A stretch of 64,000 bases of DNA. Origin: Planctomycetota bacterium (GTDB lineage Bacteria; Planctomycetota; B15-G4). Under the pieces are notes generated by a model, which did not search any database, had not been told where the DNA came from, and saw only the letters and a list, made by a program, of their open reading frames with translations. Below, one piece after another: positions 1 through 64,000 of the stretch. A program made the position numbers and the translations under genes. Numbering within the stretch: position 1 is the first letter of the stretch; the number at the start of each line of letters is the position of its first letter. The stretch is from contig JAJDEO010000041.1 of NCBI GenBank assembly GCA_029259745.1, positions 19,374 to 83,373 on the forward strand, read 5' to 3'.

Positions 1-313
1 TGACGAGGAGACGCGGCACGAGACCTCGGATGACGCGCGCCGCAAGGAGTGCGAGGGCGCCGGCCCACGCGCCGAGCACATTGGGGTTCGCGAAGGGACC
101 AACGGGACGCCAGGCCACGAGCGATTCGGCGGCCACGGCGTCGCGCGCCTCGGTCGCGACGAGCAGCGTGAGGCTCGCCGCCAGCGCGACGATGAACACG
201 GGCGCCGCGCGCAGCCCGCCGGCATGTCCGAACACGCGCCGCGCCGCGAGGAAGACGAGCCCGTGCCCGAGACCCGTCGCCGCCGTCCACTGCACCTGGA
301 GCACGTCCGCACT
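1..313 (-). CDS. Membrane protein, partial (continues beyond the window start). It is in the same frame as the upstream 326..583 ORF but separated from it by one in-frame TGA.
   Basis: The minus-strand frame has very high GC3 and translates to repeated hydrophobic helices (…QVQWTAATGLGHGLVFLAARRVFGHAGGLRAAPVFIVALAASLTLLVATEARDAVAAESLVAWRPVGPFANPNVLGAWAGALALLAAR…). The plus-strand ORFs here (30..407, 224..733) are R/E/D-rich antisense artefacts. A possible GTG start lies near 313. Confidence 0.35.
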
Positions 314-325
314 CTGCAGCGACGT

Positions 326-583
326 CACGCGCCAGGTGCTGAACGCGAGCGCGACGAGCGCGATGACCGTTGTGATCTCCGGGAACGCGAGCGCGACGCG
401 GCTCTGACCCCGGCGCGTGACGAGCCCCAGCGCCGTGAACCCGAGGAACGCGGCGGCGAACAGCAGGTGCGCGGTCCACGGGTTCGCGGCCGCCGCCGGG
501 ACGAGCGGCGCGACGACGGCATAGACGAACAGCACGACGAACACCGAGCGCCGCTCGAGCGACGACGGCGTCGAGTCGTTCAC
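326..583 (-). CDS. Small membrane protein of about 85 aa with two predicted TM helices. It may be the N-terminal part of a larger membrane protein gene interrupted by an in-frame TGA at 326-328.
   Basis: The GTG at 583 overlaps the GT39 stop (GTGA junction). GC3 is high. The translation reads VNDSTPSSLERRSVFVVLFVYAVVAPLVPAAAANPWTAHLLFAAAFLGFTALGL… and there is no ATG start. Confidence 0.3.
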
Positions 584-2448
584 TTCACCGCTCGCCACCA
601 GACGTACGCAACGTCCGCGGACGACTCGGCGAGGCTCCAGACCCCGCCGCACTCGAGCCGGCCGTCGAGCCACAGCGCGCCCTCGCGCGCGTCGGTCGGC
701 GCGAGTTCACGCGGCGTGACGACGTACTCGTAGCCCTGGTCGAGCCAGTATCGGAGCGACGCGGCGAAGAGCACCTCATCGCCATCCGCGGTGACGGTTG
801 CGATCGGCAGGCGCACGAGATCGGGAACGTCCTCGGCGAGGAAGAAAATCGGTGCGATCACGCGCTCGCCGCCCTCGGCTTCGATGAGCTCCCAGACGTT
901 CTTCGTCGTGAGCGCATGAGCTTCGTCGATCACTTCCTTGTGCTGGCCGAAGTAGTCCGGAGCGAAGTCCGTCGAGAAGTACGCGGTCTGCGGACGCGGC
1001 TGGACGTCGACGAGCGAGAGCCCCACGAGCCCGAACGCGAACATGCTCGCGAGCGCCGCCGGCACGACGCCGAGGATGAACCACGGGGCCACGGAGACCG
1101 AGGCCACGACCGAGCGCTTCTCGCGCGTCAGCGTACGCAGCGCGAGTGGAATGGCGTAGACGATCGCGCCGACGACGAGCAGCGTGTACCAGCGTTCGGG
1201 CTTCGGCTCGTCGGCCGTGCCCATGACGTCGTCGGCGGTGACGACGAGCAACGCCGTCCAGACCATCAGCGCCGCGCCGCGCATCCAACCGGCGAACTTG
1301 TCCGAACGCAGCGTCAGGCCGTGGATGCCGAGCGCGACGACGAGCGGCGTCAGCGGCACGAGGTAGCGCAGCTTCGTCGCGGGCCAGACGACCGACACCG
1401 CCACGAGCACGACGAGCGTGACGATCAACGCCACGGCGCGACGGTCGCCCACCTTCACACCGCGCAGGAACGCCGGCACGCTCGAGGCCGTGGCCAAGGC
1501 CATCGTGACCGGCCAGGCGAAGAGCCCCGTGACGAACAGGTAGAGCACGTTCGACGCGAGCCAGCTCTTCACGCCGCCCGTCATCAGCGCGAGCCACGGC
1601 ACCTCACTCGGGAAGCGCGCGACGGGCCCGGTTGCCTCCACCGCGATCTCGGGGACCACGCCGAGCCGGTAAAGCAGATACAGCGGGTTGACCGAGTACG
1701 TCGCGCTGCCGAAGAGTTCGATGTTGCGCCACCACCACGGCGCCTGGCACAGCACGGCGACGGCCACGGCACCGAGACCGACACCGAGAGCTCGACCGAC
1801 GGCGGTGCTCTCGGTACGTCCCCGCGCGCGCGCCGTGAGCAGCAGCGTCACGAACGGCACAGGCAGCAGCACGAGGCACTGGTAGTTCAGGAGCCAAAGG
1901 GCACCGAGCACGACGCCGAGCTTGAGCAACGACGGGCGCGCCGCGCCGAGCAGGTCGACGAGCAGCACGACGCCAAGCGCCTGGGCCGCGTAGAGCGAGC
2001 CGTTGCCCGCCGCATCGACGGCGACGAAGCTCAGCGCGACGAGCGCCGTCGCCAGCGCAGGCAAACCGTCGGGTGCACCGACGCCGCTCTCCGTGAGGCG
2101 ATCGACGAGTTTCCACGTCATGACGAGCAACAGCAGCGCCGCGACGAACGACGCGCTGCGGAGCCCCGTGAAGGGATCGACGCCGAAGAGCGTTGCGAAG
2201 CCGGCACCGATCAGCGGCCACAGCGGCGCGTGCTGATCGGCGAGGTCCTGCGGGAACACCTCGCCTTCACCGACGGCGAAGGCCGTGCCGCGCTCGAAGC
2301 CCGCCGCGAACCCCTCCCCCGCCATCAAACTGCGCGCCACGCCGACATCGAGCAGCACGTCACCGCGCGGGTCGTCGTGGTGGCCGAAGACGGACACTCG
2401 CAGCACCACTCCCGCCACGATGACGGCCAGGCAGAGCCAGACTCTCAC
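580..2448 (-). CDS. Glycosyltransferase family 39 (PMT/ArnT-like) integral membrane glycosyltransferase
   Basis: The 622-aa ORF has more than 10 predicted TM helices. Its N-terminus carries a DD motif (VFGHHDDPRGDVLLDVGVARSL) typical of the PMT_2/GT-C fold, and it has a soluble C-terminal domain. The start overlaps the upstream gene. Confidence 0.7.
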   Translation of the reverse strand: MRVWLCLAVIVAGVVLRVSVFGHHDDPRGDVLLDVGVARSLMAGEGFAAGFERGTAFAVGEGEVFPQDLADQHAPLWPLIGAGFATLFGVDPFTGLRSASFVAALLLLVMTWKLVDRLTESGVGAPDGLPALATALVALSFVAVDAAGNGSLYAAQALGVVLLVDLLGAARPSLLKLGVVLGALWLLNYQCLVLLPVPFVTLLLTARARGRTESTAVGRALGVGLGAVAVAVLCQAPWWWRNIELFGSATYSVNPLYLLYRLGVVPEIAVEATGPVARFPSEVPWLALMTGGVKSWLASNVLYLFVTGLFAWPVTMALATASSVPAFLRGVKVGDRRAVALIVTLVVLVAVSVVWPATKLRYLVPLTPLVVALGIHGLTLRSDKFAGWMRGAALMVWTALLVVTADDVMGTADEPKPERWYTLLVVGAIVYAIPLALRTLTREKRSVVASVSVAPWFILGVVPAALASMFAFGLVGLSLVDVQPRPQTAYFSTDFAPDYFGQHKEVIDEAHALTTKNVWELIEAEGGERVIAPIFFLAEDVPDLVRLPIATVTADGDEVLFAASLRYWLDQGYEYVVTPRELAPTDAREGALWLDGRLECGGVWSLAESSADVAYVWWRAVK

Positions 2449-3332
2449 GCGTCGTCCTCCTGATCTTCGTCGAAGTCGGGCGTCCCGATCTCGTCGGCAC
2501 GTCGGGCATCCTGCCAGTCGTCGTAGAGCGGATCGAGGTCGCGGATGTCCGCGCCTGCCTCGAGCCGCGCGAGCACGTCGCGCAGCGGAGTGACGATCAG
2601 CAGCGCTTCACGCGGACTCTCTGCGCGCACCGAGGCAAGCCGCCGCTCGGCCTCCGAGAGATCGCGGCGCGCGGCGCGCACGGCTCGGTCGGTGAAGAGC
2701 GATCGCAGGCCGCGCTCCACGAGCAACCGACCGAGCACCATCATGTCGAAGGTGTCCTCGGCGTCGGCGTGGCGCAGGTGCTCGATGGCGATCTCGGTGG
2801 GCGTGTCGCCGTAGCGACGCTCGACGGCGAGGGCGAAGCCAGGGTCGCGATCGCGACGTGCAACGATGAGCTGACCGAGCGCCGAGTGAAGCCGCGCCGA
2901 GTCGTGCAGGTCGAGGCCCTGCTCGAGGAGTTCGAGCCCCGCGTCGACGATCGCGTCCTTGCGCCGTGGGTCGGACGTGCGGCGCGCCTCCGACGCGATG
3001 AGCTGATAGGCGAGGTACTCGCGCACGTCGTCGAAGCCGGGATGCAGCTCGAGCAGCGCTCGCGCAAGGAGCTCGATCTCGCGACTCTCGCCGCGCTTCT
3101 GCTCGCGGTCGAGACGCGTCCACAACGCCGCCGACGCGATCGCCTTGATGGGTCCGAGCGGTGCCAGGGCGCGCGCGAGGGGTTCGGTGGGAAGGCGTTC
3201 GTCGCTCGCGTTCCGACTCGACACGAAAGCCGCAGCAGCGAGCAAGACGACACCCAGCGCCAAGCGCAGGCGTCGACGCCCGGCAAGCGCCACCGTCGCT
3301 CCGTCGACAACTCGCGACTGGGCGTCACTCAT
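2445..3332 (-). CDS. Hypothetical periplasmic protein with a signal peptide or anchor and an acidic C-terminal tail
   Basis: The ORF-track ORF 2445..3986 was trimmed because its first 218 aa are Arg-rich junk. The start MSDAQSRVV sits in an ATGA overlap with the stop of the upstream membrane gene (3329-3332). A hydrophobic segment LALGVVLLAAAAFV follows. The rest is helical-looking and ends DFDEDQEDDA. Confidence 0.55.
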   Translation of the reverse strand: MSDAQSRVVDGATVALAGRRRLRLALGVVLLAAAAFVSSRNASDERLPTEPLARALAPLGPIKAIASAALWTRLDREQKRGESREIELLARALLELHPGFDDVREYLAYQLIASEARRTSDPRRKDAIVDAGLELLEQGLDLHDSARLHSALGQLIVARRDRDPGFALAVERRYGDTPTEIAIEHLRHADAEDTFDMMVLGRLLVERGLRSLFTDRAVRAARRDLSEAERRLASVRAESPREALLIVTPLRDVLARLEAGADIRDLDPLYDDWQDARRADEIGTPDFDEDQEDDA

Positions 3333-4252
3333 GGCATCGCCTGCCTGCGCGCCAACGACACGCCAAAGACCGCCGTCACGACGAGCACCGCCATCCAAAC
3401 CGGCCACATCATCGGAGGGTCGATCCGGACCACCACCGCGAGCAAGCCCGCGAGGCACGCCGTCTCGAAGCGGAAAGCACTCGCGCCAGCGAGCACGGCG
3501 AAGAGCCCGAGCAGCAACGCCGTCATCCCGGTCTTCGAAAGCGGCAAGCGTGTCTGGCTCATCGGCCGCTCGCCGATCTCGAGCGTGGCCGGGGAAGACG
3601 TGAAGAGCACGCCATGACTCGCCCGCAGGGTGACAAAGAGGTCGCCCGTGGCAGGACGCATGTCGGGGATCGGGACGACGGCGCGGCGCTGGGCGACGAG
3701 CGGCTTGTCGATGAGCTGCGTCGAGCGACCGCGGCGGACGTCGACCGCGACGTGCCCGGTCGGCGCGGACGCCATGATGACGTCGAAGGCGAGATCGAAG
3801 GGGCCGCTGGCCTCTGAGGGCAGAGAGAAGCGCCACTCGACGGAGGCCGTCGTGCGCGCGACCTGCACGCCGACGACATCTTCGGGAACCGTGATCTGGC
3901 CCGCGACGAGGCGCGCCACGCCGGCCATGACGACGACGAGCCAGCCCGCGCCCGTTACGGCCCCGAACGTGCGTCCGAGCGTCCAACTCAGCGACGACAT
4001 CGGGCGCAGCGCAAGCACCTGCTCGAAGCCGCCCGCACGGTCGGCAGTGAGCTGCCCCGCGACGAGCGGCAGGACGAGCAGCGCCGCGAACACGGTGACG
4101 AGCGGCGTGAGCACCGTCGCGGCGAGCTCGGGCGACGGCATGCCCGCCACGAGGAGGCCGGCGAGCAATCCGGCAACGGCCGCGATCGTCAGCGAGCGCA
4201 GCGTGAGCATGCGCCGAAACGTGCTGCCCGCGATGACCGCCAGCGCGATCAC
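3329..4252 (-). CDS. Membrane protein, putative permease component of the adjacent ABC transporter
   Basis: The 307-aa protein has N-terminal TM helices, a central soluble domain of about 130 aa and two C-terminal TM helices. It starts with GTG one nucleotide after the ABC ATPase stop. Confidence 0.55.
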   Translation of the reverse strand: MIALAVIAGSTFRRMLTLRSLTIAAVAGLLAGLLVAGMPSPELAATVLTPLVTVFAALLVLPLVAGQLTADRAGGFEQVLALRPMSSLSWTLGRTFGAVTGAGWLVVVMAGVARLVAGQITVPEDVVGVQVARTTASVEWRFSLPSEASGPFDLAFDVIMASAPTGHVAVDVRRGRSTQLIDKPLVAQRRAVVPIPDMRPATGDLFVTLRASHGVLFTSSPATLEIGERPMSQTRLPLSKTGMTALLLGLFAVLAGASAFRFETACLAGLLAVVVRIDPPMMWPVWMAVLVVTAVFGVSLARRQAMP

Positions 4253-4253
4253 G

Positions 4254-4979
4254 TCAAGCGGCCTCGCTGCCGAGCAACGTCAGCAGGCCGTCACGCTCGT
4301 CGGCGCCGGACAGCAACTCATCGGCCTCGCCCTGGGCGACGATGCGTCCTTCGCGCAGGACGACGACGTGCGTGGCGAGATCGCGGAGATCCTCGATCCG
4401 GTGCGTCGCCATGAGCAGGCAGGCACCGAGCGCGACCTGCTCGCGAAGATGCGCGCGCACGTCGTGGATGACGAGCGAGTCGAGCGACGAGAAAGGTTCG
4501 TCGAGCAGCAGCAGCGGCGGACGGTCGAGCAGCGCCTGCGCCAGGAGCACGCGCCGTGACTGCCCCAGCGAGAGGGTGCCGAGGCGCCGATCGATGAGGC
4601 CATCGAGCCCCGTGATGCGGACGACGTCGAGCACGCGCTGACTCGCGCCCTTCACGGCCTGCAGCGCCGCGAGTTCATGCAGCACCGCGCCGACGCTCAG
4701 CGTGGGCGGCCAGCGCAGACGCTCGGGCGCATAGCCGATCGAACCGCGCAAGCTGCGTGCCCCGAGCGGCTGACCGAGCACCTGCGCCGTGCCGGCCAGC
4801 GGCGCGGCAAGACCGGCGAGGATCCTCAGCAGCGTCGACTTGCCCGAGCCGTTGGGACCCACGAGCCCCCAGCACTCGCCCGCTTGGACGTCGAGATCGA
4901 CGCCGGCGAGCGACGGTACGCGTCGCCCGAGACTGCGGCGGTAGGCATGTGTGAGTCCACGGATCTCGACGGCGGCCAT
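4254..4979 (-). CDS. ABC transporter ATP-binding protein
   Basis: It carries Walker A GPNGSGKST, the ABC signature LSLGQSRR, Walker B LLLLDEPFSSLD and an H-loop ATH. The ORF-track start at 5012 is TTG, so I used the ATG (MAAVEIRGL) at 4979. Confidence 0.85.
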   Translation of the reverse strand: MAAVEIRGLTHAYRRSLGRRVPSLAGVDLDVQAGECWGLVGPNGSGKSTLLRILAGLAAPLAGTAQVLGQPLGARSLRGSIGYAPERLRWPPTLSVGAVLHELAALQAVKGASQRVLDVVRITGLDGLIDRRLGTLSLGQSRRVLLAQALLDRPPLLLLDEPFSSLDSLVIHDVRAHLREQVALGACLLMATHRIEDLRDLATHVVVLREGRIVAQGEADELLSGADERDGLLTLLGSEAA

Positions 4980-5123
4980 CGGTCCAGCATACCCATCCGG
5001 CACGACGCGCAACGAGCCAGCAGACGCGCCGGAAACTCATTCGGTCGAGGACGCGTCATACGAGCAGCCGACTGGCCGTCCAGCCATCGCCCCGCGACGG
5101 ACAGCTGGAGTACCCTGTCGGCC

Positions 5124-5675
5124 ATGTGGACGCTCGAGACATCGACGGGAAAACGCATCGCCCTCACGCGCCTGCCCGCGATGGTCGGGAGTGCCGCCGA
5201 TGCCGACATCACGCTCGCCCACGAGTCGATCGACCCGATCCACGCGGCGCTGTCCGACACCGAAGACGGCCGCCTTCAGGTCGCGGCGATCGGCGATGCC
5301 GTCATCGGCATCGAGGGCGCACGGGTCGAGCGCGGGTCGCTCGCGGCCGGCGAGCAGCTCGTCATCGGCGTGATCGCCTTCACGGTGCACCACGCCGGCG
5401 CGGCGGCCCCGATCGAGCCCCAGCTCGCCACGCGCCGACGCCCCAGCGCGACGCGCCCGTCCCCCGCCTCGATGCCCACCGCGCGCGTCACGGCCGGTGC
5501 GGGCCGGCGCGGAACGGCGCTTCAGTTCAACGCCTACGAGAAGCGCCGCGGGCTCATCCACACCGACTTCTCGCAGCTCGACATCTGGGGCAAGCTGGTC
5601 GCGCTGCTGATCCTGCTCGCTCTCGTCGCCCTGCTCGGCTGGGGCATCAGCGTCGGCATCGCCTCCCTCATGTGA
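5124..5675 (+). CDS. FHA domain-containing membrane protein
   Basis: The start MWTLETSTGK is in frame within ORF 4677..5675. The FHA-like core reads GKRIALTRLPAMVGSAADADITLAHESIDPIHAAL…GDAVIGIEGARV. A C-terminal TM helix reads LVALLILLALVALLGWGISVGI. Confidence 0.7.
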   Translation: MWTLETSTGKRIALTRLPAMVGSAADADITLAHESIDPIHAALSDTEDGRLQVAAIGDAVIGIEGARVERGSLAAGEQLVIGVIAFTVHHAGAAAPIEPQLATRRRPSATRPSPASMPTARVTAGAGRRGTALQFNAYEKRRGLIHTDFSQLDIWGKLVALLILLALVALLGWGISVGIASLM

Positions 5676-6091
5676 CGTGCGCACTGCGTCGCGAGCTCGC
5701 CGTCGTGGCGGCTCGTGACGAAGCCCCCAGGCGCCCGACGCGCTGGCCGAAGACGGTGAAGCCTGACGATTTCGTTCGTCTGCGGTCAGCCCGTCCCGAT
5801 CGCGGGAGATCCGCGGACGTCCCCTCAGACCGCCGACTGCGGGCTCGTCGAGGCCTTCCAATGCCGCGAGTTGGCTCGTTGGGCGTCGCGACACGCTAAA
5901 TCACGTCGGCGAGGGGACCCGCGCGCCGCCGGTTTCCGTTCTCCTTCATGGGGGACGTCCTCTTCCTCCTCCGTGGACTCCCCCGCCCATGTGGCCGTCC
6001 CTCTGGTGTCATCCCGATCGCCAGGCCCGCTACACTCCGCCGGCTCCTTTCGAGCTCGCAATCCCCCGCAGTGACAACTGAGAGCCATCCG

Positions 6092-7324
6092 ATGAATCGC
6101 GCGAGTCTACCCCTCGTCGTGCTCCTCTTCGCAAGCCCCATCAACGACGCCAACCGCTCATGGAGCGAGGGCGCCGCAGACGACATGTTCGGTCACTCGG
6201 TCTCCGAGGCCGGCGACATCAACCAGGATGGCTTCAGTGATGTCATCGTGGGTGCGCCCGGCACGGAAGACCGCACGGGACGTGCCGTCGTCTACGACGG
6301 ACATGAAGACGAGATCGTGCACGATTGGAAAGGCGAGAACCCGGGTGACGAGTTCGGCTGGTCGGTGAGTACGGCAGGCGACATCGACGACGACGGCTTC
6401 GCTGATCTCGTCGTCGGCGCGCCGGGCTTCGACGACGACCGCGGCAAGGTCTACGTCTTCGACGGCAAGAAGAGTGAGATCATGTTCGAGATCGACGGTG
6501 ACGAACCCGGCGACCGCTTCGGGTTCTCCGTCAGCAACGCCGGCGACGTGAACAACGACGGCTTCGACGACATCGTCGTCGGTGCGCCGGGCAAGGACGA
6601 CAAGAAGTACGGCGAAGATGCTGGTCGCGCCTACGTCTTCTCGGGCAAGAAGGCCAAGAAGCTGCACGAGTTCAAGCCGCTCTCGGACTCCGAGCAGCTC
6701 GGCTGGAGCGTCGCCGACGCGGGCGACGTCAACATCGACGGATTCGGTGACGTCGTGCTCGGCGCCCCCGGCGCGCGCAAGAAGAAGAAGGATCCGCCGA
6801 CTGGTGCCGTGCGTCTCTACCACGGCAAGAAGGGCAAGCTGCTGCACACGATCTACGGCAACGAAGAGGGCGACCGCTTCGGACACGCCGTGCACGGAGC
6901 AGGCGACTGCAACGGAAACGGCGCGGCCGACATCGTGATCAGCGCCGACACGGCGGCGTCGTATGTGAAGATCATCGACGGCAAGAAGGCCGAGGAACTC
7001 TACACGCTCGAGACGCCGCGCGAAGGCATACGCTACGGGTGGTCGGTCGGATCGGCGGGTGACTTCGACGGAGACGCCTACGGCGACGTCGTGATCGGTG
7101 TTCCCGGCGGCAATGACAGCTTCAAGCCGTCCGTGATCGTCGTGTCGGGGAAAACCGGCGAGGAGCTGCGCACCCGCACGAGTGACGACCCCAGCAGCGG
7201 CTTCGGCATCTCCGTCTCCGGCGCGGGTGACCTCAACGCCGACAGCTTCAGCGAGATCGTCGTGGGCGCTGACGGCAAGGGCGACAAGCAGGGCTCTGCC
7301 TTCGTGTTCGACGCGAAGGACTGA
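6092..7324 (+). CDS. Secreted FG-GAP repeat protein (integrin-alpha-like beta-propeller)
   Basis: The signal peptide is MNRASLPLVVLLFASP. About 7 repeats of the form FGxSVSxAGDxNxDGFxDxxVGAPG (FG-GAP/Cage motif) follow. The ORF-track ORF was trimmed to this ATG. Confidence 0.8.
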   Translation: MNRASLPLVVLLFASPINDANRSWSEGAADDMFGHSVSEAGDINQDGFSDVIVGAPGTEDRTGRAVVYDGHEDEIVHDWKGENPGDEFGWSVSTAGDIDDDGFADLVVGAPGFDDDRGKVYVFDGKKSEIMFEIDGDEPGDRFGFSVSNAGDVNNDGFDDIVVGAPGKDDKKYGEDAGRAYVFSGKKAKKLHEFKPLSDSEQLGWSVADAGDVNIDGFGDVVLGAPGARKKKKDPPTGAVRLYHGKKGKLLHTIYGNEEGDRFGHAVHGAGDCNGNGAADIVISADTAASYVKIIDGKKAEELYTLETPREGIRYGWSVGSAGDFDGDAYGDVVIGVPGGNDSFKPSVIVVSGKTGEELRTRTSDDPSSGFGISVSGAGDLNADSFSEIVVGADGKGDKQGSAFVFDAKD

Positions 7325-7350
7325 CACATTCCGCAGGTGAGACCGAGAAC

Positions 7351-8664
7351 ATGAAGAAGTCGATGACCGCACTGGCCTGGATCTGCGCCGTCACCGTCGC
7401 CGCGGCACCGGGCGACGACCCCGAGAGTCGCGTCTGGCAAGGCGAGGGCGAAAAAGCCGACGAGCGGTACGGTGCGTCGGTTTCCACGGCCGGTGACTTC
7501 GACGCCGATCAGCGCGACGAGTACCTCATCGGCATCCCCGGTCACTCGAAGAAGGGCGTCGACGCAGGCGCCGTCGTGATCGTCTCGGGGCGCACCGGCA
7601 AGGTGCTCCACACGCTCTACGGCAAGAAGGCCGGCGACCGCTTCGGACATTCCGTCGACGGTCTGCGGGACGTCAACGCCGACGGTTTCGCTGACATCAT
7701 CGTCGGGGCGCCGGGACACAAGGACGGCACCGGCGCCGCGTATGTCTACCTCGGCAAGAAGGCCAAGGAGCGCGTCGTGCTCGAAGGGACGACCGTCGGC
7801 GAGCAGTTCGGCTGGAGCGTCTCGGCGGCCGGTGACATCAACCAGGACGGATTCTTCGACATCATCGTCGGATCGCCGAGCTACGACGGCGCGGCCGGCG
7901 ACGACTGCGGACGCGCGACCGTCTTCTCCGGCAAGTCGAAGGGCAAGAAGGCCATCGAACTCTACAGCTGGGAAGGCGAGACGCCCGGCGCGCAGTTCGG
8001 TTGGTCGGTGACGCACACCGAGAACATCTACCGCACGGACCTGGACACGACTCCGATCACGCAGCATGTCGCCGTCGGTGCGCCCGGAGCGGCGGCGAAG
8101 TCGGGCGGCGTCGCGAAGGGACTCGTCTACATGTACGACGGCCTCAACGGCGAGTTGCTGCGCACGATCGAAGGACGACGTAAGGGCCAGCGTTTCGGCC
8201 ACGCGATCCACGCCGCCGGCGACGCCAACAGCGACAGCTTCGGCGACCTCATCGTCGGCTCCGACTCCGTCCCCGGCGGGGCGGACCTCATCTCCGGTCG
8301 CAACGGCAAGGCCCTGCACCGCTTCGAACCCGAACGTCCCGACATGCGCTTCGGCTGGGCCGTCGGCGGCGGTGGCGACTTCGACAACGACAGCTTCGAC
8401 GACGTCGTCGTCAGTGCGCCGGGTGAGTTCAAACCCGGCGACACGACCGACCCCGATCGCGTGCCGTACGTGCGCGCCTACTCGGGCAAGACGGGCAAGC
8501 TACTGCTCGAGATGCGCGGCGGACCGCTCGAAGATCGCTTCGGAATCTCCGTCGCCGTCGCGGGCGACAACAACGTCGACCGCTACGACGAGATCATCAT
8601 CGGCGCCGACCAGATCGGTGTCCGCGCAGGCTTCGTCGAGGTGCACTCACTGCACCCCGAGTGA
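7351..8664 (+). CDS. Secreted FG-GAP repeat protein, a paralogue of the upstream gene
   Basis: The signal peptide is MKKSMTALAWICAVTVAAAP. It has the same FG-GAP repeat architecture as 6092..7324 and starts 26 nt downstream of that gene. Confidence 0.8.
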   Translation: MKKSMTALAWICAVTVAAAPGDDPESRVWQGEGEKADERYGASVSTAGDFDADQRDEYLIGIPGHSKKGVDAGAVVIVSGRTGKVLHTLYGKKAGDRFGHSVDGLRDVNADGFADIIVGAPGHKDGTGAAYVYLGKKAKERVVLEGTTVGEQFGWSVSAAGDINQDGFFDIIVGSPSYDGAAGDDCGRATVFSGKSKGKKAIELYSWEGETPGAQFGWSVTHTENIYRTDLDTTPITQHVAVGAPGAAAKSGGVAKGLVYMYDGLNGELLRTIEGRRKGQRFGHAIHAAGDANSDSFGDLIVGSDSVPGGADLISGRNGKALHRFEPERPDMRFGWAVGGGGDFDNDSFDDVVVSAPGEFKPGDTTDPDRVPYVRAYSGKTGKLLLEMRGGPLEDRFGISVAVAGDNNVDRYDEIIIGADQIGVRAGFVEVHSLHPE

Positions 8665-8674
8665 GCGCAGCGAC

Positions 8675-9796
8675 TCAGCTCGCGGCGACTGCTCGCCAGA
8701 GGTCTTCGAGCGTTCGTGCCGAGGTCTCCCAGCTCCAGCGCTCGGCTGCGCGCCGCCCCGCTTCGATGCGGGCGGCGCGTTCGTCATCACGCGTGAGCGC
8801 TCGGGCGAGCGCGTCGGCAAAAGCTTCCGAACCGCGTTCGAGGTCGACGAGCCAACCGCCCTCGGCGAGTGTGTCGGCGACGGCCGGTGAGCGCGCCGCG
8901 ACCACCGGGACGCCGAAGCGCTGAGCGTCGACGATCGGAATCGAGAAGCCCTCGGTGATCGAGGGCACGGCGAGGGCGTCGGCGCCGGCGAGGAGCAGCG
9001 CGAGTTCCTCGTCGACGATCGGACCGAGGACGCGGACGGCGTCGGGTGGCAGGCCGAGGCGCTTGGCGCGCTGCGTGATCGCGATGGCCTGCGTGTCGCC
9101 GACACGACCGGCGAGAGCGAGCACGACGTCACTGAACTCCGGACGCGCGCGGAGTGTCGCGAGCGCGGCCATGAGTTCGCCGGTGTTCTTGTGACGCGCG
9201 GGTGGGCCGATGTGCAGGACGAAACGCGTGTTGAGCTTCGTCGCGATGCGCAGGGCCGCGACGTGGTCGAGCGGCGCGGCGCCGGGATCGAGCCACGGGG
9301 TCGCCGCGTTGGGCACGACGTGCACGCGCTGGGGCGAGACGCCGACGGTGTCCGTCAGCTCACGCGCTGTCGCCGCCGAGACAGCGACGATGCCCGCCGT
9401 GCGTGCGAGGTTCGGCGCCAGGCGCCGACGCCCCCAGAGCTTTCGTGCGCGGCCGATGCCGATGTCGTCACGCAGAAAACGCAGGTCGTGGATCGTGACG
9501 ACCGCGGGCACGTCGCGCAGGCGCGGAACCGGCAGCGCGCCGAGGTGGATGAGATCGGCGTCGACGTCGCGCGCGAGACGCGCGAGGCGACGGCCGGCGA
9601 AGGCGCGTCCGACGGGCGTCGTCGTGCCGTCGAGCACGGTGGTTGCCAGACCGGGGAGCGGGTCGATGCCCGAGCGCACGGCGTGCACGACCTCGACGTG
9701 CCCGCCAGAGAGGTGCTCGGCGCCGAGTGCACGCAGCCGCGTCGCAGCCCCTGAGGGCGTGCCGTCCAACATCGTTGCATCAACGAGGACCTTCAT
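8675..9796 (-). CDS. Glycosyltransferase family 4 (GT-B fold)
   Basis: The start MKVLVDATML is in an ATGA overlap with the upstream gene's stop. The C-terminal EX7E region reads PSITEGFSIPIVDAQRFGVPVV. The 36-aa Arg-rich N-terminal extension in the ORF track was rejected. Confidence 0.8.
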   Translation of the reverse strand: MKVLVDATMLDGTPSGAATRLRALGAEHLSGGHVEVVHAVRSGIDPLPGLATTVLDGTTTPVGRAFAGRRLARLARDVDADLIHLGALPVPRLRDVPAVVTIHDLRFLRDDIGIGRARKLWGRRRLAPNLARTAGIVAVSAATARELTDTVGVSPQRVHVVPNAATPWLDPGAAPLDHVAALRIATKLNTRFVLHIGPPARHKNTGELMAALATLRARPEFSDVVLALAGRVGDTQAIAITQRAKRLGLPPDAVRVLGPIVDEELALLLAGADALAVPSITEGFSIPIVDAQRFGVPVVAARSPAVADTLAEGGWLVDLERGSEAFADALARALTRDDERAARIEAGRRAAERWSWETSARTLEDLWRAVAAS

Positions 9797-10881
9797 CGCG
9801 CCCGGCTCCACTCCGTGAGCACGTCGAGCATCGCTCGCGCCGAGCCCTCCGCGGAACGTTGCGCCACGAGTGCGCGCCCCGCGTCGCGCGCCGTCGTGCG
9901 CCACGACTCATCGTCGAGAACACGGACGATCGCATCGGCGAGCGAGAGCGCCGACGCGGCGTCGAACATCAACACGGCCTCGCCGCATGCCTCGGCGACA
10001 AAGGCCTGACGACTGACGATCACCGGAGCACCCGCCGCCAGCGCCTCGAGCGCGACGAGCCCGAAGCCCTCGAGCCACGACGGCACGACGACAACCGCAG
10101 CGCGAGCGTACTCGGCGGCCAATGCATCGTCGCCGAGCGGCCCGGCGAAACGCATACGCGGCGCAGCGCCGTGGGCGTTGAGCTGCGCGGACGCCGAACC
10201 CGGCGCACCGACGAGTGTCGCGCGCACGCCGCGCTCTTCGAGCCGCGGGTCACAGAGCGCGTCGAGCACGACGCCGAAGTTCTTCTTTGCGCGCAGCGTC
10301 CCGACGCAGAGGACACCCTCACGCGGAACCGTCGACTCGTCGACCTGCGGCGGAACGACACCGAGCGGCACGACGCGCAGTCGCTCAACGGTCCCTGCAT
10401 GCAACGCAGAAACGTCGTCGGCCGTGCGCTGCGAAGGACACACGATGCGCCAAGCGTTGCGAGCCGTGTGCGCGAGCCGGGCGCGCGCTGTGACTCCGCG
10501 CTCGCCGACGGCCGGGATCCCTCGCGATGACGCGCCCCACGGCACGTCATACACCGTGGCGATCGCGTCGATACCGCCGCGGACGGGTAGCGCCGTCACC
10601 GGCGACCACCAGACATCACACCCGGCTGCTCGTGCCGCTGCGACGCCATGCGTCTCGCGCCACGCCCACGGACGCACGTCGCCCTCGACGGCGCCGACCG
10701 CCTGCGAGGGATCGAGCCCGATGGCCTCGGCACACGCCACCGACGGTGCGACGGCAATCAGCTCGACATCGTCGCCTGCGAGTTCGCGCACGGCCGTGAC
10801 GAGCGCGCGCTGCGCTCGCTCGACGCCGGTCGGGAACGCAGCGCCCGCGCGCTGGATCGACGCGTCAACGGCGATTCGCAT
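9793..10881 (-). CDS. Glycosyltransferase family 4
   Basis: It starts MRIAVDASI and carries the GT4 motif PSWLEGFGLVALEALAAGAPVIVS. Its 5' end overlaps the upstream lipoprotein gene by 17 nt. Confidence 0.8.
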   Translation of the reverse strand: MRIAVDASIQRAGAAFPTGVERAQRALVTAVRELAGDDVELIAVAPSVACAEAIGLDPSQAVGAVEGDVRPWAWRETHGVAAARAAGCDVWWSPVTALPVRGGIDAIATVYDVPWGASSRGIPAVGERGVTARARLAHTARNAWRIVCPSQRTADDVSALHAGTVERLRVVPLGVVPPQVDESTVPREGVLCVGTLRAKKNFGVVLDALCDPRLEERGVRATLVGAPGSASAQLNAHGAAPRMRFAGPLGDDALAAEYARAAVVVVPSWLEGFGLVALEALAAGAPVIVSRQAFVAEACGEAVLMFDAASALSLADAIVRVLDDESWRTTARDAGRALVAQRSAEGSARAMLDVLTEWSRAR

Positions 10882-13552
10882 CCACCTCGCCGTAGATGTC
10901 GCGCCCGGTCAGCCCGTCGGCGCCGTTCCACCCGCTTGCCGCGAGTCGGATCGGACTCGACCATGCCAGTTCGGTGTCGGCCAGCACGACGCGCACGTAG
11001 ACGAAACGCTCGCCCTCGGCGGGCACGTCGAAGGCGAACTCCTCGGTTGCGCGCGCCACACCGCCTTCGAACTCACGCACGTCGATGCGCTTACCATCCG
11101 CGACGATGTCGATACGTTCGATGAGCGTGCCGAGTCCGTCGACATCCACCGTGAGCACGCCCGGGCCCGCCGCGCACTGCGCCGACTCCCCCATCACGAC
11201 GTCCTCACCGCCCGCCGCACTGCGCCATGCGCACCACAACGACACGCGCACGGTCGACGCGAACGTCCGCCGCGCGTGGAGCGCGTCGAACACAGCAGCG
11301 CGATCGATCGACCGCACCCACGCGCCACCGAACGCGCCATCGGATGACTGGTGATCAGACGCCGCGACGAAACCGAAGTGCAGGCCGCGGTCGAGATTCG
11401 GGAGCAGGTAGCGGCCGACCATGAGCCCGGGAATCGCGCGTGGTGTCCCGTCGCCTTCCGAGCTGCCGCGGTAACCCTGGAACACCTCGACAACGCGATC
11501 GAAGCGCGGCTCGAAGTCGCGCCAGTCGAAGACGATCGGGCTGTTGGCGAACATGCCGGCCGGCGTGTGCGGGATCGTGAGGACCTCGGCGGGATCGAGC
11601 ACGTCCCAGAGGTTCTCCGGTCGGTCGGCGCGCACATCGTCGCGCAGTGGCTCGAACGTCTTGCGGTAGGCGGCGATCGGGAGCGCGTCGCCGCGCCCGA
11701 TGACGTTGCGATGACCGGTCATCGCGTCGGCGCGTTCGTAGCCGCGCATGTTGGCGAAAGTGCCCTCGACGTCGTAGGCATCGGCCCACGTCATCAGTCG
11801 CCACCAGTCGTACGGCAGCATGTGCTCGAAGTGATCCGTGACGGCCATGTACTCGAGTCGACCGACGTCGAGTCCGTAGCGAAGCGCATCCGACACCGGG
11901 CCGTCCCAGTTGCTCGAGCAGCGCGAGACGTCCGTGTGACGGTGCAGGTCGCCGAGCGCCAGCGTGTAGCTTGCACCACCGTGCTCGCGACTCACTCGCG
12001 CACTGTCGGCAGCGGGCGTGGCGAGCGCTGTGAGCTTCCACGCGGCCGCCTCGTCGAGTGCGATCGCGGGCGCCGTGTCGAACTTGCGGATGCGTGACGA
12101 CGTGATGCCCGTCGGGTTCGTCGTGACCGGCTTCCACCACGAGAGCGAGTCGACCATGATCTCACGGCCGTTGCGGTCCTCGGTAGCGCGCTCACGACGA
12201 TCACCGGCCACGGCAAACACCGTGCCGCCCCCGCGCAACGAGCCGACTGCGAAGGGTGCCGCGCAACGCCCCTCGCTGCCTTCGACACCGATGTGATGAC
12301 GCCCGGCTGCGTGCCAACCCTCTGGTGACAGCGCGCTCCAGTACGTGAACCAGATCGACGTCCGCCAGCCCTTCCCGCCCACCGTGCGTTCGGCGCGCTG
12401 TTGGAACGTCGGGTCGAGTGGGTCTTGTGCATCCGACGGCAGGGGCAGGCCGCGGAAGAACAGCATGAGCGTGCCCGAGCCGTCGACGTGCAGCTGCGGC
12501 TGCTCGCAGTTGCTGCCGAGCGCGTCGTTGAGCCCGTCGACGAAACGGTCTGCCAACGGCGCGACGCGCTCGCCGTCGATGCCGACGATCTCGATCGTGC
12601 GCTTGTTGTGCAGCGCGACTTCGAGCGTGTTGCGCGAACCCTCGCGTCCCCAGTTCTCAGGGCCGACGTGATAGGCGACGTAGAGGCGTTCGCCGTCGGG
12701 CGCTGCCGCCACGGACGGCTGGGCTTCGAAGCGCGGCGTCGACGTGACGCGGCGCGGCGCGGACACCGACAGCGCGGCGTCGACGCGTTCGATGCGCGCG
12801 AGGTGGATGTCGTAGTCGCCGTCGGTGGCCTCGTCCCAGACGACGGCGAAGCGGCCCGGAGCCGTGGGCGTTGCGTCCGGATACCAGCACGCCGTCCGCT
12901 CGGCGCCCTCAGCGCGCGGACGCGAAACCGCCACGGGCGCCGTCCATGCGCCCGTCGCTCCGTCGAGCAGCGCCGCGCGAATCGCGAGTCCGTCGCGATC
13001 AACACGCTGCCAGACGAGCAGCAGACCGCCGGCGCCGTCGTCGGCGAAAGACGGGTGGAGCTGATGGACATCGCCGTCAGCGGGCGGCGTGACACGCGTC
13101 GGCTCACCGACGACGTCGCCCAGGGCGTCGGCGTCGCCGCCATCCGGCGCGATCACGAGATGGCGCAGCGACCAGCCCGGGCCGTCGTCGTCTTCCTGCG
13201 ACCAGACGAGGTGCAGACGATCGGCGCCGTCCACGGCCAGCGCCGTCCCGAAGACTCGCGTGCCGGGCTCGTGCACGACCGTCGCGCCGGCATCCCAGCG
13301 CGGCACCGACCGCAACGCGAGCGCATCACGCTCCCCGTCCCAGTCGACGAAAGCCGTCCACGGCCCACCGCTCGCACGCGTCGCCACGGATGGGAAGTCC
13401 TGAGCCGGAACCGACTCCGCAAAGATCCGCTGCTCGACGGCGGCGTCGACATCGGCCGACGGCAAGGCATCGGCAAGAGAGCCACCGCGATCCTCGCCGC
13501 AAGCAGCGAGGGCGAGAAGGGCCAGACAGGAGAGCTTCGGGGCAAGGCGCAT
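10865..13552 (-). CDS. Large lipoprotein with an N-terminal repeat or propeller-like region and a C-terminal PHP/DUF3604-like metal-dependent hydrolase domain
   Basis: The lipobox reads LALLALAACG. The N-terminal half repeats segments of the form LHLVWSQEDDDGPGW, LLLVWQRVDRDG and FAVVWDEATDGDYD. The C-terminal half carries His-rich motifs (GDLHRHTDVS…YMAVTDHFEHM) resembling PHP-type phosphoesterases (DUF3604). Confidence 0.6.
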   Translation of the reverse strand: MRLAPKLSCLALLALAACGEDRGGSLADALPSADVDAAVEQRIFAESVPAQDFPSVATRASGGPWTAFVDWDGERDALALRSVPRWDAGATVVHEPGTRVFGTALAVDGADRLHLVWSQEDDDGPGWSLRHLVIAPDGGDADALGDVVGEPTRVTPPADGDVHQLHPSFADDGAGGLLLVWQRVDRDGLAIRAALLDGATGAWTAPVAVSRPRAEGAERTACWYPDATPTAPGRFAVVWDEATDGDYDIHLARIERVDAALSVSAPRRVTSTPRFEAQPSVAAAPDGERLYVAYHVGPENWGREGSRNTLEVALHNKRTIEIVGIDGERVAPLADRFVDGLNDALGSNCEQPQLHVDGSGTLMLFFRGLPLPSDAQDPLDPTFQQRAERTVGGKGWRTSIWFTYWSALSPEGWHAAGRHHIGVEGSEGRCAAPFAVGSLRGGGTVFAVAGDRRERATEDRNGREIMVDSLSWWKPVTTNPTGITSSRIRKFDTAPAIALDEAAAWKLTALATPAADSARVSREHGGASYTLALGDLHRHTDVSRCSSNWDGPVSDALRYGLDVGRLEYMAVTDHFEHMLPYDWWRLMTWADAYDVEGTFANMRGYERADAMTGHRNVIGRGDALPIAAYRKTFEPLRDDVRADRPENLWDVLDPAEVLTIPHTPAGMFANSPIVFDWRDFEPRFDRVVEVFQGYRGSSEGDGTPRAIPGLMVGRYLLPNLDRGLHFGFVAASDHQSSDGAFGGAWVRSIDRAAVFDALHARRTFASTVRVSLWCAWRSAAGGEDVVMGESAQCAAGPGVLTVDVDGLGTLIERIDIVADGKRIDVREFEGGVARATEEFAFDVPAEGERFVYVRVVLADTELAWSSPIRLAASGWNGADGLTGRDIYGEVDANRR

Positions 13553-13661
13553 CGTCGGGATTCTAAGGATGTCGTGTCGGAGTTGGCGAGGAACGCGAGC
13601 GCAGAGAGCTGTCGAATGCGCGTCATCACGTCAGGATGACAATGACGACGGCGCTTTGCGT

Positions 13662-14825
13662 CTACGTGTTGGGTGTGGGACGCGCGTGCGCGCCTGGGCA
13701 ATGCTCGACCAACGCGCGGTCGATGTCGACGAGCGCGGAGGCGGCGCGATCCCAGGTGAGGTGGGCGACGGCCTGGCGCGCCGCGGCACCGAGTTCGTCG
13801 CGCGTGGCGGCGCTCGTGATGAGATCCTCGAGCGCAGCGGCGAGGGCGCGTGGGTCGTGCGGGTCGACGGTAATCACGGCGTCGCCGGCGAGATCGGACA
13901 TTGGCGTGTTCGTGGACGTGACGACGGCGCGCCCGCAGCGCAGGGCCTCGAAAACGGGGAGCCCGAAGCCCTCGGCGAACGACGGGTACGCGACGACATC
14001 GGCCGTGCGGAGGAGCGCCGCGAGGGTTGGCTCGTCGACCTCGCCCGTCGTGGCGACCCGTGCATCGGACCTCGTCGCCGCGGCTGCGAGGCGCTCTTCG
14101 AGTTGCGGCACGCCCCACCCGCGCGGGCCCACGAGCAGCAGCGCCGCGCGACCGTCAGGGCGCGCTTCGGTGGCGTCGAGGATCGCTTCGTGGTTCTTGC
14201 GTGGCTCGCGCGTGCCGAGTGCGACGACGAGCACCTCGGGGCGTCGCAGCCGAGCGCGCTGCAACGCCGCCTCGACGAGCGCCCCGTCGTCGGGTTGCGG
14301 CGTCGCGTCGATGTGATCGACGCCGTGAGCGACGACATGCACGTCTCGCGCGCGCGCCATCCCGTGTCGCACGACATCGGCGGCAACGCGTTCACTCGGC
14401 ACGACGAGCGCGGCAGCCCGAGCCGCTGCGGCGCGCACGCGCTGCTCGACGTCGCGCCGGAAGCCGGGCGGATGCCAGTCGTTGTCGTCGAGGAAGACGA
14501 GGTCGTGGATCGTCACGACCTGTTGTGCCGCACGCACAGGCGCATAGACGAGGTCGAGATGGTGGAAGACATCGACGCCGCCGAGCGCATCGTCGGCCGC
14601 CAAGCCCAGCACGCGCTGCACGCGCGCGGGAATGCGTCCGCGCACGACGCCGGCGCCGAGCGGCGCGAGGTCGGCGCGCGGCCGACGCCACGCCCGCGCG
14701 AACCCGTGCGCCTCGACATCCTCACGCCGACGCAACGCACGGAACGTCTCGCGCGCCACGCGTGCGATCCCGGTGGCATGCCAGAGCGCCGGACGGACGT
14801 CCACACCCACACGCAGCCGCGTCAC
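13662..14825 (-). CDS. Glycosyltransferase family 4
   Basis: The GTG start is preceded by GGAGG and overlaps the flippase stop (GTGA junction). The body (RLRVGVDVRPALWHATGIARVARETF…) carries the EX7E region YPSFAEGFGLPVFEALRCGRAVV. The 177-aa Arg/Gly-rich N-terminal extension in the ORF track was rejected. Confidence 0.75.
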   Translation of the reverse strand: MTRLRVGVDVRPALWHATGIARVARETFRALRRREDVEAHGFARAWRRPRADLAPLGAGVVRGRIPARVQRVLGLAADDALGGVDVFHHLDLVYAPVRAAQQVVTIHDLVFLDDNDWHPPGFRRDVEQRVRAAAARAAALVVPSERVAADVVRHGMARARDVHVVAHGVDHIDATPQPDDGALVEAALQRARLRRPEVLVVALGTREPRKNHEAILDATEARPDGRAALLLVGPRGWGVPQLEERLAAAATRSDARVATTGEVDEPTLAALLRTADVVAYPSFAEGFGLPVFEALRCGRAVVTSTNTPMSDLAGDAVITVDPHDPRALAAALEDLITSAATRDELGAAARQAVAHLTWDRAASALVDIDRALVEHCPGAHARPTPNT

Positions 14826-16279
14826 GCCTGGGCCTCCACGGGGCCGCCGGCCTCGACACCGAGGTTCAACGGCCACGTCCCCGACAGCGCCACACCGACA
14901 ACGCCGGCGACGAAACCGAACGCCACGCGCACGCCGACATGCAGCGCCTCGTCCTGCCACCAGGCCGTCGCGCTCAGCGCCGCGAGGCCGGCACTCACCG
15001 CCCCCGCACACGCGAGCGGACGCAGATACGCACTTCGCCCGGCCACAAGCCCCGTGCGCTGGCGCGCCACGACCGTCGACGCCACCACGATGAACGCCTC
15101 GGTCGCCACCGTCGCCCAAGCCGCGCCGAGAATGCCGTAGCGCGGAACCGTCACGAGGTTGAGGACGATGTTCACGACGACGCCACCCGTCGAGATCCAC
15201 ATCATCGTGCGCTGCCCCTCGGAGGCCAGCACGACGAGCACATGCGGATAGGCGACGAAGACGCACACCGTCGCGAGCGCGAGCACGGCGAGGGCCGGAC
15301 CGCCCGGCGCGTACTCGACCGGGAAGATCAGGGCGATCACGTCCTGCGCCACCCATGGCAGCGTTGCCGCCACGCAGACGCCGAGCGAGAAGAGGAAGCG
15401 CGTCGAGCGTGTCAGCACGAGGCCGAGCTGTTCGGGCGCCGCCGGCCAGAGGCGCGAGAAGATCGGGAAGATGACCTGACTGAAGAGCACCGGCACCATG
15501 AGCACGAAGGTCATGACGCGGTAGGCCGACGCGTAGTAGGCGACGGCCTCGTCACCCACGAGCGGCCGCAGCATGAGCGTGTCGACGTAGAAGTACACCG
15601 TGGCCATCGCCGCAGCGACGCCAGCCGGCCACGACTCGCGCCACAGCCAGGCTCGTCGCTCCACCGAGGCGCCAAAGCTCGGCTCGAGCACGCGGCGCCC
15701 GGCCGTCCATGTCGACACGCCGTAGACGACGCCGGCAAGCCCGAAGGCCACGACGAACCATCCCGGCTCGTGCACGCCGAGGGCGACCAAAGCGAGCGTG
15801 CCGAGGAGCCACGTCGACTGACCGAGACACTGGGCGACGACGATCGGCCGGAAGGCCATATCGACCTGCAGCACGGACGCGATGCCCGCCGGCGCGTGCG
15901 CGAGAAGATGCAACGACGCCACGATCGCGAGCCACGTCGTCGCGTTGCCGGGGCCATCGAAGGCCAGCGCGAGCGTGGCCACGAGCCCGATGCCGACCCA
16001 GGCGATGCGCGCCTTGAGCCCGATCAGCATACCGACGAGCTCGGCCGCCTCCTCGCGCCGCCGCGACGCCTCGCGGACGACGATCTGCCCCGCACCGAAG
16101 TCGAGCACGTTCGTGAGCAGCAGGAAGAGCGTGAAGTAGAACGCCGTGACGCCGTAGGTCGCGGTGTCGAGGTGGCGCGGGAGGATGATCGCCGTGACGG
16201 CGAAGGCTAGCAGCGCCGTGTAGAGCCGGCCGCTCACCTGCACCGACGACTGCCGCGCCACGCGCTTCGAGAGGTTCAT
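14822..16279 (-). CDS. Polysaccharide biosynthesis protein or oligosaccharide flippase (Wzx/MOP superfamily)
   Basis: The 485-aa protein has about 12 predicted TM helices. Its N-terminal region (RLYTALLAFAVTAIILPRHLDTATYGVTAFYFTLFLL) matches the PST-family pattern. Confidence 0.75.
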   Translation of the reverse strand: MNLSKRVARQSSVQVSGRLYTALLAFAVTAIILPRHLDTATYGVTAFYFTLFLLLTNVLDFGAGQIVVREASRRREEAAELVGMLIGLKARIAWVGIGLVATLALAFDGPGNATTWLAIVASLHLLAHAPAGIASVLQVDMAFRPIVVAQCLGQSTWLLGTLALVALGVHEPGWFVVAFGLAGVVYGVSTWTAGRRVLEPSFGASVERRAWLWRESWPAGVAAAMATVYFYVDTLMLRPLVGDEAVAYYASAYRVMTFVLMVPVLFSQVIFPIFSRLWPAAPEQLGLVLTRSTRFLFSLGVCVAATLPWVAQDVIALIFPVEYAPGGPALAVLALATVCVFVAYPHVLVVLASEGQRTMMWISTGGVVVNIVLNLVTVPRYGILGAAWATVATEAFIVVASTVVARQRTGLVAGRSAYLRPLACAGAVSAGLAALSATAWWQDEALHVGVRVAFGFVAGVVGVALSGTWPLNLGVEAGGPVEAQA

Positions 16280-16368
16280 CGCGCGGCGGCCCCCGACATG
16301 CGCACCCGCCGCTCGTTGACGTCATGCCGCGTCCCACGCGATGCTGCCGACATGTTGGAGCTGCTCCG

Positions 16369-16989
16369 ATGACCGCTCGCCCCCTGCTCGGCATCGTCCT
16401 CGGTGCCGGCCGCGGTCGCCGACTCGGCGGCCCCAAGGCCCCGCGCCTGCTCGGTCAGCGCAGCTACCTCGCCCACGCCGTGGCAGCGCTGCGCGACGCC
16501 GGCATCACGTCGATCCGCGTCGTCGTCGCCGACGCGCGGCACGTGATCGACGTCGACGACGTCGAGGTACGCATCCATCCGGCGCCCGAGAAGGGCCAGA
16601 CCTCGTCGCTGCGCATCGCGCTGAGCGGCGGCCTCGGCGACGTCGCCGGCTTCGCTCTCCACACAGCCGACCATCCCCTCGCGCGCGCGAGCGACGTACG
16701 CACGCTGCTCGATGTCTTCGCGCAGCGCGCAGAGCACGAACGCATCGTCGTACCGAGCGTGGCCCATCGCCGCGGTCACCCGGCGCTGTTCGCCGCGGCC
16801 CTGGCCGAGGAGTTCCTGGCGCTGGGTGACGACGAGCCTGCGCACCGCGTGGTGCGTCGCGATCCCGAGCGCGTCAGGCACGTCGTCCTCGAGAACCCGT
16901 GGCTGGTGCGCGACATCGATACTCCCGAAGACCACGCGGCCGCCGAACGGGCTCTCAGCGACGGGGATCAGCCGACCAGCAGGACCTGA
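16369..16989 (+). CDS. MobA-like NTP transferase domain protein (molybdopterin nucleotidyltransferase family)
   Basis: The start MTARPLLGIVLGAGRGRRLGGPKA carries the GxGxR nucleotide-binding loop of the MobA/MocA family. The ATG at 16369 is in frame within ORF 16324..16989. Confidence 0.65.
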   Translation: MTARPLLGIVLGAGRGRRLGGPKAPRLLGQRSYLAHAVAALRDAGITSIRVVVADARHVIDVDDVEVRIHPAPEKGQTSSLRIALSGGLGDVAGFALHTADHPLARASDVRTLLDVFAQRAEHERIVVPSVAHRRGHPALFAAALAEEFLALGDDEPAHRVVRRDPERVRHVVLENPWLVRDIDTPEDHAAAERALSDGDQPTSRT

Positions 16990-17381
16990 ACGCGGTTGCG
17001 GATCTCGTCGCGCACGGCGCGGTAGGCCTTCTTGACCTCGGCCTCGGTGCCGCTCGCGATCGTCGGGTCGTTGAGCGGCCAATGGATCTGCGTAGCCTTC
17101 TTCTTCACCTTCGGCAGCGGATCGGAGTCGGGGCTGAGCGTGACGACGGTGTCGATCTTGCCCACTGGCACGTCGGAGAACGTTCGCGTCGGCTGCTCGG
17201 AAATGTCGATGCCGACCTCGTCCATGACGTCGATCGCGTACTTGTCGAGCTTCTTGGCCTTCGCACCCGCCGAGTAGACGTTGATCGGCCCCGAGGACAT
17301 CGTCTTGGCAAACCCTTCCGCCATCTGGCTGCGTGCGTCGTTGCTGTTGCAGATGAAGAGGAAGTTACGAGGCTTGGCCAT
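16968..17381 (-). CDS. Low-molecular-weight phosphotyrosine phosphatase or ArsC-like protein (thioredoxin-coupled arsenate reductase family). It has only one cysteine.
   Basis: The start MAKPRNFLFICNSNDARSQMAEG carries the CX5R P-loop and the ArsC-like RSQMAE motif. The second and third catalytic cysteines of ArsC are absent. GGAGGAG lies 12 nt upstream. The protein is Lys-rich and its GC is lower than the flanking DNA. Confidence 0.65.
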   Translation of the reverse strand: MAKPRNFLFICNSNDARSQMAEGFAKTMSSGPINVYSAGAKAKKLDKYAIDVMDEVGIDISEQPTRTFSDVPVGKIDTVVTLSPDSDPLPKVKKKATQIHWPLNDPTIASGTEAEVKKAYRAVRDEIRNRVQVLLVG

Positions 17382-17441
17382 CTGGTGAGGCTCCTCCGGT
17401 GTGGTGTCGTTTGCGCGCACGGAACCGGAGGCCGCGGCACA

Positions 17442-17460
17442 ATCGCTCAATGATAGCGAT
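17442..17460. promoter_or_regulatory. Inverted repeat ATCGCT-N7-AGCGAT in the divergent promoter region between the ArsC/LMW-PTP-like gene and the ATP-grasp gene
   Basis: A perfect 6-bp inverted repeat with a 7-bp spacer lies about 60 nt upstream of the minus-strand ATG at 17381. It could be an operator site. Confidence 0.2.
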
Positions 17461-17656
17461 AGTGGCTCCGCGACACCAATCGGAGCGGGCAGCGGGAACC
17501 TCTCATCGCGAGATTTCGCGCCCGAATGGCCCCTTTGAGGGCGCTCGAGTCCAAAGAATCCCTCCGACGCGTGCTGGTGTCAGGTGACCTGGCCATCGCG
17601 TCGTCAGGATGCGACTCTGGCCGATCGCGAGCCGCCGCGCCGAGAGAGCAGCCCCC

Positions 17657-18499
17657 ATGTCACGACCTTCCAACCCTTGGGTTGCTCTCATCTGCCGTCG
17701 ATCTGCTGTCGAGGGCGTGCAGCGGATCGTGTCGGCCGGAATGACCGCGGGACTCACCGTCGTCCCCGTCCACCCCGACGCGGCCTACGGACAGCCTGCG
17801 CCGGCCGTCGTCCTCCCGCGGCTTCCGTCGGGCGGAAGCCTGGGCCAACTCGGAGCCTGGGCCGCCTCGGGCGTGCCGTACGTGAATGGACCGGCAGCGA
17901 TCGCGGCCGTGCACGACAAGCCCGCGGCTCTCAGGCGCCTCGCGGCGGCAGGCATTCCGGTGCCACCGACCGTCGTCGTCACGCGCGACGCAGCCGCGAG
18001 CCTCGACGAACTCCCGGGTGACCGCTTCATCGTCAAGCCGGTCCGCGGCGCCGCTGGACGCGGTGTGAGCGTCGGATGGACGCGCGCCGAGGCTCGCGAC
18101 CGCGCCGCCGCCTTCGCTGACATCTCGGGCCCCGCGCTCGTCCAGCCGCAGCTCGGCAGCGGGATCGATCGCCGCATGTTCGTCGTCGACGGGCGCATCG
18201 TCGCGACCATGGAACGCGTGCCCGCGCCCGGCGACGGACGCGCGAGCCTGCTGTACGGAGGAACGGCACGTCGCTTCGCACCCTCACAGGAAGAGCACGC
18301 GCTCGGGCTTTCCTGCGCGAGCGCGCTCTCCCTCGACATCGCCGGCGTCGACCTGCTCGTCACCGATGACGGACCGCTCGTCCTCGAAGTGAACGTATGC
18401 CCCGGCCTGAAGGGGATCGAGGCCGCCACCGGCGTGGACGTCGCGGCAGCGATTCTCGAAGCCTGCCGCTCGCGTCTCACCCACGAGACAGCGAGTTGA
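17657..18499 (+). CDS. ATP-grasp domain protein (RimK / alpha-L-glutamate ligase-like)
   Basis: It starts MSRPSNPW. The ATP-grasp core includes FIVKPVRGAAGRGVSV…LVQPQLGSGIDRRMFVVDGRIVATMER…GVDLLVTDDGPLVLEVNVCPGLKGIE. Confidence 0.7.
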   Translation: MSRPSNPWVALICRRSAVEGVQRIVSAGMTAGLTVVPVHPDAAYGQPAPAVVLPRLPSGGSLGQLGAWAASGVPYVNGPAAIAAVHDKPAALRRLAAAGIPVPPTVVVTRDAAASLDELPGDRFIVKPVRGAAGRGVSVGWTRAEARDRAAAFADISGPALVQPQLGSGIDRRMFVVDGRIVATMERVPAPGDGRASLLYGGTARRFAPSQEEHALGLSCASALSLDIAGVDLLVTDDGPLVLEVNVCPGLKGIEAATGVDVAAAILEACRSRLTHETAS

Positions 18500-18602
18500 A
18501 GGAATCGGCGTTCCGGGTCATGCTGGCCCCGCGTTCGAGGGGGGTGGGACGCACTCGTATCGGCCGCCGCACGGGGGGCCAGCGAGCGAGCGAAAGGGAC
18601 TC

Positions 18603-19364
18603 ATGACCATCACCGCGATCGTCAGCGACATCCATGGCAACCTGCCGGCGCTGGCCGCGGTGCTCGACGACGCACGCGAACGCGGTGCGAGTCGGCTCTG
18701 GTGCCTCGGCGACATCGTCGGCTACGGCGCCCATCCGCAGCAGTGCGTCGAGCTGCTGCGCGAACACTGCGCGCACATCATCAAGGGCAACCACGAGCAG
18801 GCCGCGATCGATGGCCCGTTCGGGTTCAACCCGCTCGCGGCGGCGGCGATCCGCTGGACGCAAGGCCAGTTCCTCGACGAGGCCGGACAGCCCGACGAGA
18901 CGATGCAGTTCCTCATCGAGCTCCCCGAGCGCATCGACGACGACAACGCCGTGCTCGTACACGGTTCGCCGACGCATCCTCTCGACGAGTACCTCTTCGA
19001 GCAGGACACACTCGACAACGCACGCGACCATGCGCCGAAGCTCGTCCGCTGCTTCCAGCGCATCGACCGCCCGTGCTTCGTGGGACACACGCACGTGCCC
19101 GGCGTGATCGACGCGAACTTCACCTGGACGTCGCCCGCCCAGTGCCCCGACGGTTACGACACCGAACGCCGCCCGTGCATCGTCAACGTCGGGTCGGTCG
19201 GCCAACCGCGCGACGGCGACACCCGCGCGTCGTACGTCCTCTTCGATGGTGAGGTCGTCACGTTCCGCCGCGTCGAATACGACGTCGAACGCGCCGCGAA
19301 CTCGATCTTCGCCAACGACGAGCTGCCCGACCTTCTCGGCCAACGCCTCATCGAAGGCTGGTGA
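18603..19364 (+). CDS. Metallophosphoesterase (calcineurin-like, YfcE/Icc-type)
   Basis: It carries the metallophosphoesterase motifs SDIHGN, GDIVGYG, GNHE and GHTHVPG. Confidence 0.8.
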   Translation: MTITAIVSDIHGNLPALAAVLDDARERGASRLWCLGDIVGYGAHPQQCVELLREHCAHIIKGNHEQAAIDGPFGFNPLAAAAIRWTQGQFLDEAGQPDETMQFLIELPERIDDDNAVLVHGSPTHPLDEYLFEQDTLDNARDHAPKLVRCFQRIDRPCFVGHTHVPGVIDANFTWTSPAQCPDGYDTERRPCIVNVGSVGQPRDGDTRASYVLFDGEVVTFRRVEYDVERAANSIFANDELPDLLGQRLIEGW

Positions 19365-19403
19365 CAGCGCGCACGAGCAACGAGCTCCTCGGAGGGCGTC
19401 AGC

Positions 19404-19781
19404 ATGTCGAAGGCACCAACGGTCGTGCGCACGTTCGATAGCGCCGTCTTCGCACATCTCGCGCGTGGGCGGCTCGAGTCCGAAGGCATCGAGAGCTTCA
19501 TCGTCGACGAACACCAGGTGACGAACAATCCGCTGACTGCCATCGCTGTTGGCGGGATCAAGCTCGTCGTCGCCGAGGATGACCTTCACGCGGCGCGCGA
19601 GCTTCTGGACCAACGCATCGAAGTCAGCGACACGTGCGCCGCCTGTGGGTCGACGAACATCGAACGCAACGCACGAGGCCGCCGTCTCGCTTTCTTGACG
19701 CTGATGTTCGCCCACATTCCCATCGGCCGCGCGAAGACCAAGCTCCGATGCGACGACTGCGACCACGCCTGGCGCGAGTGA
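19404..19781 (+). CDS. Hypothetical protein with a DUF2007-like N-terminal domain and a C-terminal zinc ribbon
   Basis: The 125-aa protein has an N-terminal domain resembling the putative signal-transducing DUF2007 fold. The C-terminus carries CAACGS…CDDCDHAW, a CxxC…CxxC arrangement. Confidence 0.5.
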   Translation: MSKAPTVVRTFDSAVFAHLARGRLESEGIESFIVDEHQVTNNPLTAIAVGGIKLVVAEDDLHAARELLDQRIEVSDTCAACGSTNIERNARGRRLAFLTLMFAHIPIGRAKTKLRCDDCDHAWRE

Positions 19782-19811
19782 TCGCGCACGACGGTCCGTC
19801 GATCAAACGCG

Positions 19812-21353
19812 TCAGTCGAGCGAGAGTTCGAAGCCGTTGGTCGACGTGACTCCCGTCGCTGCCGAACCGTCGGCGAGGAACGCCTGGCTGTACACGGTGA
19901 TGCCCGCAGCCGTGGGCGGAACGACGATGTCGCCCGACAGCACCCCCGTCTGCGACAGCGTGAACGGAATCGAGATAAGCCCCGTCGGTGACAGGTAGAA
20001 CGGACAGCCCTTCACGGCGAGCCCGTCGGCCGTCGCGAGATTGACGAAGAGCAGGCCGAGCGCGCCCGACGGGCCGCCCATCACCGTGTAGTCGAGCTCG
20101 CTGCCGACGTCGGGGTGTCCGACGACGTCGTGCCACGGAGCCTCGGACGAGCCAGACCCGCACGGCTCTCCGAAAGGCACACCGCGCATGTCGAAGACAA
20201 AGCCGCGTACGTTCGTCGTCGTCGATCCGATCACGACGTCGTCGCCGTCGAGGTCGATCGCCGTCATGCTCGAGACGCCCGACGCGAAACGTTGCTCCAG
20301 GCGAACTCCCTGAGTCCACGTCCCGCCTTCACGGTTGAACACGACGGTGAACGGGACGCCCGTCCCCAGCTCACGAAGTCCGCCGACCACGGCGAACTGA
20401 CCGCTCAGTGCGACGTCGCGACCGAAGTCAGCCGGCTGAGTCGCAGACTCGTCCGTGGTCAACGTCGCGACCTCCGTCCAGACCCCGGCGATCCGCTCGA
20501 AGACGAGCACGGCACCCGGCGAGCTGCTCGGCGAGCCCTTGGCACCGACGAGGATCGTCGAGTCGTGGACATCGACCGCCGAAGAGACAGCGAGGTTCGC
20601 GCCGGCCAGCAGCGGCGAGGTGAGTTCGGCCGTCTCGGCCCAACTTCCCGCGACGCGCTCGAAGACGTGCACTCGTCCTGGTCCCGCAATCGGGCCGCCC
20701 GACGCGGCCACCACCGCGACGTCCCCACGGATCGACACGCCAGCGCCCGCGAACCCGAAGTCCGTCCCGCTGCTCGGGATCAACTTCGCGACGTGATTCC
20801 ACGCGCTGCCGTCGTACTCGTAGAGATGGGCGGCACCGGCGTCGACACCGTTCGCGTTGTCGTCGTTGGGCTCGCCGACGAGCAGTCGATTGCCACTCAG
20901 GGCGATGCTGCGGCCGAAGTTTCCGAGCGGCTCGGGATCGCTCGCGTCGACGTTGCCGATCTGGGCCCAGACGCCCGCCACGCGCTCGTAGACGTAAGCG
21001 GTTCCGGCGCCCATGTTCGGCGCCCCCACGGCAACGCGCCCGACACTCGCAGCGACGTACCCGAAACCGTCGGACGGAAAGGCACTCACTCCGTTCAACG
21101 TGTCGACTCGGATCCAATCCCCCGCGATTCGTTCGAACACTTCGACCAAGGACACACTCGGTCCACCGACGAACGCCGTATCACCGGAGATGGCGACGGA
21201 CGTTCCAAGCGAGACCGCGCTGCCAGCCCCGGTGAGCAGGATCTCGTCCTGAAACTTCGTCGGTGTCACCTGTGCGAAGGCCGTCGAGGAGAGAGTCATC
21301 GCGACGAGACCCGCCGTGACGTGTCGCCGGCAAGAGCAAGAGAGAGAAACCAT
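19812..21353 (-). CDS. Secreted FG-GAP-like beta-propeller protein with a conserved C-terminal domain shared with two proteases
   Basis: The ORF-track ORF was trimmed to MVSLSCSCRRHVTAGLVAMTLSSTAFAQ (signal peptide). Repeats read VGAPxxGxGxAYVYER, FGxSIALSGNRLLVGEP and similar. The last ~100 aa (GGPSGALGLLFVNLA…GITVYSQAFLADGSAATGVTSTNGFELSLD) align with the C-termini of the proteases at 29771..32755 and 54625..56445. Confidence 0.7.
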   Translation of the reverse strand: MVSLSCSCRRHVTAGLVAMTLSSTAFAQVTPTKFQDEILLTGAGSAVSLGTSVAISGDTAFVGGPSVSLVEVFERIAGDWIRVDTLNGVSAFPSDGFGYVAASVGRVAVGAPNMGAGTAYVYERVAGVWAQIGNVDASDPEPLGNFGRSIALSGNRLLVGEPNDDNANGVDAGAAHLYEYDGSAWNHVAKLIPSSGTDFGFAGAGVSIRGDVAVVAASGGPIAGPGRVHVFERVAGSWAETAELTSPLLAGANLAVSSAVDVHDSTILVGAKGSPSSSPGAVLVFERIAGVWTEVATLTTDESATQPADFGRDVALSGQFAVVGGLRELGTGVPFTVVFNREGGTWTQGVRLEQRFASGVSSMTAIDLDGDDVVIGSTTTNVRGFVFDMRGVPFGEPCGSGSSEAPWHDVVGHPDVGSELDYTVMGGPSGALGLLFVNLATADGLAVKGCPFYLSPTGLISIPFTLSQTGVLSGDIVVPPTAAGITVYSQAFLADGSAATGVTSTNGFELSLD

Positions 21354-21440
21354 GTTGCGCTCCGTGGGGTGGGCCCACACGGAGTCTACAGGGCGTGCGC
21401 TCCGTCGAGTTGCGATCGGCGGATAGTGCCGGCATCGCGA

Positions 21441-21787
21441 CACGCGCGTGACCATGCGACGAAGCTCCTCCGCTGCTTCCAGCGCATCCACCGACCGGGC
21501 TTCGTCGGACACACGCACGTGCCCAGCGTGATCGACGAAAACTGCACGTGGACGTCGTCCGCCCAGTGCCCGGACCGGTACGGAACGGAACGCCGCCCTT
21601 GCGTCGTCAGCGTCGGTTCGGTCGGCCGACCGCGCGACAGCGACACGCCTACGTGGTACGTCCTCTTCGACGGCGAAGTCGTGACGGTTCGCTGCGTCGA
21701 ATGAAACGTCGAGCGCGCGGCCAACTCGATCTTCGCCAATGAAGAGTTCCCCGACCCCGCGGCCAACGCCTCATCGAAGGCTGGTGA
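21441..21787 (+). pseudogene. Degenerate duplicate of the 3' end of the metallophosphoesterase gene (copy of 19021..19364). It carries a frameshift and an in-frame TGA.
   Basis: It shows about 85% nucleotide identity to 19021..19364 over roughly 345 bp, with small indels. Its translation HATKLLRCFQRIHRPGFVGHTHVPSVIDENCTWTSSAQCPDRYGTERRPCVVSVGSVGRPRD… ends with a premature stop (…RCVE*). Confidence 0.75.
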
Positions 21788-21800
21788 CCGCAGGCGGACG

Positions 21801-22250
21801 TCAGACTTCGACGAACGCGGGACGAATCTCCCGAGCATAGAACGCGATGAGCGCCGGGGGCGCTGCGTCGATCTTCGCGAGCCGGCAGGCCATGTCCAAG
21901 GGCTCGCTGTGATAGGCGAGATCGGGTATCCGCGACTCGAAGGCAGTCAGGCGCGCATCGTCGATCGTGCAACGAACTTCGACCAGGCAACGCCGCACGG
22001 CGCGCCAGTACTTGGCTTTGTATGCGGAGGTCAGCTGCGTGCTGGTCATGGTCGAAGTTCAGCGGGGTGTAGCAGAGCTTGCGCGAGGTCTTCTGGGCAA
22101 CATCACGTTCGTCGGCAAACTCCCGCCCGATCTGAACATCCATACTTCCGGTGGCCCCGTCATCGCCGTCGCCGAGGTCCTGTGGCGGTTCGGACAGCGG
22201 TCGATCGGGAAACAGACCGAGGTCCGTCGTCTGGTCCGTCATCCTGAGCT
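21801..22250 (-). pseudogene. Possible small protein gene of about 146 aa split by a -1/+1 frameshift near 22050
   Basis: The N-terminal part MTDQTTDLGLFPDRPLSEPPQDLGDGDDGATGSMDVQIGREFADERDVAQKTSRKLCYTPLNFDH is non-Arg-rich and protein-like. It continues in another frame as TSTQLTSAYKAKYWRAVRRCLVEVRCTIDDARLTAFESRIPDLAYHSEPLDMACRLAKIDAAPPALIAFYAREIRPAFVEV (ORF 21801..22049). GC3 is only moderate. Confidence 0.25.
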
Positions 22251-22288
22251 CAGCGAGCTGCGGAGATATCCGCCATCGGCTGTGCGAA

Positions 22289-23806
22289 TCAGAGCGACTC
22301 GTGGACTTCGAGCGCGAGAACGCCGTCCGGAGTGGCATCGGCGCTGTCACCCTGCACGACGAGCATCGCGGCGTGGCGGCGTGCGCGTTCGATCGGGTCG
22401 GCGATGTCGGTGCGCGTGAGCGTGAGGACACCGGCCGTGTGCGCGCGGGCAAGGGCGATCGTGGCCGCGTCGTTCGTGTCGACATCCGGGCCGATGAGGA
22501 TGCGCCAGCCCGAGAGGAAGCCCGACTCGCGATCGATGAGCGCGTCGAGCGTCTCGAGATCGAGGACACCTGCCGTGAGGACCGCGCCGCCGGTGAGCAC
22601 GGGCAGGAGGTCGAGCGTCACGGCGTGTGGATCGATCTCACCGGCGTCGCAGCCGATGACATCGCCCTCGGTGTCGATCTCGACGATGCGGGCGACGACA
22701 TCGCCGATGCGCAGTCGCGGTTGGGCCGGCCAGCGCCCGGCGAGGAAGTGCGCGGCCGTCGGCGCGTCGAGCAGCTTGGCCGGTGGCGGCGGCTTGACCT
22801 TCGTGACGGGCTCGAGGTCGTCGAGCGCGCGAACGGTCTTGAACGACGCCTTGAGGAACGGCGGCCAGGGACGGCCCGAGTCGTGGCGGCGGCGCAACCA
22901 GTTCAGCGTCTCGCGATGCCCCGCGTTGCCGGTACCGATCGGCCCGTCGTCGACGGACGCGGCCACGCCACGCATCTCGCGCGCACGGTGACTGCGCGCG
23001 AGCACGGCCCCGGCGCGCGCCGCGATGTAGTTGTCGTCGGCCTTGTGCTCGAGCCGCACCTCGGCGCCGCGCCCACGCCAGGTTTCGATGGCACGCCGCA
23101 GCGTGGCCTGCCCGCCGTAGTCATCGATGACGATCTCGATGTCCGACCAATCGTCGGCATCCGTGAGCCCCGCCGACGCCATGAGGTCGCCGACGGCGCG
23201 CACGTAGACGAGGTCGAGCAGCGCGTTCTTGCTGTAGCGATCGAAGACCGGATTCGGCACGGGCAGCGCGACGAGATGCACGCCCTCGGCGCGGACCTCT
23301 TCGAGCTGACGGCCGAGACGTTCCCAGCCTGACGCGGTGCGTGAGGCCTTCGTGTCGACGCGCGCCGCGATCTTCGAGACGGCGTCGATCGCGTCCACCG
23401 GGATCATCGATCCGCCGATCACCGTGGTGCCGATCAACTCACCCGTGCCGGTTTCGTCGAGGCCGATGAGCCAGCGCGTCGTCTCGCGTTTTGCACCGAT
23501 CAACCCGCCGATTCGCGTCGGGGACGTCGGCGGCGTCTTGACCCGCACGCCGGGCACGCCCTCTTCACCCAGCGCCTCGGCGATCTGCGCCGCCAGGACA
23601 GTTCCCTCGGCATCGCCGTCCTTCACCGTGGCCACGAGCTTGTGCGACGTGTACATCGTGAAGATCGACTTCTCCGGCGTGCGCACCTCGAAGGCCACGT
23701 ACTGATTCTTCGGATTCTTCGCCAGCGCGTGTCCGCGGGCCGTGAACAGCGCGCCGATGGCGGAGGCTTGCTGCGGCGAGAGACTTCGAGAGACAGGTCG
23801 GCTCAT
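22289..23806 (-). CDS. rnhC: RNase HIII-like protein with an RNase HIII N-terminal domain, an RNase HII/HIII catalytic domain and an uncharacterised C-terminal extension of about 200 aa
   Basis: The ORF-track ORF was trimmed to MSRPVSRSL. The N-terminal domain NQYVAFEVRTPEKSIFTMYTSHKLVATVKDGDAEG matches the RNase HIII DUF3378 pattern. The catalytic motifs are LIGLDETGTGELIG (the GIDEAGRG equivalent) and HKADDNYIAARAGAVLAR. The C-terminal 200 aa has no counterpart in canonical RNase HIII. Confidence 0.6.
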   Translation of the reverse strand: MSRPVSRSLSPQQASAIGALFTARGHALAKNPKNQYVAFEVRTPEKSIFTMYTSHKLVATVKDGDAEGTVLAAQIAEALGEEGVPGVRVKTPPTSPTRIGGLIGAKRETTRWLIGLDETGTGELIGTTVIGGSMIPVDAIDAVSKIAARVDTKASRTASGWERLGRQLEEVRAEGVHLVALPVPNPVFDRYSKNALLDLVYVRAVGDLMASAGLTDADDWSDIEIVIDDYGGQATLRRAIETWRGRGAEVRLEHKADDNYIAARAGAVLARSHRAREMRGVAASVDDGPIGTGNAGHRETLNWLRRRHDSGRPWPPFLKASFKTVRALDDLEPVTKVKPPPPAKLLDAPTAAHFLAGRWPAQPRLRIGDVVARIVEIDTEGDVIGCDAGEIDPHAVTLDLLPVLTGGAVLTAGVLDLETLDALIDRESGFLSGWRILIGPDVDTNDAATIALARAHTAGVLTLTRTDIADPIERARRHAAMLVVQGDSADATPDGVLALEVHESL

Positions 23807-23872
23807 GGGGCACTGGGGATACCATGCTCGGCTCCCCCTTCCAAAGACGGCACTGCCAAAGACGACGCCCCG

Positions 23873-26296
23873 ATGATCCGCCTGCGGACCGGCAACCTCA
23901 GCACATCCACGCTCAAGGCCGTCTGGCACGAGCGCAGCCGGCCCGATCCGAACGTCGACCGCGCGCGACTCGTCGAGTGGGCGCGCGCGGGGTTCGACGA
24001 AGTCGAGGACTACGTGGCGTGGGGCGTCGTCGAGCAGCGGCCGGGGCGCTGGGACTTCACGCTGCACCACGAGAACCTCGATGCGATCGAGGCGGCCGGG
24101 ATGGAGCCGTGGATCTATCCGTGGCTGCACGTGAGTCCGCACTGGTGGACGCGCGGGGAGCTGGCCGACGACGACGCGCTGTTCGTGCCGTCGCGTTGCG
24201 CGGCGACCGGGCGCGCCGGTTACTTCCCGAGCCTGTTTGCGGAGTCGACATGGACGCGATTGGCGCGCTTCTACGCGGCTGTGAACGACGCGCTCGGCTC
24301 ACGTGTCGAAGGCATTGCGATCGCGTGGCCGACCGACTACGGCGAGGTCGGTGCGGCGTCGAACATCTCGCGCTGGCTCTTCCCGCATCGTCCCGCGGGT
24401 CCGGCCCATGGCGATGCCTTCTGGTACGGGGACGAGCCTGCGCGACGCGCGCTCGCAGACTGGATCGAGATCGAACACGGGTCGCTGGGCGCAGCGGCCG
24501 AACGCTGGGGCGTCGACGTGGCAACGCTCACGCCCGCGACCGGCAACACGCCGCCGCCTTTCCCTGTCCCCGCGCTGGCCAGCTCCGAAGCGCTGCGCAT
24601 CGACATCGCGTCGTTCGCAAGGCACGCAACGCACACGGCGCTCGAACGCATGTTCGCCCTGGCGCGCGACGTGTTCGGATCGGCGCCGCTCGAGATCAAG
24701 CTCGGGCATGCCAGCGAGTCGGTGCTGCTCGGGCGATCGATGTCGGACGTCGTCGCGATCGCCGCGCGTCACGATGTCTCGGTACGCTCGACCCACTCGG
24801 GCCAAGCGCCGCTCTTCACGAAGCACATCGCGGCGTCGTGCCGCCGTCACGGAGCACGCTTCACGACCGAAGGCCCGCGCGACGTCGCACGCGATGTGCT
24901 CGCTCGCCGCCTGCACGACGACATCTGCCACGGGTCGACGCACCTCTACGAGTTCCCCGAGCAGCTCGCCATGGTCGACATCGACGCTGTGCGCGACGCC
25001 CTCGGTACCCCCGTGCGCGGCCATACAGTCGCCGCGTTCATGCCGCACCTCGACCTCGCCTTGACGCCGGGGCTCGGTGTGCCCGAGTGTCTCGTCGTCG
25101 GACTCGAGACGCTACGTCGCGTCGTCGACTTCGACTTCATCGACGACGCGACGACGCTCGACGGAAGCACCTCCGCACTTCTGCTCTTCGACGCACGCGC
25201 CTTCGCTTCATCGACGTACAACGCGCTCGCCGCCTGGGTGCATGCCGGCGGCACGTTGATCGCTGGCACGCCGGGCGCACCGCGCGTCTGCCGTGCAGCG
25301 GACGACTCGCCGCTGACGCCGCAGGGCGAGGCGCTGCACGATGCCCTGACGCGCGACGATCCGGCACGTCGCTCGACACCGGACGGCATCGCGTCGATCG
25401 CGCCAGCCGACGTGCGACCGATCCCCGACGGTGTCGTCCGCACCCATGCTCGGCCGGGCGAGGAGCTCGACCGTTTCCTCGTCGGCGAAGGCTGGCACGG
25501 CCGCGACGACGGCGCCTTCGGTTGGCCCGACGAAGAAGGCCCCGTTCCGACCCGCTGGACGACGGGCTGCGCGCGCCTGCGGCTGCCGAAGGTCGTCGGG
25601 CCCTGCGAGTCGCGCGGCCTGCTCGTGCTCGACGCGACGATTCGTGGCCAGGCGCCGCTCACGCCCGTCGTCGTCTGGTGGAACGGCACGGCAATCGGAC
25701 GCATCGACTACCCGCGCGAGGCTCCCGGGCCCGTCGCCTTGCCCGCCGACCCGCCGCGCGCGGGACAGCCCAACCTCGTCACGTTGACGATGCCCACCAC
25801 GCGCCCGCCCGAACGCAACGGCGCACGCGACGAACGCGAGCTCGGCATCCTCGTGCGCGAGGTTCGTTGGGTTGGCCTCGAGACACCGGCCGACGACGTC
25901 GGCGGACTCGCGTCGATCCCGGGCTTCACGGTTCGCGAGCGTGCCACCGAGCGTCCCACCGAAGCCCCCGCCGACACGACACGCGCGTTCGGCAAGGGCA
26001 CGGTGATCGTCGGCGACACCACACCCGCCGGCGCCCTCGACGGTCTGCGCACCTGGCTCGCCGAGCACACGAACACGCCCACGCCCGCGAACACGATCCT
26101 CGTCCGCGACCTCGACGAAACGTGCCTCGTCACGGCACTGCGCGACGGCCTCATCGTCTTCAACCCGTCACGCGTCCCGACGACGCCACGCCTCGTCATC
26201 CATCCCCACCACGTCGCCGACATCCCGCAGGGGACGCTGCCGACGATCGAGACGATCCCCGGTCACACGACGCGGTTCGTGCCCTGGGCGAGCTGA
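23873..26296 (+). CDS. Glycoside hydrolase, GH42-like (beta-galactosidase-type TIM barrel with a trimerisation-like domain). It has no signal peptide.
   Basis: It starts MIRLRTG. The N-terminus DEVEDYVAWGVVEQRPGRWDFTLHHENLDAIEAAGMEPWIY fits the GH42 pattern WxxxEPxxGxxDF…D. A central class-I glutamine-amidotransferase-like region reads LLLFDARAF…WVHAGGTLIAG. Confidence 0.5.
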   Translation: MIRLRTGNLSTSTLKAVWHERSRPDPNVDRARLVEWARAGFDEVEDYVAWGVVEQRPGRWDFTLHHENLDAIEAAGMEPWIYPWLHVSPHWWTRGELADDDALFVPSRCAATGRAGYFPSLFAESTWTRLARFYAAVNDALGSRVEGIAIAWPTDYGEVGAASNISRWLFPHRPAGPAHGDAFWYGDEPARRALADWIEIEHGSLGAAAERWGVDVATLTPATGNTPPPFPVPALASSEALRIDIASFARHATHTALERMFALARDVFGSAPLEIKLGHASESVLLGRSMSDVVAIAARHDVSVRSTHSGQAPLFTKHIAASCRRHGARFTTEGPRDVARDVLARRLHDDICHGSTHLYEFPEQLAMVDIDAVRDALGTPVRGHTVAAFMPHLDLALTPGLGVPECLVVGLETLRRVVDFDFIDDATTLDGSTSALLLFDARAFASSTYNALAAWVHAGGTLIAGTPGAPRVCRAADDSPLTPQGEALHDALTRDDPARRSTPDGIASIAPADVRPIPDGVVRTHARPGEELDRFLVGEGWHGRDDGAFGWPDEEGPVPTRWTTGCARLRLPKVVGPCESRGLLVLDATIRGQAPLTPVVVWWNGTAIGRIDYPREAPGPVALPADPPRAGQPNLVTLTMPTTRPPERNGARDERELGILVREVRWVGLETPADDVGGLASIPGFTVRERATERPTEAPADTTRAFGKGTVIVGDTTPAGALDGLRTWLAEHTNTPTPANTILVRDLDETCLVTALRDGLIVFNPSRVPTTPRLVIHPHHVADIPQGTLPTIETIPGHTTRFVPWAS

Positions 26297-26404
26297 CGCG
26301 CGCGTCGACGAGGTGCCCGTCACCACCGACTCGGCGCTTCCTTGGATGCTCGACGTCGCCCGGAACGCGTCGTCCTCGTGACGCTTCCTGAAGCGACTCC
26401 AACG

Positions 26405-28180
26405 TCACGGGAACGGCACGCCGACGACGACGGGGTCGTGGTCGGAAACTTGATCGGCGAACTCGGCGTTGACGTGGACGACGTCGACGGCCACCGCGCT
26501 CCCATCGCCGAAGAGTGACTTGCTGACGAGCACGTGGTCGAGCACCTGCGCGACGCCTTGGTAGACGTACGTGTAGCGCTCGTTCTCGGGAAGCTGCTCG
26601 ATGAGCGACACCAGACGCGTGCCGGCGAGCGTGCGAACGGGGCGCGAGAACGGAAAGTCGTTGAGGTCGCCCATGACGATGACGGCGGCGTCTTCGTCGA
26701 TCTCGAGCAGCGCGTCGACGACGCGCCCGATCGCCGCGGCCTGCTGCACGCGCTTCGGCTCGCTGTGTCGAACGGGCGGTTGGTTGGTGCCGTAGAGCGA
26801 ATCGTCGCCGCCCTTCGAGCGCAGGTGCGCGACGATCGCGAAAAGCGACTCTCCGCCGCGGCGGAACTGCGCGATGAGCGGCTTGCGGCTGTTGTCGAAG
26901 GACGCATCGTCGGTGCCGAAGCGGCCCGGGCTGAACGACAGCGTCGGGCCGTCGGGGCGCGAGAGCACGGCGACCTCGTCGGTGGGCCCTGAACCGGGGC
27001 GACGCGCGAGCGACAGGCCGGTGTCGGTGCGCCACAGGAAACCGACACGGATGTTGCCGCAGGGTTGACCGCCGTCTTCGCCGTCAACCGGCGCGACGTC
27101 GGCCCACGAGTAGCGCGGCCCGCCGGCAGCGACGATCGCGTCGATGAGCAGCGCCCAGGTCGCGGCGGCCGACGTCGTGCCTGCGCCGCACTCGGGGCCG
27201 TCGTCGTCCTGGATTTCCTGGACACCGATGAGATCGGGCGAACGCAGGTTGTCGACAACGAGTGCCGCGAGGCGGGCGAAGTGCTCGGGGTCATCGCGCG
27301 CGTCGAGGTTCTCGACGTTGAACGTCGCGACGCGCACGAGCGCCTCATCGTCGGGCACCTCGCTGACTTCGCGCAGCAGTCCTTGGCGCTCGACGGTGGG
27401 CGCGTTCGTCACGAGCACCTTGTAGTTGCCGAAGCTGTAATGCACGACGCCGATCACGTCGCTCGTGAAGCGGTCGCCGAGGTGCATCTCCGGCACCTCG
27501 GCGAGCAGATCGTCGAGAGTGACGCGCCCAGGATGGGCGCTGCTCTCCGTCATCACCAGTGCACCGCGCGCGCTCAACGGCGCGGTGCCGCCGCAGACAA
27601 CCGTGACTTCGCCGTACTTGTTGCGGGCGCTCGTCGCGCGCGCGTCTGCGATCTGCACGCGCATGCCCTCGCAGCTCTCGAGGAAGTCGAGCGAGTCGGT
27701 GCCGATGTCGAACGAGGTCAACCCGTCGTCGTCGATCGCGGCCGTCGGAACGGTGCGACCACCCTCACCGCCCCAACGCACGGGCGCCGGCAAGGCCACC
27801 TCGCGTTCGAGCGTCTCGACGGACGCCGCAACGAGCGTCGTGATCGGGAGCGTCCCATCGCCGAACAGTTGCTCCTCAACGACGCCGCGCGCGCGCACGA
27901 TGTCGCCGACGGCGAGATCGCGATGGACGTCCGATGTCGTCATGACGACGAGCCCCTCGGACGTCTCGTCACGCGCATCGCGGGCTGCCACGGGGGCCTC
28001 GATCCAGACGCTGTATGCGTTGCGACGCGAATCGCCGTGCGACGCCGTGACGATGCCCTCCACGGCGACTTCCTGGCCGACGAGCGGCGAGCGATGCGTC
28101 GCGCCCTGGACGCGATGGATCGGCAGCACGTCAGCTGCCGGGGCCGCGAACAGCACACTGAGAAGTAGGCCGGCAAGCAT
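26405..28180 (-). CDS. Secreted endonuclease/exonuclease/phosphatase (EEP) family extracellular nuclease-like protein
   Basis: The ORF-track ORF was trimmed to MLAGLLLSVLFAAPAADV (signal peptide), with GGAG upstream. An N-terminal OB-like region is followed by an EEP domain (VATFNVENL…IGVQEIQDD…FAIVAHLRSKGGDD…VMGDLNDF…SDHDPVVV). Confidence 0.65.
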   Translation of the reverse strand: MLAGLLLSVLFAAPAADVLPIHRVQGATHRSPLVGQEVAVEGIVTASHGDSRRNAYSVWIEAPVAARDARDETSEGLVVMTTSDVHRDLAVGDIVRARGVVEEQLFGDGTLPITTLVAASVETLEREVALPAPVRWGGEGGRTVPTAAIDDDGLTSFDIGTDSLDFLESCEGMRVQIADARATSARNKYGEVTVVCGGTAPLSARGALVMTESSAHPGRVTLDDLLAEVPEMHLGDRFTSDVIGVVHYSFGNYKVLVTNAPTVERQGLLREVSEVPDDEALVRVATFNVENLDARDDPEHFARLAALVVDNLRSPDLIGVQEIQDDDGPECGAGTTSAAATWALLIDAIVAAGGPRYSWADVAPVDGEDGGQPCGNIRVGFLWRTDTGLSLARRPGSGPTDEVAVLSRPDGPTLSFSPGRFGTDDASFDNSRKPLIAQFRRGGESLFAIVAHLRSKGGDDSLYGTNQPPVRHSEPKRVQQAAAIGRVVDALLEIDEDAAVIVMGDLNDFPFSRPVRTLAGTRLVSLIEQLPENERYTYVYQGVAQVLDHVLVSKSLFGDGSAVAVDVVHVNAEFADQVSDHDPVVVGVPFP

Positions 28181-28334
28181 CGCGAGGTGTCTCCGTCGGG
28201 CTGGGACGCCCAACCTCCGTGGGTTGCGGCGACGCTCGGACAAGCGGCGCGAGTCTACCAGTCGAACAGGGAGCGCCGCGCGGGGCCTTTCTCGTACGAT
28301 GGTCGGCCGTCCCGCTTCCCCACGGATCGCTCCC

Positions 28335-29240
28335 ATGCTGCGCTCGCTGCCTCTCGCCGTCTTCGCCGCCGTCCTCACCCTCGCACCCGAGCCGACCGCG
28401 CAGCGCGGACAGCTCGACCGCGTTGCGATCGTTCCCCAACACGTCGCCGGAAACGTGCACATGCTGATGGGCGCCGGCGGGAACATCGGCGTGTCGGTCG
28501 GAGCAGACGGCGTGCTGATGGTCGACGATCAGTTCACGCAGATGGCCCCGAAGATCCGCTCGGCGATCGAAGCGATCGAAGCGACGCGCACCGGCGACTC
28601 CACGGAGTCGTCCGGCAAGATCCGCATACTCGTCAACACGCACATGCACGGCGACCACACGGGCGGCAACGCCGACTTCGCCGACGAAGCGTTGATCTTT
28701 GCCCATGCCAACGTGCGCATGCGCATGCAGAGCGAGAACCAACCGCCGCTCATGCTGCCCGTCGTGACGTTCACCGACTCGATTGATCTGCACTTCAACG
28801 GCGAGACCGTGCGCGTCATCCATCTGCCCGGCGGCCATACCGACGGCGACAGCTACATCTGGTTCCGCGCTGCGAACGTTGCCCACCTCGGCGACCACTT
28901 CTTCTCCGGCAAGTTTCCGTACGTCGACGTCGCACGCGGCGGCAGCGCGATGGGCCTGCGCGACAACATCGGTCGGCTGCTCCAGGAGTTTCCCGACGAC
29001 ACGCAGATCATCCCGGGACACGGGCCGCTCAGCACCGTCGACGACCTGCGCAAGTACCACGAGATGCTGACGGAAACCATCGAGTACGTCCGCGCGGGCC
29101 TGGCGGCCGGCAAGACACCCGACGACATGCGCCGCGCGGGATTTGACGAGAAGTGGGCCTCGTGGGGCACTGGCTTCATCAACGCCGAGGGCTGGATGCA
29201 GATCATCGTCGACAGCTTCGGCGCCGAGGATCACAACTAG
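28335..29240 (+). CDS. Secreted metallo-beta-lactamase-fold hydrolase (subclass-B3-like)
   Basis: The signal peptide is MLRSLPLAVFAAVLTLA. The HxHxDH motif is NTHMHGDHTGGN, and further His and Asp ligands lie in GGHTDGDSYIW and PGHGPL. Confidence 0.75.
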   Translation: MLRSLPLAVFAAVLTLAPEPTAQRGQLDRVAIVPQHVAGNVHMLMGAGGNIGVSVGADGVLMVDDQFTQMAPKIRSAIEAIEATRTGDSTESSGKIRILVNTHMHGDHTGGNADFADEALIFAHANVRMRMQSENQPPLMLPVVTFTDSIDLHFNGETVRVIHLPGGHTDGDSYIWFRAANVAHLGDHFFSGKFPYVDVARGGSAMGLRDNIGRLLQEFPDDTQIIPGHGPLSTVDDLRKYHEMLTETIEYVRAGLAAGKTPDDMRRAGFDEKWASWGTGFINAEGWMQIIVDSFGAEDHN

Positions 29241-29770
29241 CGGTGTGATTCAAAAGTTCGCGTCGTTTGGTTCGCGCCCTCCTCGCCGCTGGCTGTGTTG
29301 CAGCTCCTCGACGCATCCACCAAGTCGCCTGAGCAGTCCCGTTGACGAACTGCTCCGAGTGCGCCATGCGTGTCCGAGTGTGTCTGCGCGCGTGTGGAAA
29401 CGCAGGCGAATCGGTGGATTCGTCGAGGCTCCCGCGCTTGCACAGGCGCGCTCGGGCGCGGCCCCGCTCCGTCGCGCCTCATCGCGAGATGTGGTGGAAT
29501 GCACCTCGTGTCGCACCGTCTCGGGACAAAACGTCTCGTTTCCTGGCAGAGGGCGTACGAAGTCGCCTTCGAAGGCAGTGGGTCTCCGAATACCTGCCTC
29601 GCGGGTCCAGAAATGGGATAGGCGCTTTCGCCGATTGCACCTAAGGTATTCGGTGCTTTGCTTCTGATGAGGTTCTCTCCCCCGAACACCCTCATCGGAG
29701 TCGGCGACGCCGAGCCGCATGCTGCGGTTCATCCCGTTCGCCCGTCTTTCTCTCCCACCCCGAGGCCACG

Positions 29771-32755
29771 ATGCATCCGTCGTGGAACGTGCGCATGTTG
29801 CTCAAGTCAACTCTTGCCCTCTCCCTCGTCGCGACGGTCGTCACCGCTCAGGTCGACCCCGACGGCACACCCGACGCGCGCATGCCGCGCGTCGCCACCC
29901 AACAGTTCCTCGATGCGGCCGGCCCGAACTGGCAGCTGCGTTGGTCGGACGATCGCAACGCACCGCGCCACATCTGGGGCGGTTCGGTCCAGCTCGACGT
30001 CGACGGCTCCAACGCCTCGTACGAACAGCAGGCGCGGATCGTCGTCGACTCGCTCGGTGAAGCGCTCGGCTACGATTCGTCCGTGCTGCGCACCGACAAG
30101 GTCAAGGCGATGAACCTTGCGCGGATCGGTTCGTCCGACAAGGTCGTCGTGAAGTTCATGCAGGAAGTCGACGGCGTCGAAGTCTTCGGCGGACACGTCA
30201 ACGTCATCATGAGCGCCGACGGCAAGCTGCTCTCGGTCGACAACCAGGGCCTTCCGAACGCCGACCGCATCAACGCGATCCCGTCGCTCGATCCGAACGA
30301 CGCACAGGGCGCCGCGGCTGCGCACTTCTTCGAAGTGACGGGCCAGCCGGTTCTCTCGGTCGAGTTCCAGGACTACGTCATCTATCCCGGCAAGGAGTTC
30401 GCCGGCAAGCGCCAGGTCACAGCCAAGGCCGCGTACGTCTTCCACGTGCACGCGCCGGACATGCGCACCGGCGACCTTCCCGTCGCACGCGCTGTTGTCG
30501 TCGACGCCCACACAGGTGCGGCGATCGACGATTGGAGCCTCGTCCATGCGATGGACGTGAGCGGCACCGTCTCGGGCCTCGGTCAGGGCGGGCTTCTTCC
30601 CGACGGCCTCTCCGGTGAAGTCACGCTTCCGCTCCAGGACGTGCGCATCACTTCGCCGGGCAACCCGACGGTCTACACGGACATCAACGGCAACTTCAAC
30701 ATCCCCGGCGCTACGGGCAACACCCAGGTGACGGCGACGTTCAACGGCCTGTTCTCGGACGTCGAGGACAACAGCGGTTCGAACATCTCCGTGACGCAGA
30801 CGGCCAGCCCGTCGTCACCCGCGAACATCTTGATGAACCCGGGTGCAAGCGAGAACGAAGTGGCTGAGGTCAACATCCACCACCACGTCAACATCATGCG
30901 TGACTGGATCAAGAGCGTCGATCCGTCGGACGACACGTTCGACTTCCAGGTCGACTCCAACGCCAACATCGGCTTGAACTGCAACGCCTTCTACAACGGC
31001 ATCTCGATCAACTTCTACGTTGAAGGTGGCGGTTGCCAGAACACGGGCTTCTCGACGGTCGTCTACCACGAGAATGGTCACTGGGCGAACGACCTGTACG
31101 GTTCGTTCAACGGCAGCGACGGTTTCGGTGAAGGTGGCGCAGACGTCTGGGCCATGTTCATCTCCGACAACCCGATCGTTGGCGACGGCTTCTTCGGCCC
31201 CGGCTCGAACATCCGCACCGGCCTCAACACCAGCCAGTTCTGCGGTGACGCGAACCCGGGCTGCTTCGGTCAGGTCCATGCCGACGGCCAGGTGCTCATG
31301 GGTGCCTTCTGGAAGTGGCGCACGAACGTGAAGAACAACCTCGGCGCGGCGCAGGGCATCGCGACGTCCGACCTGCTGATGCTCAGCTGGTACCAGGCGT
31401 TCAACCAAACGCAGATCAAGTCGATCATCGAGGAACAGATCCTCGTGCTCGACGACAACGACGGCAACATCAACAACGGCACGCCGAACTACGCCGAGAT
31501 CGACGCGGGCTTCCAGGAGCAGGGCTTCCCCGGCTTCGAGCTTCCGCTCTTCGACTTCGCGCACACCGAGCTCGGTGTGATCGGTTCGGAAGGCCCGGTG
31601 TCGGTCGACGTCACGGTGACGGAGGAGCAGGGTTCGATCGCGTCGGTCAACCTCTTCTACTCGACGAACAACGGCTCGTCGTTCCAGTCGGTGGGCATGA
31701 ACCCGCAGGGTGGCAACCAGTTCAACGCTGACATCCCCGGCGTCGTTTCGCCGGCCGTCGTGAAGTACTACTTCGAGGCGACGGACTCGGGTGGCTCAGG
31801 TTCGAACACGTTCCCGAAGGGTGCACCGGAAGCCACGTTCAACTACGACGTCGGCGTGCTGACGGTTCGCGAGTCGAACGGTTTCGAGGGTGGCTCGGAT
31901 GACGGCTGGACTCACGTCGAGATCCAGACGCAGGACGACTGGCAGCGCGGCACACCGGTCGGTGCATCGGGTGATGCGCCGTCGGCGTTTGCAGGCTCGA
32001 ACGTGTGGGGCAACGACCTCGCGCCGTCGGGCTTCAACGGTGCCTATCAGAACGACGTCCACAACCGCCTCACCTCGCCCGCCTTCAACTTCTCGGGTGA
32101 AGAGAACCTGCGTCTGCGCTTCCAGCGCTGGCTCACGGTCGAGTCGGGTCAGTTCGACCAGGCTCGTGTGCTCGTCGACGGCAACGAGGTGTTCGTGAAC
32201 GACTTCAGCACGGACACGATCGACTCGGCGTGGACGAAGATGGACATCGACATCTCGTCGATTGCCGACAACGATTCCAACGTCACGGTCGTCTTCGAGT
32301 TGGTCAGTGATGGCGGCGTCGTCTTCGGTGGCTGGAACATCGACGAGTTCGAGATCGTTTCGCTCGAGCCCGTCGGCACGACGTACATCGAGTACGGCAC
32401 GGGCACGCAGGGCTTCGGCGGTCTGACGCCGTCGCTGTCCGGCAACGGCGGCACGGTCATCGGTGGTCCGGTCGACATCGACCTCGGCCAGGCTCGTCCG
32501 TTCGCGCCCGGTGGACTGTTCATCAGCAACGCCCAGGCGTCGTTCCCGGCGCTCGGCGGCACGTTCCTCGTCAACCCGCCGTTCACGCAGCTCGGCTTCA
32601 GTGCCAACGCGCTTGGCGCGGCCAGCTTCAACGGTGTGCTGCCGAACGACGTGACGCTGATCGGTTCGCAGGTCAACCTGCAGGCGTGGCTCCAGGATGC
32701 CGACGGCCCGAGTGGCTTCGCGGCTTCCAACGGCTTGCAGTTCACGATCCAGTGA
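29771..32755 (+). CDS. Secreted zinc metalloprotease (HExxH; M4/M36-type catalytic domain with an FTP/PepSY propeptide), with MAM/jelly-roll-like domains and a conserved C-terminal sorting-like domain
   Basis: The signal peptide is MLLKSTLALSLVATVVTAQ. The PepSY-like propeptide reads VKFMQEVDGVEVFGGHVNVIMSADGKLLSVDNQG. The zinc site is VVYHENGHWAND (HExxH). Its GC (about 62%) is lower than the flanking DNA. The C-terminal 100 aa resemble the C-termini of 19812..21353 and 54625..56445. Confidence 0.7.
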   Translation: MHPSWNVRMLLKSTLALSLVATVVTAQVDPDGTPDARMPRVATQQFLDAAGPNWQLRWSDDRNAPRHIWGGSVQLDVDGSNASYEQQARIVVDSLGEALGYDSSVLRTDKVKAMNLARIGSSDKVVVKFMQEVDGVEVFGGHVNVIMSADGKLLSVDNQGLPNADRINAIPSLDPNDAQGAAAAHFFEVTGQPVLSVEFQDYVIYPGKEFAGKRQVTAKAAYVFHVHAPDMRTGDLPVARAVVVDAHTGAAIDDWSLVHAMDVSGTVSGLGQGGLLPDGLSGEVTLPLQDVRITSPGNPTVYTDINGNFNIPGATGNTQVTATFNGLFSDVEDNSGSNISVTQTASPSSPANILMNPGASENEVAEVNIHHHVNIMRDWIKSVDPSDDTFDFQVDSNANIGLNCNAFYNGISINFYVEGGGCQNTGFSTVVYHENGHWANDLYGSFNGSDGFGEGGADVWAMFISDNPIVGDGFFGPGSNIRTGLNTSQFCGDANPGCFGQVHADGQVLMGAFWKWRTNVKNNLGAAQGIATSDLLMLSWYQAFNQTQIKSIIEEQILVLDDNDGNINNGTPNYAEIDAGFQEQGFPGFELPLFDFAHTELGVIGSEGPVSVDVTVTEEQGSIASVNLFYSTNNGSSFQSVGMNPQGGNQFNADIPGVVSPAVVKYYFEATDSGGSGSNTFPKGAPEATFNYDVGVLTVRESNGFEGGSDDGWTHVEIQTQDDWQRGTPVGASGDAPSAFAGSNVWGNDLAPSGFNGAYQNDVHNRLTSPAFNFSGEENLRLRFQRWLTVESGQFDQARVLVDGNEVFVNDFSTDTIDSAWTKMDIDISSIADNDSNVTVVFELVSDGGVVFGGWNIDEFEIVSLEPVGTTYIEYGTGTQGFGGLTPSLSGNGGTVIGGPVDIDLGQARPFAPGGLFISNAQASFPALGGTFLVNPPFTQLGFSANALGAASFNGVLPNDVTLIGSQVNLQAWLQDADGPSGFAASNGLQFTIQ

Positions 32756-32864
32756 TGGATCGCGTCACCCGGCGTCGCGTCCGCGGCGTCGGGTGACGTC
32801 AGCTTGCACGCATGACCGAGGGCCTCGGCGAGCGATCGTCGGGGCCCTCGGTTCGTCTTGGCCT

Positions 32865-34355
32865 TCAGTGCAGGATGCGCGCGGCCGTGCGCACGCCGCC
32901 GAGAGCGACAGCGAGTGTGCTCTGGCCCGGGAAGACGGAGTCGCCGACGAGGTGCAGGCCGCGCGCACGAGGTGTCTCGAGCAGGCGCAGGTACGGAAGC
33001 CATCCGGCACGGCGCGGGATGCCGCCGACGAGCCCTTGGTGCCGGCCCGTGAAGCGTTCGAAGGTGCGCGGCGAGGCGGTCAACTCGTGCGTGACGCCCG
33101 CCCACCACTCGGGCGCGAGTGTCGCGATCGTCGCGCGCATGCGTTCCTGGATCGCGGCGATGGAGGCGGCGACGCCCTCGTCATCCTGCGTCGCGAGTGA
33201 CTTCATCGGCACGTGCGTCGAGACGGTGATCGTGCGCTGCCCGTCGGGTGCCCGCGCGCCGTCGTGTGCGCCGCTGATGGAGCAGAAGACGTGGTTGCCC
33301 TCGAGGTATGGCGCCGTCGGGTCGGCCACGAGTTCGAGGTGGTGAGCTTGATCGTCGGCCTCGGCCGGAGGTCGGGTTGCGAGGTAGAGCATGCACGCGC
33401 CCCAACCGTCGTCGACGCGGCGCGCCGTCTTCGCGAGCGAGCGTCGCAGCGCCGCGAGGCCGTCGTCCCCGTCACCCAACAGGCGTGCGACATCGTGTGG
33501 AAGCATGTTCGCGACCACGTGTCGGGCGCGGACATCGCCGCCTCGCGACGAGACAACCCACGCGTCGCCCTCGCGGCGCAGACCCGTGACACCATCCGCC
33601 ATGCAGGCCTCCCCGCCGGCCACCTCCAAACCCTTCAAGAGCCCCCAGGCGAGGCTCCCGATCCCGCCGCGCACGTGCCCCGTGCCGCGGTAGTAGTAGT
33701 CGATCGTCCCCAGTGCAAAGGGCGACTCGGCCTCGTCGACACCGCACTGCACCGTGATCTGGCAGAGGCCGTCGAGGTACTCGACGAGCGGTCGATGGTC
33801 GGCGATGCCGTGACGCTCGAGATCGGCCCGCACCGGGCGGCCGATGTGTCGCAGCAGCGGGAGGTAGCGCGGGATGCGCTTGGCGTGGGCGAGCAGCGCC
33901 GCGACGTTGAACGGCGGAAGCAGCTCGGGCTCGTCGAGGATCTCCCAGAGGACGTCGGCGACGCGGCGCTGCTCGGCGAAGAACGCGCGGATGCCTGCCG
34001 CCGGTGCGCCGGGTGCGGCACACAACGACTCGACAAACGCCGCACGGTCGCGCCCGACGACGAGCGAGCGCTCGGGCGTGCGAAACTCGACGAGCGGGTC
34101 GATCCAGTCGACGGTGACGTCGAGTCCGTAGCGCTTGATCCAGCGGCCGAAGAGCTGGTCGTCCGCGAAGCCCGAGAACAGCGTCGCCCCGGCTTCGAAA
34201 CGGTAGCCCTGTCGCTCGAATGTGCTCGCACACCCGCCGGGGTACTTGAGCCGCTCGTGCAGCCGCACCGTCAGCCCGCCCTCGGCGAGCGCCAAGGCCG
34301 CGGCGAGCCCGCCGAAACCCGCACCGATGACGACGGCGTCGACGGTGTCGGTCAT
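32865..34355 (-). CDS. NAD(P)/FAD-dependent oxidoreductase (phytoene desaturase / CrtI-CrtD family)
   Basis: The N-terminus carries the Rossmann dinucleotide motif VVIGAGFGGLAAALALAEGG. At 496 aa it matches the length of CrtI-family amine oxidase-fold proteins. Confidence 0.75.
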   Translation of the reverse strand: MTDTVDAVVIGAGFGGLAAALALAEGGLTVRLHERLKYPGGCASTFERQGYRFEAGATLFSGFADDQLFGRWIKRYGLDVTVDWIDPLVEFRTPERSLVVGRDRAAFVESLCAAPGAPAAGIRAFFAEQRRVADVLWEILDEPELLPPFNVAALLAHAKRIPRYLPLLRHIGRPVRADLERHGIADHRPLVEYLDGLCQITVQCGVDEAESPFALGTIDYYYRGTGHVRGGIGSLAWGLLKGLEVAGGEACMADGVTGLRREGDAWVVSSRGGDVRARHVVANMLPHDVARLLGDGDDGLAALRRSLAKTARRVDDGWGACMLYLATRPPAEADDQAHHLELVADPTAPYLEGNHVFCSISGAHDGARAPDGQRTITVSTHVPMKSLATQDDEGVAASIAAIQERMRATIATLAPEWWAGVTHELTASPRTFERFTGRHQGLVGGIPRRAGWLPYLRLLETPRARGLHLVGDSVFPGQSTLAVALGGVRTAARILH

Positions 34356-34377
34356 GGGCGGAGATCAAAGCGCGTGA

Positions 34378-35004
34378 TCATGGAGCGCCGAGATAGCACG
34401 CCGACAAGGTCAGCGCGAAAGTCAGGCCGATCCCGCCACGTTTCGCCCCCGGCTTCATCGATTGCTCGAGCGTCGACTTGCCTACGTGACCGACGGCCGC
34501 CGAGCCTGTGACCTTCAAGCTCGTTTGCCGGCCCTGGAGTTCGGCGCTGCGAAGACGATCGGCGACCTCGAGCCCGAACCCGCGCACATCGGGGAGAGCA
34601 CGCCCGGCGTGAGATCGGGAGTCGTCACGACGCGCGCTCACGTCTCGCCGTGCGGACGCCCGATCATGTGGAACCGTGACGTTCCTGAATAGCCCATCGC
34701 CGCGTACAGCGGTCGGCCGTCTTCCGAGGCGTGGTGCGTGGTGCGCGTGGTCCTCGCAGAGCACGTGGAACCACGGGTGGGGACAGCTCGACGCGACGTC
34801 GACGGCTGTCCGCAGGCTTGTGCGCAGCACGGCTTCGTCGGCGAGCGGCCCTTCGTGAAAGCACGCGTTGAGGAACGCCAGCTCGATCTGGGCGAGCGTC
34901 GCGACGACGCCGTCACGACGTTCGACGCGTCCGGTTGGAAAGCTCGTCGCGAACGACGCCCAAGCGTCGACGAACAGCGTCGCCAGCTCGTGCTGTGAAC
35001 TCAT
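34378..35004 (-). CDS. Hypothetical protein with a possible GNAT-like fold
   Basis: It starts MSSQHELATLFVDAWASF and has GAAGGAG 8 nt upstream. A C-terminal R/KGxGxG-like segment reads KRGGIGLTFAL. The upstream part of ORF-track ORF 34378..35733 is Arg-rich junk. Confidence 0.4.
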   Translation of the reverse strand: MSSQHELATLFVDAWASFATSFPTGRVERRDGVVATLAQIELAFLNACFHEGPLADEAVLRTSLRTAVDVASSCPHPWFHVLCEDHAHHAPRLGRRPTAVRGDGLFRNVTVPHDRASARRDVSARRDDSRSHAGRALPDVRGFGLEVADRLRSAELQGRQTSLKVTGSAAVGHVGKSTLEQSMKPGAKRGGIGLTFALTLSACYLGAP

Positions 35005-35211
35005 GCGCGGGTGCTCCTTCGGGACGGCGGATCTCGACGAGGCGCGCAAGCGTCGCACGCCCAGCGCGACCTCACAACGAGCATCACCGCGCGCCCCGCG
35101 TCCTGTGTCGGCGTCAGCACGACGAGGAAACTGCGACGCACGTCGCACGAACCTCGGCCCACCTGCGACAATCCCGCAACGACACCTCTCAGCCCCCTCG
35201 ACGCGCCCGCC

Positions 35212-37209
35212 ATGACGCCCCATCCACGCCTGACGATCCTCGCGCTCGCCGTGTCCATGTTCCTCGGCTGCGGCCCCGCCGAGGCGCAGCAGTTCAGCCT
35301 GCCTTCGCTCTTCAGCGACGGCGCCGTCCTCCAGCGCGAGACATCCGCGCCGGTCTGGGGCGCGGCGCCGGTCGGCATGGAGGTGACCGTGCGCGGTTCG
35401 TGGAGCGATCGGGTCTCGACCGCGGTGACCGATGCGAACGGCGAGTGGCACACGACGATCGACACGCCGCAAGCCGGTGGCCCGCACGAGCTCGTCTTCG
35501 CGGGCGACGGCGGCGTCATCATGACTCTGCGCGACGTCTACGTCGGCGAAGTCTGGGTGTGCTCGGGGCAGTCGAACATGGAGTGGACGATCGACATGAC
35601 GCGCCGCGGCTACGCCGACGATCCGTCGTACGGCAAGATGCTCGCGGAACTCGACCTCCCCACACTGCGTGTCTTCGACGTCGCGAAGCGCGCGGCACTC
35701 ACGCCGCAATCGGTCTGTGAAGCGCACTGGCAAGCGTGTACGCCGGAGACACTCGGACGCTTCAGTGCAGTCGCCACGTTTTTTGGTCGACGCCTGCAGC
35801 GCGAACTCGACGTCCCGATCGGGCTCATCACGACGAACTGGGGCGGCACCGTCGCCGAGGCTTGGACGAGCGAGGAATCACTCTGGACCCTGCCCGACTT
35901 CCACGCCGCGCTCGAGGCCCAGCGACTCATGAGCGACACGACCGAGTCGGCAAAAGACATCCGTCACGAGCAGGGCAAGCTCTGGTGGCGTGACGTCGAT
36001 GCCGGCGATGTCGGCATCAGCGAGGGTTGGATGTCCTCTGAGCTCGACGACACCGCGTGGAGCACGATCGACGTCCCCGGCCTCTGGGAAGACGCCACGC
36101 TGCCTGGCGTCGACGGCCTCGTCTGGTTCCGGCGCGAGGTCGAGATCCCTGACGCCTGGCGCGACCGCAACCTTTTCGTCTGCCTCGGCCCGCTCGATGA
36201 CATGGATACCGTGTGGGTGAACGGCGAGCAGATCGGCGGCATGATGATCCCGGGCGTCTGGCAGACTCCGCGCGTGTATCCCGTCGCCGCCGACGTCTGG
36301 AAGCTCGGGCGCAATGTGATCGCCGTGCGCGTGGCCGACACCGGCGGCGCGGGCGGCTTCTCGGGCGAGCCCGACGTCTTGCGCATCACCGAGACGCCTG
36401 TCACGAACGATCGGCCGAGCGTGACGCTCAGCGGTGAGTGGCGCGTCCGAGCGAGCACGCCGGCGCTGCCGGCCTGGCCGGCGCTGCCGTTCCATCAGAA
36501 CTCACCGACGGCGCTCTTCAACGGCATGATCGCCCCGCTGCTGCCCTACGCCATCCGCGGCGCGATCTGGTACCAGGGCGAGTCGAATCGCCTCCAGGCC
36601 GCGCAGTACCGCCGCCTCTTTCCCGCGCTCATCGCGGACTGGCGCAAACACTGGCAGCGCGGCGACTTTCCCTTCTACTTCGTTCAGATCGCGCCCTATT
36701 CATACGGCGGCGACGACGGCGAGGCGGCCGAACTCCGCGAGGCCCAGGCGTTCACGGCAGAGACGGTTCCGAACACGGGGATGGTCGTCACCATGGACGT
36801 CGGCAACCCGGACGACATCCACCCGACGAACAAGCTCGACGTCGGTCACCGCCTCGCACGCTGGGCGCTGCGCGAGACCTATGGACGTGACGACATCATC
36901 GCGGCGAGCCCCGTGTTCGTTCGGTCGACGCGCGAGGGCAACGCGCTGCGTCTGCACTTCACGCACGCCGAGGGCCTGAAGACATCCGACGGACGTCGCC
37001 CGACGCACTTCGAGGTGGCCGGCGCCGACGGCGCGTACGTCAAGGCCCGCGCCACCATCGACGGCACGACGATCGTGTTGACGAGCGTCAACGTCGACGA
37101 GCCGCGCGAGGCCCGCTACGCCTGGGGCGCCGCTGACGAACCGAACGTCGTCAACGGCGAAGGCCTGCCGGCATCGTCGTTCCGCACGGACGCTCCCCGC
37201 GCGCGCTGA
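35212..37209 (+). CDS. Secreted sialate O-acetylesterase family protein (SASA/DUF303, SGNH hydrolase) with a beta-sandwich insert
   Basis: The signal peptide is MTPHPRLTILALAVSMFLGCGPAEA. The family motifs include VWVCSGQSNMEW, GLITTNWGGT and AIWYQGESN. Confidence 0.75.
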   Translation: MTPHPRLTILALAVSMFLGCGPAEAQQFSLPSLFSDGAVLQRETSAPVWGAAPVGMEVTVRGSWSDRVSTAVTDANGEWHTTIDTPQAGGPHELVFAGDGGVIMTLRDVYVGEVWVCSGQSNMEWTIDMTRRGYADDPSYGKMLAELDLPTLRVFDVAKRAALTPQSVCEAHWQACTPETLGRFSAVATFFGRRLQRELDVPIGLITTNWGGTVAEAWTSEESLWTLPDFHAALEAQRLMSDTTESAKDIRHEQGKLWWRDVDAGDVGISEGWMSSELDDTAWSTIDVPGLWEDATLPGVDGLVWFRREVEIPDAWRDRNLFVCLGPLDDMDTVWVNGEQIGGMMIPGVWQTPRVYPVAADVWKLGRNVIAVRVADTGGAGGFSGEPDVLRITETPVTNDRPSVTLSGEWRVRASTPALPAWPALPFHQNSPTALFNGMIAPLLPYAIRGAIWYQGESNRLQAAQYRRLFPALIADWRKHWQRGDFPFYFVQIAPYSYGGDDGEAAELREAQAFTAETVPNTGMVVTMDVGNPDDIHPTNKLDVGHRLARWALRETYGRDDIIAASPVFVRSTREGNALRLHFTHAEGLKTSDGRRPTHFEVAGADGAYVKARATIDGTTIVLTSVNVDEPREARYAWGAADEPNVVNGEGLPASSFRTDAPRAR

Positions 37210-37227
37210 ACGCCACGATCACGCCGC

Positions 37228-38598
37228 TCAGCGCGCCTTCGAGTGGATGAGCTTCTTGTTCACGAACTCGAGGATGCCGAGGTGTGAGAGCTCGCGTCCG
37301 TACCCGGAGTTCTTCGTGCCGCCGAAGGGCAGCTCGGCCTGTGAGTTCGTCGGTTGGTTGATGAAGACCATGCCCGTGTCGATCTGCTCGGCGACGCGCC
37401 GACCGCGCTCGATGTCCTCGGTGTGCACCGAACCGCCGAGCCCGTAGGACGAGTCGTTCGCGAGCTTGATCGCGGCCTCTTCGTCGGCGACGACGTACAC
37501 CGTCGCCACCGGGCCGAAGAGTTCGGTGTCGTACGTCGGCATGTCCTTCGTGACGTCCTTGAGGATCGTCGGCGAGTAGAACGCGCCCTTGCGATCGGGA
37601 CGTCCGCCACCGAGGAGCACTGTCGCCCCCGCATCGATCGACTGCGTGACGAGGGCGTCAAGATTCTGCGCAGCCTCCTCCGTGCTCAGCGGACCGACGT
37701 CCGTCTCGTCGTCCATCGGATCACCGAGTTTCATTGCCGACAGAGCGTCCTTGAAACCTTCGATGAAGCGATCCGCGACGGATCGGACGACGATGAAGCG
37801 CTTCGCCGCCACACACGACTGGCCGGTGTTCACCATGCGCCCACGCACGGCCATCTTCACGGTGCGTTCCAGGTCTGCGTCCTCGAGGACGATGAACGGA
37901 TCGTTGCCACCGAGTTCGAGAACGGAACGCTTCAGTGACGAACCGGCCGTACCCGCGACTGCGGCGCCGGCCTTCTCGCTGCCTGTCAACGAGACACCAC
38001 TCACGCGGTCGTCTGCGATGATCGAGTCGACGAACTCGACGGGAATGAACAGATTCGTGAAGACACCCGCGGGGAGTCCACAGGTCGCGAGGGATGCCTC
38101 GATCGTGAGGGCGCAGCGGGGCACGTTGCTCGCGTGCTTCACCATCACGACGTTGCCGGCCATGATGTTCGGCGCGGCGAAGCGGACGACCTGATAGAAG
38201 GGAAAGTTCCAAGGCATGACGCCCAGCAGCACGCCGATCGGCGCGTACTGGATGTAGGCATCGGCGCCGTCGACGTTCATCGGCGTATCGGCGAGGAAGT
38301 CCGCAGCACCGTTGGCGTAGAACTCCACGATCTGCGCGCAGAACTCGACCTCGTACTCACTCTCGGAGATGCGCTTGCCCATCTCGAGCGTGATCAGCTC
38401 CGCGAACTCGCGCTTGCGCTCGCGGAGTTGCTTCGCGAAGGCCAGCATGACGGCCCGTCGCGTGTCCAGCGACGTCGTGCGCCAATCTCCGAACGCGTCG
38501 TGGGCCGCTCCGATCGCCGTGAGGAGTTCGTCTTTGCTGAGTGACTCGAACGACTCGACTTGCTCGTTCGTGTAGGGGTTCACGGTCTTGAACGTCAT
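37228..38598 (-). CDS. NAD(P)+-dependent aldehyde dehydrogenase (succinate-semialdehyde dehydrogenase-like)
   Basis: It carries the ALDH motifs VLELGGNDP (catalytic Glu region), GQSCVAAKR (catalytic Cys) and ELPFGGTKNSGYGRE. Confidence 0.8.
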   Translation of the reverse strand: MTFKTVNPYTNEQVESFESLSKDELLTAIGAAHDAFGDWRTTSLDTRRAVMLAFAKQLRERKREFAELITLEMGKRISESEYEVEFCAQIVEFYANGAADFLADTPMNVDGADAYIQYAPIGVLLGVMPWNFPFYQVVRFAAPNIMAGNVVMVKHASNVPRCALTIEASLATCGLPAGVFTNLFIPVEFVDSIIADDRVSGVSLTGSEKAGAAVAGTAGSSLKRSVLELGGNDPFIVLEDADLERTVKMAVRGRMVNTGQSCVAAKRFIVVRSVADRFIEGFKDALSAMKLGDPMDDETDVGPLSTEEAAQNLDALVTQSIDAGATVLLGGGRPDRKGAFYSPTILKDVTKDMPTYDTELFGPVATVYVVADEEAAIKLANDSSYGLGGSVHTEDIERGRRVAEQIDTGMVFINQPTNSQAELPFGGTKNSGYGRELSHLGILEFVNKKLIHSKAR

Positions 38599-38637
38599 GT
38601 TTCTCCTTCGTTGGTTTGCGGACGAACTGAGCGCGGA

Positions 38638-39759
38638 TCACGTCTTCGCGGCGCGCTGCTCTTCTTCGTAGGTCGGCCAGTCGGTGTAGCCCTCGGCGTC
38701 GAACGAGTACCAGGTGTCTTGCGGTGCCTCGTCGGCGAGCGGCCAGTCGTTGGCGAAGCGCGCGACGAGGTCGGGGTTGCTGATGAAGGGACGTCCGAAC
38801 GAGACGAGATCGGTGCCGCCCGCCGCGATGAGCTTCTCGGCCGACTCGCGATCGAAGCCGCAGTTCGCCATGAGCGTGCCCTTGAAGACGCGACGAAACT
38901 CGTGCATCTCCATCGGCTCGCCGAGTTCGTGGAACCCGAACGCCAGCCCGCTCAACACGTGGAGGTATCCGAGGTCGTAGTCATCGAGTCGCTCCGCGAC
39001 GTACGAGAACTGCTCGCGGAAGTCGGGAGATCCCATGTCGTTGAATGCACCGTTGGGGCTGATGCGCACACCGACCTGTTGCGACGGCCAGACCGTGAGC
39101 ATGGCCTCGACGATTTCCTTCAAGAACCGAAAGCGCGCCTCGATGCTGCCGCCGTAGGCGTCATCACGCTTGTTCGTGCGCGACTGCAGGAAGGTGTCGA
39201 TGAGGTAGCCGTTCGCACCATGGATCTCGACTCCGTCGAAGCCGACGTCCTTCGCCCGCTTGGCGGCGGTCTTGAACTCCTCGATCACAACGGGAATCTC
39301 GTCGATCGTGAGCGCACGCGGTGTCTCGTGTGCCTTCTCCTCTCCGTCTGACTTCGGTGTCGGGATCCCCTTGCCTTCATGGCGCACCGCAGACGGAGCA
39401 AGCGGGAGCTCGCCGTCGAGGAAGTCGCTATGCGACGCGCGGCCGGTGTGCCAGAGCTGCATGAAGATCGGCGTGCCATGGCGATGGACGGCCTCGATCG
39501 TCGGCTCCCAACCCGCAGCCATCTCGTCGGTGAAGATGCCTGGCGCGTGCAGCCAGCCGACGCCCATGCGCGACGGGAACGTGCCCTCCGTGATGAGCAT
39601 CCCTGCGCCTGCGCGCTGCTCGTAGTAGCGCGCCATGAGCTCGTTGGCGGTCATCTCGGACCCGGCGCGAGCGCGCGTCATCGGTGCCAAAACGACGCGG
39701 TTCGCGAGCGACAGGCGTCCGCGCTCGTACGGGCTCAAGAGCTGCTGCGGCTCAGACAT
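38638..39759 (-). CDS. Old Yellow Enzyme family NADH:flavin oxidoreductase or alkene reductase (NemA-like)
   Basis: The OYE motifs are APMTRARA, MQLWHTGRASH and GFDGVEIHGANGYLIDTFL. It lies 39 nt downstream of the aldehyde dehydrogenase gene on the same strand. Confidence 0.85.
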   Translation of the reverse strand: MSEPQQLLSPYERGRLSLANRVVLAPMTRARAGSEMTANELMARYYEQRAGAGMLITEGTFPSRMGVGWLHAPGIFTDEMAAGWEPTIEAVHRHGTPIFMQLWHTGRASHSDFLDGELPLAPSAVRHEGKGIPTPKSDGEEKAHETPRALTIDEIPVVIEEFKTAAKRAKDVGFDGVEIHGANGYLIDTFLQSRTNKRDDAYGGSIEARFRFLKEIVEAMLTVWPSQQVGVRISPNGAFNDMGSPDFREQFSYVAERLDDYDLGYLHVLSGLAFGFHELGEPMEMHEFRRVFKGTLMANCGFDRESAEKLIAAGGTDLVSFGRPFISNPDLVARFANDWPLADEAPQDTWYSFDAEGYTDWPTYEEEQRAAKT

Positions 39760-40026
39760 GGTGGATCATCTCCGGTTCATGGGTGACGGGTGATAGACGC
39801 TGCGGCAACGAACGCCCGAGATACCCATCGAATGAGCGATTGTGCACTTGACCGGCCCCCGCGGCCCGGGCGTTGGGGCGTGCGAGAACGGCGCTCGTTC
39901 GCGCGCGGCAGGACACCGGGCGTCAGCGCATGCGCCTACGCGACGCGACGGCCTGCACGGTGAGTGCTCGCAAGAACTGTGCCAGGCGCGACGATCCGAG
40001 TGCGGCACTCGGACGTCCGACGTCGG

Positions 40027-40620
40027 TCACTCCGCGAGGCCGAGCAATGCGCGCAGGCGGGCGCGAGCGCGGGACATGCGTGAGTGGACCGTGCCCGAGG
40101 GGACGCCGAGGATCGCCGCGATCTCCGCGGGACCGAGTCCGTCGAGCGCCGACAGAGCCATGACGGTGCGTTGGTCGAGGTCGAGACGCAGCAGCGCAGC
40201 TCCGAAGCGGCGCGCAAGCTCTTCGCCCGCAAGCTGGTCGGGAACGTCGGCGGCGGAACCGCGTGTCAGGGAGCGCTCGACGCGCGCTGCATCGTCGTGA
40301 CCGCGCGCATCGCGCCTGCGGTGGGCGACGCACTTCCACGCACGCCTCAGCGCCACGCGATAAACCCACGTCGAGAGCTTCGAGCGGCCCTCGAACGACG
40401 CGAGACCGCGGTAGACGTCGACGAACGCCTCCTGCACGCAGTCGTCGAGATCGTCCCCGAGCATGCGGCGCATGAGCTGTTCGACTGGCACGCGGAAGCG
40501 CTCGAAGAGGGCGTGCTCTGCGTTGCGGCGCGTGAGGGAGTCACTGCTCTTCAGACCTTCGAGCAGCGCCGTGTCGTTCTCGGCGTCACTCATCGTCGTC
40601 TTCGTCGCGCTCGTCTTCAT
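40027..40620 (-). CDS. ECF-type RNA polymerase sigma factor (sigma-70 family). An alternative start lies at 40593.
   Basis: Region 2 (CVQEAFVDVYRGLASFEGRSKLSTWVYRVALR) and a region-4 HTH (GLGPAEIAAILGVPSGTVHSRMSRAR) are present. Confidence 0.8.
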   Translation of the reverse strand: MKTSATKTTMSDAENDTALLEGLKSSDSLTRRNAEHALFERFRVPVEQLMRRMLGDDLDDCVQEAFVDVYRGLASFEGRSKLSTWVYRVALRRAWKCVAHRRRDARGHDDAARVERSLTRGSAADVPDQLAGEELARRFGAALLRLDLDQRTVMALSALDGLGPAEIAAILGVPSGTVHSRMSRARARLRALLGLAE

Positions 40621-41149
40621 CGGCGAAGAGCCTCGACTCGCGCGCCGCCCGCGGAGCGATAATGCCGAGCAGCACCGCGCACCAAGCGAACAGGACCGCG
40701 CCGGCGAGCACCCCCGGCCAGGGGCTCTTGCCGACCCACCACGCGATCAAACCCACGACGATGAAGGAAACACCGAGGAGGCCGTTGAGGAAGAATCGCG
40801 AGATGGCACGCGCAAAATGATCGTCAGCCTCGCGTTTGACGAGAACGCGGACGTCTTCGCCCGACTCCACGCCCGCGAGGCGTTCTTGGTGATTGCGAAG
40901 GGCCTTGATGCGACGCGGAAGCACGACCATCGAGAGGCCGAGCGCGACCATCCATCCGTTGCCGACGCCGAAGAACGACGCGCCCGCCGCGAAGACGATG
41001 AAGAACACGGTCCAGCAGAGCCGCCACAGGGGACGACGGAGTCGGCGTCGCACGAGAGCCTCGACAGCGCCCCAGTCGCGCTCGATCTGGAGGCGTCGTT
41101 CGACGTGGGCGTAGGCGGATTCGTAGTCGGCGAGGTCTGCGTCTTTCAT
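40586..41149 (-). CDS. Membrane protein co-transcribed with the ECF sigma factor (possible anti-sigma or regulatory partner)
   Basis: The 187-aa protein has 3-4 predicted TM helices and an acidic C-terminus. It overlaps the start of the downstream sigma gene. Confidence 0.5.
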   Translation of the reverse strand: MKDADLADYESAYAHVERRLQIERDWGAVEALVRRRLRRPLWRLCWTVFFIVFAAGASFFGVGNGWMVALGLSMVVLPRRIKALRNHQERLAGVESGEDVRVLVKREADDHFARAISRFFLNGLLGVSFIVVGLIAWWVGKSPWPGVLAGAVLFAWCAVLLGIIAPRAARESRLFADEDERDEDDDE

Positions 41150-41405
41150 GGCAGGTGTCCTTTCAACCGATCAGAGCGCGCCGACCGACATCGCTTCCCA
41201 GAATTCACGGGATTCCGATGGCACGGGCGATCGACTGCGCCTCGGCGATGCCCATGAGTGTGTCATCACTCCCGGAGATGTGGTGGTTCCAACGGCCGTC
41301 CCACGCCGCGCCCACCGCACTGCTGGCCGACCAGGTTGCATCGAGGCGCCTCGAACTCGACTTGGTGGCTACGATGGCCGACACTTCTCGAACGGGCTGA
41401 TCGTC

Positions 41406-42830
41406 ATGAACACGCGCTCCTTGGTCGCAGCTGGACTCATCGTGTTGGCGGTCGTCGCATGCGACGCGGCGCCCACGCAACCCGTTGGCGCTTCGGCTCC
41501 GCTCGATGCCGACGTCACGGCCGCGATCCAGGACATCGGACATCAGTTCGTCGACGACGAAGGTCTCGTCGGCCTGGCGATCGGCGTCGTCCGCGACGGT
41601 CGGATCGTCTTCAGCGAAGGCTTCGGCCACGCCGACGCACTCCGTTCACGTACCGTCGACGACGACACGATCTTCGACATCGCCTCGGTCGGAAAGCAGT
41701 TCACGGCCGCGGCGATCCTGAAGCTCGTTGAGCGCGGCCTCGTCACACTCGATCAACGCGTCCGCACCGTCGTCCCCGAACTGCCGGACCACTTTCCCGA
41801 CGCAACCATCGACCAGCTCCTCCGCCACACGTCGGGTTTCGTAGGAGCATCGCTCAACGAGGCCGATCCGCCCGACGACCACACACGCCCGCGCTACGGG
41901 ATCGACCTTCTCACCGACATCGAGTTGCAGGGTGGCGACACGCGTTTCGCCGAGCAGGAAACTTGGGTGTACTGCAATCCGGGCTATCTCGTGTTGGGGC
42001 TCGTCGTCGAACGCGCATCCGGAATCAGGTACGACGACTTCGTCCGTGACGAGCTGCTCGTACCCAACGGGCTCGTCGACATGACGGTCTGCGAGCGCGC
42101 TGCGGCGCCGCGGATGTCGGACGGACTGCGGCGCACTGTCGATGGTGTCGCACCGGTGCCGTTCATCGACATGACGGCGTACAGTGGCCAGGGCTCGATC
42201 TGCAGCAGCGTCACCGATCTCTTGCGCTGGTCGCGCGCGCTCGAGGAGGGCCGCGTCATCACGCTCGAGTCACTGGCACAGATGCGTACGCCGAGCACCG
42301 TGATCGGCACGACATCGCAACGCACGATTCCCTACGGCATGGCTCAGCGGATCGGCGCGATCGGCGCGTATCGAAAGGTCGGCCACACGGGGACTTACGA
42401 TGGCGGCAGCGCAGCGCTCGCGTCGTACCCGGCGGCGAAGCTCGAGATCGCTGTGATCTCCAACACCCGGGGGGCGGGCACGCCGCACGCCCACGAGATC
42501 GAAACGCGCATCGCCAAGCTCCTCCTCGGTCATGACGACCCCGACGTCGCCAGCCTTCGTCGCCCCGTCTCCGCCGAACAGCAACTCGCCATCGAAGGCA
42601 CGTACGTCGGGGAGGACACATTCGAGGCTCTGATCGAGGACGATGACCTCGTCGTACTTCGCGACGGCAAGCGCATCGAACGCCTCGTGCACATCGGCGA
42701 CATGCACTTCCGCGACCCGGCGTCCCCCGATGTGTTCGAGTGGTTTCCGATGGACGGAGATCGCGCCGGCTGGTGGGTGTACAGCATGAGCGGCAACATC
42801 ATCGAAGTACTTCGCCGCGCGTCACGCTGA
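41406..42830 (+). CDS. Beta-lactamase-family serine hydrolase lipoprotein (class C / PBP4-like)
   Basis: The lipoprotein signal is MNTRSLVAAGLIVLAVVACD. The SxxK motif is ASVGKQFTAAAI, and a YxN-like region follows. Confidence 0.75.
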   Translation: MNTRSLVAAGLIVLAVVACDAAPTQPVGASAPLDADVTAAIQDIGHQFVDDEGLVGLAIGVVRDGRIVFSEGFGHADALRSRTVDDDTIFDIASVGKQFTAAAILKLVERGLVTLDQRVRTVVPELPDHFPDATIDQLLRHTSGFVGASLNEADPPDDHTRPRYGIDLLTDIELQGGDTRFAEQETWVYCNPGYLVLGLVVERASGIRYDDFVRDELLVPNGLVDMTVCERAAAPRMSDGLRRTVDGVAPVPFIDMTAYSGQGSICSSVTDLLRWSRALEEGRVITLESLAQMRTPSTVIGTTSQRTIPYGMAQRIGAIGAYRKVGHTGTYDGGSAALASYPAAKLEIAVISNTRGAGTPHAHEIETRIAKLLLGHDDPDVASLRRPVSAEQQLAIEGTYVGEDTFEALIEDDDLVVLRDGKRIERLVHIGDMHFRDPASPDVFEWFPMDGDRAGWWVYSMSGNIIEVLRRASR

Positions 42831-43066
42831 CGACTTCTCAGCGCGTACGAGGCCCACGAGCGCCGACGATCACAGGACGGTCTTCGACTGCATTGCAGTG
42901 GAAGCCGCGACATGCTCTGCACCATCCCAACCTCCGTGTGACGATCGAACGCGAGCCGATGCGACGACGCCTGCCTTGACGGCGTCGCGCTCGGCGTCAC
43001 ATGGCGTGCATCGGAGGGCTGCGCGGGCCGGCGTCGAACGTCGTTCGCGTGCCGCCGGCCACCGCT

Positions 43067-44653
43067 TCAGCGCGTCCGTGCGAGAAGCCGGACCTGCTCG
43101 AGTTCGACCGTCGCGCTCGGCGGGCACTCGATCGCGAGCGCCCAGGGCGCGGCGGTGTCGGCGACGCCGTGCAAGCTGTGCACGACAGTTCCATCGACGT
43201 GCACGACACGCCGATCACCGATGCAGAGCACGTGGACATCGTGGAACTCACCGTCGGCAAGCACCGCTCCGAGGTCGGCCACCCAGTGCCCGTCCGCGTG
43301 CCTCCAGACTTCCGCGGCGCCGTCAGTCAGTCGAGCGATCACGCTGCCGACTCCCTGGCCGGGCGCGACCGTCACGATGCGCGCGCCTCGGGGTGCGCGC
43401 AGCCGCAGGTGCAGACCAATGTCATACGCCGGCGTCACGGCCGTCAGCGACCGTTCGCGCGACGCCGAGGCCTCACCGCTCGCCGACAACACGAGCAACG
43501 GGTCACGCGTCTCGACGGTGAGCCGCCCGCCGACGCTCCACTCGTCGGCCGACATCGCGCGCCACGTGTGCTCACCGAGGTCACGCAAGCGTGGGCGACG
43601 CCAACGCACGGCCGTGTTGTTGCCCGAGTGGACCTGGAAGCCGATGTGGCCGACGAGGTCGAGCGGGTCGAGCACGTTCGCCGTCGGCACGTCGTTGACC
43701 CAGACGCGATAGCGCGGGCCGACACACTCGATCCGGTAGCGGTTCCAGCCCGCAAGGTCGAACGCCGCGCGTCCGGCCTCGTTGGCGGCGAGGCTCTGGC
43801 GCCAACCGCGTCGGCCTTCGTCGTAGAACCCGCCCGACCAGCGGCGATCGGTGCGCGGGTCGATCTCGATCTGCGGCCCGAAGAGACGTCCGTCATCGCG
43901 AATCGTGCTGCGGATCTGGATGCCGGAGTTGCCGGCGTCGTCGAGACGCACGTCGACGTCGAGGATGAAGTCGCCGTAACGCTGATGGGTCGTGAGGAAG
44001 CTCTGCGCGCCGCCACCGACGACGCCGCGCAGCACGTCACCTTCGATGGTGTAGATCGCGTCGCCGAGCGCACGCCAGGCTTCGCCGTCGATGGGATCGT
44101 CGGTCATGGCGATGACCGGACCGTCGAGCGAACGGATCGCGACGCCGTGCAGCCAGGTCGGTTCGCCCCCGGAAAGGAGCCCGAGGCGTTGCCCGTTCGT
44201 GAGCGACGGCAGGCTCCAGTGCGCGAAGGCCGGGAGGCTGCGCGCCTGTGCGAACCCGGGATCGCTGAGCGTGCCGTGAAAGACCGGCTTCAGGCCGTCG
44301 ATGAGCGTGACCGTGGGGCCTTCGATACGCATCACGGCTCGCTCGGCGCGCCGCCCGTCACGGCTCCAGAAGCAGTGCACTTCGACGTCGCCCAGGGTTT
44401 CGGCCGTTTGCAATGCCAGCGCGGCCATGCCGTCGTTCGTGCCCGCCGCACGGCGCAGGACACCCGCGTCGACGAACCACGTGTTGGGCTGCTTGACGAT
44501 CCAGGTCGGTTCGTGCCAGCCGGCGCTGCGATCGAGGGCATCGATGCGCTGCTTGGTGTCGGCGAAGGGCACGCCGACGAGCGCGCCATCATCCTGCGCG
44601 AGCGCCGCGCCGGACAGAACCGACGCCACACCCAACGCGTTCACCCAGCGCAT
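43067..44653 (-). CDS. Secreted protein with repeated DUF1080 (3-keto-disaccharide hydrolase, concanavalin-like) domains
   Basis: The signal peptide is MRWVNALGVASVLSGAALAQ. DUF1080-type motifs include GNSGIQIRS and GHIGFQVHSGNNTAVRWRRP, and domain-like segments repeat. Confidence 0.6.
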   Translation of the reverse strand: MRWVNALGVASVLSGAALAQDDGALVGVPFADTKQRIDALDRSAGWHEPTWIVKQPNTWFVDAGVLRRAAGTNDGMAALALQTAETLGDVEVHCFWSRDGRRAERAVMRIEGPTVTLIDGLKPVFHGTLSDPGFAQARSLPAFAHWSLPSLTNGQRLGLLSGGEPTWLHGVAIRSLDGPVIAMTDDPIDGEAWRALGDAIYTIEGDVLRGVVGGGAQSFLTTHQRYGDFILDVDVRLDDAGNSGIQIRSTIRDDGRLFGPQIEIDPRTDRRWSGGFYDEGRRGWRQSLAANEAGRAAFDLAGWNRYRIECVGPRYRVWVNDVPTANVLDPLDLVGHIGFQVHSGNNTAVRWRRPRLRDLGEHTWRAMSADEWSVGGRLTVETRDPLLVLSASGEASASRERSLTAVTPAYDIGLHLRLRAPRGARIVTVAPGQGVGSVIARLTDGAAEVWRHADGHWVADLGAVLADGEFHDVHVLCIGDRRVVHVDGTVVHSLHGVADTAAPWALAIECPPSATVELEQVRLLARTR

Positions 44654-44826
44654 CCACCGCCGGCCACTTCGAACCACCATGTTCCGCTCCGACGCCTCGC
44701 CCCCGCCGAGACTGCGGGCATCGTCGCCAATCGGCGCATCTCATTCCACGGCGGACCCGCTTCGCGATGATCGGAACGGCGCGCTCACCGCGGACATCGC
44801 ACCACCCAAGCCCCTGAACGCATGGT

Positions 44827-46059
44827 GTGCACGCCTGCATGACGAACGCCGCGCCCGTCGCGCGCCCTGTGCGATGGAAGCTCACCCTTCCTCCCTCGCC
44901 CGCGGCACGGCATCCTGCACACGCCCCGCCCCGGACCGCCGCCTTGCCGTCTCCCGACGCCTTCAGCCCGACGAAGCACCACCGGCCCGCGCTCGACGGG
45001 CTGCGGGCGATCGCCGTGTTGCTCGTCATGTGGACCCACGTGCCGGCCGCGGCGCTCGGCGGCCCCGAGCCCTGGCTGCGCGCGGCCGTCAAGCCCGGCT
45101 ACCTCGGCGTCGACATCTTCTTCGTCCTGTCGGGCTTCCTCATCACGCGCATCCTGCTGGCCGACAAGCTCGCCGGCGTGCCCGTGCGCTGGTTCCTGCT
45201 GCGCCGCCTCGTGCGCATCTTCCCGATCTACTACATCACGCTCGCCGTGATCTGGGCCATCGACCCGACGCGTCCCGAGCTGCCCTGGGCCGCGCTCTAT
45301 CTCAGCAATGTCTACTTCCCGTTCCACGGCGGCGAGAGTCCGCTGAGACACACCTGGTCGCTGGCCGTCGAGGAGCACTTCTACATGCTCTGGCCCTGGG
45401 TCGTGTACGGACTCAGCGTCGCGCGGTCGCGCCTCGTGGCGCTTGGAGTGCTCGTGCCGTTCGCGCTGTTTGCCTCCTTCGCGTGGGTGATCTGGAACGC
45501 GACCCCGCAGTTCGCGGAGCTGATCGCGCAGGCCAAGCGCGACGGGCTCATCGCCGATCACAATCCCAAGCGCCTCGTCTACACGTTCACGGCGTTCCGG
45601 ATGCTCTCGCTCGCCGTCGGCGCCCTGTTCGCCTACCACGAGCGCGCCATCGACCGACGTCCGGCCCGCGCCGCCTGGCTCGCGGCCGCCGCGCTCGTGG
45701 CCGGTGAGGTCGGGATCCACGTCGTCATCCCCGCGGCCGCTCCGCTCTGGTGGCCGCCGCTGCGACTCATCTCGTTTCACCTCGTCTCGGCCGGCACCGT
45801 GCTCGGCGTCATCGCGATCGGTGATCTCGCGCGCAGTCCGCTCGCTGTTCTGCGCACCGGCGTGCTGCGCGCGATCGGACGCATCAGCTACGCGCTCTAC
45901 CTCTTCCACCTGCCGATCTTCACGTGGCTCGCCCACGGTGAGGGTGCCACGCCCCGACGCGCGGCGCTCGCGATCGCGGTCTCGTTCGCCGCTGCCGGGG
46001 TCTCCTACGTCGTGATCGAGAAACCCATGCTGCGCTGGGCAGGACGCTTCCGAGGCTGA
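44827..46059 (+). CDS. Acyltransferase family 3 (OafA/YrhL-like) integral membrane acyltransferase. The start is uncertain.
   Basis: The family-3 signature PALDGLRAIAVLLVMWTHV is present, with about 10 predicted TM helices. Confidence 0.7.
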   Translation: MHACMTNAAPVARPVRWKLTLPPSPAARHPAHAPPRTAALPSPDAFSPTKHHRPALDGLRAIAVLLVMWTHVPAAALGGPEPWLRAAVKPGYLGVDIFFVLSGFLITRILLADKLAGVPVRWFLLRRLVRIFPIYYITLAVIWAIDPTRPELPWAALYLSNVYFPFHGGESPLRHTWSLAVEEHFYMLWPWVVYGLSVARSRLVALGVLVPFALFASFAWVIWNATPQFAELIAQAKRDGLIADHNPKRLVYTFTAFRMLSLAVGALFAYHERAIDRRPARAAWLAAAALVAGEVGIHVVIPAAAPLWWPPLRLISFHLVSAGTVLGVIAIGDLARSPLAVLRTGVLRAIGRISYALYLFHLPIFTWLAHGEGATPRRAALAIAVSFAAAGVSYVVIEKPMLRWAGRFRG

Positions 46060-46138
46060 GATTCTCGTCGGTTGGCTCAACAGCCATCTGCGGGATGTCG
46101 ATGGATCGAGAGGTCGTTCCCCTCTCCTCGAGCCCCTC

Positions 46139-47236
46139 ATGCCGCGCCTCTCCTCCCTCGTCACGCGGGCCGCCGTCGCCCTCGCTCTTCTGGGCGGCGC
46201 GCTGAGCGCTCAGGACCTCGTCGGCGAGATGACGCGTGTGCTCGGTTCGCTCGAGGGCGTGACGTATCGCGTCGTCTCGGAGGTTTCCGAGGGTGGCGAG
46301 GAGTTCTGGCCGGCAGTCGACGCGCTCGTCGCTGTGCAGCGCACGCCCAAGGGCATCGCCATGCACGTCGAGGGTTCCTGGCAGGACGGCACGACGACGC
46401 GCCGCTTCCGCTGCGACGATGACGGCTTCACGATGACGTGGGTCGACGCCGACATCAACGCGCACCACACCACGCAGAATCTCGCGACGCGCCAGAAAGC
46501 ATGGAGCCGCGCGCCCCTCGTCCAAGCGATCGAACCGCTGTTTGCGAGCCCACCGACCGTCGAGCAGCTCGTCGGCAAGGGGACCTCGCGCACGACGACA
46601 ACCGTCGGCCTCGACGGCGTCGAGACGCGCGGCCTCGTCATCACGCCGCGCGGCGATCCCGCGGTGGCGAAGTACGAACTCGCCGTCGGAGCGCACGACC
46701 GTCTCCCGCGTCTCATCGAGCGCACGCTCGTCGGCGTTCAGAAGCCTGACGGAAGCACATGGCGCGGGACAGTCACGCGACGCTTCACGTCGGTCGTCCC
46801 GCGACGTGCTCGTCTCCCGGAGGCTGCGTTGCGCAACGCCCAGGGTCAGACCGTCTCCACAACGGAGCTGACCGGCCAACCGACGCTCGTCGTCTTCTGG
46901 GCGACGTGGTGCCACGCGTGTCATGAGGTCCTGCCGCTGGTCGCCGACCTCGGCACGCGTCATGGCGCCCGGCTCGTCGCCATCCACGCTCATGACGAAG
47001 CGCGTCGCAGCGATGCGCGCAAGGCACTCACTGCGCTCAGCCGCGACTACGAACTGCGTACCGATGGAACCGCACTCGCAACGCAGCTCGGCGTGACGTC
47101 GCTTCCGACGATCCTGCTCCTCGATGGTGACGGTCGACTTGTCTCGACGAGTGTCGGGCTCGACACGGCGTCCCATTCTCGACTCAGCCGTGCTCTACAG
47201 TTGGTGAATCAAATACCGAGCTTGCCGTCACGCTGA
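46139..47236 (+). CDS. Secreted TlpA/ResA-like thiol:disulfide oxidoreductase with an N-terminal extra domain
   Basis: The signal peptide is MPRLSSLVTRAAVALALLGGALSA. The C-terminal thioredoxin fold carries WATWCHACHE (CxxC). Confidence 0.7.
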   Translation: MPRLSSLVTRAAVALALLGGALSAQDLVGEMTRVLGSLEGVTYRVVSEVSEGGEEFWPAVDALVAVQRTPKGIAMHVEGSWQDGTTTRRFRCDDDGFTMTWVDADINAHHTTQNLATRQKAWSRAPLVQAIEPLFASPPTVEQLVGKGTSRTTTTVGLDGVETRGLVITPRGDPAVAKYELAVGAHDRLPRLIERTLVGVQKPDGSTWRGTVTRRFTSVVPRRARLPEAALRNAQGQTVSTTELTGQPTLVVFWATWCHACHEVLPLVADLGTRHGARLVAIHAHDEARRSDARKALTALSRDYELRTDGTALATQLGVTSLPTILLLDGDGRLVSTSVGLDTASHSRLSRALQLVNQIPSLPSR

Positions 47237-47400
47237 TTCGCCAGACGCGCGCATCCGAGCGCGGCTGTGCCACTGCCCGCGAGAAGGCATGAATCCACTG
47301 ATTCTATGGCGTTCTCCGCATCGAGCAGCTCTCCGGATGGGTCCACCCGCAGTCGCTTTCCCGCGTCATCCGGCGGTTTCTTCGAAACAATTGAGACCCG

Positions 47401-48279
47401 TTGGAGACATCGACATCGAAAGGGTATCCGCGGCGTCTGGTGATGGAACCAGGCGCTCGGTCGAATGCCCACGAGTCCCAACCACTCCTCCTCGCGATGC
47501 ACCCCATGAGCTCGCTCGATACGCTGCTGACCGAACTCGACGGTCGCCTCCTTCCCGAATCGCTTCTCGCCTCGCTGGCCGAGTCGATGAACCATGTCAT
47601 TCCCTTCGACCTGATGGGCGTGGCCGCACTCGATCCCGACGGCCAGACATTCGAAGTCGTCGGCGCCACCGATGCCGCGGGTCGGCCGCAGGTCGGCGCG
47701 CGCTTTGCCTTCGCCGGCACGGTCGGCGGCTGGGTCGCCTCGAACCGGCGCGCGTTCGTCGGCACGAGCCGCGAACAAGTCCGCACCTTCCCCGCAACCT
47801 ATGCCGACTTCCAAGACAAGCAGCTCGAGTCGAACTGTGTCCTCCCACTGAAGCTCGCGCAGGGCACTGGCGTCATCTACTTCGTCTCGTCGCGGACCGG
47901 CGCCTACTCGCCCGCGCGGGTCGAAGAGTACGAGCAGCTCGCTGAAGCCCTCACGCCAGCCATCGATGCGGCCGTGTCGTATCTGAACCGCTCGCGTGGA
48001 AACAAGGACGAGACGCTCACGCGGGCCGACGGCGAGTTGAATCTCGACGGCGTCCAGCGCCGGCACATCACGCGCGTGCTCGAGATGACCAGTTGGGTGA
48101 TCGAGGGCCCGTACGGGGCCGCCGCCGCACTCGGCCTCGCGCCCAGCACGCTGCGACATCGCATGCGCAAGTTGGGTGTCGCGCGCCCGACCGGTGCGCA
48201 GAAAAACGGTTCGAACGGTCACGTCGGCGGCGGTGAACCTGTCGTTCAGATGGCGACGAATGGCGGATCGGCTCGGTGA
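47401..48279 (+). CDS. GAF domain plus Fis-type HTH transcriptional regulator lacking a sigma-54 AAA+ module. The start is uncertain (TTG at 47401; ATG options at 47446 and 47497).
   Basis: The GAF-like region runs LLTELDGRLL…GTGVIYFVS. The C-terminal HTH_8 reads RRHITRVLEMTSWVIEGPYGAAAALGLAPSTLRHRMRKLGV. Confidence 0.6.
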   Translation: METSTSKGYPRRLVMEPGARSNAHESQPLLLAMHPMSSLDTLLTELDGRLLPESLLASLAESMNHVIPFDLMGVAALDPDGQTFEVVGATDAAGRPQVGARFAFAGTVGGWVASNRRAFVGTSREQVRTFPATYADFQDKQLESNCVLPLKLAQGTGVIYFVSSRTGAYSPARVEEYEQLAEALTPAIDAAVSYLNRSRGNKDETLTRADGELNLDGVQRRHITRVLEMTSWVIEGPYGAAAALGLAPSTLRHRMRKLGVARPTGAQKNGSNGHVGGGEPVVQMATNGGSAR

Positions 48280-48288
48280 TCGCTCGCC

Positions 48289-49047
48289 TCAGGGTGCTGC
48301 CGGCGTGAATCCGGTGGGCTCGGCGGAGAGAACGAGCCATTCACCCATCATCGCGACATCGCCTGTCACGATCAGACTTTCGCCGACGAAGTCCAGCACC
48401 TCGGCGTTCACCGTCCGGCCGTCGCTGCCGACGAGCAGGTAGACGTCGGCGTCGTCGCCGTTGGTCACGACGAAGAGCGGCGGGATCCCGCCGGCGATGC
48501 AGTTGATCGCGCAGGCGCGATGGGTCTTCAGGCGAGCGGGCTTCATCACGCCGAGCCAGCACTTGCTGTCGACGATCTCACCGACGAGGCGTCGGCTGCC
48601 GAGCAACCTCCGCGCAGGTTCGGCGCGGCTCGACGGCGTGCCGTCGAGGATTTCCACGCCGCCGTCTGCCACCTCGATCAGCGTCACGGCGCCGTTGTAG
48701 ACGAGCGTCCCGTCGATGCGCGCGCGCTGACCTTCACGCCCGTCGACAAGGTCATCCGCGCCGTGCTTGCCGAGCTTTACGAGCAGGTAAGACGACACGC
48801 TGGCGCCCTCGCTCGACGGCCGCGTGACCTCGAGCATCGGCACGGGATCGCTGCGCAGCACGCCCTCGAACGTCTTGACCTCGAGGAACTCGAAGACCGC
48901 GTCGTTGAAGGGGTCTTGCTCGGCCGTCAACCCCGCAGCCAGGGCCACGGCAACGACGATGAGAGCCACGGCGACGCGTCGCATCGTGCCACCCACCGAA
49001 ACCGGCGCGCGGTCTTGGTAGCCGACGTAGAAGTCGTCCTTCGTCAT
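48289..49047 (-). CDS. Hypothetical membrane-anchored protein, the last gene of the Rieske operon
   Basis: Its start sits in an ATGA overlap with the upstream gene's stop. The N-terminal anchor is RRVAVALIVVAVALAAGL, and a conserved-looking Cys pair reads CAINCIAGG. Confidence 0.5.
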   Translation of the reverse strand: MTKDDFYVGYQDRAPVSVGGTMRRVAVALIVVAVALAAGLTAEQDPFNDAVFEFLEVKTFEGVLRSDPVPMLEVTRPSSEGASVSSYLLVKLGKHGADDLVDGREGQRARIDGTLVYNGAVTLIEVADGGVEILDGTPSSRAEPARRLLGSRRLVGEIVDSKCWLGVMKPARLKTHRACAINCIAGGIPPLFVVTNGDDADVYLLVGSDGRTVNAEVLDFVGESLIVTGDVAMMGEWLVLSAEPTGFTPAAP

Positions 49048-50078
49048 GCCTCGCCTCCGTGATGAGCATCCCTGGCCGGCCGCGGCTTGGCGTCGATCCA
49101 GACGCGCCCGTCACGCAGCTCGACCGCGAACGTGGGCACCGACTCGGTGAAGGGCGCGGGTGAGACGCCGGTCGTGCGCTCGTACTCGTAGCCGTGCCAC
49201 GGGCAGGTGACGCAGTCGCCGATGAGACGTCCCTCGCCGAGCGGGCCGTTCTGATGCTGGCACGCGTTCGACAAGGCAAAGACCTCGTCGCCGTCGCGAA
49301 AGATCGCGACCCGCTCACCGCTGAGACAGGCAACGTGCCCGTGCCCATCGATCGGAAGTTCGTCGAGTGCGATGACGTCGACGAACCCGTCGCGTGGTGC
49401 AGCCAGACTTCGATCGCGACGCCCCGTCTCGCGCAGCCCCGCGAAGAGGTGCAGCGCCGCGAGGCCGGCGAAACCGACCACCACGAAGCCGCTCAGCAGT
49501 GGACTCGACTCGGCCTGCAGGGCGCCCAGCGCCACGTGCATGACGAGCGCTGCGTAGGCCACGTAGACGAGCATGTGCAGCGCCTTCCACGTCGGCGCCG
49601 AGAGGTTCGCGAGCCAGAAGTCGTGACTCGTCGCGGCCATGAACGCGAGAATCACGAGCGCGAAGAAACCGAGCGTCTGGAACGGGAAGCGCATCAGATC
49701 GTCGTAGTGAGTGTTCGACGCAAAGAGACTCACGATCGGATTGAGGTCGCCCTGTGTGTGGTACATGAGCATCGACAGAGCGCCGTGCACGAGCGCCATG
49801 GAGAACATCGCCACGCCCATGTGCCGGCGGTTGTAGAGCAGCGGAAGCAGGCGCGGTGCGAGGCGACACGCCGGGCCGATGGCGAGGATGACGTGGAGCA
49901 GCACGAACGCGCCGGACCCGAAGCCGCGGATCATGAGTACCTCGGCGCTCGCTTCGGGGTGCGTCGTCAGGCCGATCGCGATGAAGACGGCGAGATAGAG
50001 CACGATGCCCGTGACGAGCGCGGTGTCGTAGAGGCGCTTCTGACGATTCCAACCGACCGCGCGGTAGTTCAGGCTCAT
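49044..50078 (-). CDS. Ferric reductase-like transmembrane (heme-b type) domain fused to a C-terminal Rieske [2Fe-2S] domain
   Basis: The ORF-track ORF was trimmed to MSLNYRAVGW, with GGAGGG 6 nt upstream and an ATGA overlap with the upstream gene. It has 6 predicted TM helices with conserved His residues. The Rieske motifs are CQHQNGPL…CPWHGYEY. Confidence 0.7.
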   Translation of the reverse strand: MSLNYRAVGWNRQKRLYDTALVTGIVLYLAVFIAIGLTTHPEASAEVLMIRGFGSGAFVLLHVILAIGPACRLAPRLLPLLYNRRHMGVAMFSMALVHGALSMLMYHTQGDLNPIVSLFASNTHYDDLMRFPFQTLGFFALVILAFMAATSHDFWLANLSAPTWKALHMLVYVAYAALVMHVALGALQAESSPLLSGFVVVGFAGLAALHLFAGLRETGRRDRSLAAPRDGFVDVIALDELPIDGHGHVACLSGERVAIFRDGDEVFALSNACQHQNGPLGEGRLIGDCVTCPWHGYEYERTTGVSPAPFTESVPTFAVELRDGRVWIDAKPRPARDAHHGGEA

Positions 50079-50563
50079 CGCGAGCCCTCCACCGGATACT
50101 CGACGTGCAGGACGATCTCGTCGTGGCCGAGGCTGTAGAGCGCGAGCATTCCGCGTTCGACGTTCGCGCCGGGCGGCAAGGTGAACGCGGCCTGGCGATC
50201 TGCAGACATCGCACCGAGCAACACGGCGCCCTCGAGCATCGAGTCGCCGGACACGGCGCGGATGTCGCGCCAGTACACGAGCAGGTCGGGACGTGGGATC
50301 CCGCGACGCGTCAGAACGACGCCCCAGTTGCCGTCCTCGAGGCGACGCCAGTCGGCGTCCCAGACATCGCCGCTGACCGTGTTGCGCGACGTCGTTCGAC
50401 GCACGGACGTTCCCCACGAGGCCAGCTCGGCGCGGTCGACGACGAGCTCGCCGGGAACGACACCCGGATGCCGTACGGACAACGCCGACGCCAGGCCGTA
50501 GCCCACCAACGAAGTCACCAACACCCACAGCACGACGTGTCGACGGCGCCCCGAGCGGATCAT
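50075..50563 (-). CDS. Hypothetical membrane-anchored protein
   Basis: The ORF-track ORF was trimmed to MIRSGRRRHVVLWVLVTSLVGYGLASALS, with AGGAGG upstream. It has ATGA overlaps at both ends. Confidence 0.5.
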   Translation of the reverse strand: MIRSGRRRHVVLWVLVTSLVGYGLASALSVRHPGVVPGELVVDRAELASWGTSVRRTTSRNTVSGDVWDADWRRLEDGNWGVVLTRRGIPRPDLLVYWRDIRAVSGDSMLEGAVLLGAMSADRQAAFTLPPGANVERGMLALYSLGHDEIVLHVEYPVEGSR

Positions 50564-50826
50564 CGCTCGCCTCCTGCCGCGCGACGATGCGCATTCGACT
50601 CGACGCGCGGCGTCGTGCGCCCGCCAAACCAACGCAGCATCAGTGCGGGCCAGAGCAGCGTCGCGCCGGGCAGCAGGAGCACGCGGAACCCCCACGTTCC
50701 CTCACGCGCTGCGGGATCGATCGCAGCGGCGCCTTTCCATGCGAACGGCACGGCGAACAGGACCCCGATCGCGAGGTAGATCCCGAGCGTCGTGGCGAAT
50801 CCGCCTGCGAGTGCTTCGATGTCCAT
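50560..50826 (-). CDS. Small membrane protein of 88 aa
   Basis: It has two predicted TM helices (TLGIYLAIGVLFAVPFAW and FRVLLLPGATLLWPALML) and is translationally coupled to the downstream gene. Confidence 0.45.
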   Translation of the reverse strand: MDIEALAGGFATTLGIYLAIGVLFAVPFAWKGAAAIDPAAREGTWGFRVLLLPGATLLWPALMLRWFGGRTTPRVESNAHRRAAGGER

Positions 50827-50842
50827 GGCTGCCAGCTCGCGT

Positions 50843-52774
50843 TCAGATGAGGTCGGTGTCGGTGATCACTTCGACGAGCGCGGGACCGTCGTGCGCCAGG
50901 GCGCGCGTGAGGGCGTCATCGAGCTCATCGGCCGACGTGACGCGCAGACCGAGCGCGCCACAGTTCTCGGCGAACTGCGCGAAGTTGGGGTTGTGCAGCG
51001 AAGTTTGCCACACCTCCCACTCACCGGCGCGCTGCTCCTTGCTGATCTTCCCGAGCTCGCTGTTGTTCAACAGCACGTGCGTGATGTTCATGCCGTACTT
51101 CACGGCTGTCGTGACCTCGCCCATGTACTGACCGAAACCACCGTCGCCACTGATCGAGACGATCGTGCGCTCTGGCGCGGCGCACCAGGCACCCATCGCG
51201 GCCGAGAAGCCGAAACCGATCGACCCGAGGTAGCCCGACATGAGCACCGACTGGCGCGTGCACTCGAAGTAGCGGCCGAAGGAGTAGGTGTTGTTGCCGA
51301 CATCCACGGCGAGCACGGCGTCATCGGGGACGTGGCGCGTGAGGGCGGCGAAGACCGCCGTCGAGTTGACGCCACGACCGCGATCGTCGACGAGCCGTCG
51401 CTGTTTCTCATTGCGCCAGATCTCCCAGCGCTCGGCGATCTCGCCCTGACGGTTCGTCGCCGGCGTGTGGGCAGCAAGCGCCTCGTGCATCGCCGCGCAC
51501 GTTGCACCGATCTCGCCCCAGACGGGGATGTCGATGGCGTGGAAGCGTCCGAGCGCGAGGCGATCGAAGTCGACCTGGATCGTCTTGATCTTCGACGTGA
51601 TGCCGGTGTGGTTCGAGAACGATGCGCCGAAGACGACGAGCAGGTCGGACTCGTTCATGAACCAGCTCGCAACCGGCGTCCCACTGCGTCCGAGGACACC
51701 GCACCCGAGTGGATGACGATCGGAGATGAGCCCCTTGCCCTTGAACGTCGTGAGCACAGGAGCACCGAGACGTTCAGCCAACGCAATGACGGAGTCGGTA
51801 TGTTCGCGCGCTCCGTAGCCCACGATGAAAACGGGGCGTTGCGCGTCACTCATCGCCGCGAGCGCTTGGCTCAGCGCGTCGGCCGACGGGGCGATCGCGA
51901 CGTCCGCCAGTCGGCCCTCGGGAGTGCCGGCCTCGGCGTCGGGCACCTCGATGTTCTGAACTTCGTCGGGGAAGATGAGGTGCGAGACATCGCGCTGCAC
52001 CAGCGCATGCTTGACCGTGAGGTTCGCGAGCTCGGCGTGCTTGCTGTTCGGCAGCACCGTCTGGCTGAAGCACGTGACGGCCGCGAACGCCGAGGCGAGG
52101 TCGACCTCCTGGAAGTTGCCCGGACCGAGCACCTGCGTCGCCACCTGGCCCGTGAGCGCGATGGCGGGCACGCGATCCGAACGCGCGTCCCAGAGCCCCG
52201 TGAGCAGATTCGTCGCGCCGGGACCAGCAATCGCGAGGCACGCGGCGGGTCTTCCCGTGAGCTTGCCGAAGCCCGACACGGCGAAGGCCGCGGCGCCCTC
52301 GTGCCGCACACCGATGTACGTGAGCTTGCCCGTGACTTCGAGGCGGCGCAGCGCATCGGCGAGGCCGAGGTTGCTGTGGCCGACCATCCCGAAGACATGG
52401 GTGACGCCCCAGTTCACGAGCGTCTCGGCGATCACATCCGACACCGTGCGCACGTGCGCGACATCCTCTTCGACACCGACATAGACGCTGCCGTCACGCA
52501 CCTCCGTCGGGAACACCTCGACACCATCATCGAAGCCCGGCGCCTTGCCCGTGCAGGGATGGTAGTCCCAGCCGTGCCAGGGACAGCGCAGCAGGCCGTT
52601 CTCGATCGAGCCCTCGCCGAGCGGCCCGCCCTGGTGCGGACAGCGGTTCTCGAGGCAGGTGTACTCACCCTCCAAGTGCGTCAGCGCGAAAGAGTGTGTG
52701 CCTGCCGTCACGGTGCGGACGCGACCTTCGGGAACGTCGGCAGCGTCGGCGACCTTGATCCACTGCATCGTCAT
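50843..52774 (-). CDS. Rieske [2Fe-2S] domain fused to a thiamine-pyrophosphate-dependent enzyme (pyruvate oxidase / acetolactate synthase family)
   Basis: The N-terminal Rieske motifs are CPHQGGPL…CPWHGWDY. TPP-enzyme domains follow: an N-terminal Pyr region (GVTHVFGMVGHSNLGLADAL), a middle domain, and a C-terminal TPP-binding region (GSIGFGFSAAMGA…ISGDGGFGQYMGEVTTAVKYGMNITHVLLNN). Confidence 0.7.
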   Translation of the reverse strand: MTMQWIKVADAADVPEGRVRTVTAGTHSFALTHLEGEYTCLENRCPHQGGPLGEGSIENGLLRCPWHGWDYHPCTGKAPGFDDGVEVFPTEVRDGSVYVGVEEDVAHVRTVSDVIAETLVNWGVTHVFGMVGHSNLGLADALRRLEVTGKLTYIGVRHEGAAAFAVSGFGKLTGRPAACLAIAGPGATNLLTGLWDARSDRVPAIALTGQVATQVLGPGNFQEVDLASAFAAVTCFSQTVLPNSKHAELANLTVKHALVQRDVSHLIFPDEVQNIEVPDAEAGTPEGRLADVAIAPSADALSQALAAMSDAQRPVFIVGYGAREHTDSVIALAERLGAPVLTTFKGKGLISDRHPLGCGVLGRSGTPVASWFMNESDLLVVFGASFSNHTGITSKIKTIQVDFDRLALGRFHAIDIPVWGEIGATCAAMHEALAAHTPATNRQGEIAERWEIWRNEKQRRLVDDRGRGVNSTAVFAALTRHVPDDAVLAVDVGNNTYSFGRYFECTRQSVLMSGYLGSIGFGFSAAMGAWCAAPERTIVSISGDGGFGQYMGEVTTAVKYGMNITHVLLNNSELGKISKEQRAGEWEVWQTSLHNPNFAQFAENCGALGLRVTSADELDDALTRALAHDGPALVEVITDTDLI

Positions 52775-52798
52775 CAGGAGCCCTCGTGCGGGGAATGG

Positions 52799-54433
52799 TC
52801 AGCCGACACCGGCGAAACGCACGCCCGTCAGACGCGCCGTGTCGTGATCGAACGTCGTCAGGTCGCCGATCGTGAAGTCGGAGAGGTTCGAGCGCCCGGC
52901 AGCTCGCGCCAGCACCTTCATCAGCCCGACGCTCGCGCCGAACCAGTTCGCGAGGCGCTCGGCCGACTTCTCGACATCGAGCCGCGCGCGGAGGTGCGGC
53001 TTCTGCGTCGCGATACCGACGGGACAGTTGTTCGTGTGGCAGGCGCGCATCGCCTGACATCCGATGGCCTGGATCGCGGAGTTCGCGAGGGCAACGCCGT
53101 CGGCCCCGAGAGCCATGGCCTTCACGAAGTCGGCCGGGCGGCGCAGGCCTCCGGTGGCGATCAGCGTGACACCTTCGGCGCGGCGCGCGTCGAGGTGCTT
53201 GCGGGCGCGCGGGATCGCAATGAGCGTCGGGATCGAGATGTGGTCGCGCAGCACCGTCGGTGCGGCGCCCGTTCCGCCGCCGCGGCCGTCGAGGATGATG
53301 TAGTCGACGCCGCTCTCGAGGGCGACGTCGATGTCGTCCTCGATGCGATTGGCGGAGAGCTTGAAGCCGATCGGGATGCCGCCCGTCACGTCGCGCACTT
53401 CTTCGGCGACGCGCCGGAAGTCAGCCGAACGCACGAGGTCCTTGAAGCGCGCCGGCGAGATGGCGTCCTTGCCTTCTTCGAGCCCGCGCACCTCGGCGAT
53501 GCGCCCCGTCACCTTGTGACCCGGCAGGTGTCCGCCGGTTCCGGTCTTGGCCGCCTGGCCGCCCTTGAAGTGAAAGGCCTGCACGCGCTCGACCTTCTCG
53601 AGTGCGAAGCCGAACTTCGCCGACGCGAGCTCGTAGAAGTAGCGTCCATTCGCCTCCTGCTCTTCGGGCAGCATGCCACCCTCGCCCGAGCAGATCCCCG
53701 TGCCGGCGCGTTCGGCGCCGCGCGCGAGGGCGACCTTGGCCTCCTCGGACAGAGCACCGAAGGACATATCGGAGACAAAGAGTGGGATGTCGAGCACGAG
53801 TGGCTTGCGCGCATTCGGGCCGATGACGAGCTGTGTGCCCACGTCCTCGTCGTCGAGCAGCGGAAGCCGCGAGATCTGCGCCGGAAGCACCATGATGTCG
53901 TCCCAGCTCGGCAGACCGGGGACGGGGACGCCCATCGCAGCGACGGGGCCATGGTGTCCGGTCTTCGAGAGACCGTCGCGCGCGAACTGGTGGATCTCAC
54001 GCGTGTGCGGCTCGTCGTCCGTGCCATGCACATCGACGTAGTTCCCGAGGTAGGTGTCGCGGTCGTACGGCTGGGGATTCTCGTTGCCCCAGCTGGCCAC
54101 CTCGTCGCCGTTCACGAAGACCTCGTCCCCGTCGCGCCAAGCCTCGAAGCGCTTCAGCTTCTCGCTGTTGTTGTAGGCACTCACGCCGCTGTCGAGACGG
54201 TAGTCCCAGTCGTGCAGGCCGCAGATGAGGTCCTCCCCGTCGACGTGTCCGTCGGCGAGCAGGGCGCCGCGGTGAAGACAGCGACCGTAGAGCACCGAGA
54301 CGGCGTCATCGTGACGGACTACGACGAGGTCGACGCCGGCGACGAGGGCGTGGGCAGGCTGGCGATCTCCGAGCTGCGACCAGTCTGCGACGCGAACGCC
54401 CGAGTGCGGGGATGACGACATGCGGGACTCCAT
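52799..54433 (-). CDS. Rieske [2Fe-2S] domain fused to a glutamate synthase (GltB/GltS) FMN-binding domain-like oxidoreductase
   Basis: The ORF-track ORF was trimmed to MESRMSSSPH. The Rieske motifs are CLHRGALL…CGLHDWDY. A GltS FMN-domain follows (LDIPLFVSDMSFGALS…GEGGMLPEE…FKGGQAAKTGTGGHLPG…GGLRRPADFVKAMALGADGVALAN). Confidence 0.7.
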   Translation of the reverse strand: MESRMSSSPHSGVRVADWSQLGDRQPAHALVAGVDLVVVRHDDAVSVLYGRCLHRGALLADGHVDGEDLICGLHDWDYRLDSGVSAYNNSEKLKRFEAWRDGDEVFVNGDEVASWGNENPQPYDRDTYLGNYVDVHGTDDEPHTREIHQFARDGLSKTGHHGPVAAMGVPVPGLPSWDDIMVLPAQISRLPLLDDEDVGTQLVIGPNARKPLVLDIPLFVSDMSFGALSEEAKVALARGAERAGTGICSGEGGMLPEEQEANGRYFYELASAKFGFALEKVERVQAFHFKGGQAAKTGTGGHLPGHKVTGRIAEVRGLEEGKDAISPARFKDLVRSADFRRVAEEVRDVTGGIPIGFKLSANRIEDDIDVALESGVDYIILDGRGGGTGAAPTVLRDHISIPTLIAIPRARKHLDARRAEGVTLIATGGLRRPADFVKAMALGADGVALANSAIQAIGCQAMRACHTNNCPVGIATQKPHLRARLDVEKSAERLANWFGASVGLMKVLARAAGRSNLSDFTIGDLTTFDHDTARLTGVRFAGVG

Positions 54434-54624
54434 GGTCGAGGAAACGTCTCGGCATCGTAATGTCCACCGCGAGCGATACCTCGAAGGTGTCCTGTGATGA
54501 CGAATGGACCGCTCGGTGACGGCGAATCCGCGAGATTCGAACGCCAAGCCCACGGGGAAGCGGTTTCGACATAAGATCAGCGCCGTGGCGTCCGTTCCCC
54601 GAAGCGCGATCTCCCTCGCGCGAC

Positions 54625-56445
54625 GTGCGCTCGTTTCTCTCCCGAAGAGGCCCGCTCATGGTCTGTCCCGTTCTCCGTCGTTGGCGCTCGGCGCTGGCGA
54701 TCTCGCTCCTCGCGTGCTTTGCCCAGGCCGGCACCGAGTCACTCCCCGGCCTCGTCAAGGCGGCGCCGCGCGGACTGTCCGAAGCCTTCGACGTCGGGGC
54801 CGCGACGACGCAGCACCTCGCGCTGCCCTTCCACGCCACGGCGCCGGTGTCGATCCCCGTGATGCTCGGCGGTGAGTCCTACACGCTCGACGTCGCGCCC
54901 TATTCGGTGCGCTCGTCGAAGTTCGAGGTGCTCGTGCAGGTCGAGGACGGATCGCTGATCCCGTTCGACGTCGGCGCGCCGACGACCGTGCGCGGTGTCG
55001 TGCGCGACGTGCCCGGCTCGATCGTCGCCGGCAACATGTCCGAAGGTCGTCTCACGGCAACGGTCGGCCTGCACCCCGACGACATGCTGTGGGGTATCCA
55101 GCCGCGCTCGGACGTCGACAGCACGGCGCCCGCGTCGGAGCACATCGTCTACTCGAGCCTCGACCGTCTCGCGAGCGATCACTCCTGCGGCAACGATCAC
55201 GCCACCGAGCGCGACGACGTCGACCACGGCCAGACGCCCGCCGCGTCCGACCTCGGCGACGGCGGCAACTTCGTGATCTGCGAGATCGGCATCGACACCG
55301 ACGTGCAGTATTACAACCTCAACGGCAGCTCGATCACGCAGACCGAGAACGACATCGAGTCGATCATCAACTCGACCGATGCGATCTACTCGATCGACGC
55401 GCAGATCCGCTACGAGATCACGACGATCATCGTGCGCACGGCCGAGCCCGACCCCTACTCGTCAACGACGAGCCCGAGCAGTCTGCTGAACCAGTTCGAC
55501 AGCCACTGGTCGTCGAGCCAGCAGGGTGTCCAGCGCGACATCGCGCATCTGTTCACGGGTCGCGACCTCGATGGCGGCGTCATCGGCATCGCGAAGCTGT
55601 CGCAGATCTGCAGCCAGAACAACGGCTACGGCCTGAGTCAGTCGCGCTTCACGAGCAACTTCACGAGCCGCGTCGCGCTGACGGCCCATGAACTCGGACA
55701 CAACTGGTCGGCGTCGCACTGCAACAGTGTCTCCGACTGTCGGATCATGTGCTCGGGGCTCGGTGGCTGCACGGGTGTCGTGACGTCGTTCGCGCCGGTG
55801 AGCATCAACTCGATCAACAACGAGAAGAACTCGTCGGGCTGCCTCGGCCCCGGTTCGCCGCCGGCCCCGCCGTCGATCAGTCAGGTCTCGCCCGAAGCCA
55901 ACAATCTCTTCGGCCCTTCGATCACGCCGATCGAGATCATCGGCCAGAACCTGTCCTTCGTGACGTCGGTGACGGTTGATGGCGTCGTGTTTTCCCAAGG
56001 ACAGTTCGACGTCGTGACGAACGCGCGCATCACGCTGACGCCGCCGACGCCGACGGTGCTCGGAACGGTCAACGTGCAGCTCGACAGCCCGTTCGGCGCG
56101 AGCAGTGTCGCGTCCTTCGAGTGGACGGCACCACCGACCATCCTGTCGACGTCTGGCATCGCCGTCTCGACGTTCGATCACGCATGGAATTACGGCGGCC
56201 CCGTGGCCGACACGGCCTTCCTCGTGATCAGCCTCGCGCCGGGCGTCGTCCCCTTCCAAGGCTTCGACGTCCTCGCGGCGCCGATCGTGCTCAACATCGA
56301 CACGCTCGACGACTTCGGCCTCGGCGACTACACGCTCAACCTGCCGGGCGCCGCGTCCGGCGTGACGTTCTACTCACAGGTCGTGACGTACGACACGGCT
56401 GTGACCGGAACGAGCAACGTGAGCCAGACGCTGGTTGTCTTCTGA
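54625..56445 (+). CDS. Secreted reprolysin/ADAM-like (M12B-type) metzincin metalloprotease with a C-terminal sorting-like domain
   Basis: A signal-peptide-like N-terminus is present. The zinc motif is HELGHNWSASHCN (HExxHxxGxxH). The C-terminal 100 aa resemble the C-termini of 19812..21353 and 29771..32755. Its GC is lower than the flanking DNA. Confidence 0.65.
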   Translation: MRSFLSRRGPLMVCPVLRRWRSALAISLLACFAQAGTESLPGLVKAAPRGLSEAFDVGAATTQHLALPFHATAPVSIPVMLGGESYTLDVAPYSVRSSKFEVLVQVEDGSLIPFDVGAPTTVRGVVRDVPGSIVAGNMSEGRLTATVGLHPDDMLWGIQPRSDVDSTAPASEHIVYSSLDRLASDHSCGNDHATERDDVDHGQTPAASDLGDGGNFVICEIGIDTDVQYYNLNGSSITQTENDIESIINSTDAIYSIDAQIRYEITTIIVRTAEPDPYSSTTSPSSLLNQFDSHWSSSQQGVQRDIAHLFTGRDLDGGVIGIAKLSQICSQNNGYGLSQSRFTSNFTSRVALTAHELGHNWSASHCNSVSDCRIMCSGLGGCTGVVTSFAPVSINSINNEKNSSGCLGPGSPPAPPSISQVSPEANNLFGPSITPIEIIGQNLSFVTSVTVDGVVFSQGQFDVVTNARITLTPPTPTVLGTVNVQLDSPFGASSVASFEWTAPPTILSTSGIAVSTFDHAWNYGGPVADTAFLVISLAPGVVPFQGFDVLAAPIVLNIDTLDDFGLGDYTLNLPGAASGVTFYSQVVTYDTAVTGTSNVSQTLVVF

Positions 56446-56477
56446 GCCGGATTAGCAGCGCTCTTCGTCAAACGTAC

Positions 56478-56516
56478 GACAGCCCCTCGGGACGCCTACG
56501 CGTTCCGGGGGGCTGT
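56478..56516. terminator. Putative bidirectional hairpin between convergent genes
   Basis: A GC-rich inverted repeat (GACAGCCCC … GGGGCTGT) with a loop of about 22 nt lies between the ends of 54625..56445 (+) and 56520..56909 (-). No T-tract follows, as is usual in high-GC genomes. Confidence 0.3.
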
Positions 56517-56519
56517 TCG

Positions 56520-56909
56520 TCATTCCGGCGCGCCGTGCGCACCGTGGTAGAGGACCTGCGTGATGTAGAGCGGGTTGCCGTCGGGGTCGGCGAAGTAGGC
56601 GAAGCGGACGAACTCGTCTTCCACGATGGGCGCCGGGAAGACGACGCCCCGCTCGGTCAGCGTCGCCATGACGTCCTCGAGCGGCTCGGTCACGTTGAAC
56701 CCGATCGCCATCGATCCGACCGTCCCGGCTTCCGCCGTCTTGCCCGGCACGACGGGGTGCAGCCCGATCATCACGCCGGGACCCGCGTCGATCTCGGCCC
56801 AGTGATCCGACGCCCGCATGCTCAGCTTGAGGCCGAGCGTCTCGGTGTAGAAGTCGACCGAGCGATTGAAGTCCGCGACGTAGAGCGTCGTGTTGCCGCC
56901 GTTGATCAT
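56520..56909 (-). CDS. VOC family protein (glyoxalase / bleomycin resistance / dioxygenase fold)
   Basis: The ORF-track ORF was trimmed to MINGGNTTLYVADFNRSVDFYTETLGLKL, with a repeat of the beta-alpha-beta-beta-beta module. Confidence 0.65.
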   Translation of the reverse strand: MINGGNTTLYVADFNRSVDFYTETLGLKLSMRASDHWAEIDAGPGVMIGLHPVVPGKTAEAGTVGSMAIGFNVTEPLEDVMATLTERGVVFPAPIVEDEFVRFAYFADPDGNPLYITQVLYHGAHGAPE

Positions 56910-57387
56910 GTCAGGATCCTCCGGGAATGAATGTCTGCGGCCGAGGACCGCCGCGTCGAGTGTCGGCGACGCATCGACGCACGGCAAGCGGCGCGGCTGG
57001 CATGGCCCGCGAGGAAACGGGACCCGCCGGCGCCGGAGCGCGACATTCTGGAGGTCGACAGAGCGGCGTGTTCCCCCAGGGCCCGTGCATCCCTTGATCT
57101 CGTCGATGCCCGGAACGCGAGGGCGACCGGGGCCAGCAGGCACTCGACCACTGTGCGACCAGTGGCTACCCGCTCGATCACGCCATCGATCGGTTGCTCG
57201 AGTTCGCTGCCCGCGCGAAAAGTCACTTCACCGGCATCGAGAATCGGGCGCAACGCCCGCGACGACGCCGTCGCGCAACGGCGCACGCGGTCCGATGTGC
57301 TCGAGGAACGCGACGCCGCGCGCCAGCTCAAACCGGCGAGCGCGACCGGCACGTCGACCACACGTTCACGTCATGGCGTCACTGCCG

Positions 57388-58359
57388 TCAGCCCCGCCGT
57401 AGCTTCGCGATGAGTTCGTCGGAGAGTTCGCGCACGACGAAGAGCGGCGAGCGGTCTTCGTCGTCGGAGCGCTCGAGCACGTCGAGCACGCGGTCGGCGA
57501 GGCCGGCCATGCGCGCGGCGATCTGGTCTTTCTGACCGAGCGTCGTCGAAGCTCCGACGATCGTGGCTCCTGAGTTCGCCAGGATGTCGGGCACGAACGT
57601 GATCCCGCGTGCGTGGAGACGCTTGGCGTCGTCGTCGCTCGCGAGCGGGTTGTTTGCGCCGCCACAGACGACCTGGCAGTGAAGCAACGGAATCGTGAAA
57701 TCGTCGAGGACGCCACCCATCGCACAGGGCGCGAAGACGTCGCACGGCGTCTCGTAGATCTCCTCGGGATCGACGTAATCGAAGCCCGCGACGGGATGCA
57801 CGTCCGCAGCAACGACATCGACGCCCTTCTTCTTGAGGCGCATCGCGAGCCGCAGACCGACGGCACCGAGCCCTTGCACGGCTACGGTTTCGGGCTTCGG
57901 CACGACGGCGCGCATGGTCAGGTCGATGCTCTCGGCCGTAGCCGAGGCGAGACCATCGGGCGCGACGTACTGCGTCGCGGAAGCGAGCACATCGGCGTCA
58001 TCTTCCGTGAAGCCGTAGTCGGGGCCACACCAGTAGCGCCCCCCGAGCGTCTCGACGAACTCACCGAGTTCACGCACCGCCGCTGTGCGATCGAACTCGG
58101 CATCCGACGGAATCGACATCACCGTCTTGCCGCCGCCGCCAGCGATGCCGGCCATGACGACCTTGCGACTCATCGCGATCGCGAGTTCTTTCGCATCGTC
58201 GAGCGCCGCCTTCTCGGAGTTGTAAGACGTGATGCGAATCCCACCGAACGCGTGACCACCAATCACCGCATGCAGGGCGACGAATGCGACCGCCCCTCCA
58301 CACTCCACGCGGTAGACCTCGTCGAACCCAGCGACCTCGATCGTGTCGGACCTCAACAC
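57388..58359 (-). CDS. Glu/Leu/Phe/Val amino-acid dehydrogenase family protein
   Basis: The catalytic-Lys region is GIAGGGGKTV. The Rossmann motif is VAVQGLGAVGLRLAMRL. Confidence 0.7.
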   Translation of the reverse strand: MLRSDTIEVAGFDEVYRVECGGAVAFVALHAVIGGHAFGGIRITSYNSEKAALDDAKELAIAMSRKVVMAGIAGGGGKTVMSIPSDAEFDRTAAVRELGEFVETLGGRYWCGPDYGFTEDDADVLASATQYVAPDGLASATAESIDLTMRAVVPKPETVAVQGLGAVGLRLAMRLKKKGVDVVAADVHPVAGFDYVDPEEIYETPCDVFAPCAMGGVLDDFTIPLLHCQVVCGGANNPLASDDDAKRLHARGITFVPDILANSGATIVGASTTLGQKDQIAARMAGLADRVLDVLERSDDEDRSPLFVVRELSDELIAKLRRG

Positions 58360-58476
58360 CAGACCTCCTCAAGCCCGCGATTTGGAAAACAACTTCGTAC
58401 GCACTATGCGTGACCGTGTGTCCTTCATCGCGCAGGCGGCAGAGGAAGGGACTGACAGGACGGCGGACAGTGTACG

Positions 58477-60459
58477 TCACGCGGTGCCAGACTCACGCGA
58501 CGACCGCCCGAGGGTTCGTGTCGCCCAGATCACGGCCGGCAGGGAGACGGCGCCGATGACCACCGACCAGACAAGCGACGAGTGCTCGTCGAGGAGCCAG
58601 AAGCCGACGCCCAGCATCGAGGCATAGACGAGAGCCAGGCTGGAAAGCGTCCCGACGATCACGGCCGGCCCGTCGCGTGGCACCACGACGTCCGGCGCCA
58701 AACGCGCCACGGGGCCCCACCAACCCAAAGGACGAACTCGTCGGTAGAAGTCGACGAGGAGCGTCGGGTCGGGCTTGCGCGCCCAGGTGGCCAGCGCGGC
58801 CACGAGCATCGAGACGGCGACGACCACCACGAGGCGCCCCTCGATGGTGAGATCCCCGCCGGGGGAAAGGGCCCCGAGCTGCCAGTCGATCTCGCGCAGC
58901 GGCGACCACTCCTCGCGCCAGACGGTGATCGCGACGGTCGTGACACTCGAGGCGATCATCGCCGCGATCTCCGTCACTGCCGTCACCCGCCACCAGAGCC
59001 AGCGCATGGCGTACACCGGACCGACGCCGCCGAGGAACGCGAGGAAGAACGTGAAGAGGCCTTTGATCGACGTCGAGTAGTAGGCCATCACGGCGCCGAG
59101 CACGAGCACCACGACACCCGCTAGGCGCGCCACGGTGACGTAGTGACGCGGGGCGCGGTCGGGAGCGATGAACCGACGGTAGACGTCGTTGACGAAGAAG
59201 GAACTCGCGAGGTTCACGTGCGTGTCGATCGTCGACATGAAGGCTGCGATGAGTGACGCGACGACGAGCCCGAGCACGCCCGTCGGAAGCAGGCGCGCCA
59301 TCATCTCGGGGTAGGCGAGTTCGGAGTTCGTCGCGGCGACGACCTGGCCGATCGCGACCGTGTCGCCCACGCCGACGAGCGCGCGCGGCGACCACGTGTC
59401 GGCCGTCGACCAAGCAACCTCGAGCGCCTCGCCGCCCGCCAGCGGGTTGATCGTGACGAGGCCGTCGGCCACCGAGGCGACGAGGCCCGCCATGGGCGCA
59501 GCGACTTCGGCGTGCGGCAGCAGCACGAGCGACGCCAGCGCGACGGCGATCCAAGGCCAGGGTCGCAGCGCGTAGTTCGCGACGTTGAACCACAGAGCCG
59601 CGAGCATGCCGTGGCGTTCGTCCCGACACGCGGCCAGGCGCTGCACGACGACACCGCCGCCGTCGATGCCATCCTTGGCCCACCACGAGACGCCGAGATT
59701 CACGGCGAACGCGACCAACGGTGCCGTCCAGAAAGCCGACGACATCCACGTGCCTTCACCCGGCGGCGGCACGAACGCGAGCACGGTGTCCTTCCACCCG
59801 CCGACCTCCGCCGCTTCGAGGATCCCGCCGGTACCTCCGGCTGCGTCCCAGGCCAGAACCGCGATCCAGATAGCCCCGACCATGGCGATCACGAACTGCA
59901 GCATGTCTGTGAGCACGACGCCCCAGAGCCCCGCGAGCAGCGAGTAGACCATGCCGATCGAGCAGGCGACGACGAGCGCCGTCAGCTTGTCGACGTCCAG
60001 CAGCACGTCGATGATGCCCGCGGCCGCGAGCAGCACCCAGCTCAGCGTGAGCGTGTTCGTGATGCCGGCGTGGAAGACGCCGAGGAACCCGCGCAACATG
60101 CGCGCCGACTTGCCGCCATAGCGGAGCTCGGCAAACTCGGCCGTCGTCATCACTCCGCCGCGGCGCCACAGGCGCGCGAAGAGGAAGACGGTCAGCAGCC
60201 CGCCGACGGCGAAGCACCACCAGAGCCAGTTCCGCCAGATGCCCTCGTCGCGGACGATGCCGGTGACGAAGAGCGGCGTGTCGGCGGCGAAGGTCGTGGC
60301 GACCATCGACGTCCCGGCGACCCACCACGGCAGCGTGCGCCCCGTGAGAAAGAACTCGTCGACCGACTGACTGGCCCGGCGCGCGAAGATCACGCCGACT
60401 GCAAGAGCGAACACCACGTAGGCCGCGACGACGGCACCGTCGATCCAGGTCCAAGTCAT
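58477..60459 (-). CDS. Sodium:solute symporter family (SSF) transporter
   Basis: The ORF-track ORF was trimmed to MTWTWIDGAVVAAYVVFALAVG. It has about 13 predicted TM helices and SSF-like N-terminal consensus. Confidence 0.7.
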   Translation of the reverse strand: MTWTWIDGAVVAAYVVFALAVGVIFARRASQSVDEFFLTGRTLPWWVAGTSMVATTFAADTPLFVTGIVRDEGIWRNWLWWCFAVGGLLTVFLFARLWRRGGVMTTAEFAELRYGGKSARMLRGFLGVFHAGITNTLTLSWVLLAAAGIIDVLLDVDKLTALVVACSIGMVYSLLAGLWGVVLTDMLQFVIAMVGAIWIAVLAWDAAGGTGGILEAAEVGGWKDTVLAFVPPPGEGTWMSSAFWTAPLVAFAVNLGVSWWAKDGIDGGGVVVQRLAACRDERHGMLAALWFNVANYALRPWPWIAVALASLVLLPHAEVAAPMAGLVASVADGLVTINPLAGGEALEVAWSTADTWSPRALVGVGDTVAIGQVVAATNSELAYPEMMARLLPTGVLGLVVASLIAAFMSTIDTHVNLASSFFVNDVYRRFIAPDRAPRHYVTVARLAGVVVLVLGAVMAYYSTSIKGLFTFFLAFLGGVGPVYAMRWLWWRVTAVTEIAAMIASSVTTVAITVWREEWSPLREIDWQLGALSPGGDLTIEGRLVVVVAVSMLVAALATWARKPDPTLLVDFYRRVRPLGWWGPVARLAPDVVVPRDGPAVIVGTLSSLALVYASMLGVGFWLLDEHSSLVWSVVIGAVSLPAVIWATRTLGRSSRESGTA

Positions 60460-60566
60460 GGGCGGCGAGGGTATCAGACCATGAACGACGGCAGGCGCCG
60501 AGCCGACGAATCGACCCGACGCCTGCACATGCAGGATCCGCTTCCGGCGTCAGACGCCGCGCGCGA

Positions 60567-60968
60567 TCAGGGGTTGATGCGGACGGCCTTGCCGCGCACC
60601 GTCGACGTCTGGTTCTTCCAGAGGAAGTAGCTCGTCACGTCGTTGTGGTAGCGCGGGGCGATGAGTGCATCGGCGCCGGGCACCGAGGCGATGGCGTTGT
60701 ACACGGCCGCCTGCTCGATCGGGTCGGGAAGACCGATGGCGCCGCCACCCGTCGAGCCGCGACGGTTGACGTCACCGAGCGTAAACAGGCCCAGAATGAC
60801 CGTACCGCTGGCCGTGCCCTCAGCATCCCCGACGACGTCGTAGGACGCTCCCGTCGACATGCCGCCGAGCGGCGTGCCGCCCGGGACAGCCACGTGCGTG
60901 CTCGCGCAACCGACGGCGAGCAGGGCAAGGAGTGAAAGCGACAGGACGTTGCGAAGTGCGTTGTTCAT
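60567..60968 (-). CDS. Small lipoprotein (TRL-like)
   Basis: The lipobox is LLALLAVGCAS. Gly-rich beta segments include GTVILGLFTLGD. Confidence 0.5.
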   Translation of the reverse strand: MNNALRNVLSLSLLALLAVGCASTHVAVPGGTPLGGMSTGASYDVVGDAEGTASGTVILGLFTLGDVNRRGSTGGGAIGLPDPIEQAAVYNAIASVPGADALIAPRYHNDVTSYFLWKNQTSTVRGKAVRINP

Positions 60969-61184
60969 GAAATAGATCCCTCTCTTCTGCGGCGATGAGA
61001 TCGCCGATCTGTGTCAGCGAAACGTCGCCGAAAACCATGGAATGAACGGCACGCTCGCAGCGGCCGTTCAGAGTCAACCGCATGTCCCGGGGAAACCCCG
61101 GGACCCGTTGCGCACGACCATACTCAGCCGCGATCCGCGGTGAAGAGGTTTTCGCGCGTGTACCGAAGATCGGGACCCGGCTGA

Positions 61185-61931
61185 TCAGACCCGGAGACGG
61201 TGGTCGTGGAGTTGGTCGTAGTACGGACGGCAGGCGTCGTGGAGCGATGCGAGGTCCGTCGGCAGCGCTTCGGTCTTCGGGCGATAGGCGCCGAAGCCCG
61301 TCGAGTCGTCGACCGACGAGTACCAGTGCCGTGCCCAGATCCCGTCACTGTCACGTGAGCCTGCCGGCCATGAGAGCATGGCGCCGTCGAACGCGACGCC
61401 CACGGCTGCACAGAGCGCGCGCAGCTGCCCCTCGGGATTCTCGAGCACGTCGCGCGAGTCGAGCACCGGCGGCGTCCGCCCCGTGGCGCGCATCTCGTCG
61501 AACAACGCGACCTGCTGGGGAAGGCCCGTGTCCTCGATGCGCGGGTTGGGGATGTTGCGCACCAGCGAAAGCAACATCTCCTTGGGGTCGCGGATCAGGA
61601 ACGCGTGCTCGAGCTGGCCGAGCCAAGAGCGGTCGATTTCGGGCAGCAGATGGTGCGCCATGTGCTTCTGGTACCAGACCGTGCACCCGTTCGGGATCGG
61701 CCCGACGAGCGCCGACGTCACGCTGCGCCAGTCGGAGTCGTGGTGGTCGATCACCTCTTGTGCGCCTGGATGGTCGACGCCCGTCACGCGCAAGTAGTTC
61801 GCGTAGAGAGGCTCGTCCCAGACCGCCGTGTCGGAGCGATTCTCCCAAGCCCGCATGAGAGCCGTGGAGATGTTGCGTGGACCCGACCACATGGCGATGC
61901 GAACGGGTGTCTTGGTCGCTGAGTCAGTCAT
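61185..61931 (-). CDS. Sulfotransferase-family protein (P-loop-like, about 250 aa)
   Basis: The N-terminus VRIAMWSGPRNISTALMRAWENRSDTAVWDEPLYANYL matches the conserved start of this bacterial sulfotransferase-like family. Confidence 0.55.
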   Translation of the reverse strand: MTDSATKTPVRIAMWSGPRNISTALMRAWENRSDTAVWDEPLYANYLRVTGVDHPGAQEVIDHHDSDWRSVTSALVGPIPNGCTVWYQKHMAHHLLPEIDRSWLGQLEHAFLIRDPKEMLLSLVRNIPNPRIEDTGLPQQVALFDEMRATGRTPPVLDSRDVLENPEGQLRALCAAVGVAFDGAMLSWPAGSRDSDGIWARHWYSSVDDSTGFGAYRPKTEALPTDLASLHDACRPYYDQLHDHRLRV

Positions 61932-62033
61932 GGCGCGAGATCGTACCGCGGTCAGGCGGGATGGGCACGGACGAGGATTCCGTGACAGGACATGCGCCGG
62001 GGCCGCCGCGGGCGGGTCGCCGAACCACCTTGC

Positions 62034-64000
62034 TCACGGCCTCGAGATGATCTGCTCGAAACGCACGTTTCCACGCAAAGAGGCCCATTCGCGCGCTTGA
62101 CGGACGTAGTCCAGTGCCCCGAACCCGAGCGCGAGGCCTTGCGCAAGGCGGTCCACTGCACGCCCCTGGAGTTCAGCTCGTGTGGCATCGTCGCGGGCGA
62201 GTTCGGCGCAGCCGGCGAAGAGTTCTCCGGACGACACGGCGATGAGGGCATCGTCGAGAGCGGACGCAGGAATCGCTTCCGCGAGCGCCAACGCCTCGGA
62301 AAACTCGCCGAGTGCGAGACGGCCGTAGGCCTCCTGAATCTGCGCCCAACGCAGGGCATGAGCCATGTCGTCGAGCTCGGGAACGACCTCAAGCACGGCA
62401 GCGGCGGCACGCGCAGCACGGGACGCGGGCTCACAGGCTTCAGCCCGACGATCGAGCTGGACAAGCGATACGGCGAGATTCGTCAACGCCCGCGCAGAGG
62501 TTTCGAGGACGTCGAGTCGGTTGGGGTGTCGCGCACACCAACGCTCGGCCTCGTCGGCAGCCTGCCGGAAGCGCTCGTGCGCGGCAGACTCGTCGCCGCG
62601 CTGACTGAGGCTCATCGCAAGTTCGCTGAGCAGACCGACGCGGACTTGACTGTAGAAGACGCGCTCCGGGAAAGCCGCAGCGAGGTCATCGATGAGCGCC
62701 AATCCGCGTCGCAAGACATCCTCACTCGCGCTTGCCGACAGAAACTTGGGCGCGAGGCTGCAGGCGGCGGCGGCCTCGAGCGCGGCATCGCTACGGTTCG
62801 GATTCTCAGTCACCAGGGACATGGCGAGCGCGAGCCCGCGCTCAAAGGATTCTGCGGCCACGGGATCCGCGAGCGCGATCGGCGTCCCGACGAGCTTCAA
62901 CTGCTCGCCGAACCCCACGACCCGCGCGCGCCAGACCAACGCCGCGGCGAGTCCGAGTCGGGCATCCCCGTCCGGGTCACCTCCGGCGGTTGTTGCAAAG
63001 TGTCGCTCCGCCACTTCACACGCGGGATCAGCCGCCGCACGCGCATCTTCTCTCCGCCCGCTCCGGACAAACGCACGGGAAGCATTGCGAAGGCTGACAG
63101 CCTCGGCGTCATAGAGCGGCTCTCCGCCGACGCGCGCGCGCGCCACCGCGTCGAGGAAGACGTCCGTCGCCTCGCTCGTCCGCCCCATCGTCATGAGCAG
63201 GTTGCCGTAATCATTGCGCAAACCGATGGCGTCACGTGGATCCAGGCGGCCGACTTCCGAAGCAGCGAGGGCCTCGAGGAAGTGATGCTCGGCGGCTTCA
63301 TGCGTGCCTGTCGTCCCTTCGACCTCGCCCAGCGCACCATGGATGCGTGCCCATTGACCTTCGAGCGACACGTCGCCGGGACGTTGCTCACGCATCGACT
63401 CAAGCGTGGCATGCGCGGCGCGTAGCAACGCGATGCGGTCGTCGTGTTTGCCTGGAGCGTGGGCGAGGAAGTCCTGGCCGAGCCGCCACACGAGCGTGTC
63501 GACGGATGCGAGCAACCTGTCGAGGTTCGACTCGGCACGCACGTGCTCGGCCTCGATGCGGCGGGCCGCGAGCTGCTGCTGGACGGCGAAGACCGTTGGC
63601 CCGACGACGAGCAAGACGAGCAGCGCCGCGCGGGCTGGATGCCGTTGGATCCAACGCAGCGCGCGCGTCCACGCCCGCGCCGGTCGCGCCTCGATCGGGC
63701 GCCGCTCGAGGATGTTCCTGAGATCGCGGGCGAGACCCGCTGCGCTCGCATAGCGATCTTCGCGACGGTGGGCCAACGCTGTCTGTACGACAGTCTCGAC
63801 GTCACGGGGAAGACCGGGGCGCATCGCCCGCACCGTAGCCGTCTTGCCTGCGAGGATCGACGCACTGATCGCCTCGAGGTTCCCGACGTGAGGCGGCCGC
63901 AGCGTCAGCGCCTCGAAGAGCAAGGCCCCTGCACCGTAGACGTCACTGCGCTCATCGAGTTGTTCTCCACGCACCTGCTCGGGCGACATGTAGGCCAGCG
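62034..64000 (-). CDS. Serine/threonine protein kinase, C-terminal part (the gene continues beyond the window end), with a TM segment and a TPR-like C-terminal domain
   Basis: Kinase subdomains VIII-XI are visible (SPEQVRGEQLDERSDVYGAGALLFEALT…). A TM helix reads AALLVLLVVGPTVFAV. A long helical-repeat C-terminus follows. Confidence 0.75.
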   Translation of the reverse strand, partial: LAYMSPEQVRGEQLDERSDVYGAGALLFEALTLRPPHVGNLEAISASILAGKTATVRAMRPGLPRDVETVVQTALAHRREDRYASAAGLARDLRNILERRPIEARPARAWTRALRWIQRHPARAALLVLLVVGPTVFAVQQQLAARRIEAEHVRAESNLDRLLASVDTLVWRLGQDFLAHAPGKHDDRIALLRAAHATLESMREQRPGDVSLEGQWARIHGALGEVEGTTGTHEAAEHHFLEALAASEVGRLDPRDAIGLRNDYGNLLMTMGRTSEATDVFLDAVARARVGGEPLYDAEAVSLRNASRAFVRSGRREDARAAADPACEVAERHFATTAGGDPDGDARLGLAAALVWRARVVGFGEQLKLVGTPIALADPVAAESFERGLALAMSLVTENPNRSDAALEAAAACSLAPKFLSASASEDVLRRGLALIDDLAAAFPERVFYSQVRVGLLSELAMSLSQRGDESAAHERFRQAADEAERWCARHPNRLDVLETSARALTNLAVSLVQLDRRAEACEPASRAARAAAAVLEVVPELDDMAHALRWAQIQEAYGRLALGEFSEALALAEAIPASALDDALIAVSSGELFAGCAELARDDATRAELQGRAVDRLAQGLALGFGALDYVRQAREWASLRGNVRFEQIISRP

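Follow-up and report, generated by a model that had tools for sequence, protein, structure and literature searches.

The window analysed here (64,000 nucleotides of a Planctomycetota bacterium contig) carries on its minus strand a run of five abutting genes, encoding, in this order, an ABC ATPase, a 307-aa membrane protein, a 295-aa periplasmic protein, a 622-aa GT-C glycosyltransferase and a Wzy_C protein (Table 1). The junctions, read from the sequence, are 4-nt overlaps or a 1-nt gap: the stop codon of the ABC ATPase gene (TGA, 4254-4256) is separated by the single base 4253 from the GTG start of the 307-aa gene at 4252; an ATGA overlap (3329-3332) joins the 307-aa and 295-aa genes; and GTGA overlaps join the 295-aa gene to the GT-C gene (2445-2448) and the latter to the Wzy_C gene (580-583). 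A tight minus-strand operon had been proposed in an earlier note on this DNA from the junctions at 3329-3332, 580-583 and 4253, all of which were confirmed; the overlap at 2445-2448 was absent from that list. The five genes form a genuine, tightly packed operon. The ABC ATPase has an alternative start (TTG 5012, giving 252 aa); ATG 4979 is the more likely one, because it is used by the gene call on an identical Logan contig and because the alignments of homologues start at residues 8-12 of the 252-aa form.

Table 1 Genes of the operon and of its surroundings, in window coordinates.
Feature	Position	Strand	Remarks
Wzy_C (O-antigen ligase/polymerase family) gene, 5' part	1-583	-	Runs off the window edge
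622-aa GT-C-fold glycosyltransferase, unclassified PMT_2-like family	580-2448	-	AF2/Foldseek; PF13231 matches of homologues
295-aa protein: N-terminal signal anchor, periplasmic domain, acidic C-terminal tail	2445-3332	-	Conserved operon position
Orphan 307-aa membrane protein, presumed ABC membrane subunit	3329-4252	-	AF2 model; conserved position
ABC transporter ATP-binding protein	4254-4979	-	241 aa from ATG 4979; PF00005, E 2e-29
Tail-anchored FHA-domain protein, 183 aa	5124-5675	+	Divergent to the operon; conserved in 11/13 loci
Secreted FG-GAP repeat proteins (two)	6092-7324 and 7351-8664	+	PF01839, E 4e-46 and 4e-27
GT4	8675-9796	-	Pfam/NCBIfam
GT4	9793-10881	-	Pfam/NCBIfam
Lipoprotein, DUF3604/CehA-like metallohydrolase	10865-13552	-	Pfam/NCBIfam; lipobox LAAC
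GT4	13662-14825	-	Pfam/NCBIfam; GTGA overlap with Wzx
Wzx/MOP flippase	14822-16279	-	Pfam/NCBIfam

The same gene order and overlaps were found in 11 independent Planctomycetota MAG loci at 40-60% protein identity, a recurrence that places the operon organisation beyond chance and that, together with the overlaps in the window, supports the translational coupling suggested earlier. At 41 of the 43 junctions in these loci a candidate start overlapped the stop of the preceding gene, by either 4 nt or 1 nt; since the start candidate nearest the stop was chosen, it is the lack of intergenic space that constitutes strong evidence, and not the exact overlap. The core of four genes (ABC ATPase, 307-aa, 295-aa and GT-C) survives in the most divergent members: L013 (~32% identity), whose second gene shows a weak hhalign link to the 307-aa family (probability 41%, E 2.7e-4), L019 and L021. 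Co-occurrence of the ABC genes with a GT-C-fold enzyme was strict in all the loci examined, the most divergent included, in agreement with the linkage of ABC transporter and glycosyltransferase previously claimed. Ten of the 12 module loci contain the Wzy_C gene; L012/L019 and L013 lack it. The operon is conserved within a clade of uncultured Planctomycetota.

The NCBIfam and PDB matches of the ABC ATPase were generic nucleotide-binding domains only (DrrA/NodI/GldA-like). The 307-aa protein had no Pfam or NCBIfam match, and similarity to known ABC permeases, Wzm-type included, was not detected in profile, Foldseek or family searches; it is presumed to be the membrane subunit of the ABC module from its context and topology. 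Its predicted architecture (AF2, pLDDT 84) comprises three TM helices, a periplasmic beta-sandwich (residues ~121-230) and three further TM helices; a D/ERxGGxEQ loop (E77) and a FRFETACLAGLLA helix are invariant in the family. Foldseek searches with this model retrieved only CBM6/35/61-like and BcsB-like sandwiches (E 3e-3 to 2e-2). The family amounts to ~20 full-length clusters among 1.84 billion representatives; wherever its context was examined, the gene lay inside the module, beside the ATPase gene. The 295-aa protein, without Pfam, NCBIfam or PDB profile match, has a single hydrophobic segment (residues 21-39), an apparently helical periplasmic domain and a motif conserved among its homologues (EPLAxxLAPLGPxK...LW); the acidic tail mentioned in the earlier note is present, but occurs only in the three closest relatives.

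The 622-aa protein adopts a GT-C fold, with ~13 TM helices and a C-terminal periplasmic alpha/beta domain in a confident AF2 model (pLDDT 92, pTM 0.93): all the Foldseek matches at E ≤ 0.03 were GT-C-fold enzymes (AglB, ArnT, AftA, Emb, DPY19), with the top E-values corresponding to AglB/STT3 (AglB, 6e-8) and the best TM-score to ArnT (0.50/0.56). Conserved columns include D30-x3-D34 after TM1, D71-Q-H-x-P-L-W-P, W238/R241/N242 and K359/R361; the position of the first agrees with the acidic motif just after TM1 described as a GT-C hallmark (PMC6801728). The GT39 (PMT/ArnT-like) label given earlier did not hold: neither the protein nor any of 50 homologues matched PF02366 (PMT), PMT_4TMC or MIR, and Pmt1/2 were the poorest structural matches (partial alignments of ~280 columns, TM 0.28-0.29). 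Membership of the GT-C superfamily and an expected lipid-phosphate-sugar donor are shared with GT39 PMTs, whereas the D-x3-D motif takes the place of their DE motif. Assignment as an ArnT equivalog was also rejected (no match to the ArnT or Rgt NCBIfam models at E ≤ 10; neither arn genes nor donor-synthesis genes seen near the operon), and the structure-based identity to ArnT is only 12-14%, although the ~13 TM helices, the C-terminal periplasmic domain and the acidic motif after TM1 are common to both. The protein itself matched no Pfam or NCBIfam family, and is an unclassified GT-C; PMT_2 (PF13231) was weakly matched by 27 of the 50 homologues (27.7-32.9 bits against a cutoff of 26.1 in the ten scored individually). 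In four loci, genes of a sister GT-C clade immediately precede a bona fide lpxA; all four come from one lineage and so count as a single observation.

The "further membrane ORFs" mentioned in the earlier note proved to exist in so far as an ORF starts at 583; it is the window-truncated Wzy_C gene. The complete gene, on contig L001 (11866-13902), encodes a 678-aa membrane protein matching PF04932 (Wzy_C; 47.9 bits, cutoff 31.7), whose C-terminal ~250 residues belong neither to the Wzy_C domain nor to the TM segments; a PglL_A domain was not among its reported matches.

On the other side of the operon, beyond an intergenic region (4980-5123), lie the FHA gene and the two FG-GAP genes, at the positions first given for them (5124-8664). 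The FHA protein has a C-terminal TM segment (159-177), Yop-YscD_cpl and FHA matches that are each below the Pfam cutoff, and similarity to the GltG N-terminus (E 5e-6). Both FG-GAP proteins have signal-peptide-like N-termini, and are not Ser/Thr-rich (~10%). The slot they occupy is variable: FG-GAP genes stand beside the module in the window and in only 2 of 13 loci (L002, L011); PA14/PKD/DUF5060 proteins are found in L004, L012/L019 and L021, and one locus has a fusion of a Ser/Thr kinase with an FGE domain; in at least six loci the slot is empty. Upstream, the operon continues a conserved cluster of Wzx, three GT4 genes and a lipoprotein hydrolase, a minus-strand gene train (8675-16279) whose order is kept in related loci. 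This cluster upstream and Wzy_C downstream support the envelope glycosylation setting proposed at the outset. Neither an initiating phosphoglycosyltransferase nor a polyprenyl-phosphate sugar synthase (GT2) nor a GtrA-type flippase was found in the window ORFs scanned.

Several known systems share parts of this arrangement. In the Gtr-type and three-component systems of periplasmic post-polymerisation glycosylation (GtrII, GmlC, C. youngae ORF12/GT136), a GT-C enzyme is, as here, encoded in a surface-glycan locus; it acts in the periplasm before WaaL-type ligation (PMC11127046). A MOP-family flippase is present here too; unlike them, the operon has no adjacent polyprenyl-phosphate sugar synthase or GtrA/SMR flippase, its GT-C shows no detected sequence similarity to those families, and the GT-C gene is coupled in translation to the genes of an ABC ATPase and of two orphan proteins. 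The ABC ATPase gene followed by that of a 6-TM partner, with LPS-type genes near, recalls Wzm/Wzt and LptB2FGC; the single-pass anchored periplasmic partner recalls LptC, and the beta-rich domain between TM3 and TM4 of the 307-aa protein recalls LptF/G. However, this domain appears CBM-like rather than OstA-like, the 295-aa partner is not a beta-jellyroll, and no sequence or Foldseek link connects the 307-aa protein to Wzm, LptF or LptG (hhalign probability 0.1% against E. coli LptF and LptG, both absent from the top 50 Foldseek matches).

Three other explanations were weighed. The GT-C could be a functional analogue of ArnT/RgtA-D transferring a sugar from a polyprenyl-phosphate donor straight onto lipid A or the inner core, in which case the ABC module would flip the donor or, in an LptB2FG-like manner, extract the modified LPS, and Wzy_C would serve the same molecule as its WaaL-type ligase. 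The ArnT TM-score, the PMT_2 link (an RgtA-D-like model, and the sole Pfam link of the family), the lpxA adjacency of the sister clade, the membership of Wzy_C in the O-antigen ligase family and the LptF/G-like order of the 307-aa protein all favour it. We nevertheless consider it unlikely, given the negative ArnT, Rgt, arn and LptF/G searches above and a conserved cluster of three GT4 genes and Wzx that suggests a polymer or oligosaccharide rather than a single lipid A substituent.

O-glycosylation of the secreted proteins of the variable slot, the adjacent FG-GAP proteins in the proposal first made for this locus, appears very unlikely. The enzyme would be the GT-C, whose top Foldseek E-values fall on protein-modifying AglB/STT3, or Wzy_C acting like PglL, as O-oligosaccharyltransferases belong to the Wzy_C family, and the slot, where occupied, often holds secreted repeat proteins; but the GT-C lacks the WWDxG motif as well as PMT-type domains and a close Pmt1/2 structure, Wzy_C is without a reported PglL_A domain, the slot is often empty and in one locus holds a kinase, and the FG-GAP proteins are not rich in Ser/Thr. 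There is, finally, a slim chance that the ATPase, the 307-aa and the 295-aa proteins transport nothing, and instead use ATP to signal to, or transmit mechanical force to, the periplasmic enzymes and so activate them, in the manner of FtsEX or MacB. The lack of resemblance of the 307-aa protein to transporting permeases, its large periplasmic domain with an anchored partner and its strict coupling to an enzyme gene are compatible with such a device; known type VII mechanotransmitters, however, have four TM helices instead of 3+3, and their periplasmic domain follows TM1 and precedes TM2, and the invariant charged/polar helix (FRFETAC) within the membrane suggests contact with a substrate.

We consider it somewhat more likely than not that the operon covers the periplasmic-face step in the making of a surface glycan, either LPS or O-antigen-like, and that an atypical ABC module is dedicated to this step. 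GT-C enzymes are known to decorate Wzx/Wzy- or ABC-dependent O-antigens before WaaL ligation (PMC11127046). The predicted likeness of the beta-sandwich to CBM6/35/61 and BcsB argues for this reading, and the lpxA adjacency is a hint to LPS; the missing phosphoglycosyltransferase, GT2 synthase and GtrA-type flippase, the loci devoid of Wzy_C and the lack of permease likeness of the 307-aa protein weigh against it. An FHA-regulated ABC exporter has a precedent in Rv1747 of M. tuberculosis, which is regulated by PknF (PMC3138270); here too an FHA domain is tied to an envelope ABC system, and a Ser/Thr kinase gene stands beside the FHA gene in L009, although the FHA domain belongs to a separate, tail-anchored and divergently transcribed protein.

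Under this surface-glycan reading, a lipid-linked glycan would be built by the cytoplasmic GT4 enzymes of the upstream cluster and would be moved to the periplasmic leaflet by the Wzx-type flippase or the ABC module, or by the two of them, the export route being ambiguous since both are present. Two ATPase and two 307-aa copies may assemble into an atypical ABC machine, whose CBM-like beta-sandwich, with the anchored 295-aa protein, could hold the lipid-linked glycan or the donor and hand it over to the GT-C. This enzyme, using its D30-x3-D34 motif, would take a sugar from a polyprenyl-phosphate-sugar donor and attach it to the glycan or to a lipid A-core acceptor, and Wzy_C would next either polymerise the product or ligate it to the final acceptor. 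Through the tail-anchored FHA protein, the system is probably controlled by Ser/Thr phosphorylation. In these Planctomycetota, the most likely target of the operon is a surface glycan or LPS, and not the neighbouring FG-GAP proteins.

The abutting minus-strand ORFs of the earlier note were borne out when the junctions between positions 1 and 5012 were read from the sequence: genes for an ABC ATPase, a 307-aa membrane protein, a 295-aa periplasmic protein and a 622-aa GT-C glycosyltransferase follow one another with 4-nt overlaps or a single intervening base. The last gene of the operon runs beyond the window edge; on an identical Logan contig it is complete and encodes a 678-aa protein with a Wzy_C domain. 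For the ABC gene, the ATG at 4979 was favoured over the TTG at 5012, based on the gene call on that contig and on where the homologue alignments begin. The G+C content of the window is approximately 70%. Promoter and terminator scans gave results at or below shuffle expectation, with a consensus that may not fit this phylum. Comparison of the operon DNA with plasmids gave a 58-bp ABC fragment as the sole match, and the literature that we searched does not describe genes combined in this way.

Coordinates of the operon genes and of other features in the window and in related loci (L numbers)
Feature	Sequence	Coordinates	Strand	Remark
ABC ATPase	window	stop 4254-4256	minus	one base (4253) before the GTG of the next gene
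307-aa ORF	window	3329-4252	minus	GTG start; ATGA overlap 3329-3332 with the 295-aa ORF
295-aa ORF	window	2445-3332	minus	GTGA overlap 2445-2448 with the 622-aa ORF
622-aa ORF	window	580-2448	minus	GTGA overlap 580-583 with the ORF leaving the window
Variable slot	window	5676-8674		two FG-GAP genes
895-aa lipoprotein hydrolase	window	10865-13552	minus	LAAC lipobox
523-aa ORF	window	13569-15140	plus	antisense to a GT4 gene
GT4 gene	window	13662-14825	minus	
Low-molecular-weight phosphatase	window	16968-17450		
Third FG-GAP-type protein	window	19812-21518	minus	FG-GAP_2, E 2e-24
SASA sialate-O-acetylesterase/GH2_N protein	window	35011-37209	plus	carbohydrate/envelope-related
3-keto-disaccharide hydrolase (DUF1080-type) protein	window	43067-44680	minus	carbohydrate/envelope-related
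Acyl_transf_3 membrane acyltransferase	window	44827-46059	plus	carbohydrate/envelope-related
Rieske-TPP fusion	window	50843-52774	minus	
Rieske-FMN fusion	window	52799-54553	minus	
Sulfotransfer_5 protein	window	61185-61931	minus	carbohydrate/envelope-related
Ser/Thr kinase/FGE-sulfatase fusion	L009	3894-6839		in the variable slot
Sister-clade GT-C and lpxA	L014	9986-12849		
Sister-clade GT-C and lpxA	L016	8001-10826		
Sister-clade GT-C and lpxA	L017	8001-10746		
Sister-clade GT-C and lpxA	L018	8001-10697		

The operon is real and conserved. Scanning of GTDB species genomes gave 13 loci, and the synteny comparison proposed in the earlier note showed an identical order (ABC, 307-aa, 295-aa, GT-C) in 11 of them, with the Wzy_C gene next in ten of these. 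Of the 43 junctions examined, 41 offer a start candidate that has a 4-nt or 1-nt overlap with the preceding stop. The most distant locus (L013), whose GT-C is 32% identical and whose second gene was recognised only by profile alignment, keeps the four-gene core and nothing else, and the 307-aa family members that have diverged furthest likewise lie inside the module. Therefore, the ABC module and this GT-C family form an obligate unit, of which the Wzy_C gene is a frequent and not a universal companion. One full module is carried by an 18.5-kb contig (L007, JBLIMM010000046.1) whose bin is labelled Pseudohongiellaceae, while all the other copies belong to Planctomycetota or Phycisphaerales; this gammaproteobacterial label is probably a binning error, horizontal transfer being the alternative.

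The 622-aa protein has no Pfam or NCBIfam match at E-values up to 10, and a PDB profile search with its family alignment returned nothing; its 54 homologues come almost all from Planctomycetota metagenomes, and it is the homologues that place the window itself in this phylum. The structure was modelled with AlphaFold (AF2) using the family alignment (pLDDT 92, pTM 0.93), and all the Foldseek matches to this model in the PDB with E ≤ 0.03 were GT-C-fold enzymes (AglB/STT3, ArnT, AftA, DPY19, Emb). The best E-values were those of AglB/STT3 (6e-8), and the best TM-scores those of ArnT (5f15, 0.50/0.56; 5ezm, 0.48/0.54; approximately 660 columns at 12-14% identity). In GT-C enzymes an essential acidic motif is located in the first external loop, a short distance past TM1 (PMC6801728). 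The 622-aa protein combines the polytopic fold of the superfamily (in the model) with an acidic motif past TM1: D30 and D34 (P-R-G-D-V-L-L-D) are nearly invariant in the family. The conserved K359/R361 and R241 are candidates for binding the phosphate of a polyprenyl-phosphate-linked sugar donor.

The GT39-family GT-C enzyme of the earlier note was thus correctly recognised at the level of the fold (AF2, Foldseek), but not as GT39. Neither PMT (PF02366) nor PMT_4TMC (PF16192) was found in the 622-aa protein (E = 10) or among 50 homologues, the conserved DE (Asp-Glu) motif of the first extracytoplasmic loop of GT39/PMT is absent from the family alignment, and Pmt1/2 gave the weakest superposition among the GT-C matches of Foldseek (partial alignment of 270-280 columns, TM 0.28-0.29); a GT39/PMT identity was rejected on these grounds. 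The only Pfam matches among the 50 homologues were PMT_2 and one DUF2298. PMT_2 (PF13231) was matched by 27 of them (E ≤ 0.01), although not by the window protein itself; ten homologues checked singly scored 27.7-32.9 bits over residues ~72-239 (gathering cutoff, 26.1 bits). GT66 oligosaccharyltransferases (STT3/AglB/PglB) carry WWDxG in the C-terminal periplasmic domain, whereas a regular expression for WWD or WW[DE]xG found nothing in the 622-aa protein, despite the top E-values of AglB. ArnT (GT83) shares with it 13 TM segments and a C-terminal periplasmic domain, a likeness at the level of the fold only. The enzyme is not an ArnT equivalog: the protein is unmatched by the ArnT equivalog models of NCBIfam at E ≤ 10, and neither the scanned window ORFs nor the related loci, within 10 kb, contained arn-type genes.

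The ATPase is a standard ABC nucleotide-binding domain (PF00005, 103 bits) whose NCBIfam and PDB comparisons gave generic likeness to such domains and no sub-type. No Pfam, NCBIfam or PDB sequence match was obtained for the 307-aa protein (E up to 10 for the HMM scans), and among 1.84 billion representatives a profile search gave about 20 full-length clusters without ties to any larger family. Hydropathy indicates roughly 3+3 TM segments, and in the model (pLDDT 84) a helix bundle at the N-terminus is followed by a beta-sandwich (residues ~121-230) and then by three helices at the C-terminus; the sandwich alone was matched by Foldseek, with weak E-values, to CBM6/35/61, BcsB and the like. Invariant features of the family include E77 (TM2-TM3 loop) and the FRFETACLAGLLA helix. 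A possible likeness of the D/ERxGGxEQ loop to the ExxGTxE loop of ABC-2 permeases was given no weight. PDB matches of the family to L7Ae were discarded as spurious (the fold differs). The order 3 TM, beta, 3 TM of LptF/G in LptB2FG(C) is the only likeness to that system, topological and not one of homology: hhalign of the family alignment against E. coli LptF and LptG gave a probability of 0.1% (a weak test, the targets being single sequences), and neither was among the top 50 Foldseek matches of the model. A single N-terminal anchor and a periplasmic domain make up the 295-aa protein; the domain has no relatives detectable outside the module, Pfam and NCBIfam gave no match for the protein at E up to 10, and the PDB profile search with the family alignment was empty. 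The acidic tail attributed to it earlier is present, but confined to its closest relatives.

The Wzy_C protein (PF04932, 47.9 bits; gathering cutoff, 31.7) has the H-N...E-x-G signature, with H314-N315 and E323-W-G-W invariant across 11 orthologues; it has no NCBIfam match, the PDB sequence search was empty, and hhalign against E. coli WaaL (probability 0.1%) was uninformative for the sub-type, which could be WaaL ligase, Wzy polymerase or PglL O-oligosaccharyltransferase. Upstream of the operon, on the same strand, there is a series of genes, some overlapping, whose order is kept in the related loci: a Wzx/MOP flippase (PF01943, 74.5 bits; ~12 kb upstream of the GT-C), a GT4, a lipoprotein DUF3604/CehA-like metallohydrolase and two further GT4 genes. 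The metallohydrolase is an 895-aa protein with weak likeness to DUF3604/CehA-McbA, and both its sequence (44-50% identity) and its position among the glycosyltransferase genes are kept in the related loci. The tblastn matches of a 523-aa plus-strand ORF in those loci are due solely to a conserved GT4 gene on the opposite strand; long antisense ORFs in 70% G+C DNA can mimic conservation. Of the components of the Wzx/Wzy-dependent pathway, Wzx and a Wzy-family protein are encoded here; neither an initiating phosphoglycosyltransferase nor the chain-length regulator Wzz was detected in the scanned window ORFs. Three-component periplasmic glycosylation has a polyprenyl-phosphate sugar synthase (GT2) and a small flippase beside the GT-C, neither of which was found in the conserved neighbourhood here. 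The low-molecular-weight phosphatase was rejected as a Wzb: by score it is an ArsC-type arsenate reductase, and it lies outside the conserved locus. Elsewhere in the window, an N-terminal Rieske [2Fe-2S] domain is fused to a three-domain thiamine-pyrophosphate enzyme, and the adjoining gene encodes a fusion of a Rieske domain with a glutamate-synthase-type FMN domain.

The best-supported reading is a surface-glycan pathway of the LPS or O-antigen-like type, with the operon as its periplasmic stage. In it, the GT4 enzymes would make a lipid-linked glycan, the GT-C would transfer a sugar from a polyprenyl-phosphate donor at the periplasmic side, and the Wzy_C protein would polymerise or ligate the product; GT-C enzymes of Gtr-type and three-component systems add sugars periplasmically, ahead of WaaL ligation (PMC11127046). 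Delivery or extraction of a lipid-linked species, with a presumed cargo and direction, is the most likely role of the ABC module, which has a CBM-like periplasmic domain and an anchored partner. A tail-anchored FHA protein, which in 11 of the 13 loci is transcribed divergently to the ABC gene, may provide control by Ser/Thr phosphorylation, as the analogy with Rv1747 makes plausible (PMC3138270).

Three rival readings are possible though less likely: direct decoration of lipid A or core, a non-transporting mechanotransmission device and protein O-glycosylation. Related to the GT-C at 31-34% identity is a sister clade that stands alone, without ABC partners, and lies in four loci directly upstream of, and on the same strand as, a bona fide lpxA (273 aa; 296-307 bits, cutoff 226), preceded in three of them (L016-L018) by a five-gene amidohydrolase array. 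This adjacency is a hint of lipid A/LPS, and the four loci belong to one lineage and count as a single observation. In the mechanotransmission reading, the ABC proteins would transport nothing; no known permease family was found for the 307-aa protein by Pfam, NCBIfam, PDB, Foldseek or among the 1.84 billion representatives, and its assignment as the ABC membrane subunit is based on adjacency and a 6-TM topology.

Protein O-glycosylation has the least support. The earlier note had proposed the neighbouring FG-GAP proteins as substrates, which the comparison of the variable slot between the last GT4 gene and the FHA/ABC genes (L002-L012, L019, L021) does not support: two FG-GAP genes occupy it only in the window, L002 and L011; a secreted PA14/PKD/DUF5060 protein of ~940-1010 aa takes their place in L004, L012/L019 and L021; L009 has a fusion of a Ser/Thr kinase with an FGE-sulfatase domain there; and it is empty in the remaining loci. 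Since its content varies, the FG-GAP link is not conserved in the system; the slot proteins could be either cargo or substrates, or plain insertions. A third FG-GAP-type gene lies ~11 kb from the operon-adjacent pair, indicating that, within the window, FG-GAP genes are not unique to the glycan locus. Annotation as 'GT39, protein O-mannosylation of neighbours' should not be propagated.

The surface-glycan reading describes a known kind of system, in which the unusual element is the narrowly distributed ABC partner. Bacterial surface glycans are decorated by GT-C enzymes outside the cytoplasm; to our knowledge, how lipid-linked donors and acceptors are delivered to these enzymes is poorly understood, and the flippases are mostly inferred. 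A bolder reading, possible although we consider it rather unlikely, is that the ATPase, the 307-aa and the 295-aa proteins represent an undescribed class of ABC machine that exists solely in obligate partnership with a single orphan GT-C family, spending ATP on donor or glycan delivery or on extraction of the glycolipid product. If true, an ABC module would be energetically coupled, directly, to a periplasmic GT-C glycosyltransferase, a coupling that we know of in none of the characterised pathways. The cell-envelope biology of the Planctomycetota is still debated, and the operon marks an uncharacterised envelope-glycan locus in this phylum, where an orphan GT-C genetically welded to an ABC ATPase and two proteins found, in the contexts examined, only in the module is a candidate for a step at which ATP drives delivery or extraction.

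Follow-up and report, generated by a model that had tools for sequence, protein, structure and literature searches.

How did the 3' end of a metallophosphoesterase (MPE) gene come to stand twice on one strand of a planctomycete chromosome, once inside an intact gene and once more as a fragment behind two unrelated genes? An earlier note on this DNA had proposed that an element integrated into the 3' end of MPE, supplied a replacement 3' end of its own, and left the displaced original to decay. We reanalyzed the locus within the window, i.e. the whole stretch of 64,000 nucleotides that was available to us, and in related genomes. The reading of the locus as an insertion scar is supported, and a mobile-element mechanism is plausible. 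It is very probable that the locus is a fossil insertion behind MPE, in which the ~350-bp 3' end of the gene was duplicated and two cargo-type genes were gained. The full statement, which includes a Campbell-type mechanism, stands in our judgment at an even balance. The features on which the argument rests are given in the table, where the two copies of the MPE 3' end are called A and B.

Table. Features of the MPE locus (positions in the window)
Feature	Position	Strand	Remarks
MPE gene, intact, 253 aa	18603..19364	+	Pfam Metallophos_2 4e-16, Metallophos 9e-14
Repeat copy A: last 115 codons and stop of the intact MPE gene	19013..19368	+	frame intact
Inserted gene 1: DUF2007 domain with C-terminal CxxC...CxxC zinc ribbon	19404..19781	+	Pfam DUF2007 2e-09
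Inserted gene 2: FG-GAP repeat protein, secreted, 514 aa	19812..21356	-	Pfam FG-GAP_2 8e-25
Right-hand junction, 81 bp, from FG-GAP start to copy B	21357..21437		no MPE similarity
Repeat copy B: orphaned C-terminal MPE fragment, pseudogene	21438..21791	+	TGA; 1-nt deletion near end
82-aa ORF, no credible homologue	21801..22049	-	in the 501-bp spacer from copy B to the RNase HII-like gene
RNase HII-like gene, convergent with MPE	22289..23806	-	Pfam RNase_HII 3e-10; conserved right neighbour in relatives

The repeat itself had been described as a same-strand copy of the MPE 3' end with about 85% identity, small indels and a premature TGA, and self-BLASTN of the window bore this out, with 85.1% identity between A and B over 356 columns (E 2e-110). 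In a repeat search, the match fell into two blocks, 19018-19317 versus 21442-21741 (85%) and 19337-19368 versus 21760-21791 (97%), spaced by 2424 and 2423 nt, respectively. No other long repeat connects separate loci in the window; all other self-BLASTN matches were intragenic repeats at 6.2-8.4 kb. Chance as a source is far exceeded, and the repeat is real. A small indel marks its left boundary, and on the right the homology stops 4-7 nt or less from the stop codon. The longest exact run (29 nt) is found at the extreme 3' end and, by our estimate, is within chance for repeats of this identity and length; no recognizable att core could be singled out in the two copies. Copy B has neither a start codon nor the 5' half of the gene (codons 1-138), and a search of the DNA upstream of it found no remnant of the MPE 5' part. 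The TGA (21702-21704) is in-frame and occupies the position of a TAC codon in copy A (Tyr226, 19278-19280), and a 1-nt deletion opposite position 19334 shifts the last ~10 codons. Owing to this nonsense codon and the deletion, copy B is a dead fragment, which we take to be non-coding today.

An insertion should have left an empty site in relatives, as the earlier note predicted, and such a site was found. In four relatives (L001/L002, L003, L086 and L088), the next gene after MPE is the convergent RNase HII-like gene, across a spacer of 6-274 bp that contains neither DUF2007 nor FG-GAP. The MPE proteins of these relatives are 83% (L001/L002) or 66-68% (L003, L086 and L088) identical to that of the present locus. 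Both flanks consist of syntenic housekeeping genes, and synteny with L001 holds without a break on either side, resuming on the right at position 22358. Since the DUF2007 and FG-GAP genes are absent between MPE and the RNase HII-like gene in all four relatives, they represent an insertion specific to this lineage.

MPE has 7850 homologues, mostly in Planctomycetota metagenome-assembled genomes (MAGs), for which the JGI label is ApaH / Ser-Thr phosphatase family. That a DUF2007/zinc-ribbon ORF and an opposite-strand FG-GAP gene lie between the two copies, as first read from the sequence, is upheld by the Pfam matches listed in the table. The DUF2007 gene starts 39 bp past the MPE stop codon on the same strand and is probably co-transcribed with MPE, which itself is, we infer, unaffected by the insert at present. 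For the FG-GAP gene, reading of the sequence favours the ATG at 21356, with GGAG ahead of it and a signal-peptide-like N-terminus after it. The database carries a longer gene call of 547 aa (P0121; 10409-12052 in L089) that starts inside copy B; this call is probably over-extended and its annotated start probably wrong. The 81-bp junction presumably represents the 5' untranslated region (UTR)/promoter region of FG-GAP. A match to the sigma-70 consensus was not found in the junction; FG-GAP would be transcribed from a promoter somewhere in the junction/copy-B region.

How old the event is, and where the two copies came from, can be judged from their divergence. Copies A and B are 85% identical to each other, while A is 81% and B 72% identical to L001; moreover, A and B share the stop codon TGA, where L001 and L003 have TAG. 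By sequence comparison, therefore, A and B group as sisters to the exclusion of the nearest orthologue, and their being closer to each other than to that orthologue implies an old event, with both copies derived from this lineage. Forty-five of the 50 differences between them could be polarized, of which 38 are derived on the B branch and 7 on the A branch. Changes on the B branch are spread over the three codon positions (14:8:16), and those on the A branch are mostly at third positions. With ~11% substitutions accumulated, a nonsense codon, a frameshift and 38 derived changes, copy B fits the earlier expectation that the downstream copy decays. Synonymous changes on the B branch numbered 18 against 10.9 expected under a spectrum-matched neutral model in which unresolved sites were assigned to B (P=0.007), or 16 against about 10, by our scaling, when only the 38 polarized changes were counted. 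This excess hinges on the polarization of saturated sites, and a hand calculation of the unpolarized version gave a marginal value of ~0.07. The excess suggests that copy B, once split from A, remained for some time part of a functional allele, and for that reason an incoming diverged copy fits better than an instant duplication in place.

The further idea, that the 3' end of the intact gene was imported from another host, was not borne out. Copies A and B are sisters, and the N- and C-terminal parts of MPE have the same nearest relative, equally distant from both (84.1% and 82.6%, respectively). A break in ancestry at codon 139 was looked for at the protein level and was not seen. The nucleotide pS value versus L001 (0.42 for the 3' part versus 0.26) was also considered as a sign of such a break and was discarded, since the 3' part is the faster one in other pairs as well.

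Traces of a mobile element were also looked for. ORFs in 19365-22288 contained no integrase, excisionase or transposase when compared with Pfam, NCBIfam, PHROGs and PADLOC. Their only Pfam matches were DUF2007 and FG-GAP_2, PADLOC reported nothing, and the weak sub-threshold matches were one in NCBIfam (DUF2007-related) and one in PHROGs (unknown function). Neither within the 2.9-kb non-syntenic block nor next to it was a recombinase or other mobility gene found, no Rfam family or tRNA was detected among RNA genes, and no phage DNA matched the insert. Likewise, 80 other MPE loci yielded neither a partial duplicate of the MPE 3' end nor a related element. GC content, GC3 and GC skew of the insert were without anomaly (the inserted genes had z values of -0.3 to -1.8 for GC/GC3 versus the genes of the window), and this normal composition neither supports nor opposes a foreign origin. 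On identity as a mobile element, the earlier proposal thus found no backing in recombinase, tRNA, phage match, related element or GC/GC3 anomaly. The nearest non-self homologues of the FG-GAP protein are 28-37% identical; those of the DUF2007 protein (two) are 49% identical, and their genes lie next to DUF4272 and an unrelated ORF upstream instead of MPE. As the inserted genes are without close relatives, no donor or sister element is known. DUF2007/zinc-ribbon genes also occur at 32-35% identity on a few plasmids, an uninformative observation.

The closest precedent is the isocitrate dehydrogenase locus of Escherichia coli. The geometry of target gene, insert and orphaned fragment has been described for icd/icdC around e14, where the differences between icd and icdC are mostly synonymous, with two amino-acid changes only (PMC13626634). 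In E. coli K-12, checked directly, icd and icdC share 166 nt with about 93% identity, and the homology ends at TAA+1. As with e14 (and phage 21) at icd, the order at the present locus is an intact target with its 3' end inside the insert, then the insert, and then a same-strand orphaned C-terminal fragment; as with icd/icdC, the A/B homology ends at the stop codon. Whereas e14 measures 15.2 kb and encodes intE and xisE as well as phage genes, the present insert is 2.07 kb long and lacks a recombinase, and the 80 other MPE loci gave no sign of a related element or of repeated use of the site. Unlike icd/icdC, moreover, the repeat is twice as long (about 350 nt), has only 85% identity, and carries a nonsense codon and a frameshift. 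Of the hallmarks of a 3'-end-replacing element, the locus thus shows an empty site and a direct repeat of the 3' end with an intact upstream and an orphaned downstream copy, but neither a recombinase inside nor related elements or repeated site use. In a descriptive sense only, flanking repeats without integration or transfer genes also fit a CIME (a decayed ICE or IME that keeps attL and attR), but the repeats here are diverged and have no recognizable functional att core. No ICE or IME using this site was seen in the loci examined, and descent from one would be pure conjecture.

In Campbell-type integration, a single crossover of a circular DNA via a cloned or captured chromosomal fragment duplicates exactly the shared fragment around the insert, and the target gene stays intact only if that fragment extends to the end of the gene. 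As a laboratory or plasmid phenomenon, it differs from the present case, which has no plasmid backbone, and by itself it would leave the stop of the homology at the stop codon unexplained. The sequence of events can be reconstructed as follows. Very probably, MPE and the RNase HII-like gene were convergent neighbours in the ancestor. In this lineage, about 2.07 kb carrying the DUF2007/zinc-ribbon and FG-GAP genes now lies immediately past the MPE stop codon, and the event that brought it very probably also duplicated the final ~350 bp of MPE beyond the insert. Copy A, upstream, completes a working gene, and copy B, downstream, has since decayed. The most likely agent, at even odds, is a circular DNA that carried its own MPE 3' end and recombined with the chromosome inside that region in the Campbell manner, either through a site-specific recombinase (as e14 or phage 21 at icd) or through RecA acting on the 350-bp homology. 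One step would then yield the intact gene, the insert and the displaced 3' end, and a circle carrying its own MPE 3' end would account for the end of the homology at the stop codon. Mobility genes, if there were any, would have been lost later.

A one-step illegitimate duplication-insertion, with no mobile element, a captured 2.07-kb filler and a copy B that was dead from the start, is an unlikely alternative. It could have proceeded by unequal joining of sister chromosomes broken at 19368 and ~19015, or by template switching during replication, and it agrees with the absence of mobility genes, the normal composition of the insert, the sister relationship of A and B within this lineage, and perhaps a microhomology of a few bases at the left boundary (TCG..GAC). 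However, the first break must have fallen within a few nucleotides of the stop codon by chance, with nothing to constrain it, and the synonymous excess on the B branch is unexpected for a copy on which selection never acted. In addition, foreign filler DNA of 2 kb is unusual at the junction of a tandem duplication.

It is somewhat more doubtful that copy B is the remnant of a full-length functional tandem paralogue of MPE, whose 5' half and spacer were replaced by the DUF2007/FG-GAP DNA. Full-length tandem MPE pairs with spacers of 21-35 bp do occur in distant Planctomycetota (L006, L008 and probably L009), and a period of function would be compatible with the synonymous excess on the B branch. 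These tandem loci, however, are just 40-43% identical to the present MPE and thus not close relatives, whereas the closer relatives (four of four) carry a single MPE, and a paralogous pair with both copies intact was not found among them. Nor is there an MPE 5' trace upstream of copy B, and a broken paralogue would require at least two events, with the left end of the insert coming to lie just past the stop codon of A by coincidence.

Far less probable is the notion that the 2.4-kb unit (MPE 3' end, DUF2007 and FG-GAP) is a minimal, recombinase-free cassette which passes between related planctomycetes and uses the 3' end of a conserved host gene as its landing pad, being inserted by homologous recombination of the host or mobilized in cis by an undiscovered element with the same target site, with copy B kept as the promoter/5' UTR of FG-GAP. 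An assembly or binning artefact, in which the MPE 3' end of a variant strain was wrongly placed behind the FG-GAP gene, is scarcely credible even for a metagenome-assembled genome, as two different assemblers gave an identical 13.8 kb (the Logan assembly of run SRR15505515, which probably shares its reads with the MAG, agrees at 100% identity over window 9404-23242, both copies included), copy B has unique sequence on both flanks, and its nonsense codon, frameshift and changes at all codon positions do not befit a live allele of a co-occurring strain.

A fossil insertion behind MPE, with its 3' end duplicated, is accordingly the reading that we retain, and as such the locus is a scar of the ordinary genomic kind. 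It is a clear and dated case in which a conserved pair of convergent genes, in an uncultured lineage of the Planctomycetota, gained two accessory genes while the flanking genes were undamaged, and it demonstrates that a gene fragment of 350 bp can survive about 11% divergence. A new biological question would arise only if sister elements were found. For annotation, 21438-21791 should be marked as a pseudogene.

The DNA to the right of copy B is less readily assigned. Neither the 501-bp spacer after copy B nor the 39 bp after copy A has usable similarity to the spacer of L001, and therefore neither flank is demonstrably ancestral. A hairpin on the minus strand (21771-21814, z -2.1) covers the end of copy B together with the DNA just downstream and is absent at copy A; it was rejected as a conserved terminator, since in the relatives a hairpin does not occur consistently at the MPE stop codon. 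The 82-aa ORF is the small, possibly frameshifted ORF of the earlier note. A search of 1.8 billion representative proteins gave no credible homologue by which the frameshift could have been confirmed (a lone weak match, P0245, is a repetitive protein and was set aside as spurious), and the ORF has no viral relative and no match in Pfam, NCBIfam, PHROGs or PADLOC. A single-sequence structure model of its product is all-helical, with a pLDDT of 66.6 that is too weak for a fold search. This ORF may or may not be part of the insertion event. It does exist past copy B as noted earlier, with a coding-like GC content by codon position (0.61/0.49/0.78), and immediately upstream of it a further stretch (22051-22242) also looks coding, though in a different frame.

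We conclude that a 2.07-kb segment of two genes entered between two conserved convergent genes, that for a metallophosphoesterase (MPE) and an RNase HII-like gene, and that the same event duplicated the last ~350 bp of MPE; the upstream copy (A) ends the intact gene, and the downstream copy (B) is a decaying relic. The direct repeat described in the earlier note, with about 85% identity and small indels, lies where that note put it. A repeat search of the window paired 19018-19317 with 21442-21741 (85%) and 19337-19368 with 21760-21791 (97%) on the same strand, at a distance of 2424/2423 nt; the copies are collinear in a MAFFT alignment, with small indels only, and whole-window self-BLASTN matched 19013-19368 to 21438-21791 (85.1% over 356 columns, E 2e-110). 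The remaining self-matches in the 64 kb are within-gene repeats at 6.2-8.4 kb. These are diverged internal repeats (6208-8423, 66-81% identity) inside and between adjacent ORFs 5948-7324 and 7351-8664 (+), which probably encode repeat-domain proteins.

Features of the MPE region and tandem MPE pairs elsewhere in the phylum
Feature	Location	Strand	Remark
MPE	18603-19364	+	intact, 253 aa
DUF2007 ORF	19404-19781	+	between copies; C-terminal CxxC...CxxC zinc ribbon
FG-GAP_2 repeat protein gene	likely start 21356	-	between copies
Copy B	21438-21791	+	
82-aa ORF	21801-22049	-	no credible homologue
Second stretch, other frame, upstream of 82-aa ORF	22051-22242	-	coding-like
RNase HII-like gene	22289-23806	-	
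Tandem MPE pair	L006 8001-9544		distant Planctomycetota; spacer in range 21-35 bp
Tandem MPE pair	L008 7236-8765		as L006
Tandem MPE pair	L009 8001-8907 (probable)		as L006

The empty site that the earlier note looked for in relatives, with MPE followed directly by the RNase H-like gene, is present in four related loci (L001, L003, L086 and L088), which favours insertion. In the nearest available relative, L001/L002 (MPE protein 83% identical, flanking DNA ~76-78%), the gene order is that of the window, running from polysaccharide synthase through NTP transferase, LMW phosphatase and RimK-like ligase to MPE, and the convergent RNase HII-like gene follows at once. The latter also abuts MPE in the more distant L003, L086 and L088 (MPE 66-68% identical). 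The two stop codons are 274 bp apart in L001, 26 bp in L003, 51 bp in L086 and 6 bp in L088, versus 2,924 bp in the window. L003, L086 and L088 fall outside the pair formed by the window and L001, so the site was empty in the ancestor and the insert was gained in the window's lineage. The convergent partner of MPE is, in all five genomes, a ~500-aa protein whose RNase HII domain match is only weak, and the pairing may be functional. In the same neighbourhood, a PAS/GAF/GGDEF gene of L001 (14971-16419) lies between blocks that are ~200 bp apart in the window (26202-26410), a further difference in gene content. The spacer from copy B to the RNase HII-like gene (21788-22288) is 501 bp, versus 6-274 bp in relatives; the 82-aa ORF and the coding-like stretch in it, both on the minus strand, might together form a single gene with a frameshift, or might have been gained separately as a small insert.

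Copy A comprises the final 115 MPE codons and the stop. Copy B carries the premature TGA that had been noted earlier (21702-21704, where A has TAC for Tyr226) and a 1-nt deletion opposite 19334 that puts its last ~10 codons out of frame. The copies are 85.5% identical; against the L001 orthologue, A is 80.7% and B 72.0% identical. Both end in TGA, while L001 and L003 have TAG. When the 50 differences were polarised against L001, 38 fell on the B branch (codon positions 14:8:16), 7 on the A branch, mostly at third positions, and 5 were ambiguous. B has therefore long evolved largely without constraint, to ~11% divergence, in keeping with the decay proposed for the displaced copy. On the A branch pS is 0.06 and pN 0.019, and copy A is, judging from its substitutions, kept under purifying selection. 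Residues 1-138 and 139-253 of MPE have the same nearest relative, P0002 (84.1% and 82.6%), and both resemble it in relation to 60 other homologues; at the protein level there is no sign of a distant host as the source of copy A. In a neutral test, in which the mutation spectrum of B was placed at random on the inferred ancestor, 18 synonymous changes were observed on B versus 10.9 +/- 2.6 expected (P=0.007, unresolved sites counted as B). With the 38 polarised changes only, 16 were synonymous versus ~10 expected by scaling, and an unpolarised hand calculation gave only ~0.07; synonymous sites are near-saturated, which makes polarisation error-prone. As a hint rather than a result, the excess speaks for an initial period in which B was not yet dead.

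The A/B homology starts at ~19013-19018 / 21438-21442, in a variable, indel-prone MPE loop with at most a few bases in common beyond it, and a search upstream of copy B found nothing left of the 5' half of MPE. On the right the homology stops within 4-7 nt of the stop codon, with TGAC and then unrelated sequence. The E. coli icd/icdC pair, with 166 nt in common at ~93% identity, likewise stops at the stop codon, and the window geometry agrees with it in every structural respect. The reading that an insertion left a scar is supported by the empty sites in four relatives; a mobile element with a replacement 3' end is plausible and matches the known precedent of e14 at icd, but is not demonstrated here. 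That a circular DNA with its own copy of the MPE 3' region recombined there with the chromosome has, in our judgement, an even chance of being correct, and would explain most features in a single step. The recombination could have been site-specific, as for e14, or homologous, and subsequent loss of mobility genes would give a CIME-like end state (for the definition, see PMC5704250). Such an event would account for the intact upstream gene, the orphan downstream fragment and the end of homology at the stop codon, and possibly for the hint that B was once constrained. As the earlier note had remarked for integrases, no ORF of the non-syntenic block 19365-22288 (DUF2007, FG-GAP, copy B and the 82-aa ORF) matched a recombinase, nor a transposase, phage or defence family. 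The block had no phage DNA match, the region no Rfam match and the window no tRNA gene; of 80 further MPE loci, all in species-representative genomes, none carried a partial 3' duplicate of the gene.

Illegitimate duplication and insertion in one step, with captured DNA as filler, would require no mobility genes; the boundary at the stop codon would then be a coincidence, and we consider this origin unlikely. Somewhat less probable still is that copy B is a broken tandem MPE paralogue. Full-length tandem pairs occur in three distant planctomycete loci among the 80 surveyed, so that MPE-family tandem duplication is recurrent in the phylum; nonetheless, a broken paralogue demands additional steps, and two MPE copies are seen in none of the close relatives. 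The window seems to come from a metagenome-assembled Planctomycetota genome. An assembly artefact is very improbable, the independent Logan assembly of SRR15505515, probably from the same reads, being 100% identical over 9404-23242, so that the arrangement is not one assembler's quirk. The repeat and insert are a genome scar of an ordinary kind, from an uncultured lineage.

Between the copies, the zinc-ribbon ORF and the opposite-strand FG-GAP gene lie as previously described. Among 5.8 billion proteins neither has a close relative, the closest non-self matches being 28-37% identical for FG-GAP and 49% for DUF2007, and the DUF2007 homologue is adjoined by unrelated genes. GC and GC3 of both fall inside the range of the window's genes. 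The ATG at 21356 is the likely FG-GAP start, with GGAG ahead of it and a signal-peptide-like sequence behind. The database call for this protein, P0121 (547 aa; L089 10409-12052), starts within copy B on the opposite strand (window 21357-21518), and the ATG at 21356 more likely fits as the start. If so, the FG-GAP promoter or 5' UTR would overlap the junction as well as the copy B pseudogene fragment at its left end.

Follow-up and report, generated by a model that had tools for sequence, protein, structure and literature searches.

A previously unannotated terminal beta-sandwich module on unrelated secreted proteins of uncultured marine Planctomycetota and its possible role as an envelope docking unit

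The stretch of DNA analysed here as a whole, which is referred to as the window, is 64 kb long and encodes three secreted proteins that end in copies of the same module (Table 1). The N-terminal parts of these three passengers are mutually unrelated, and all three (3/3) carry a Sec-type signal peptide. The M36/FTP-like protease is matched in Pfam by the FTP, CBM_56-like and InhA-like MAM families, and its match to myxo_dep_M36 in NCBIfam is weak. The open reading frame of the FG-GAP_2 propeller protein is identical to the database protein P0001, whose gene model begins upstream, at about 21455, and its signal peptide reads MVSLSC...AFA/Q. The reprolysin-like metzincin has a signal-peptide-like N-terminus (...CFA/QA) and a TIG-like domain ahead of the module. 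Two other FG-GAP propellers of the window (5948-7324 and 7351-8664) also have signal peptides, but their chains stop straight after the propeller and are without the module, which is thus an optional add-on.

Table 1. Passenger genes and module copies in the 64-kb window.
Feature	Position	Strand	Characteristics
Passenger 1, secreted M36/FTP-like protease	29771..32755	+	994 aa; signal peptide ending VTA/Q
Module copy, M36/FTP-like metalloprotease tail	32381..32752	+	ORF residues 913-1036; leave-out HMM 116.3 bits, E 3e-34
Passenger 2, secreted FG-GAP_2 propeller protein	19812..21353	-	Pfam FG-GAP_2 8e-25
Module copy, FG-GAP_2 propeller tail	19815..20180	-	leave-out HMM 102.5 bits, E 6e-30
Passenger 3, secreted reprolysin-like metzincin	54625..56445	+	Pfam Reprolysin_5/3/2/4 down to 1e-19
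Module copy, reprolysin-like metzincin tail	56128..56442	+	leave-out HMM 50.8 bits, E 6e-14

The three tails are one homologous domain, about 120 residues long and not annotated before. Their kinship is shown by a leave-out hidden Markov model trained exclusively on proteins from outside the window, which scores the real tails at 51-116 bits and shuffled tails at no more than 12 bits. No further match was obtained with this model among the remaining open reading frames of the window. When the last 110 residues were aligned by the Smith-Waterman method and compared with 2000 shuffles, the FG-GAP tail resembled the M36 tail (z=7.3) and the reprolysin tail (z=5.3), whereas the M36 and reprolysin tails showed no significant similarity to each other (z=-0.6). 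The three tails taken alone therefore show their homology only via the FG-GAP tail. The M36 tail of the window shares 40-46% identity with other M36 tails but only 17-24% with the two other tails of the same genome; such clustering by passenger type indicates that the fusions are old. The reprolysin copy belongs to a divergent subtype, which lacks the YG.G lead-in strand, is preceded by the TIG-like domain and has the terminus ...VVF.

A preliminary description of this DNA had proposed a shared C-terminal module in the three unrelated proteins, and the leave-out scores bear it out. The module is longer than the 90-100 residues given there, and its M36 copy begins about 20 residues upstream of the site first marked (32440-32755). 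A GGP motif was thought to be common to the three tails; it is shared by the FG-GAP and reprolysin tails, but the GGP of the M36 tail falls in a different alignment column. The second motif, G(I/V)T(V/F)YSQ(A/V), is real, and in the form 'G.T.YSQA' it is the best-conserved polar motif of the whole family.

Members of this family were gathered with HMMER by searching 1.84 billion cluster representatives exhaustively. The profile built from the three tails found 100 proteins at E<=1e-3, and a profile of 60 tails added 84 proteins with E-values down to 1e-24; a word-indexed search using the three tails returned no matches. The consensus is YG.GcaGsGG..P.L...G.p..G....l.v.gGppgA.g.LfvGla.As.P..GgTLLV.P.....P.tLDg.G...l...lPP.l.G.t.ylQAf..DagaP.GfaatNGLe.t. 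Its most conserved positions are chiefly glycine, proline and hydrophobic residues, together with Q, D and N, and no obvious conserved aromatic platform appears among the most conserved residues of the family alignment. Two cysteines, one in 'YG.GC' and one in 'GC.LLV', nearly always occur jointly or not at all: 34 sequences have both, 56 have neither, and only 2 are mixed (Fisher p=3.5e-23). A second, rarer pair behaves likewise (both in 10 sequences; p=6e-6), and for both pairs the p-values overstate independence because of shared ancestry, although the sequences are all cluster representatives at 50% identity. Within the window, the FG-GAP tail has both conserved cysteines of the main pair (FGEPC... 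and KGC-PFYLSP), the reprolysin tail has neither, and the M36 copy is a cysteine-free variant. Such joint retention is the pattern that a structural disulfide would give.

None of the known families accounts for the module. The three window tails matched no Pfam family at E<=10, and searches with 60 diverse tails against NCBIfam (E<=10) and Pfam (E<=1) gave scattered single chance matches only and no CTD model. A sequence-profile search of the PDB gave no significant match, the top one being the C-1027 apoprotein (E=0.022). AlphaFold2 models of the FG-GAP tail (pLDDT 94.3, pTM 0.87) and the M36 tail (pLDDT 96.4, pTM 0.88), which were built on the family alignments and cover 124-130 residues, are both all-beta and have ten strands in identical order, so that the module is predicted to be a ten-strand Ig-like beta-sandwich. 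With Foldseek, neither model had a PDB match at E<=1e-3. The best neighbours (TM about 0.4-0.57, non-significant) belong to the generic Ig-like sandwiches, namely the repeat domains of ester-bond adhesins, the CBM39 domain of insect beta-GRP, the Ig domains of LILRB1, TRAP-alpha and the neocarzinostatin/C-1027 apoprotein. For CBM39, a beta-1,3-glucan-binding domain, the match reaches E of about 1e-2 and TM 0.45-0.57 (0.5-0.57 on the target), and it is without a sequence signal. No structure of a T9SS CTD was found among the best 50 PDB fold matches of either model.

A chance or compositional likeness of Gly/Ala/Thr-rich C-termini in a high-GC genome, to which the insignificant M36/reprolysin pair and the empty first word-indexed search might point, has a practically negligible probability and is excluded by the leave-out scores and by the hundreds of independent homologues found with the 3-tail and 60-tail profiles, with concordant, confident structure predictions adding to the case.

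The architecture of the module-bearing proteins is highly biased. Of the 183 proteins, 179 have the module no more than 10 residues from the C-terminus; within this group of 179, 112 chains end exactly with the module and 174 have at most 3 residues behind it. The remaining four proteins (P0031, P0048, P0062 and P0144) carry it at the N-terminus, directly behind the signal peptide. Internal copies and tandem copies were both absent (0/183 each) from the retrieved module-bearing proteins. At least three complete proteins (P0159, P0081 and P0091) consist of a signal peptide and the module alone, and P0087 has only a Gly/Pro-rich linker in addition to these. The passengers belong to more than 15 unrelated extracellular Pfam families. 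They include peptidases (reprolysin, matrixin M10, M36-like, trypsin-like and, weakly, subtilase), propellers (FG-GAP/VCBS, with three FG-GAP families, SBBP, BNR and Kelch), right-handed beta-helices, Laminin_G_3 (LamG), the spondin-like Spond_N, SGL, DUF7948 and more, adhesin-like proteins among them. The majority are non-peptidase propellers, and glycoside hydrolases are not prominent. By a crude rule, a signal-peptide-like N-terminus is present in 37 of 51 complete-looking multidomain members; the rest are for the most part gene models with an evident truncation, or proteins whose leader escaped the rule. The signal peptides, together with the covarying cysteines, suggest that the module is extracytoplasmic.

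As far as sources are named, the module is confined to uncultured marine Planctomycetota: all named sources are uncultured Planctomycetota MAGs, with the sole exception of one fragment labelled Gammaproteobacteria. The four closest relatives of the window's M36-like passenger, orthologs from marine Planctomycetota MAGs (NAT19, ALOHA_ZT_47, OFTM220 and binchicken_co31_419), all terminate in the module (4/4), which in two of the four has a divergent form scoring about 32 bits. The C-terminal end is different in a fifth relative, which comes from an unclassified bacterium. Besides the three copies in the 64-kb window, extra copies were seen next to the fetched one at several loci (one at L002, one or two at L004, one at L005 and one at L007). 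This density, although biased as an estimate by the choice of loci (ascertainment) and by the clustering of exoprotein genes, points to a large paralogous set, and it suggests a general address function and not one substrate-specific function. Neither the 64-kb window nor the fetched loci (up to 20 kb) showed any gene for secretion machinery, be it a sortase, a translocon of the outer membrane or another component, and no neighbour gene was conserved across the loci.

It had been proposed in the preliminary description that the module may be a lineage-specific sorting signal, strictly C-terminal, on proteins with different domains. The variety of passengers is amply confirmed, and apart from the single Gammaproteobacteria-labelled fragment the restriction to Planctomycetota MAGs agrees with every named source. 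The reported lack of a match to T9SS CTD, PEP-CTERM and MYXO-CTERM also holds, and it extends to every Pfam and NCBIfam model. The word "strictly" must be given up in view of the N-terminal and module-only proteins. Neither a want of significant similarity nor placement at many internal positions, which that description had named as contrary findings, was observed. Thus the sorting interpretation survives in part: the module is homologous, terminal and borne by many passengers, but it is not strictly C-terminal, the machinery was not found in the window or the loci, and the interpretation is drawn solely from architecture.

The interpretation preferred here, with a probability of roughly two in five, is that the module is a folded, non-catalytic docking or anchoring unit for a common envelope partner, as its architecture suggests. 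The module would fold once Sec export is done. In many members, the sandwich would be stabilised by a disulfide from the N-terminal 'YG.GC' strand to the central 'GC.LLV.P' strand. It would then bind the common partner, perhaps a protein of the surface or a glycan of the envelope, and could in this way hold otherwise unrelated exoproteins on the cell, much as dockerins or SLH modules do. Docking is preferred because the module also stands N-terminally and alone and because no new secretion machine is required. The placement at either end and the stand-alone forms are more in keeping with a binding unit that suffices by itself than with a C-terminal signal for export. However, the 98% C-terminal bias is above expectation for a binding module that can be placed freely, and this hints at some importance of a free C-terminus or of the export order. 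The window and the loci yielded no partner or receptor, and the most conserved residues offer no obvious aromatic platform; both observations were counted against docking.

Dockerin and SLH modules resemble the family described here in being non-catalytic chain-end units, mostly C-terminal and sometimes N-terminal, that are carried by diverse exoenzymes and share a common surface partner, the last feature being a presumed one in the case of the module. Dockerins are small, helical modules that bind Ca, and SLH modules are helical as well. There is no sequence or fold kinship with the module; the likeness is one of proposed function only, and no cohesin-like partner was found in the examined loci.

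It is somewhat unlikely that the module is an ordinary accessory domain without a localisation role, which would serve in lectin- or CBM-like substrate binding, in protein-protein interaction or as a stabilising Ig-like end-cap, much as the PPC, PKD and FN3 domains that end many exoenzymes. The predicted fold is indeed a generic Ig-like one, with CBM39, adhesin repeats and the LILRB1 Ig domains as its best, non-significant neighbours, and the N-terminal and stand-alone forms suit such a domain. The clustering of tails by passenger family also suggests old, stable fusions and not a freely shuffled tag. Yet the passengers are too varied for one common substrate, glycoside hydrolases being of little weight among them, and the copy density is unusually high. 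Accessory domains of the Ig-like, PKD and FN3 kinds commonly lie inside the chain or in repeats, unlike the module, which is never so placed in the 183 proteins. This also sets apart the generic Ig-like and CBM sandwiches among which its structural neighbours lie (the N-terminal CBM39 domain of beta-GRP, the ester-bond adhesin repeats and neocarzinostatin/C-1027): none of them is matched at E<=1e-3, and adhesin domains are tandem and internal while the module is single and terminal. Ordinary adhesin Ig-like repeats were rejected as an identity for the module on the complete lack of internal and tandem copies. The bacterial pre-peptidase C-terminal domain (PPC, PF04151) was rejected too; it occurs chiefly on secreted peptidases, and here most passengers are non-peptidase propellers and Pfam gave no match.

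A further alternative is an export signal resembling the T9SS CTD, in which a putative planctomycete outer-membrane translocon would recognise the C-terminal sandwich in the periplasm and carry the passenger across; the module would then be cleaved and/or swapped for a lipid or glycan anchor. This is considered unlikely. The type A CTD of T9SS is always C-terminal on its cargo and is removed by PorU, and its hosts have SprA, PorV, PorU and other machinery. The logic is shared, as an Ig-like sandwich at the C-terminus of many unrelated Sec-dependent cargoes (PMC4804311, PMC11285876) is also what is predicted for the module, 98% of whose copies stand at the extreme C-terminus with no more than 3 residues beyond. 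Type A CTDs (Por_Secre_tail, TIGR04183/PF18962) are alike, too, in their low identity between paralogues and their many copies per genome, and a single genome stretch here carries many paralogues. Moreover, the defining feature of a distantly related M36 family in Myxococcota (NF038112, myxosortase-dependent M36) is a sorting tag at the C-terminus, so that such cargo is tagged at this position elsewhere.

The differences from the T9SS CTD are, however, considerable. The type A CTD folds compactly into an Ig-like sandwich of seven strands (3+4) and about 60-100 residues (PMC11285876, PMC4804311), in contrast to the ten strands and about 120 residues of the module, and no CTD emerged from either the profile searches or the fold comparison described above. 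The carriers are Planctomycetota and not Bacteroidota, and T9SS is described as limited to Bacteroidetes (PMC5445135). The module also has an optional conserved cysteine pair, presumably a disulfide, that the type A CTD does not share. With 179 of 183 modules C-terminal, four N-terminal and at least three proteins that have no cargo at all, strict C-terminality is nearly but not wholly kept, and the N-terminal and stand-alone forms speak against an export signal that is cleaved and confined to the C-terminus. No translocon or sortase genes were found near the copies in the window and fetched loci. On the HMM and fold results, membership of the type A CTDs was rejected; type B CTDs (TIGR04131/PF13585 CHU_C) were likewise set aside, as the Pfam and NCBIfam searches of the tails gave no HMM match.

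It is quite unlikely that the module is the cargo signal of an undescribed pathway, specific to Planctomycetota, that would export proteins across the outer membrane or attach them covalently to the surface and would serve on the order of a hundred or more proteins per genome. Such a pathway would be the functional counterpart of the T9SS CTD/PorU or the exosortase systems. PEP-CTERM and MYXO-CTERM, the signals of exosortase and myxosortase, are similarly C-terminal, lineage-restricted and found on many secreted proteins, and MYXO-CTERM sits on the Myxococcota M36 family mentioned above. These signals consist of a short motif, then a transmembrane helix and then a basic tail, whereas the module is a globular 120-residue domain with nothing after it. 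Since the chain ends at the module, this is not a transmembrane-anchored sortase-type signal. PEP-CTERM and MYXO-CTERM were thus rejected, as the module is predicted to be a folded sandwich, the few residues beyond it form no hydrophobic helix, and NCBIfam gave no match. The module is most like the T9SS CTD in distribution and most like dockerin and SLH modules in the mechanism preferred here, docking to an envelope partner, and it is a member of neither group.

The module is a real, previously unannotated family and is best classed with terminal beta-sandwich address or anchor modules, its function being read entirely from architecture. Little is understood of how the very large exoprotein complement of Planctomycetota crosses the outer membrane and is held there, and the marine lineages concerned are uncultured. 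The module offers a concrete, testable handle on planctomycete protein sorting and exoprotein retention. A profile of it would define the predicted surface or secreted proteome of the carriers, and phylogenetic profiling against it could expose the partner or the machinery. The members of the family are named "hypothetical" or after the passenger domain only, and for this reason the module merits a new domain family entry. The divergent subtype seen in the reprolysin-like protein of the window also occurs on the reprolysin relatives P0034, P0066 and P0090 and on the fragments P0032 and P0033.

The FG-GAP gene whose product ends with the module is enclosed, together with a DUF2007 gene, by a direct repeat of 300 nt whose two copies are 85% identical and lie 2424 nt apart, start-to-start. 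The first copy is the 3' half of an intact metallophosphoesterase gene. The second lies upstream of the FG-GAP gene and is a leftover piece of the metallophosphoesterase coding sequence. This arrangement, in which the repeat brackets both genes, resembles the trace that an insertion or a segmental duplication would leave.

The module does not occur on every propeller of this kind. Two neighbouring genes of the window encode propeller proteins that end without it, and it is present on same-type relatives elsewhere, e.g., the database proteins P0011, P0027, P0042, and P0053. It is also absent from an M36-like relative found in an unclassified bacterium (CAZELM010000007.1, locus L009). In the C-terminal part of that protein, a region with weak matches to MAM and PKD is followed by a long linker rich in Pro and Thr and then by a C-terminal domain without annotation, terminating in ...IEFGYY. 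In L004, a 20-kb locus of the Planctomycetota MAG GCA_054874155.1, two strong module copies are found on FG-GAP-type proteins, and a Peptidase_S8 subtilase ends with a weak partial match (21 bits, HMM positions 27-105). The subtilase tail may be an additional, divergent module subtype.

Features of the window and of two fetched loci
Feature	Location	Positions	Strand	Remark
Integrin-type FG-GAP propeller protein	window	5948-7324	+	signal peptide; no C-terminal module
Integrin-type FG-GAP propeller protein	window	7351-8664	+	signal peptide; no C-terminal module
Metallophosphoesterase gene	window	18603-19364
Repeat copy 1	window	19018-19317
Repeat copy 2	window	21442-21741
Ferric_reduct+Rieske	window	49044-50627	-
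Rieske + complete TPP-enzyme (acetolactate-synthase-like)	window	50843-52774	-
Rieske-like N-terminus + glutamate-synthase-type FMN domain	window	52799-54553	-	by eye
M36-like relative	L009	2279-6820	+
Peptidase_S8 subtilase	L004	17570-19444	+

Family-wide (P0002-P0182), proline is the final residue in 82 of 179 module-bearing proteins, with endings such as ...RIP, ...TVP, and ...TTP. The final residues of the three copies in the window are D, Q, and F. Carboxypeptidase protection and a recognition feature are both possibilities for the terminal proline. The only named source of the module that is not Planctomycetota is that of P0114, a module-bearing fragment labelled at NCBI as a "Gammaproteobacteria bacterium" MAG, and this label could reflect a binning error or transfer.

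The window also contains, at 49044-54553 on the reverse strand, three genes in a row that combine a Rieske [2Fe-2S] domain with an unusual partner, the third being judged by eye.

Follow-up and report, generated by a model that had tools for sequence, protein, structure and literature searches.

A planctomycetal operon joining two Rieske-fused soluble enzymes to a candidate membrane electron-transfer cassette

A block of six tightly packed minus-strand genes, ordered g1-g2-g3-g4-g5-g6 and spanning positions 48289-54433 of the window (the 64-kb stretch of Planctomycetota DNA that we analyzed), is a single operon made of two conserved modules. Module A (g1-g2) consists of two soluble iron-sulfur enzymes; Module B (g3-g6, hereafter the cassette) is a putative membrane complex with heme, probably serving to move electrons across the cell membrane. 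Both are widespread yet unstudied. The explanation we favor, tentatively and with somewhat less than even confidence, is that the Module A dehydrogenases feed electrons to g5, from which a transmembrane heme wire would lead to g6.

Gene content of the operon

The six genes are:

g1, 52799-54433, minus strand: 544 aa, soluble; Rieske domain and glutamate-synthase-type FMN domain
g2, 50843-52774, minus strand: 643 aa, soluble; Rieske domain and PoxB/pyruvate-oxidase-like TPP enzyme
g3, 50560-50826, minus strand: 88 aa, small membrane protein, probably with two helices
g4, 50075-50563, minus strand: 162 aa; one N-terminal transmembrane helix, then an extracytoplasmic domain
g5, 49044-50078, minus strand: 344 aa; six-helix ferric-reductase-type domain and C-terminal Rieske ferredoxin
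g6, 48289-49047, minus strand: 252 aa; one transmembrane helix (about residues 16-45) and two beta-barrel domains outside the membrane

The original prediction had described packed minus-strand genes partly coupled by ATGA start/stop overlaps, and we confirmed both the coordinates and three such overlaps (g3/g4, g4/g5 and g5/g6). Translational coupling in the window is limited to g3-g6, with gaps of 24 nt between g1 and g2 and 16 nt between g2 and g3. A scan of the minus strand inside the block for terminator-like sites found none. Two other gene calls were rejected: a longer GTG-initiated ORF for g1, reaching 54553, for which the start of homolog conservation gives no support, and a plus-strand ORF opposite g1 and g2 (50792-54415, 1207 aa), a high-GC shadow ORF that fails the GC3/GC2 coding filter.

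The domains originally proposed for each gene were also correct. Matches to Rieske, TPP_enzyme_N/M/C, Glu_synthase and Ferric_reduct exceeded the Pfam gathering scores, as do all Pfam matches quoted here, and the Rieske ligand sets of g1, g2 and g5 are complete and conserved among homologs. Searches of g3, g4 and g6 against Pfam and NCBIfam assigned no family. By hydropathy, g5 has six transmembrane segments, g4 and g6 have one each, g3 has at least one clear segment, and g1 and g2 have none.

Protein architecture and the candidate electron path

The N-terminal Rieske ferredoxin domain of g1 (residues 14-94, 46 bits; ligands C52-x-H54...C71-x-x-H74) precedes a glutamate-synthase-type FMN domain (residues 185-512, 308 bits) that keeps the [3Fe-4S] motif C459-x5-C465-x4-C470. 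The Rieske ligands and the other motifs are at least 95% conserved among 38 homologs of 61-70% identity, and a PDB sequence search aligned 'GCQAMRACHTNNCPVG' of g1 to 'GCVMMRACHLDTCPVG' of the glutamate synthase (GltS) alpha subunit 7MFM. This protein corresponds to the FMN/[3Fe-4S] half of glutamate synthase, with the glutaminase half missing, and would either oxidize an amino or imino acid or reduce one.

In g2, a Rieske ferredoxin domain (residues 4-78, 66 bits) is followed by the TPP_N (110-227, 109 bits), TPP_M (302-428, 107 bits) and TPP_C (491-636, 126 bits) domains. The Rieske ligands C45, H47, C64 and H67 are invariant in 31 homologs, and catalytic Glu159 and the GDGG...NN motif are invariant in the family, whose mean column identity across phyla is 78%. 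No NCBIfam equivalog cut-off was reached, the top match being pyruvate oxidase PRK08611 (393 bits, cut-off 742); the top PDB match was E. coli PoxB (3EYA, 232 bits), with g2 residues 109-638 aligned to PoxB 3-527. Since g2 stops at about 527-532 in PoxB numbering, the end of the catalytic core, it lacks the membrane-binding, lipid- and quinone-activating C-terminal peptide of PoxB. Certain homologs carry an additional N-terminal rubredoxin (P0066, P0095), CDGSH/Fe-S (P0106) or second Rieske domain (P0090), and these extra redox domains, together with the missing peptide, suggest that g2 acts as an electron-relay enzyme. It may bind FAD, and would decarboxylate a 2-oxo acid oxidatively, with electrons leaving singly through its Rieske cluster. 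The Rieske fusions all form large families of their own, those of g2 and g5 exceeding 8000 clusters apiece, and the Rieske domains of g2 and g5 are 45% identical (E = 3e-20).

The fold of g5 matches the NOX5/STEAP4 transmembrane domain plus a Rieske ferredoxin (Ferric_reduct, 50 bits; Rieske, residues 233-317, 55 bits), and the ligands C273, H275, C292 and H295 are invariant in 23 homologs. Its predicted heme-b histidine pairs, H86/H98 in TM3 and H168/H181 in TM5, have the same spacing of 12 and 13 as in NOX (PMC3591440). H62, H107 and H152 are invariant as well, and H210 is at least 90% conserved. The six transmembrane segments, a basic N-terminus and natural g5-g6 fusions lead us to place the g5 Rieske domain in the cytoplasm. 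In these fusions the Rieske domain is followed at once by the conserved N-terminal motif of g6 (FYVGY..AP), likewise placed in the cytoplasm, and a single transmembrane helix, and the g6 domain therefore lies across the membrane from the Rieske domain. That domain bears the invariant motif GEIVDSKC163-x4-M168-x7-H176-x2-C179-x3-C183-x2-GG-x-PP, whose Cys3-His site could also be a mere structural zinc site.

Among 36 homologs of g3, conservation centers on a loop (G-x4-D37-x2-A40...G-F47-R) and the C-terminus (E76-x-N-x-H80-R81), and a conserved LLPG..LWP..L stretch points to its second helix. R6-x2-H9 near the g4 N-terminus is present in 41/41 family members, which also share a P-D-x-L-x-Y-W motif. 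The g4-type ORF cluster was found at 40 of 81 loci, and g3 and g5 are only ~170 nt apart in many others; g4 is an optional, fast-evolving component.

In the explanation we favor, the core of the membrane complex would be a NOX/STEAP-type six-helix bis-heme-b domain in g5, with a low-potential Rieske-type ferredoxin at the cytoplasmic C-terminus where a flavin dehydrogenase domain would sit. As soluble cytoplasmic enzymes with one Rieske ferredoxin domain each, g1 and g2 would dock on g5 in this organism and transfer electrons from Rieske to Rieske. The path would continue from the g5 Rieske cluster through the inner heme (H86/H168) and the outer heme (H98/H181) to signal-anchored g6, whose Cys3-His(-Met) site would reduce an extracytoplasmic acceptor. 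Flow would be directed outward by analogy with the ferric-reductase-domain (FRD) superfamily, all characterized members of which carry electrons one by one out of the cytoplasm to the outer face (PMC3591440). The chemistry suggested in the original prediction, in which oxidative decarboxylation of a 2-oxo acid is linked to FMN-dependent reduction and to a membrane cytochrome, is consistent with the closest relatives of these proteins.

The architecture itself is direction-neutral, and an extracytoplasmic donor might instead supply g6, the hemes and the Rieske relay, ending at g1 as a reductive GltS-like enzyme. Reduction is the normal direction for GltS-type FMN/[3Fe-4S] domains. Nevertheless, we regard such reverse flow as quite improbable, given the consistent export by characterized FRD proteins, the role of a PoxB-like enzyme as an electron source and not a sink, and the poor acceptance of electrons by low-potential Rieske ferredoxins from typical periplasmic donors.

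Distribution of the modules and competing explanations

We compared 80 species-level cassette loci (81 for some neighbor counts) with 80 g2-centered loci. Module B, found in at least 593 species, is an invariant g3-(g4)-g5-g6 unit, as seen from adjacency, ATGA coupling and fusions: g3 immediately precedes g5, in the same orientation, in 77/80 loci, and g6 neighbors g5 in 76/80. The g1 gene is beside g2 in 35/80 g2 loci (9/18 where each flank extends for 3 kb or more); in most of these cases it comes immediately before g2 on the same strand, 11-150 nt away. Only one of the 80 g2 loci contained g5 and another two contained g3 and/or g6 only, leaving 77-79 without the cassette within reach. As most g2 loci lack the cassette and about half have g1, Module A can work without an adjacent Module B, perhaps without it entirely. 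The sole other recurrent g1-g2 neighbors are DUF5996 (24 loci), a PLP decarboxylase and an Na+/H+ exchanger.

These counts favor two independent systems that are co-transcribed here, an explanation that we consider doubtful, though a serious contender. The cassette would be unrelated, and g1-g2 would form a self-contained soluble redox couple in which PoxB-like g2 oxidizes a 2-oxo acid and passes electrons, Rieske to Rieske, to a GltS-like g1 that reduces an imino or 2-oxo acid: a 2-oxo-acid-driven counterpart of ferredoxin-dependent glutamate synthase. Electrons normally enter GltS through the [3Fe-4S] cluster toward FMN, in line with this scheme. A closed couple, however, does not predict cassettes accompanied by g1 alone (L049, L057, L061, L075) or g2 alone (L043, L055, L059, L074), a pattern that fits two independent donors and one acceptor. 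It also sits poorly with the many g2 genes that have neither g1 nor the cassette nearby (e.g., L001, L004), for which g2 must have further partners.

Further evidence against independence comes from the loci where the modules meet. At 15 of the 80 cassette loci, from several phyla and with varied order and orientation, at least one of g1 and g2 is located no more than 10 kb from the g5 cassette; the remaining 65 have neither. The identical six-gene order occurs in cultured Engelhardtia mirabilis Pla133, with an 11-nt gap between the modules, and in a gammaproteobacterial MAG (L051), where g2 and g3 overlap. Cassette-adjacent g2 genes are spread over at least four separate branches of the g2 tree. 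Adjacency across several phyla and arrangements, with the overlap in L051, is difficult to account for unless the modules are functionally connected.

That three unrelated Rieske-containing genes became neighbors by chance is conceivable in that the fusion families are large and each is also found alone, but the neighborhood data contradict it and make it very improbable. By species, g2 or g1 was within 10 kb of g5 in 10 or 11 of 80, against ~0.3-0.4 expected from random placement in a ~5-Mb genome by our own estimate (Poisson P(>=10) = 2e-11 for an estimated mean of 0.4), and the association, which recurs across several phyla, involves tight or overlapping junctions. The Rieske trio had been proposed to form a dedicated membrane-linked redox pathway. 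Its adjacency is indeed not coincidental (15/80 versus ~0.4 expected), but the trio is no fixed unit: the invariant core is the cassette, and g1-g2 is a second unit, mostly without the cassette nearby.

In other genomes, the commonest operon partners of the cassette are OlsB/OlsA-like lipid genes, ahead of g1/g2. An OlsB-like N-acyltransferase follows g6 in 32/81 loci, mostly on the same strand with gaps of ~0-30 nt, and an OlsA-like O-acyltransferase occurs in 14. Further neighbors, spanning many phyla, include an alpha/beta-hydrolase + DedA/VTT + ATP-grasp-like protein (31 loci), DinB_2 (25), TANGO2 (22), DoxX (18) and YHS (13). The barrels of g6 are similar to those of lipoproteins and ligand-binding proteins such as NlpE/CutF and NigD, and the g5 relatives STEAP and FRE act as metal reductases. 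The cassette might thus serve an envelope or lipid process, with g1/g2 as just one among several optional sources of cytoplasmic electrons; it could modify an ornithine-lipid-like aminolipid or maintain its redox state, reduce metals at the outer face, or take part in MsrPQ-like repair, as MsrQ supplies a periplasmic repair enzyme (PMC5449189). We judge this unlikely: the window contains none of these lipid genes, the recurrent cassette neighbors include no MsrP-type molybdoenzyme, and the OlsB link may partly reflect Acidobacteriota synteny (19 of the 32 OlsB-like cases). Moreover, we know of no aminolipid reaction that needs a transmembrane electron wire.

Comparison with known systems

The original prediction did not recognize this arrangement as a characterized system, and our literature search likewise gave no paper describing it or explaining its purpose. 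With the glutamate synthase alpha subunit (GltB, Fd-GltS), g1 shares the C-x5-C-x4-C, DGRGGGTGAAP and GQ-AK-G-GG-LPG motifs, but it lacks the Ntn-amidotransferase, central and GXGXG domains, has an N-terminal Rieske domain instead, and scores 133 bits against the NCBIfam GltB equivalog model (cut-off 1047). Similarly, g2 has the three TPP-enzyme domains, catalytic Glu and GDGG...NN TPP motif of E. coli PoxB and Lactobacillus pyruvate oxidase, the latter being the next solved relative of its catalytic part (200 bits), and differs from PoxB in its N-terminal Rieske domain. Close known relatives of the Rieske domains are NirD-like proteins and the Rieske-type ferredoxins of aromatic-ring dioxygenase systems (BphF, CarAc, NDO, TDO), whereas in this operon their fusion partners are dehydrogenases or a membrane cytochrome; neither the operon nor the recurrent neighbors include a Rieske oxygenase catalytic subunit.

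The nearest characterized counterparts of the membrane cassette are MsrQ and the NOX/STEAP/FRE superfamily. Electrons enter through an FAD/NADPH dehydrogenase in NOX and FRE, an F420-type/FNO domain in STEAP, and quinol or the Fre flavin reductase in MsrQ (YedZ, of the MsrPQ system); in g5 this place is taken by a Rieske [2Fe-2S] ferredoxin domain, an architecture so far merely listed in a domain survey (PMC3591440). Against the NCBIfam MsrQ model g5 scores 38 bits (cut-off 130). On the outer side, the molybdoenzyme partner of MsrPQ is replaced by the uncharacterized Cys3-His double barrel g6, and, compared with MsrQ, NOX, STEAP and FRE, the cassette has two extra small membrane subunits, g3 and g4.

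Gene layout and domain content

The six genes, g1 to g6, run head to tail on the minus strand at 48289-54433 of the window (G+C ~68%), and the genes flanking this block lie on the opposite strand.

Genes of the block and its surroundings (position, strand, product)
58477-60528, minus: sodium:solute symporter
57388-58359, minus: short Glu/Leu/Phe/Val-dehydrogenase-like gene
56520-57143, minus: glyoxalase-fold gene
54625-56445, plus: reprolysin-like peptidase, flanking the g1 side of the block
52799-54433, minus: g1, Rieske-GltS enzyme, 544 aa
50843-52774, minus: g2, Rieske-TPP enzyme, 643 aa
50560-50826, minus: g3, cassette protein, 88 aa
50075-50563, minus: g4, cassette protein, 162 aa
49044-50078, minus: g5, ferric-reductase domain plus Rieske domain, 344 aa
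48289-49047, minus: g6, membrane-anchored Cys3-His protein, 252 aa
47401-48279, plus: GAF + HTH_8 (Fis-type HTH) regulator, converging on g6

ATGA overlaps join g3/g4, g4/g5 and g5/g6, and intergenic gaps of 24 and 16 nt separate g1 from g2 and g2 from g3, respectively. Because the junctions are tight or overlapping, the flanking genes lie on the opposite strand, and no minus-strand terminator-like site was found within the block, g1-g6 looks like one transcription unit. The promoter scan found no sigma-70-like promoter, and terminator-like sites were no commoner in the terminator scan than in shuffles. A 1207-aa ORF lies antisense to g1 and g2 (50792-54415, plus); it fails the third-/second-position GC filter that real genes pass, and we therefore rejected it as a gene and regard it as a shadow ORF typical of high-GC DNA. 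A gene for a thioredoxin/Redoxin-fold protein (46139-47236, plus) is also convergent with g6; neither this gene nor the GAF/HTH regulator recurred beside the cassette g3-(g4)-g5-g6 in other loci. The symporter, dehydrogenase-like and glyoxalase-fold genes make up a minus-strand group of three (56520-60528), ~2 kb from the operon on its upstream side. 2-Oxo acids are the product expected of an amino-acid dehydrogenase. This neighborhood showed no recurrence in related loci.

All domains assigned from the sequence in the original prediction were confirmed by Pfam, with every score above the gathering threshold. The Rieske domain (PF00355; cut-off 20.3) scored 46 bits in g1, 66 in g2 and 55 in g5, and in each protein the Rieske fold carries a C-x-H ... 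C-x-x-H ligand set that is conserved among homologs (C52/H54/C71/H74 in g1, C45/H47/C64/H67 in g2 and C273/H275/C292/H295 in g5). The g2 and g5 domains share 45% identity, and g1 shares 28-29% with either. A Rieske non-heme iron oxygenase system was ruled out, since the mononuclear-iron catalytic alpha-subunit domain (Ring_hydroxyl_A or similar) is absent from the six proteins and from their recurrent neighbors. A high-potential Rieske protein of the bc1/b6f type was ruled out as well: the nearest relatives are ferredoxin-type, and this reading is also contradicted by the attachment of the Rieske domain to a six-TM protein at its cytoplasmic end and by the absence of a conserved twin-arginine motif from the g6 anchor. 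The three domains are thus predicted to be low-potential and shuttle-type, neither bc1-type nor oxygenase-type.

Both g1 and g2 are soluble and cytoplasmic. In g1, the Rieske domain is joined to a Glu_synthase domain (308 bits); in g2, it precedes TPP_enzyme_N, TPP_enzyme_M and TPP_enzyme_C (109, 107 and 126 bits), with the catalytic Glu and the GDG...NN motif of pyruvate oxidase/PoxB. Members of the g2 family are 67-74% identical, with a mean column identity of 78%, in an alignment spanning Acidobacteriota, Cyanobacteria, Rhodothermaceae, Planctomycetota and Alphaproteobacteria. Judged from this alignment, the unusual conservation of the Rieske-TPP family implies what is probably either very strong constraint or recent horizontal spread. 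Several g2 homologs (P0066, P0095, P0106, P0090) carry extra N-terminal domains, namely rubredoxin, CDGSH/Fe-S or a second Rieske; the CDGSH variant has two CDGSH-type domains and a small Fe-S domain. These additions look like an extension of the enzyme's putative electron-relay end, and they support a relay role for the g2 Rieske domain.

The g5 protein combines Ferric_reduct (PF01794, 50 bits, above threshold) with a C-terminal ferredoxin-type Rieske domain. Its six hydrophobic helices contain the invariant His pairs H86/H98 (helix 3) and H168/H181 (helix 5), a placement that marks g5 as a member of the ferric-reductase-domain superfamily with its bis-heme signature (PMC3591440). The AF2 model of g5 (pLDDT 80) matches two kinds of structure, a NOX5/STEAP4 transmembrane domain and a Rieske ferredoxin. 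The remaining cassette proteins, g3, g4 and g6, have no match in Pfam or NCBIfam; invariant residues include His80 in g3 and Arg6/His9 in g4, and the g6 family comprises 2565 representative clusters at 50% identity. The g6 protein faces the outer side of the membrane and is genetically linked to g5, and sometimes physically fused to it: P0143, P0388 and P0407 are single-polypeptide g5-g6 fusions, and P0395, P0479 and P0399 are probable fragments of such a fusion. The fusions are Rosetta-stone evidence that both proteins probably act together. They also settle the topology, with the Rieske domain and the N-terminal motif of g6 sharing one face of the membrane and the barrels of g6 on the opposite face.

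A nearly invariant cassette and a frequent gene pair

A scan using one genome per species recovered g5 relatives from no fewer than 593 species. The 80 best loci carry ~14 phylum-level labels (Acidobacteriota, Verrucomicrobiota, Planctomycetota, Bacteroidota/Rhodothermia, Cyanobacteria, Gemmatimonadota, Myxococcota, Nitrospirota, Gammaproteobacteria, Chloroflexota, Actinomycetota, KSB1, Krumholzibacteriota and Eisenbacteria). On the same strand, g5 is immediately preceded by g3 in 77 of them and immediately followed by g6 in 76, and about half have a g4-type gene. Genes of the pair occur within 10 kb of g5 in 15 of these loci: 11 have g1 and 10 have g2, with both present in 6. The placement of g1 and g2 relative to the cassette varies, being co-linear upstream, divergent, or downstream of g6. 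Junctions between pair and cassette can be tight: g2 overlaps g3 in a gammaproteobacterial locus (L051), and only 11 nt separate g2 from g3 in Engelhardtia mirabilis Pla133 (Planctomycetota; complete genome CP036287), where the genes are ordered as in the window. Chance adjacency is hardly credible, as random placement would yield ~0.3-0.4 such loci by our own estimate, and the Poisson probability of at least 10 at a mean of 0.4 is 2e-11. In a neighbor-joining tree of g2, which is only indicative because the two locus sets were sampled differently, the cassette-adjacent genes are spread over two groups, one of Bacteroidota/Balneolaceae and one of Planctomycetota, and several single branches.

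A g2-centered metagenome scan returned at least 575 matches, and here too we counted the 80 best loci. In 35 of them g1 adjoins g2, mostly directly upstream, as it does in 9 of the 18 loci that extend at least 3 kb to either side. A g5 gene was found in one of the 80, and g3 or g6 in two others; g2 is solitary in L001, from the cyanobacterium Adonisia, and in L004, from a Rhodothermaceae MAG. Between g1 and g2, 24 of the 80 loci contain a gene for DUF5996 (PF19459, ~290-310 aa; e.g., L134 1116-2054), a domain with no match in the PDB. Six of the 80 loci have a PLP-dependent decarboxylase, and six have a Na+/H+ exchanger. Within the window, we found no GMC, DUF5996, PLP decarboxylase or Na+/H+ exchanger of the kinds recurring elsewhere.

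Taken together, the operon is a composite of a cassette that hardly varies, g3-(g4)-g5-g6, and a pair that occurs often, g1-g2; the two modules are joined recurrently, not obligatorily. The original prediction that the three Rieske genes form a unit thus holds for their recurrent co-location (g1, g2 or both near g5 in 15/80), but not as an obligatory trio. The main alternative to a connected system is that g1 and g2 work as a closed soluble couple, apart from the cassette. The g2-centered neighborhoods favor such independence; the g5-centered neighborhoods argue against it, as does the existence of cassettes accompanied by only g1 or only g2, and we consider it rather unlikely.

Lipid-type partners of the cassette

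In many phyla, a further set of genes recurs on the 3' side of g6, frequently as part of its operon.

Genes recurring downstream of g6 (counts over 81 loci)
OlsB-like N-acyltransferase: 32/81, directly 3' of g6; 144 bits against a cut-off of 350
alpha/beta-hydrolase + DedA/VTT + weak RimK-type ATP-grasp protein (850 aa): 31/81
DinB_2: 25/81
TANGO2: 22/81
SDR: 22/81
DoxX: 18/81
OlsA-like O-acyltransferase: 14/81
YHS: 13/81

The OlsB-like gene follows g6 in, among others, L013, L017, L043, L051, L061 and L085 (cluster coordinates, for example, L051 11833-16531 and L017 6449-12009), and it is often followed in turn by the OlsA-like, DinB_2 and TANGO2 genes and the 850-aa protein. A single cassette is bordered in L051 and L017 by both these downstream genes and g1/g2, and in L043 by these genes and g2 without g1. 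Within the window, no OlsB/OlsA-like, VTT/ATP-grasp, DinB_2, TANGO2, SDR, DoxX or YHS gene was found. The genes after g6 resemble a conserved cluster of the aminolipid type that is attached to the redox cassette. They are the strongest lead to the target of the cassette, but do not on their own explain the need for a transmembrane electron wire. A lipid or envelope role of the cassette itself, with g1 and g2 as optional donors, is distinctly unlikely.

A proposed electron relay and known redox systems

By analogy with PoxB, GltS, NOX/STEAP and MsrPQ, we tentatively propose, as the leading reading and a serious possibility, that g1 and g2 feed electrons through the g5 Rieske domain and hemes to g6 and an extracytoplasmic acceptor. 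In such a relay, g2 would oxidatively decarboxylate a 2-oxo acid and release single electrons via its Rieske cluster, probably through FAD, and g1 would oxidize or reduce an amino or imino acid via FMN, a [3Fe-4S] cluster and its own Rieske cluster. Both enzymes would dock on the g5 Rieske domain; the two hemes would carry electrons through the membrane to the Cys3-His site of g6, which would then reduce the acceptor. Electron flow in the reverse direction is very improbable. Extending the relay to a very widespread and hitherto unrecognized inner-membrane electron export that bypasses NAD(P)H and quinones, leading from Rieske dehydrogenases through the g5 wire and g6 to a new extracytoplasmic reduction, is doubtful. 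Under this extension, soluble 2-oxo-acid and amino-acid dehydrogenases with a built-in Rieske domain would plug directly into a Rieske-headed bis-heme wire of the NOX/STEAP type; g6, as a new Cys3-His family, would be the outer partner, and the reduction that it performs might be connected with the chemistry of aminolipids or of the envelope.

In line with the original prediction, the arrangement matches no characterized system described in the literature searched, which excluded most subscription journals. Within the same limits, so that absence is not absolute, no description turned up of the operon, of the Rieske-TPP or Rieske-GltS fusions, or of g3, g4, g6 or DUF5996. The ferric-reductase-plus-Rieske architecture is listed once in a domain survey, without a function (PMC3591440). 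All six proteins belong to large, strongly conserved and widespread families that are functionally unstudied, and they occur in environmentally dominant lineages, among them Acidobacteriota, Planctomycetota, Verrucomicrobiota, Bacteroidota and Cyanobacteria. The relay idea is experimentally testable, since this gene order is shared by a named and completely sequenced strain, Engelhardtia mirabilis Pla133.

None of the six proteins reaches an NCBIfam equivalog cut-off, and they are therefore not ordinary PoxB, GltB or MsrQ. The match of g1 to the glutamate synthase alpha subunit is confined to the FMN synthase domain (Glu_synthase, residues 185-512); g1 retains the [3Fe-4S] motif C-x5-C-x4-C of GltS (C459, C465, C470) but lacks the Ntn-amidotransferase and GXGXG domains. 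With 133 bits against a GltB cut-off of 1047, it was rejected as a genuine GltB. The best match of the g2 catalytic part is E. coli PoxB (3EYA, 232 bits), with Lactobacillus pyruvate oxidase second, and the g2 middle domain aligns well with that of PoxB. Because the alignment ends at PoxB 527, equivalent to g2 residue 638 of 643, g2 lacks the C-terminal membrane-binding/activating peptide of PoxB (residues ~550-572), whereas it has an N-terminal Rieske domain. This absence and the equivalog scores (PRK08611, the best, 393 against 742; PoxB-type PRK09124, 310 against 792) led us to reject a genuine PoxB. The C-terminal FAD- and NADPH-binding dehydrogenase domain of NOX/FRE proteins is missing from g5, whose C-terminus is instead the Rieske domain, and g5 was rejected as a NOX on this basis. 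An MsrPQ system with a genuine MsrQ was likewise rejected: g5 scores 38 bits against a cut-off of 130, and the MsrP molybdoenzyme is absent from the operon in the window and from the recurrent neighbors. By analogy, the g1-g6 system would work like a transmembrane electron carrier of the NOX/STEAP/MsrQ type. If the relay is true, it would link central 2-oxo-acid and amino-acid oxidation directly to extracytoplasmic reduction, and give this class a new type of input, a Rieske ferredoxin, together with a new output partner.
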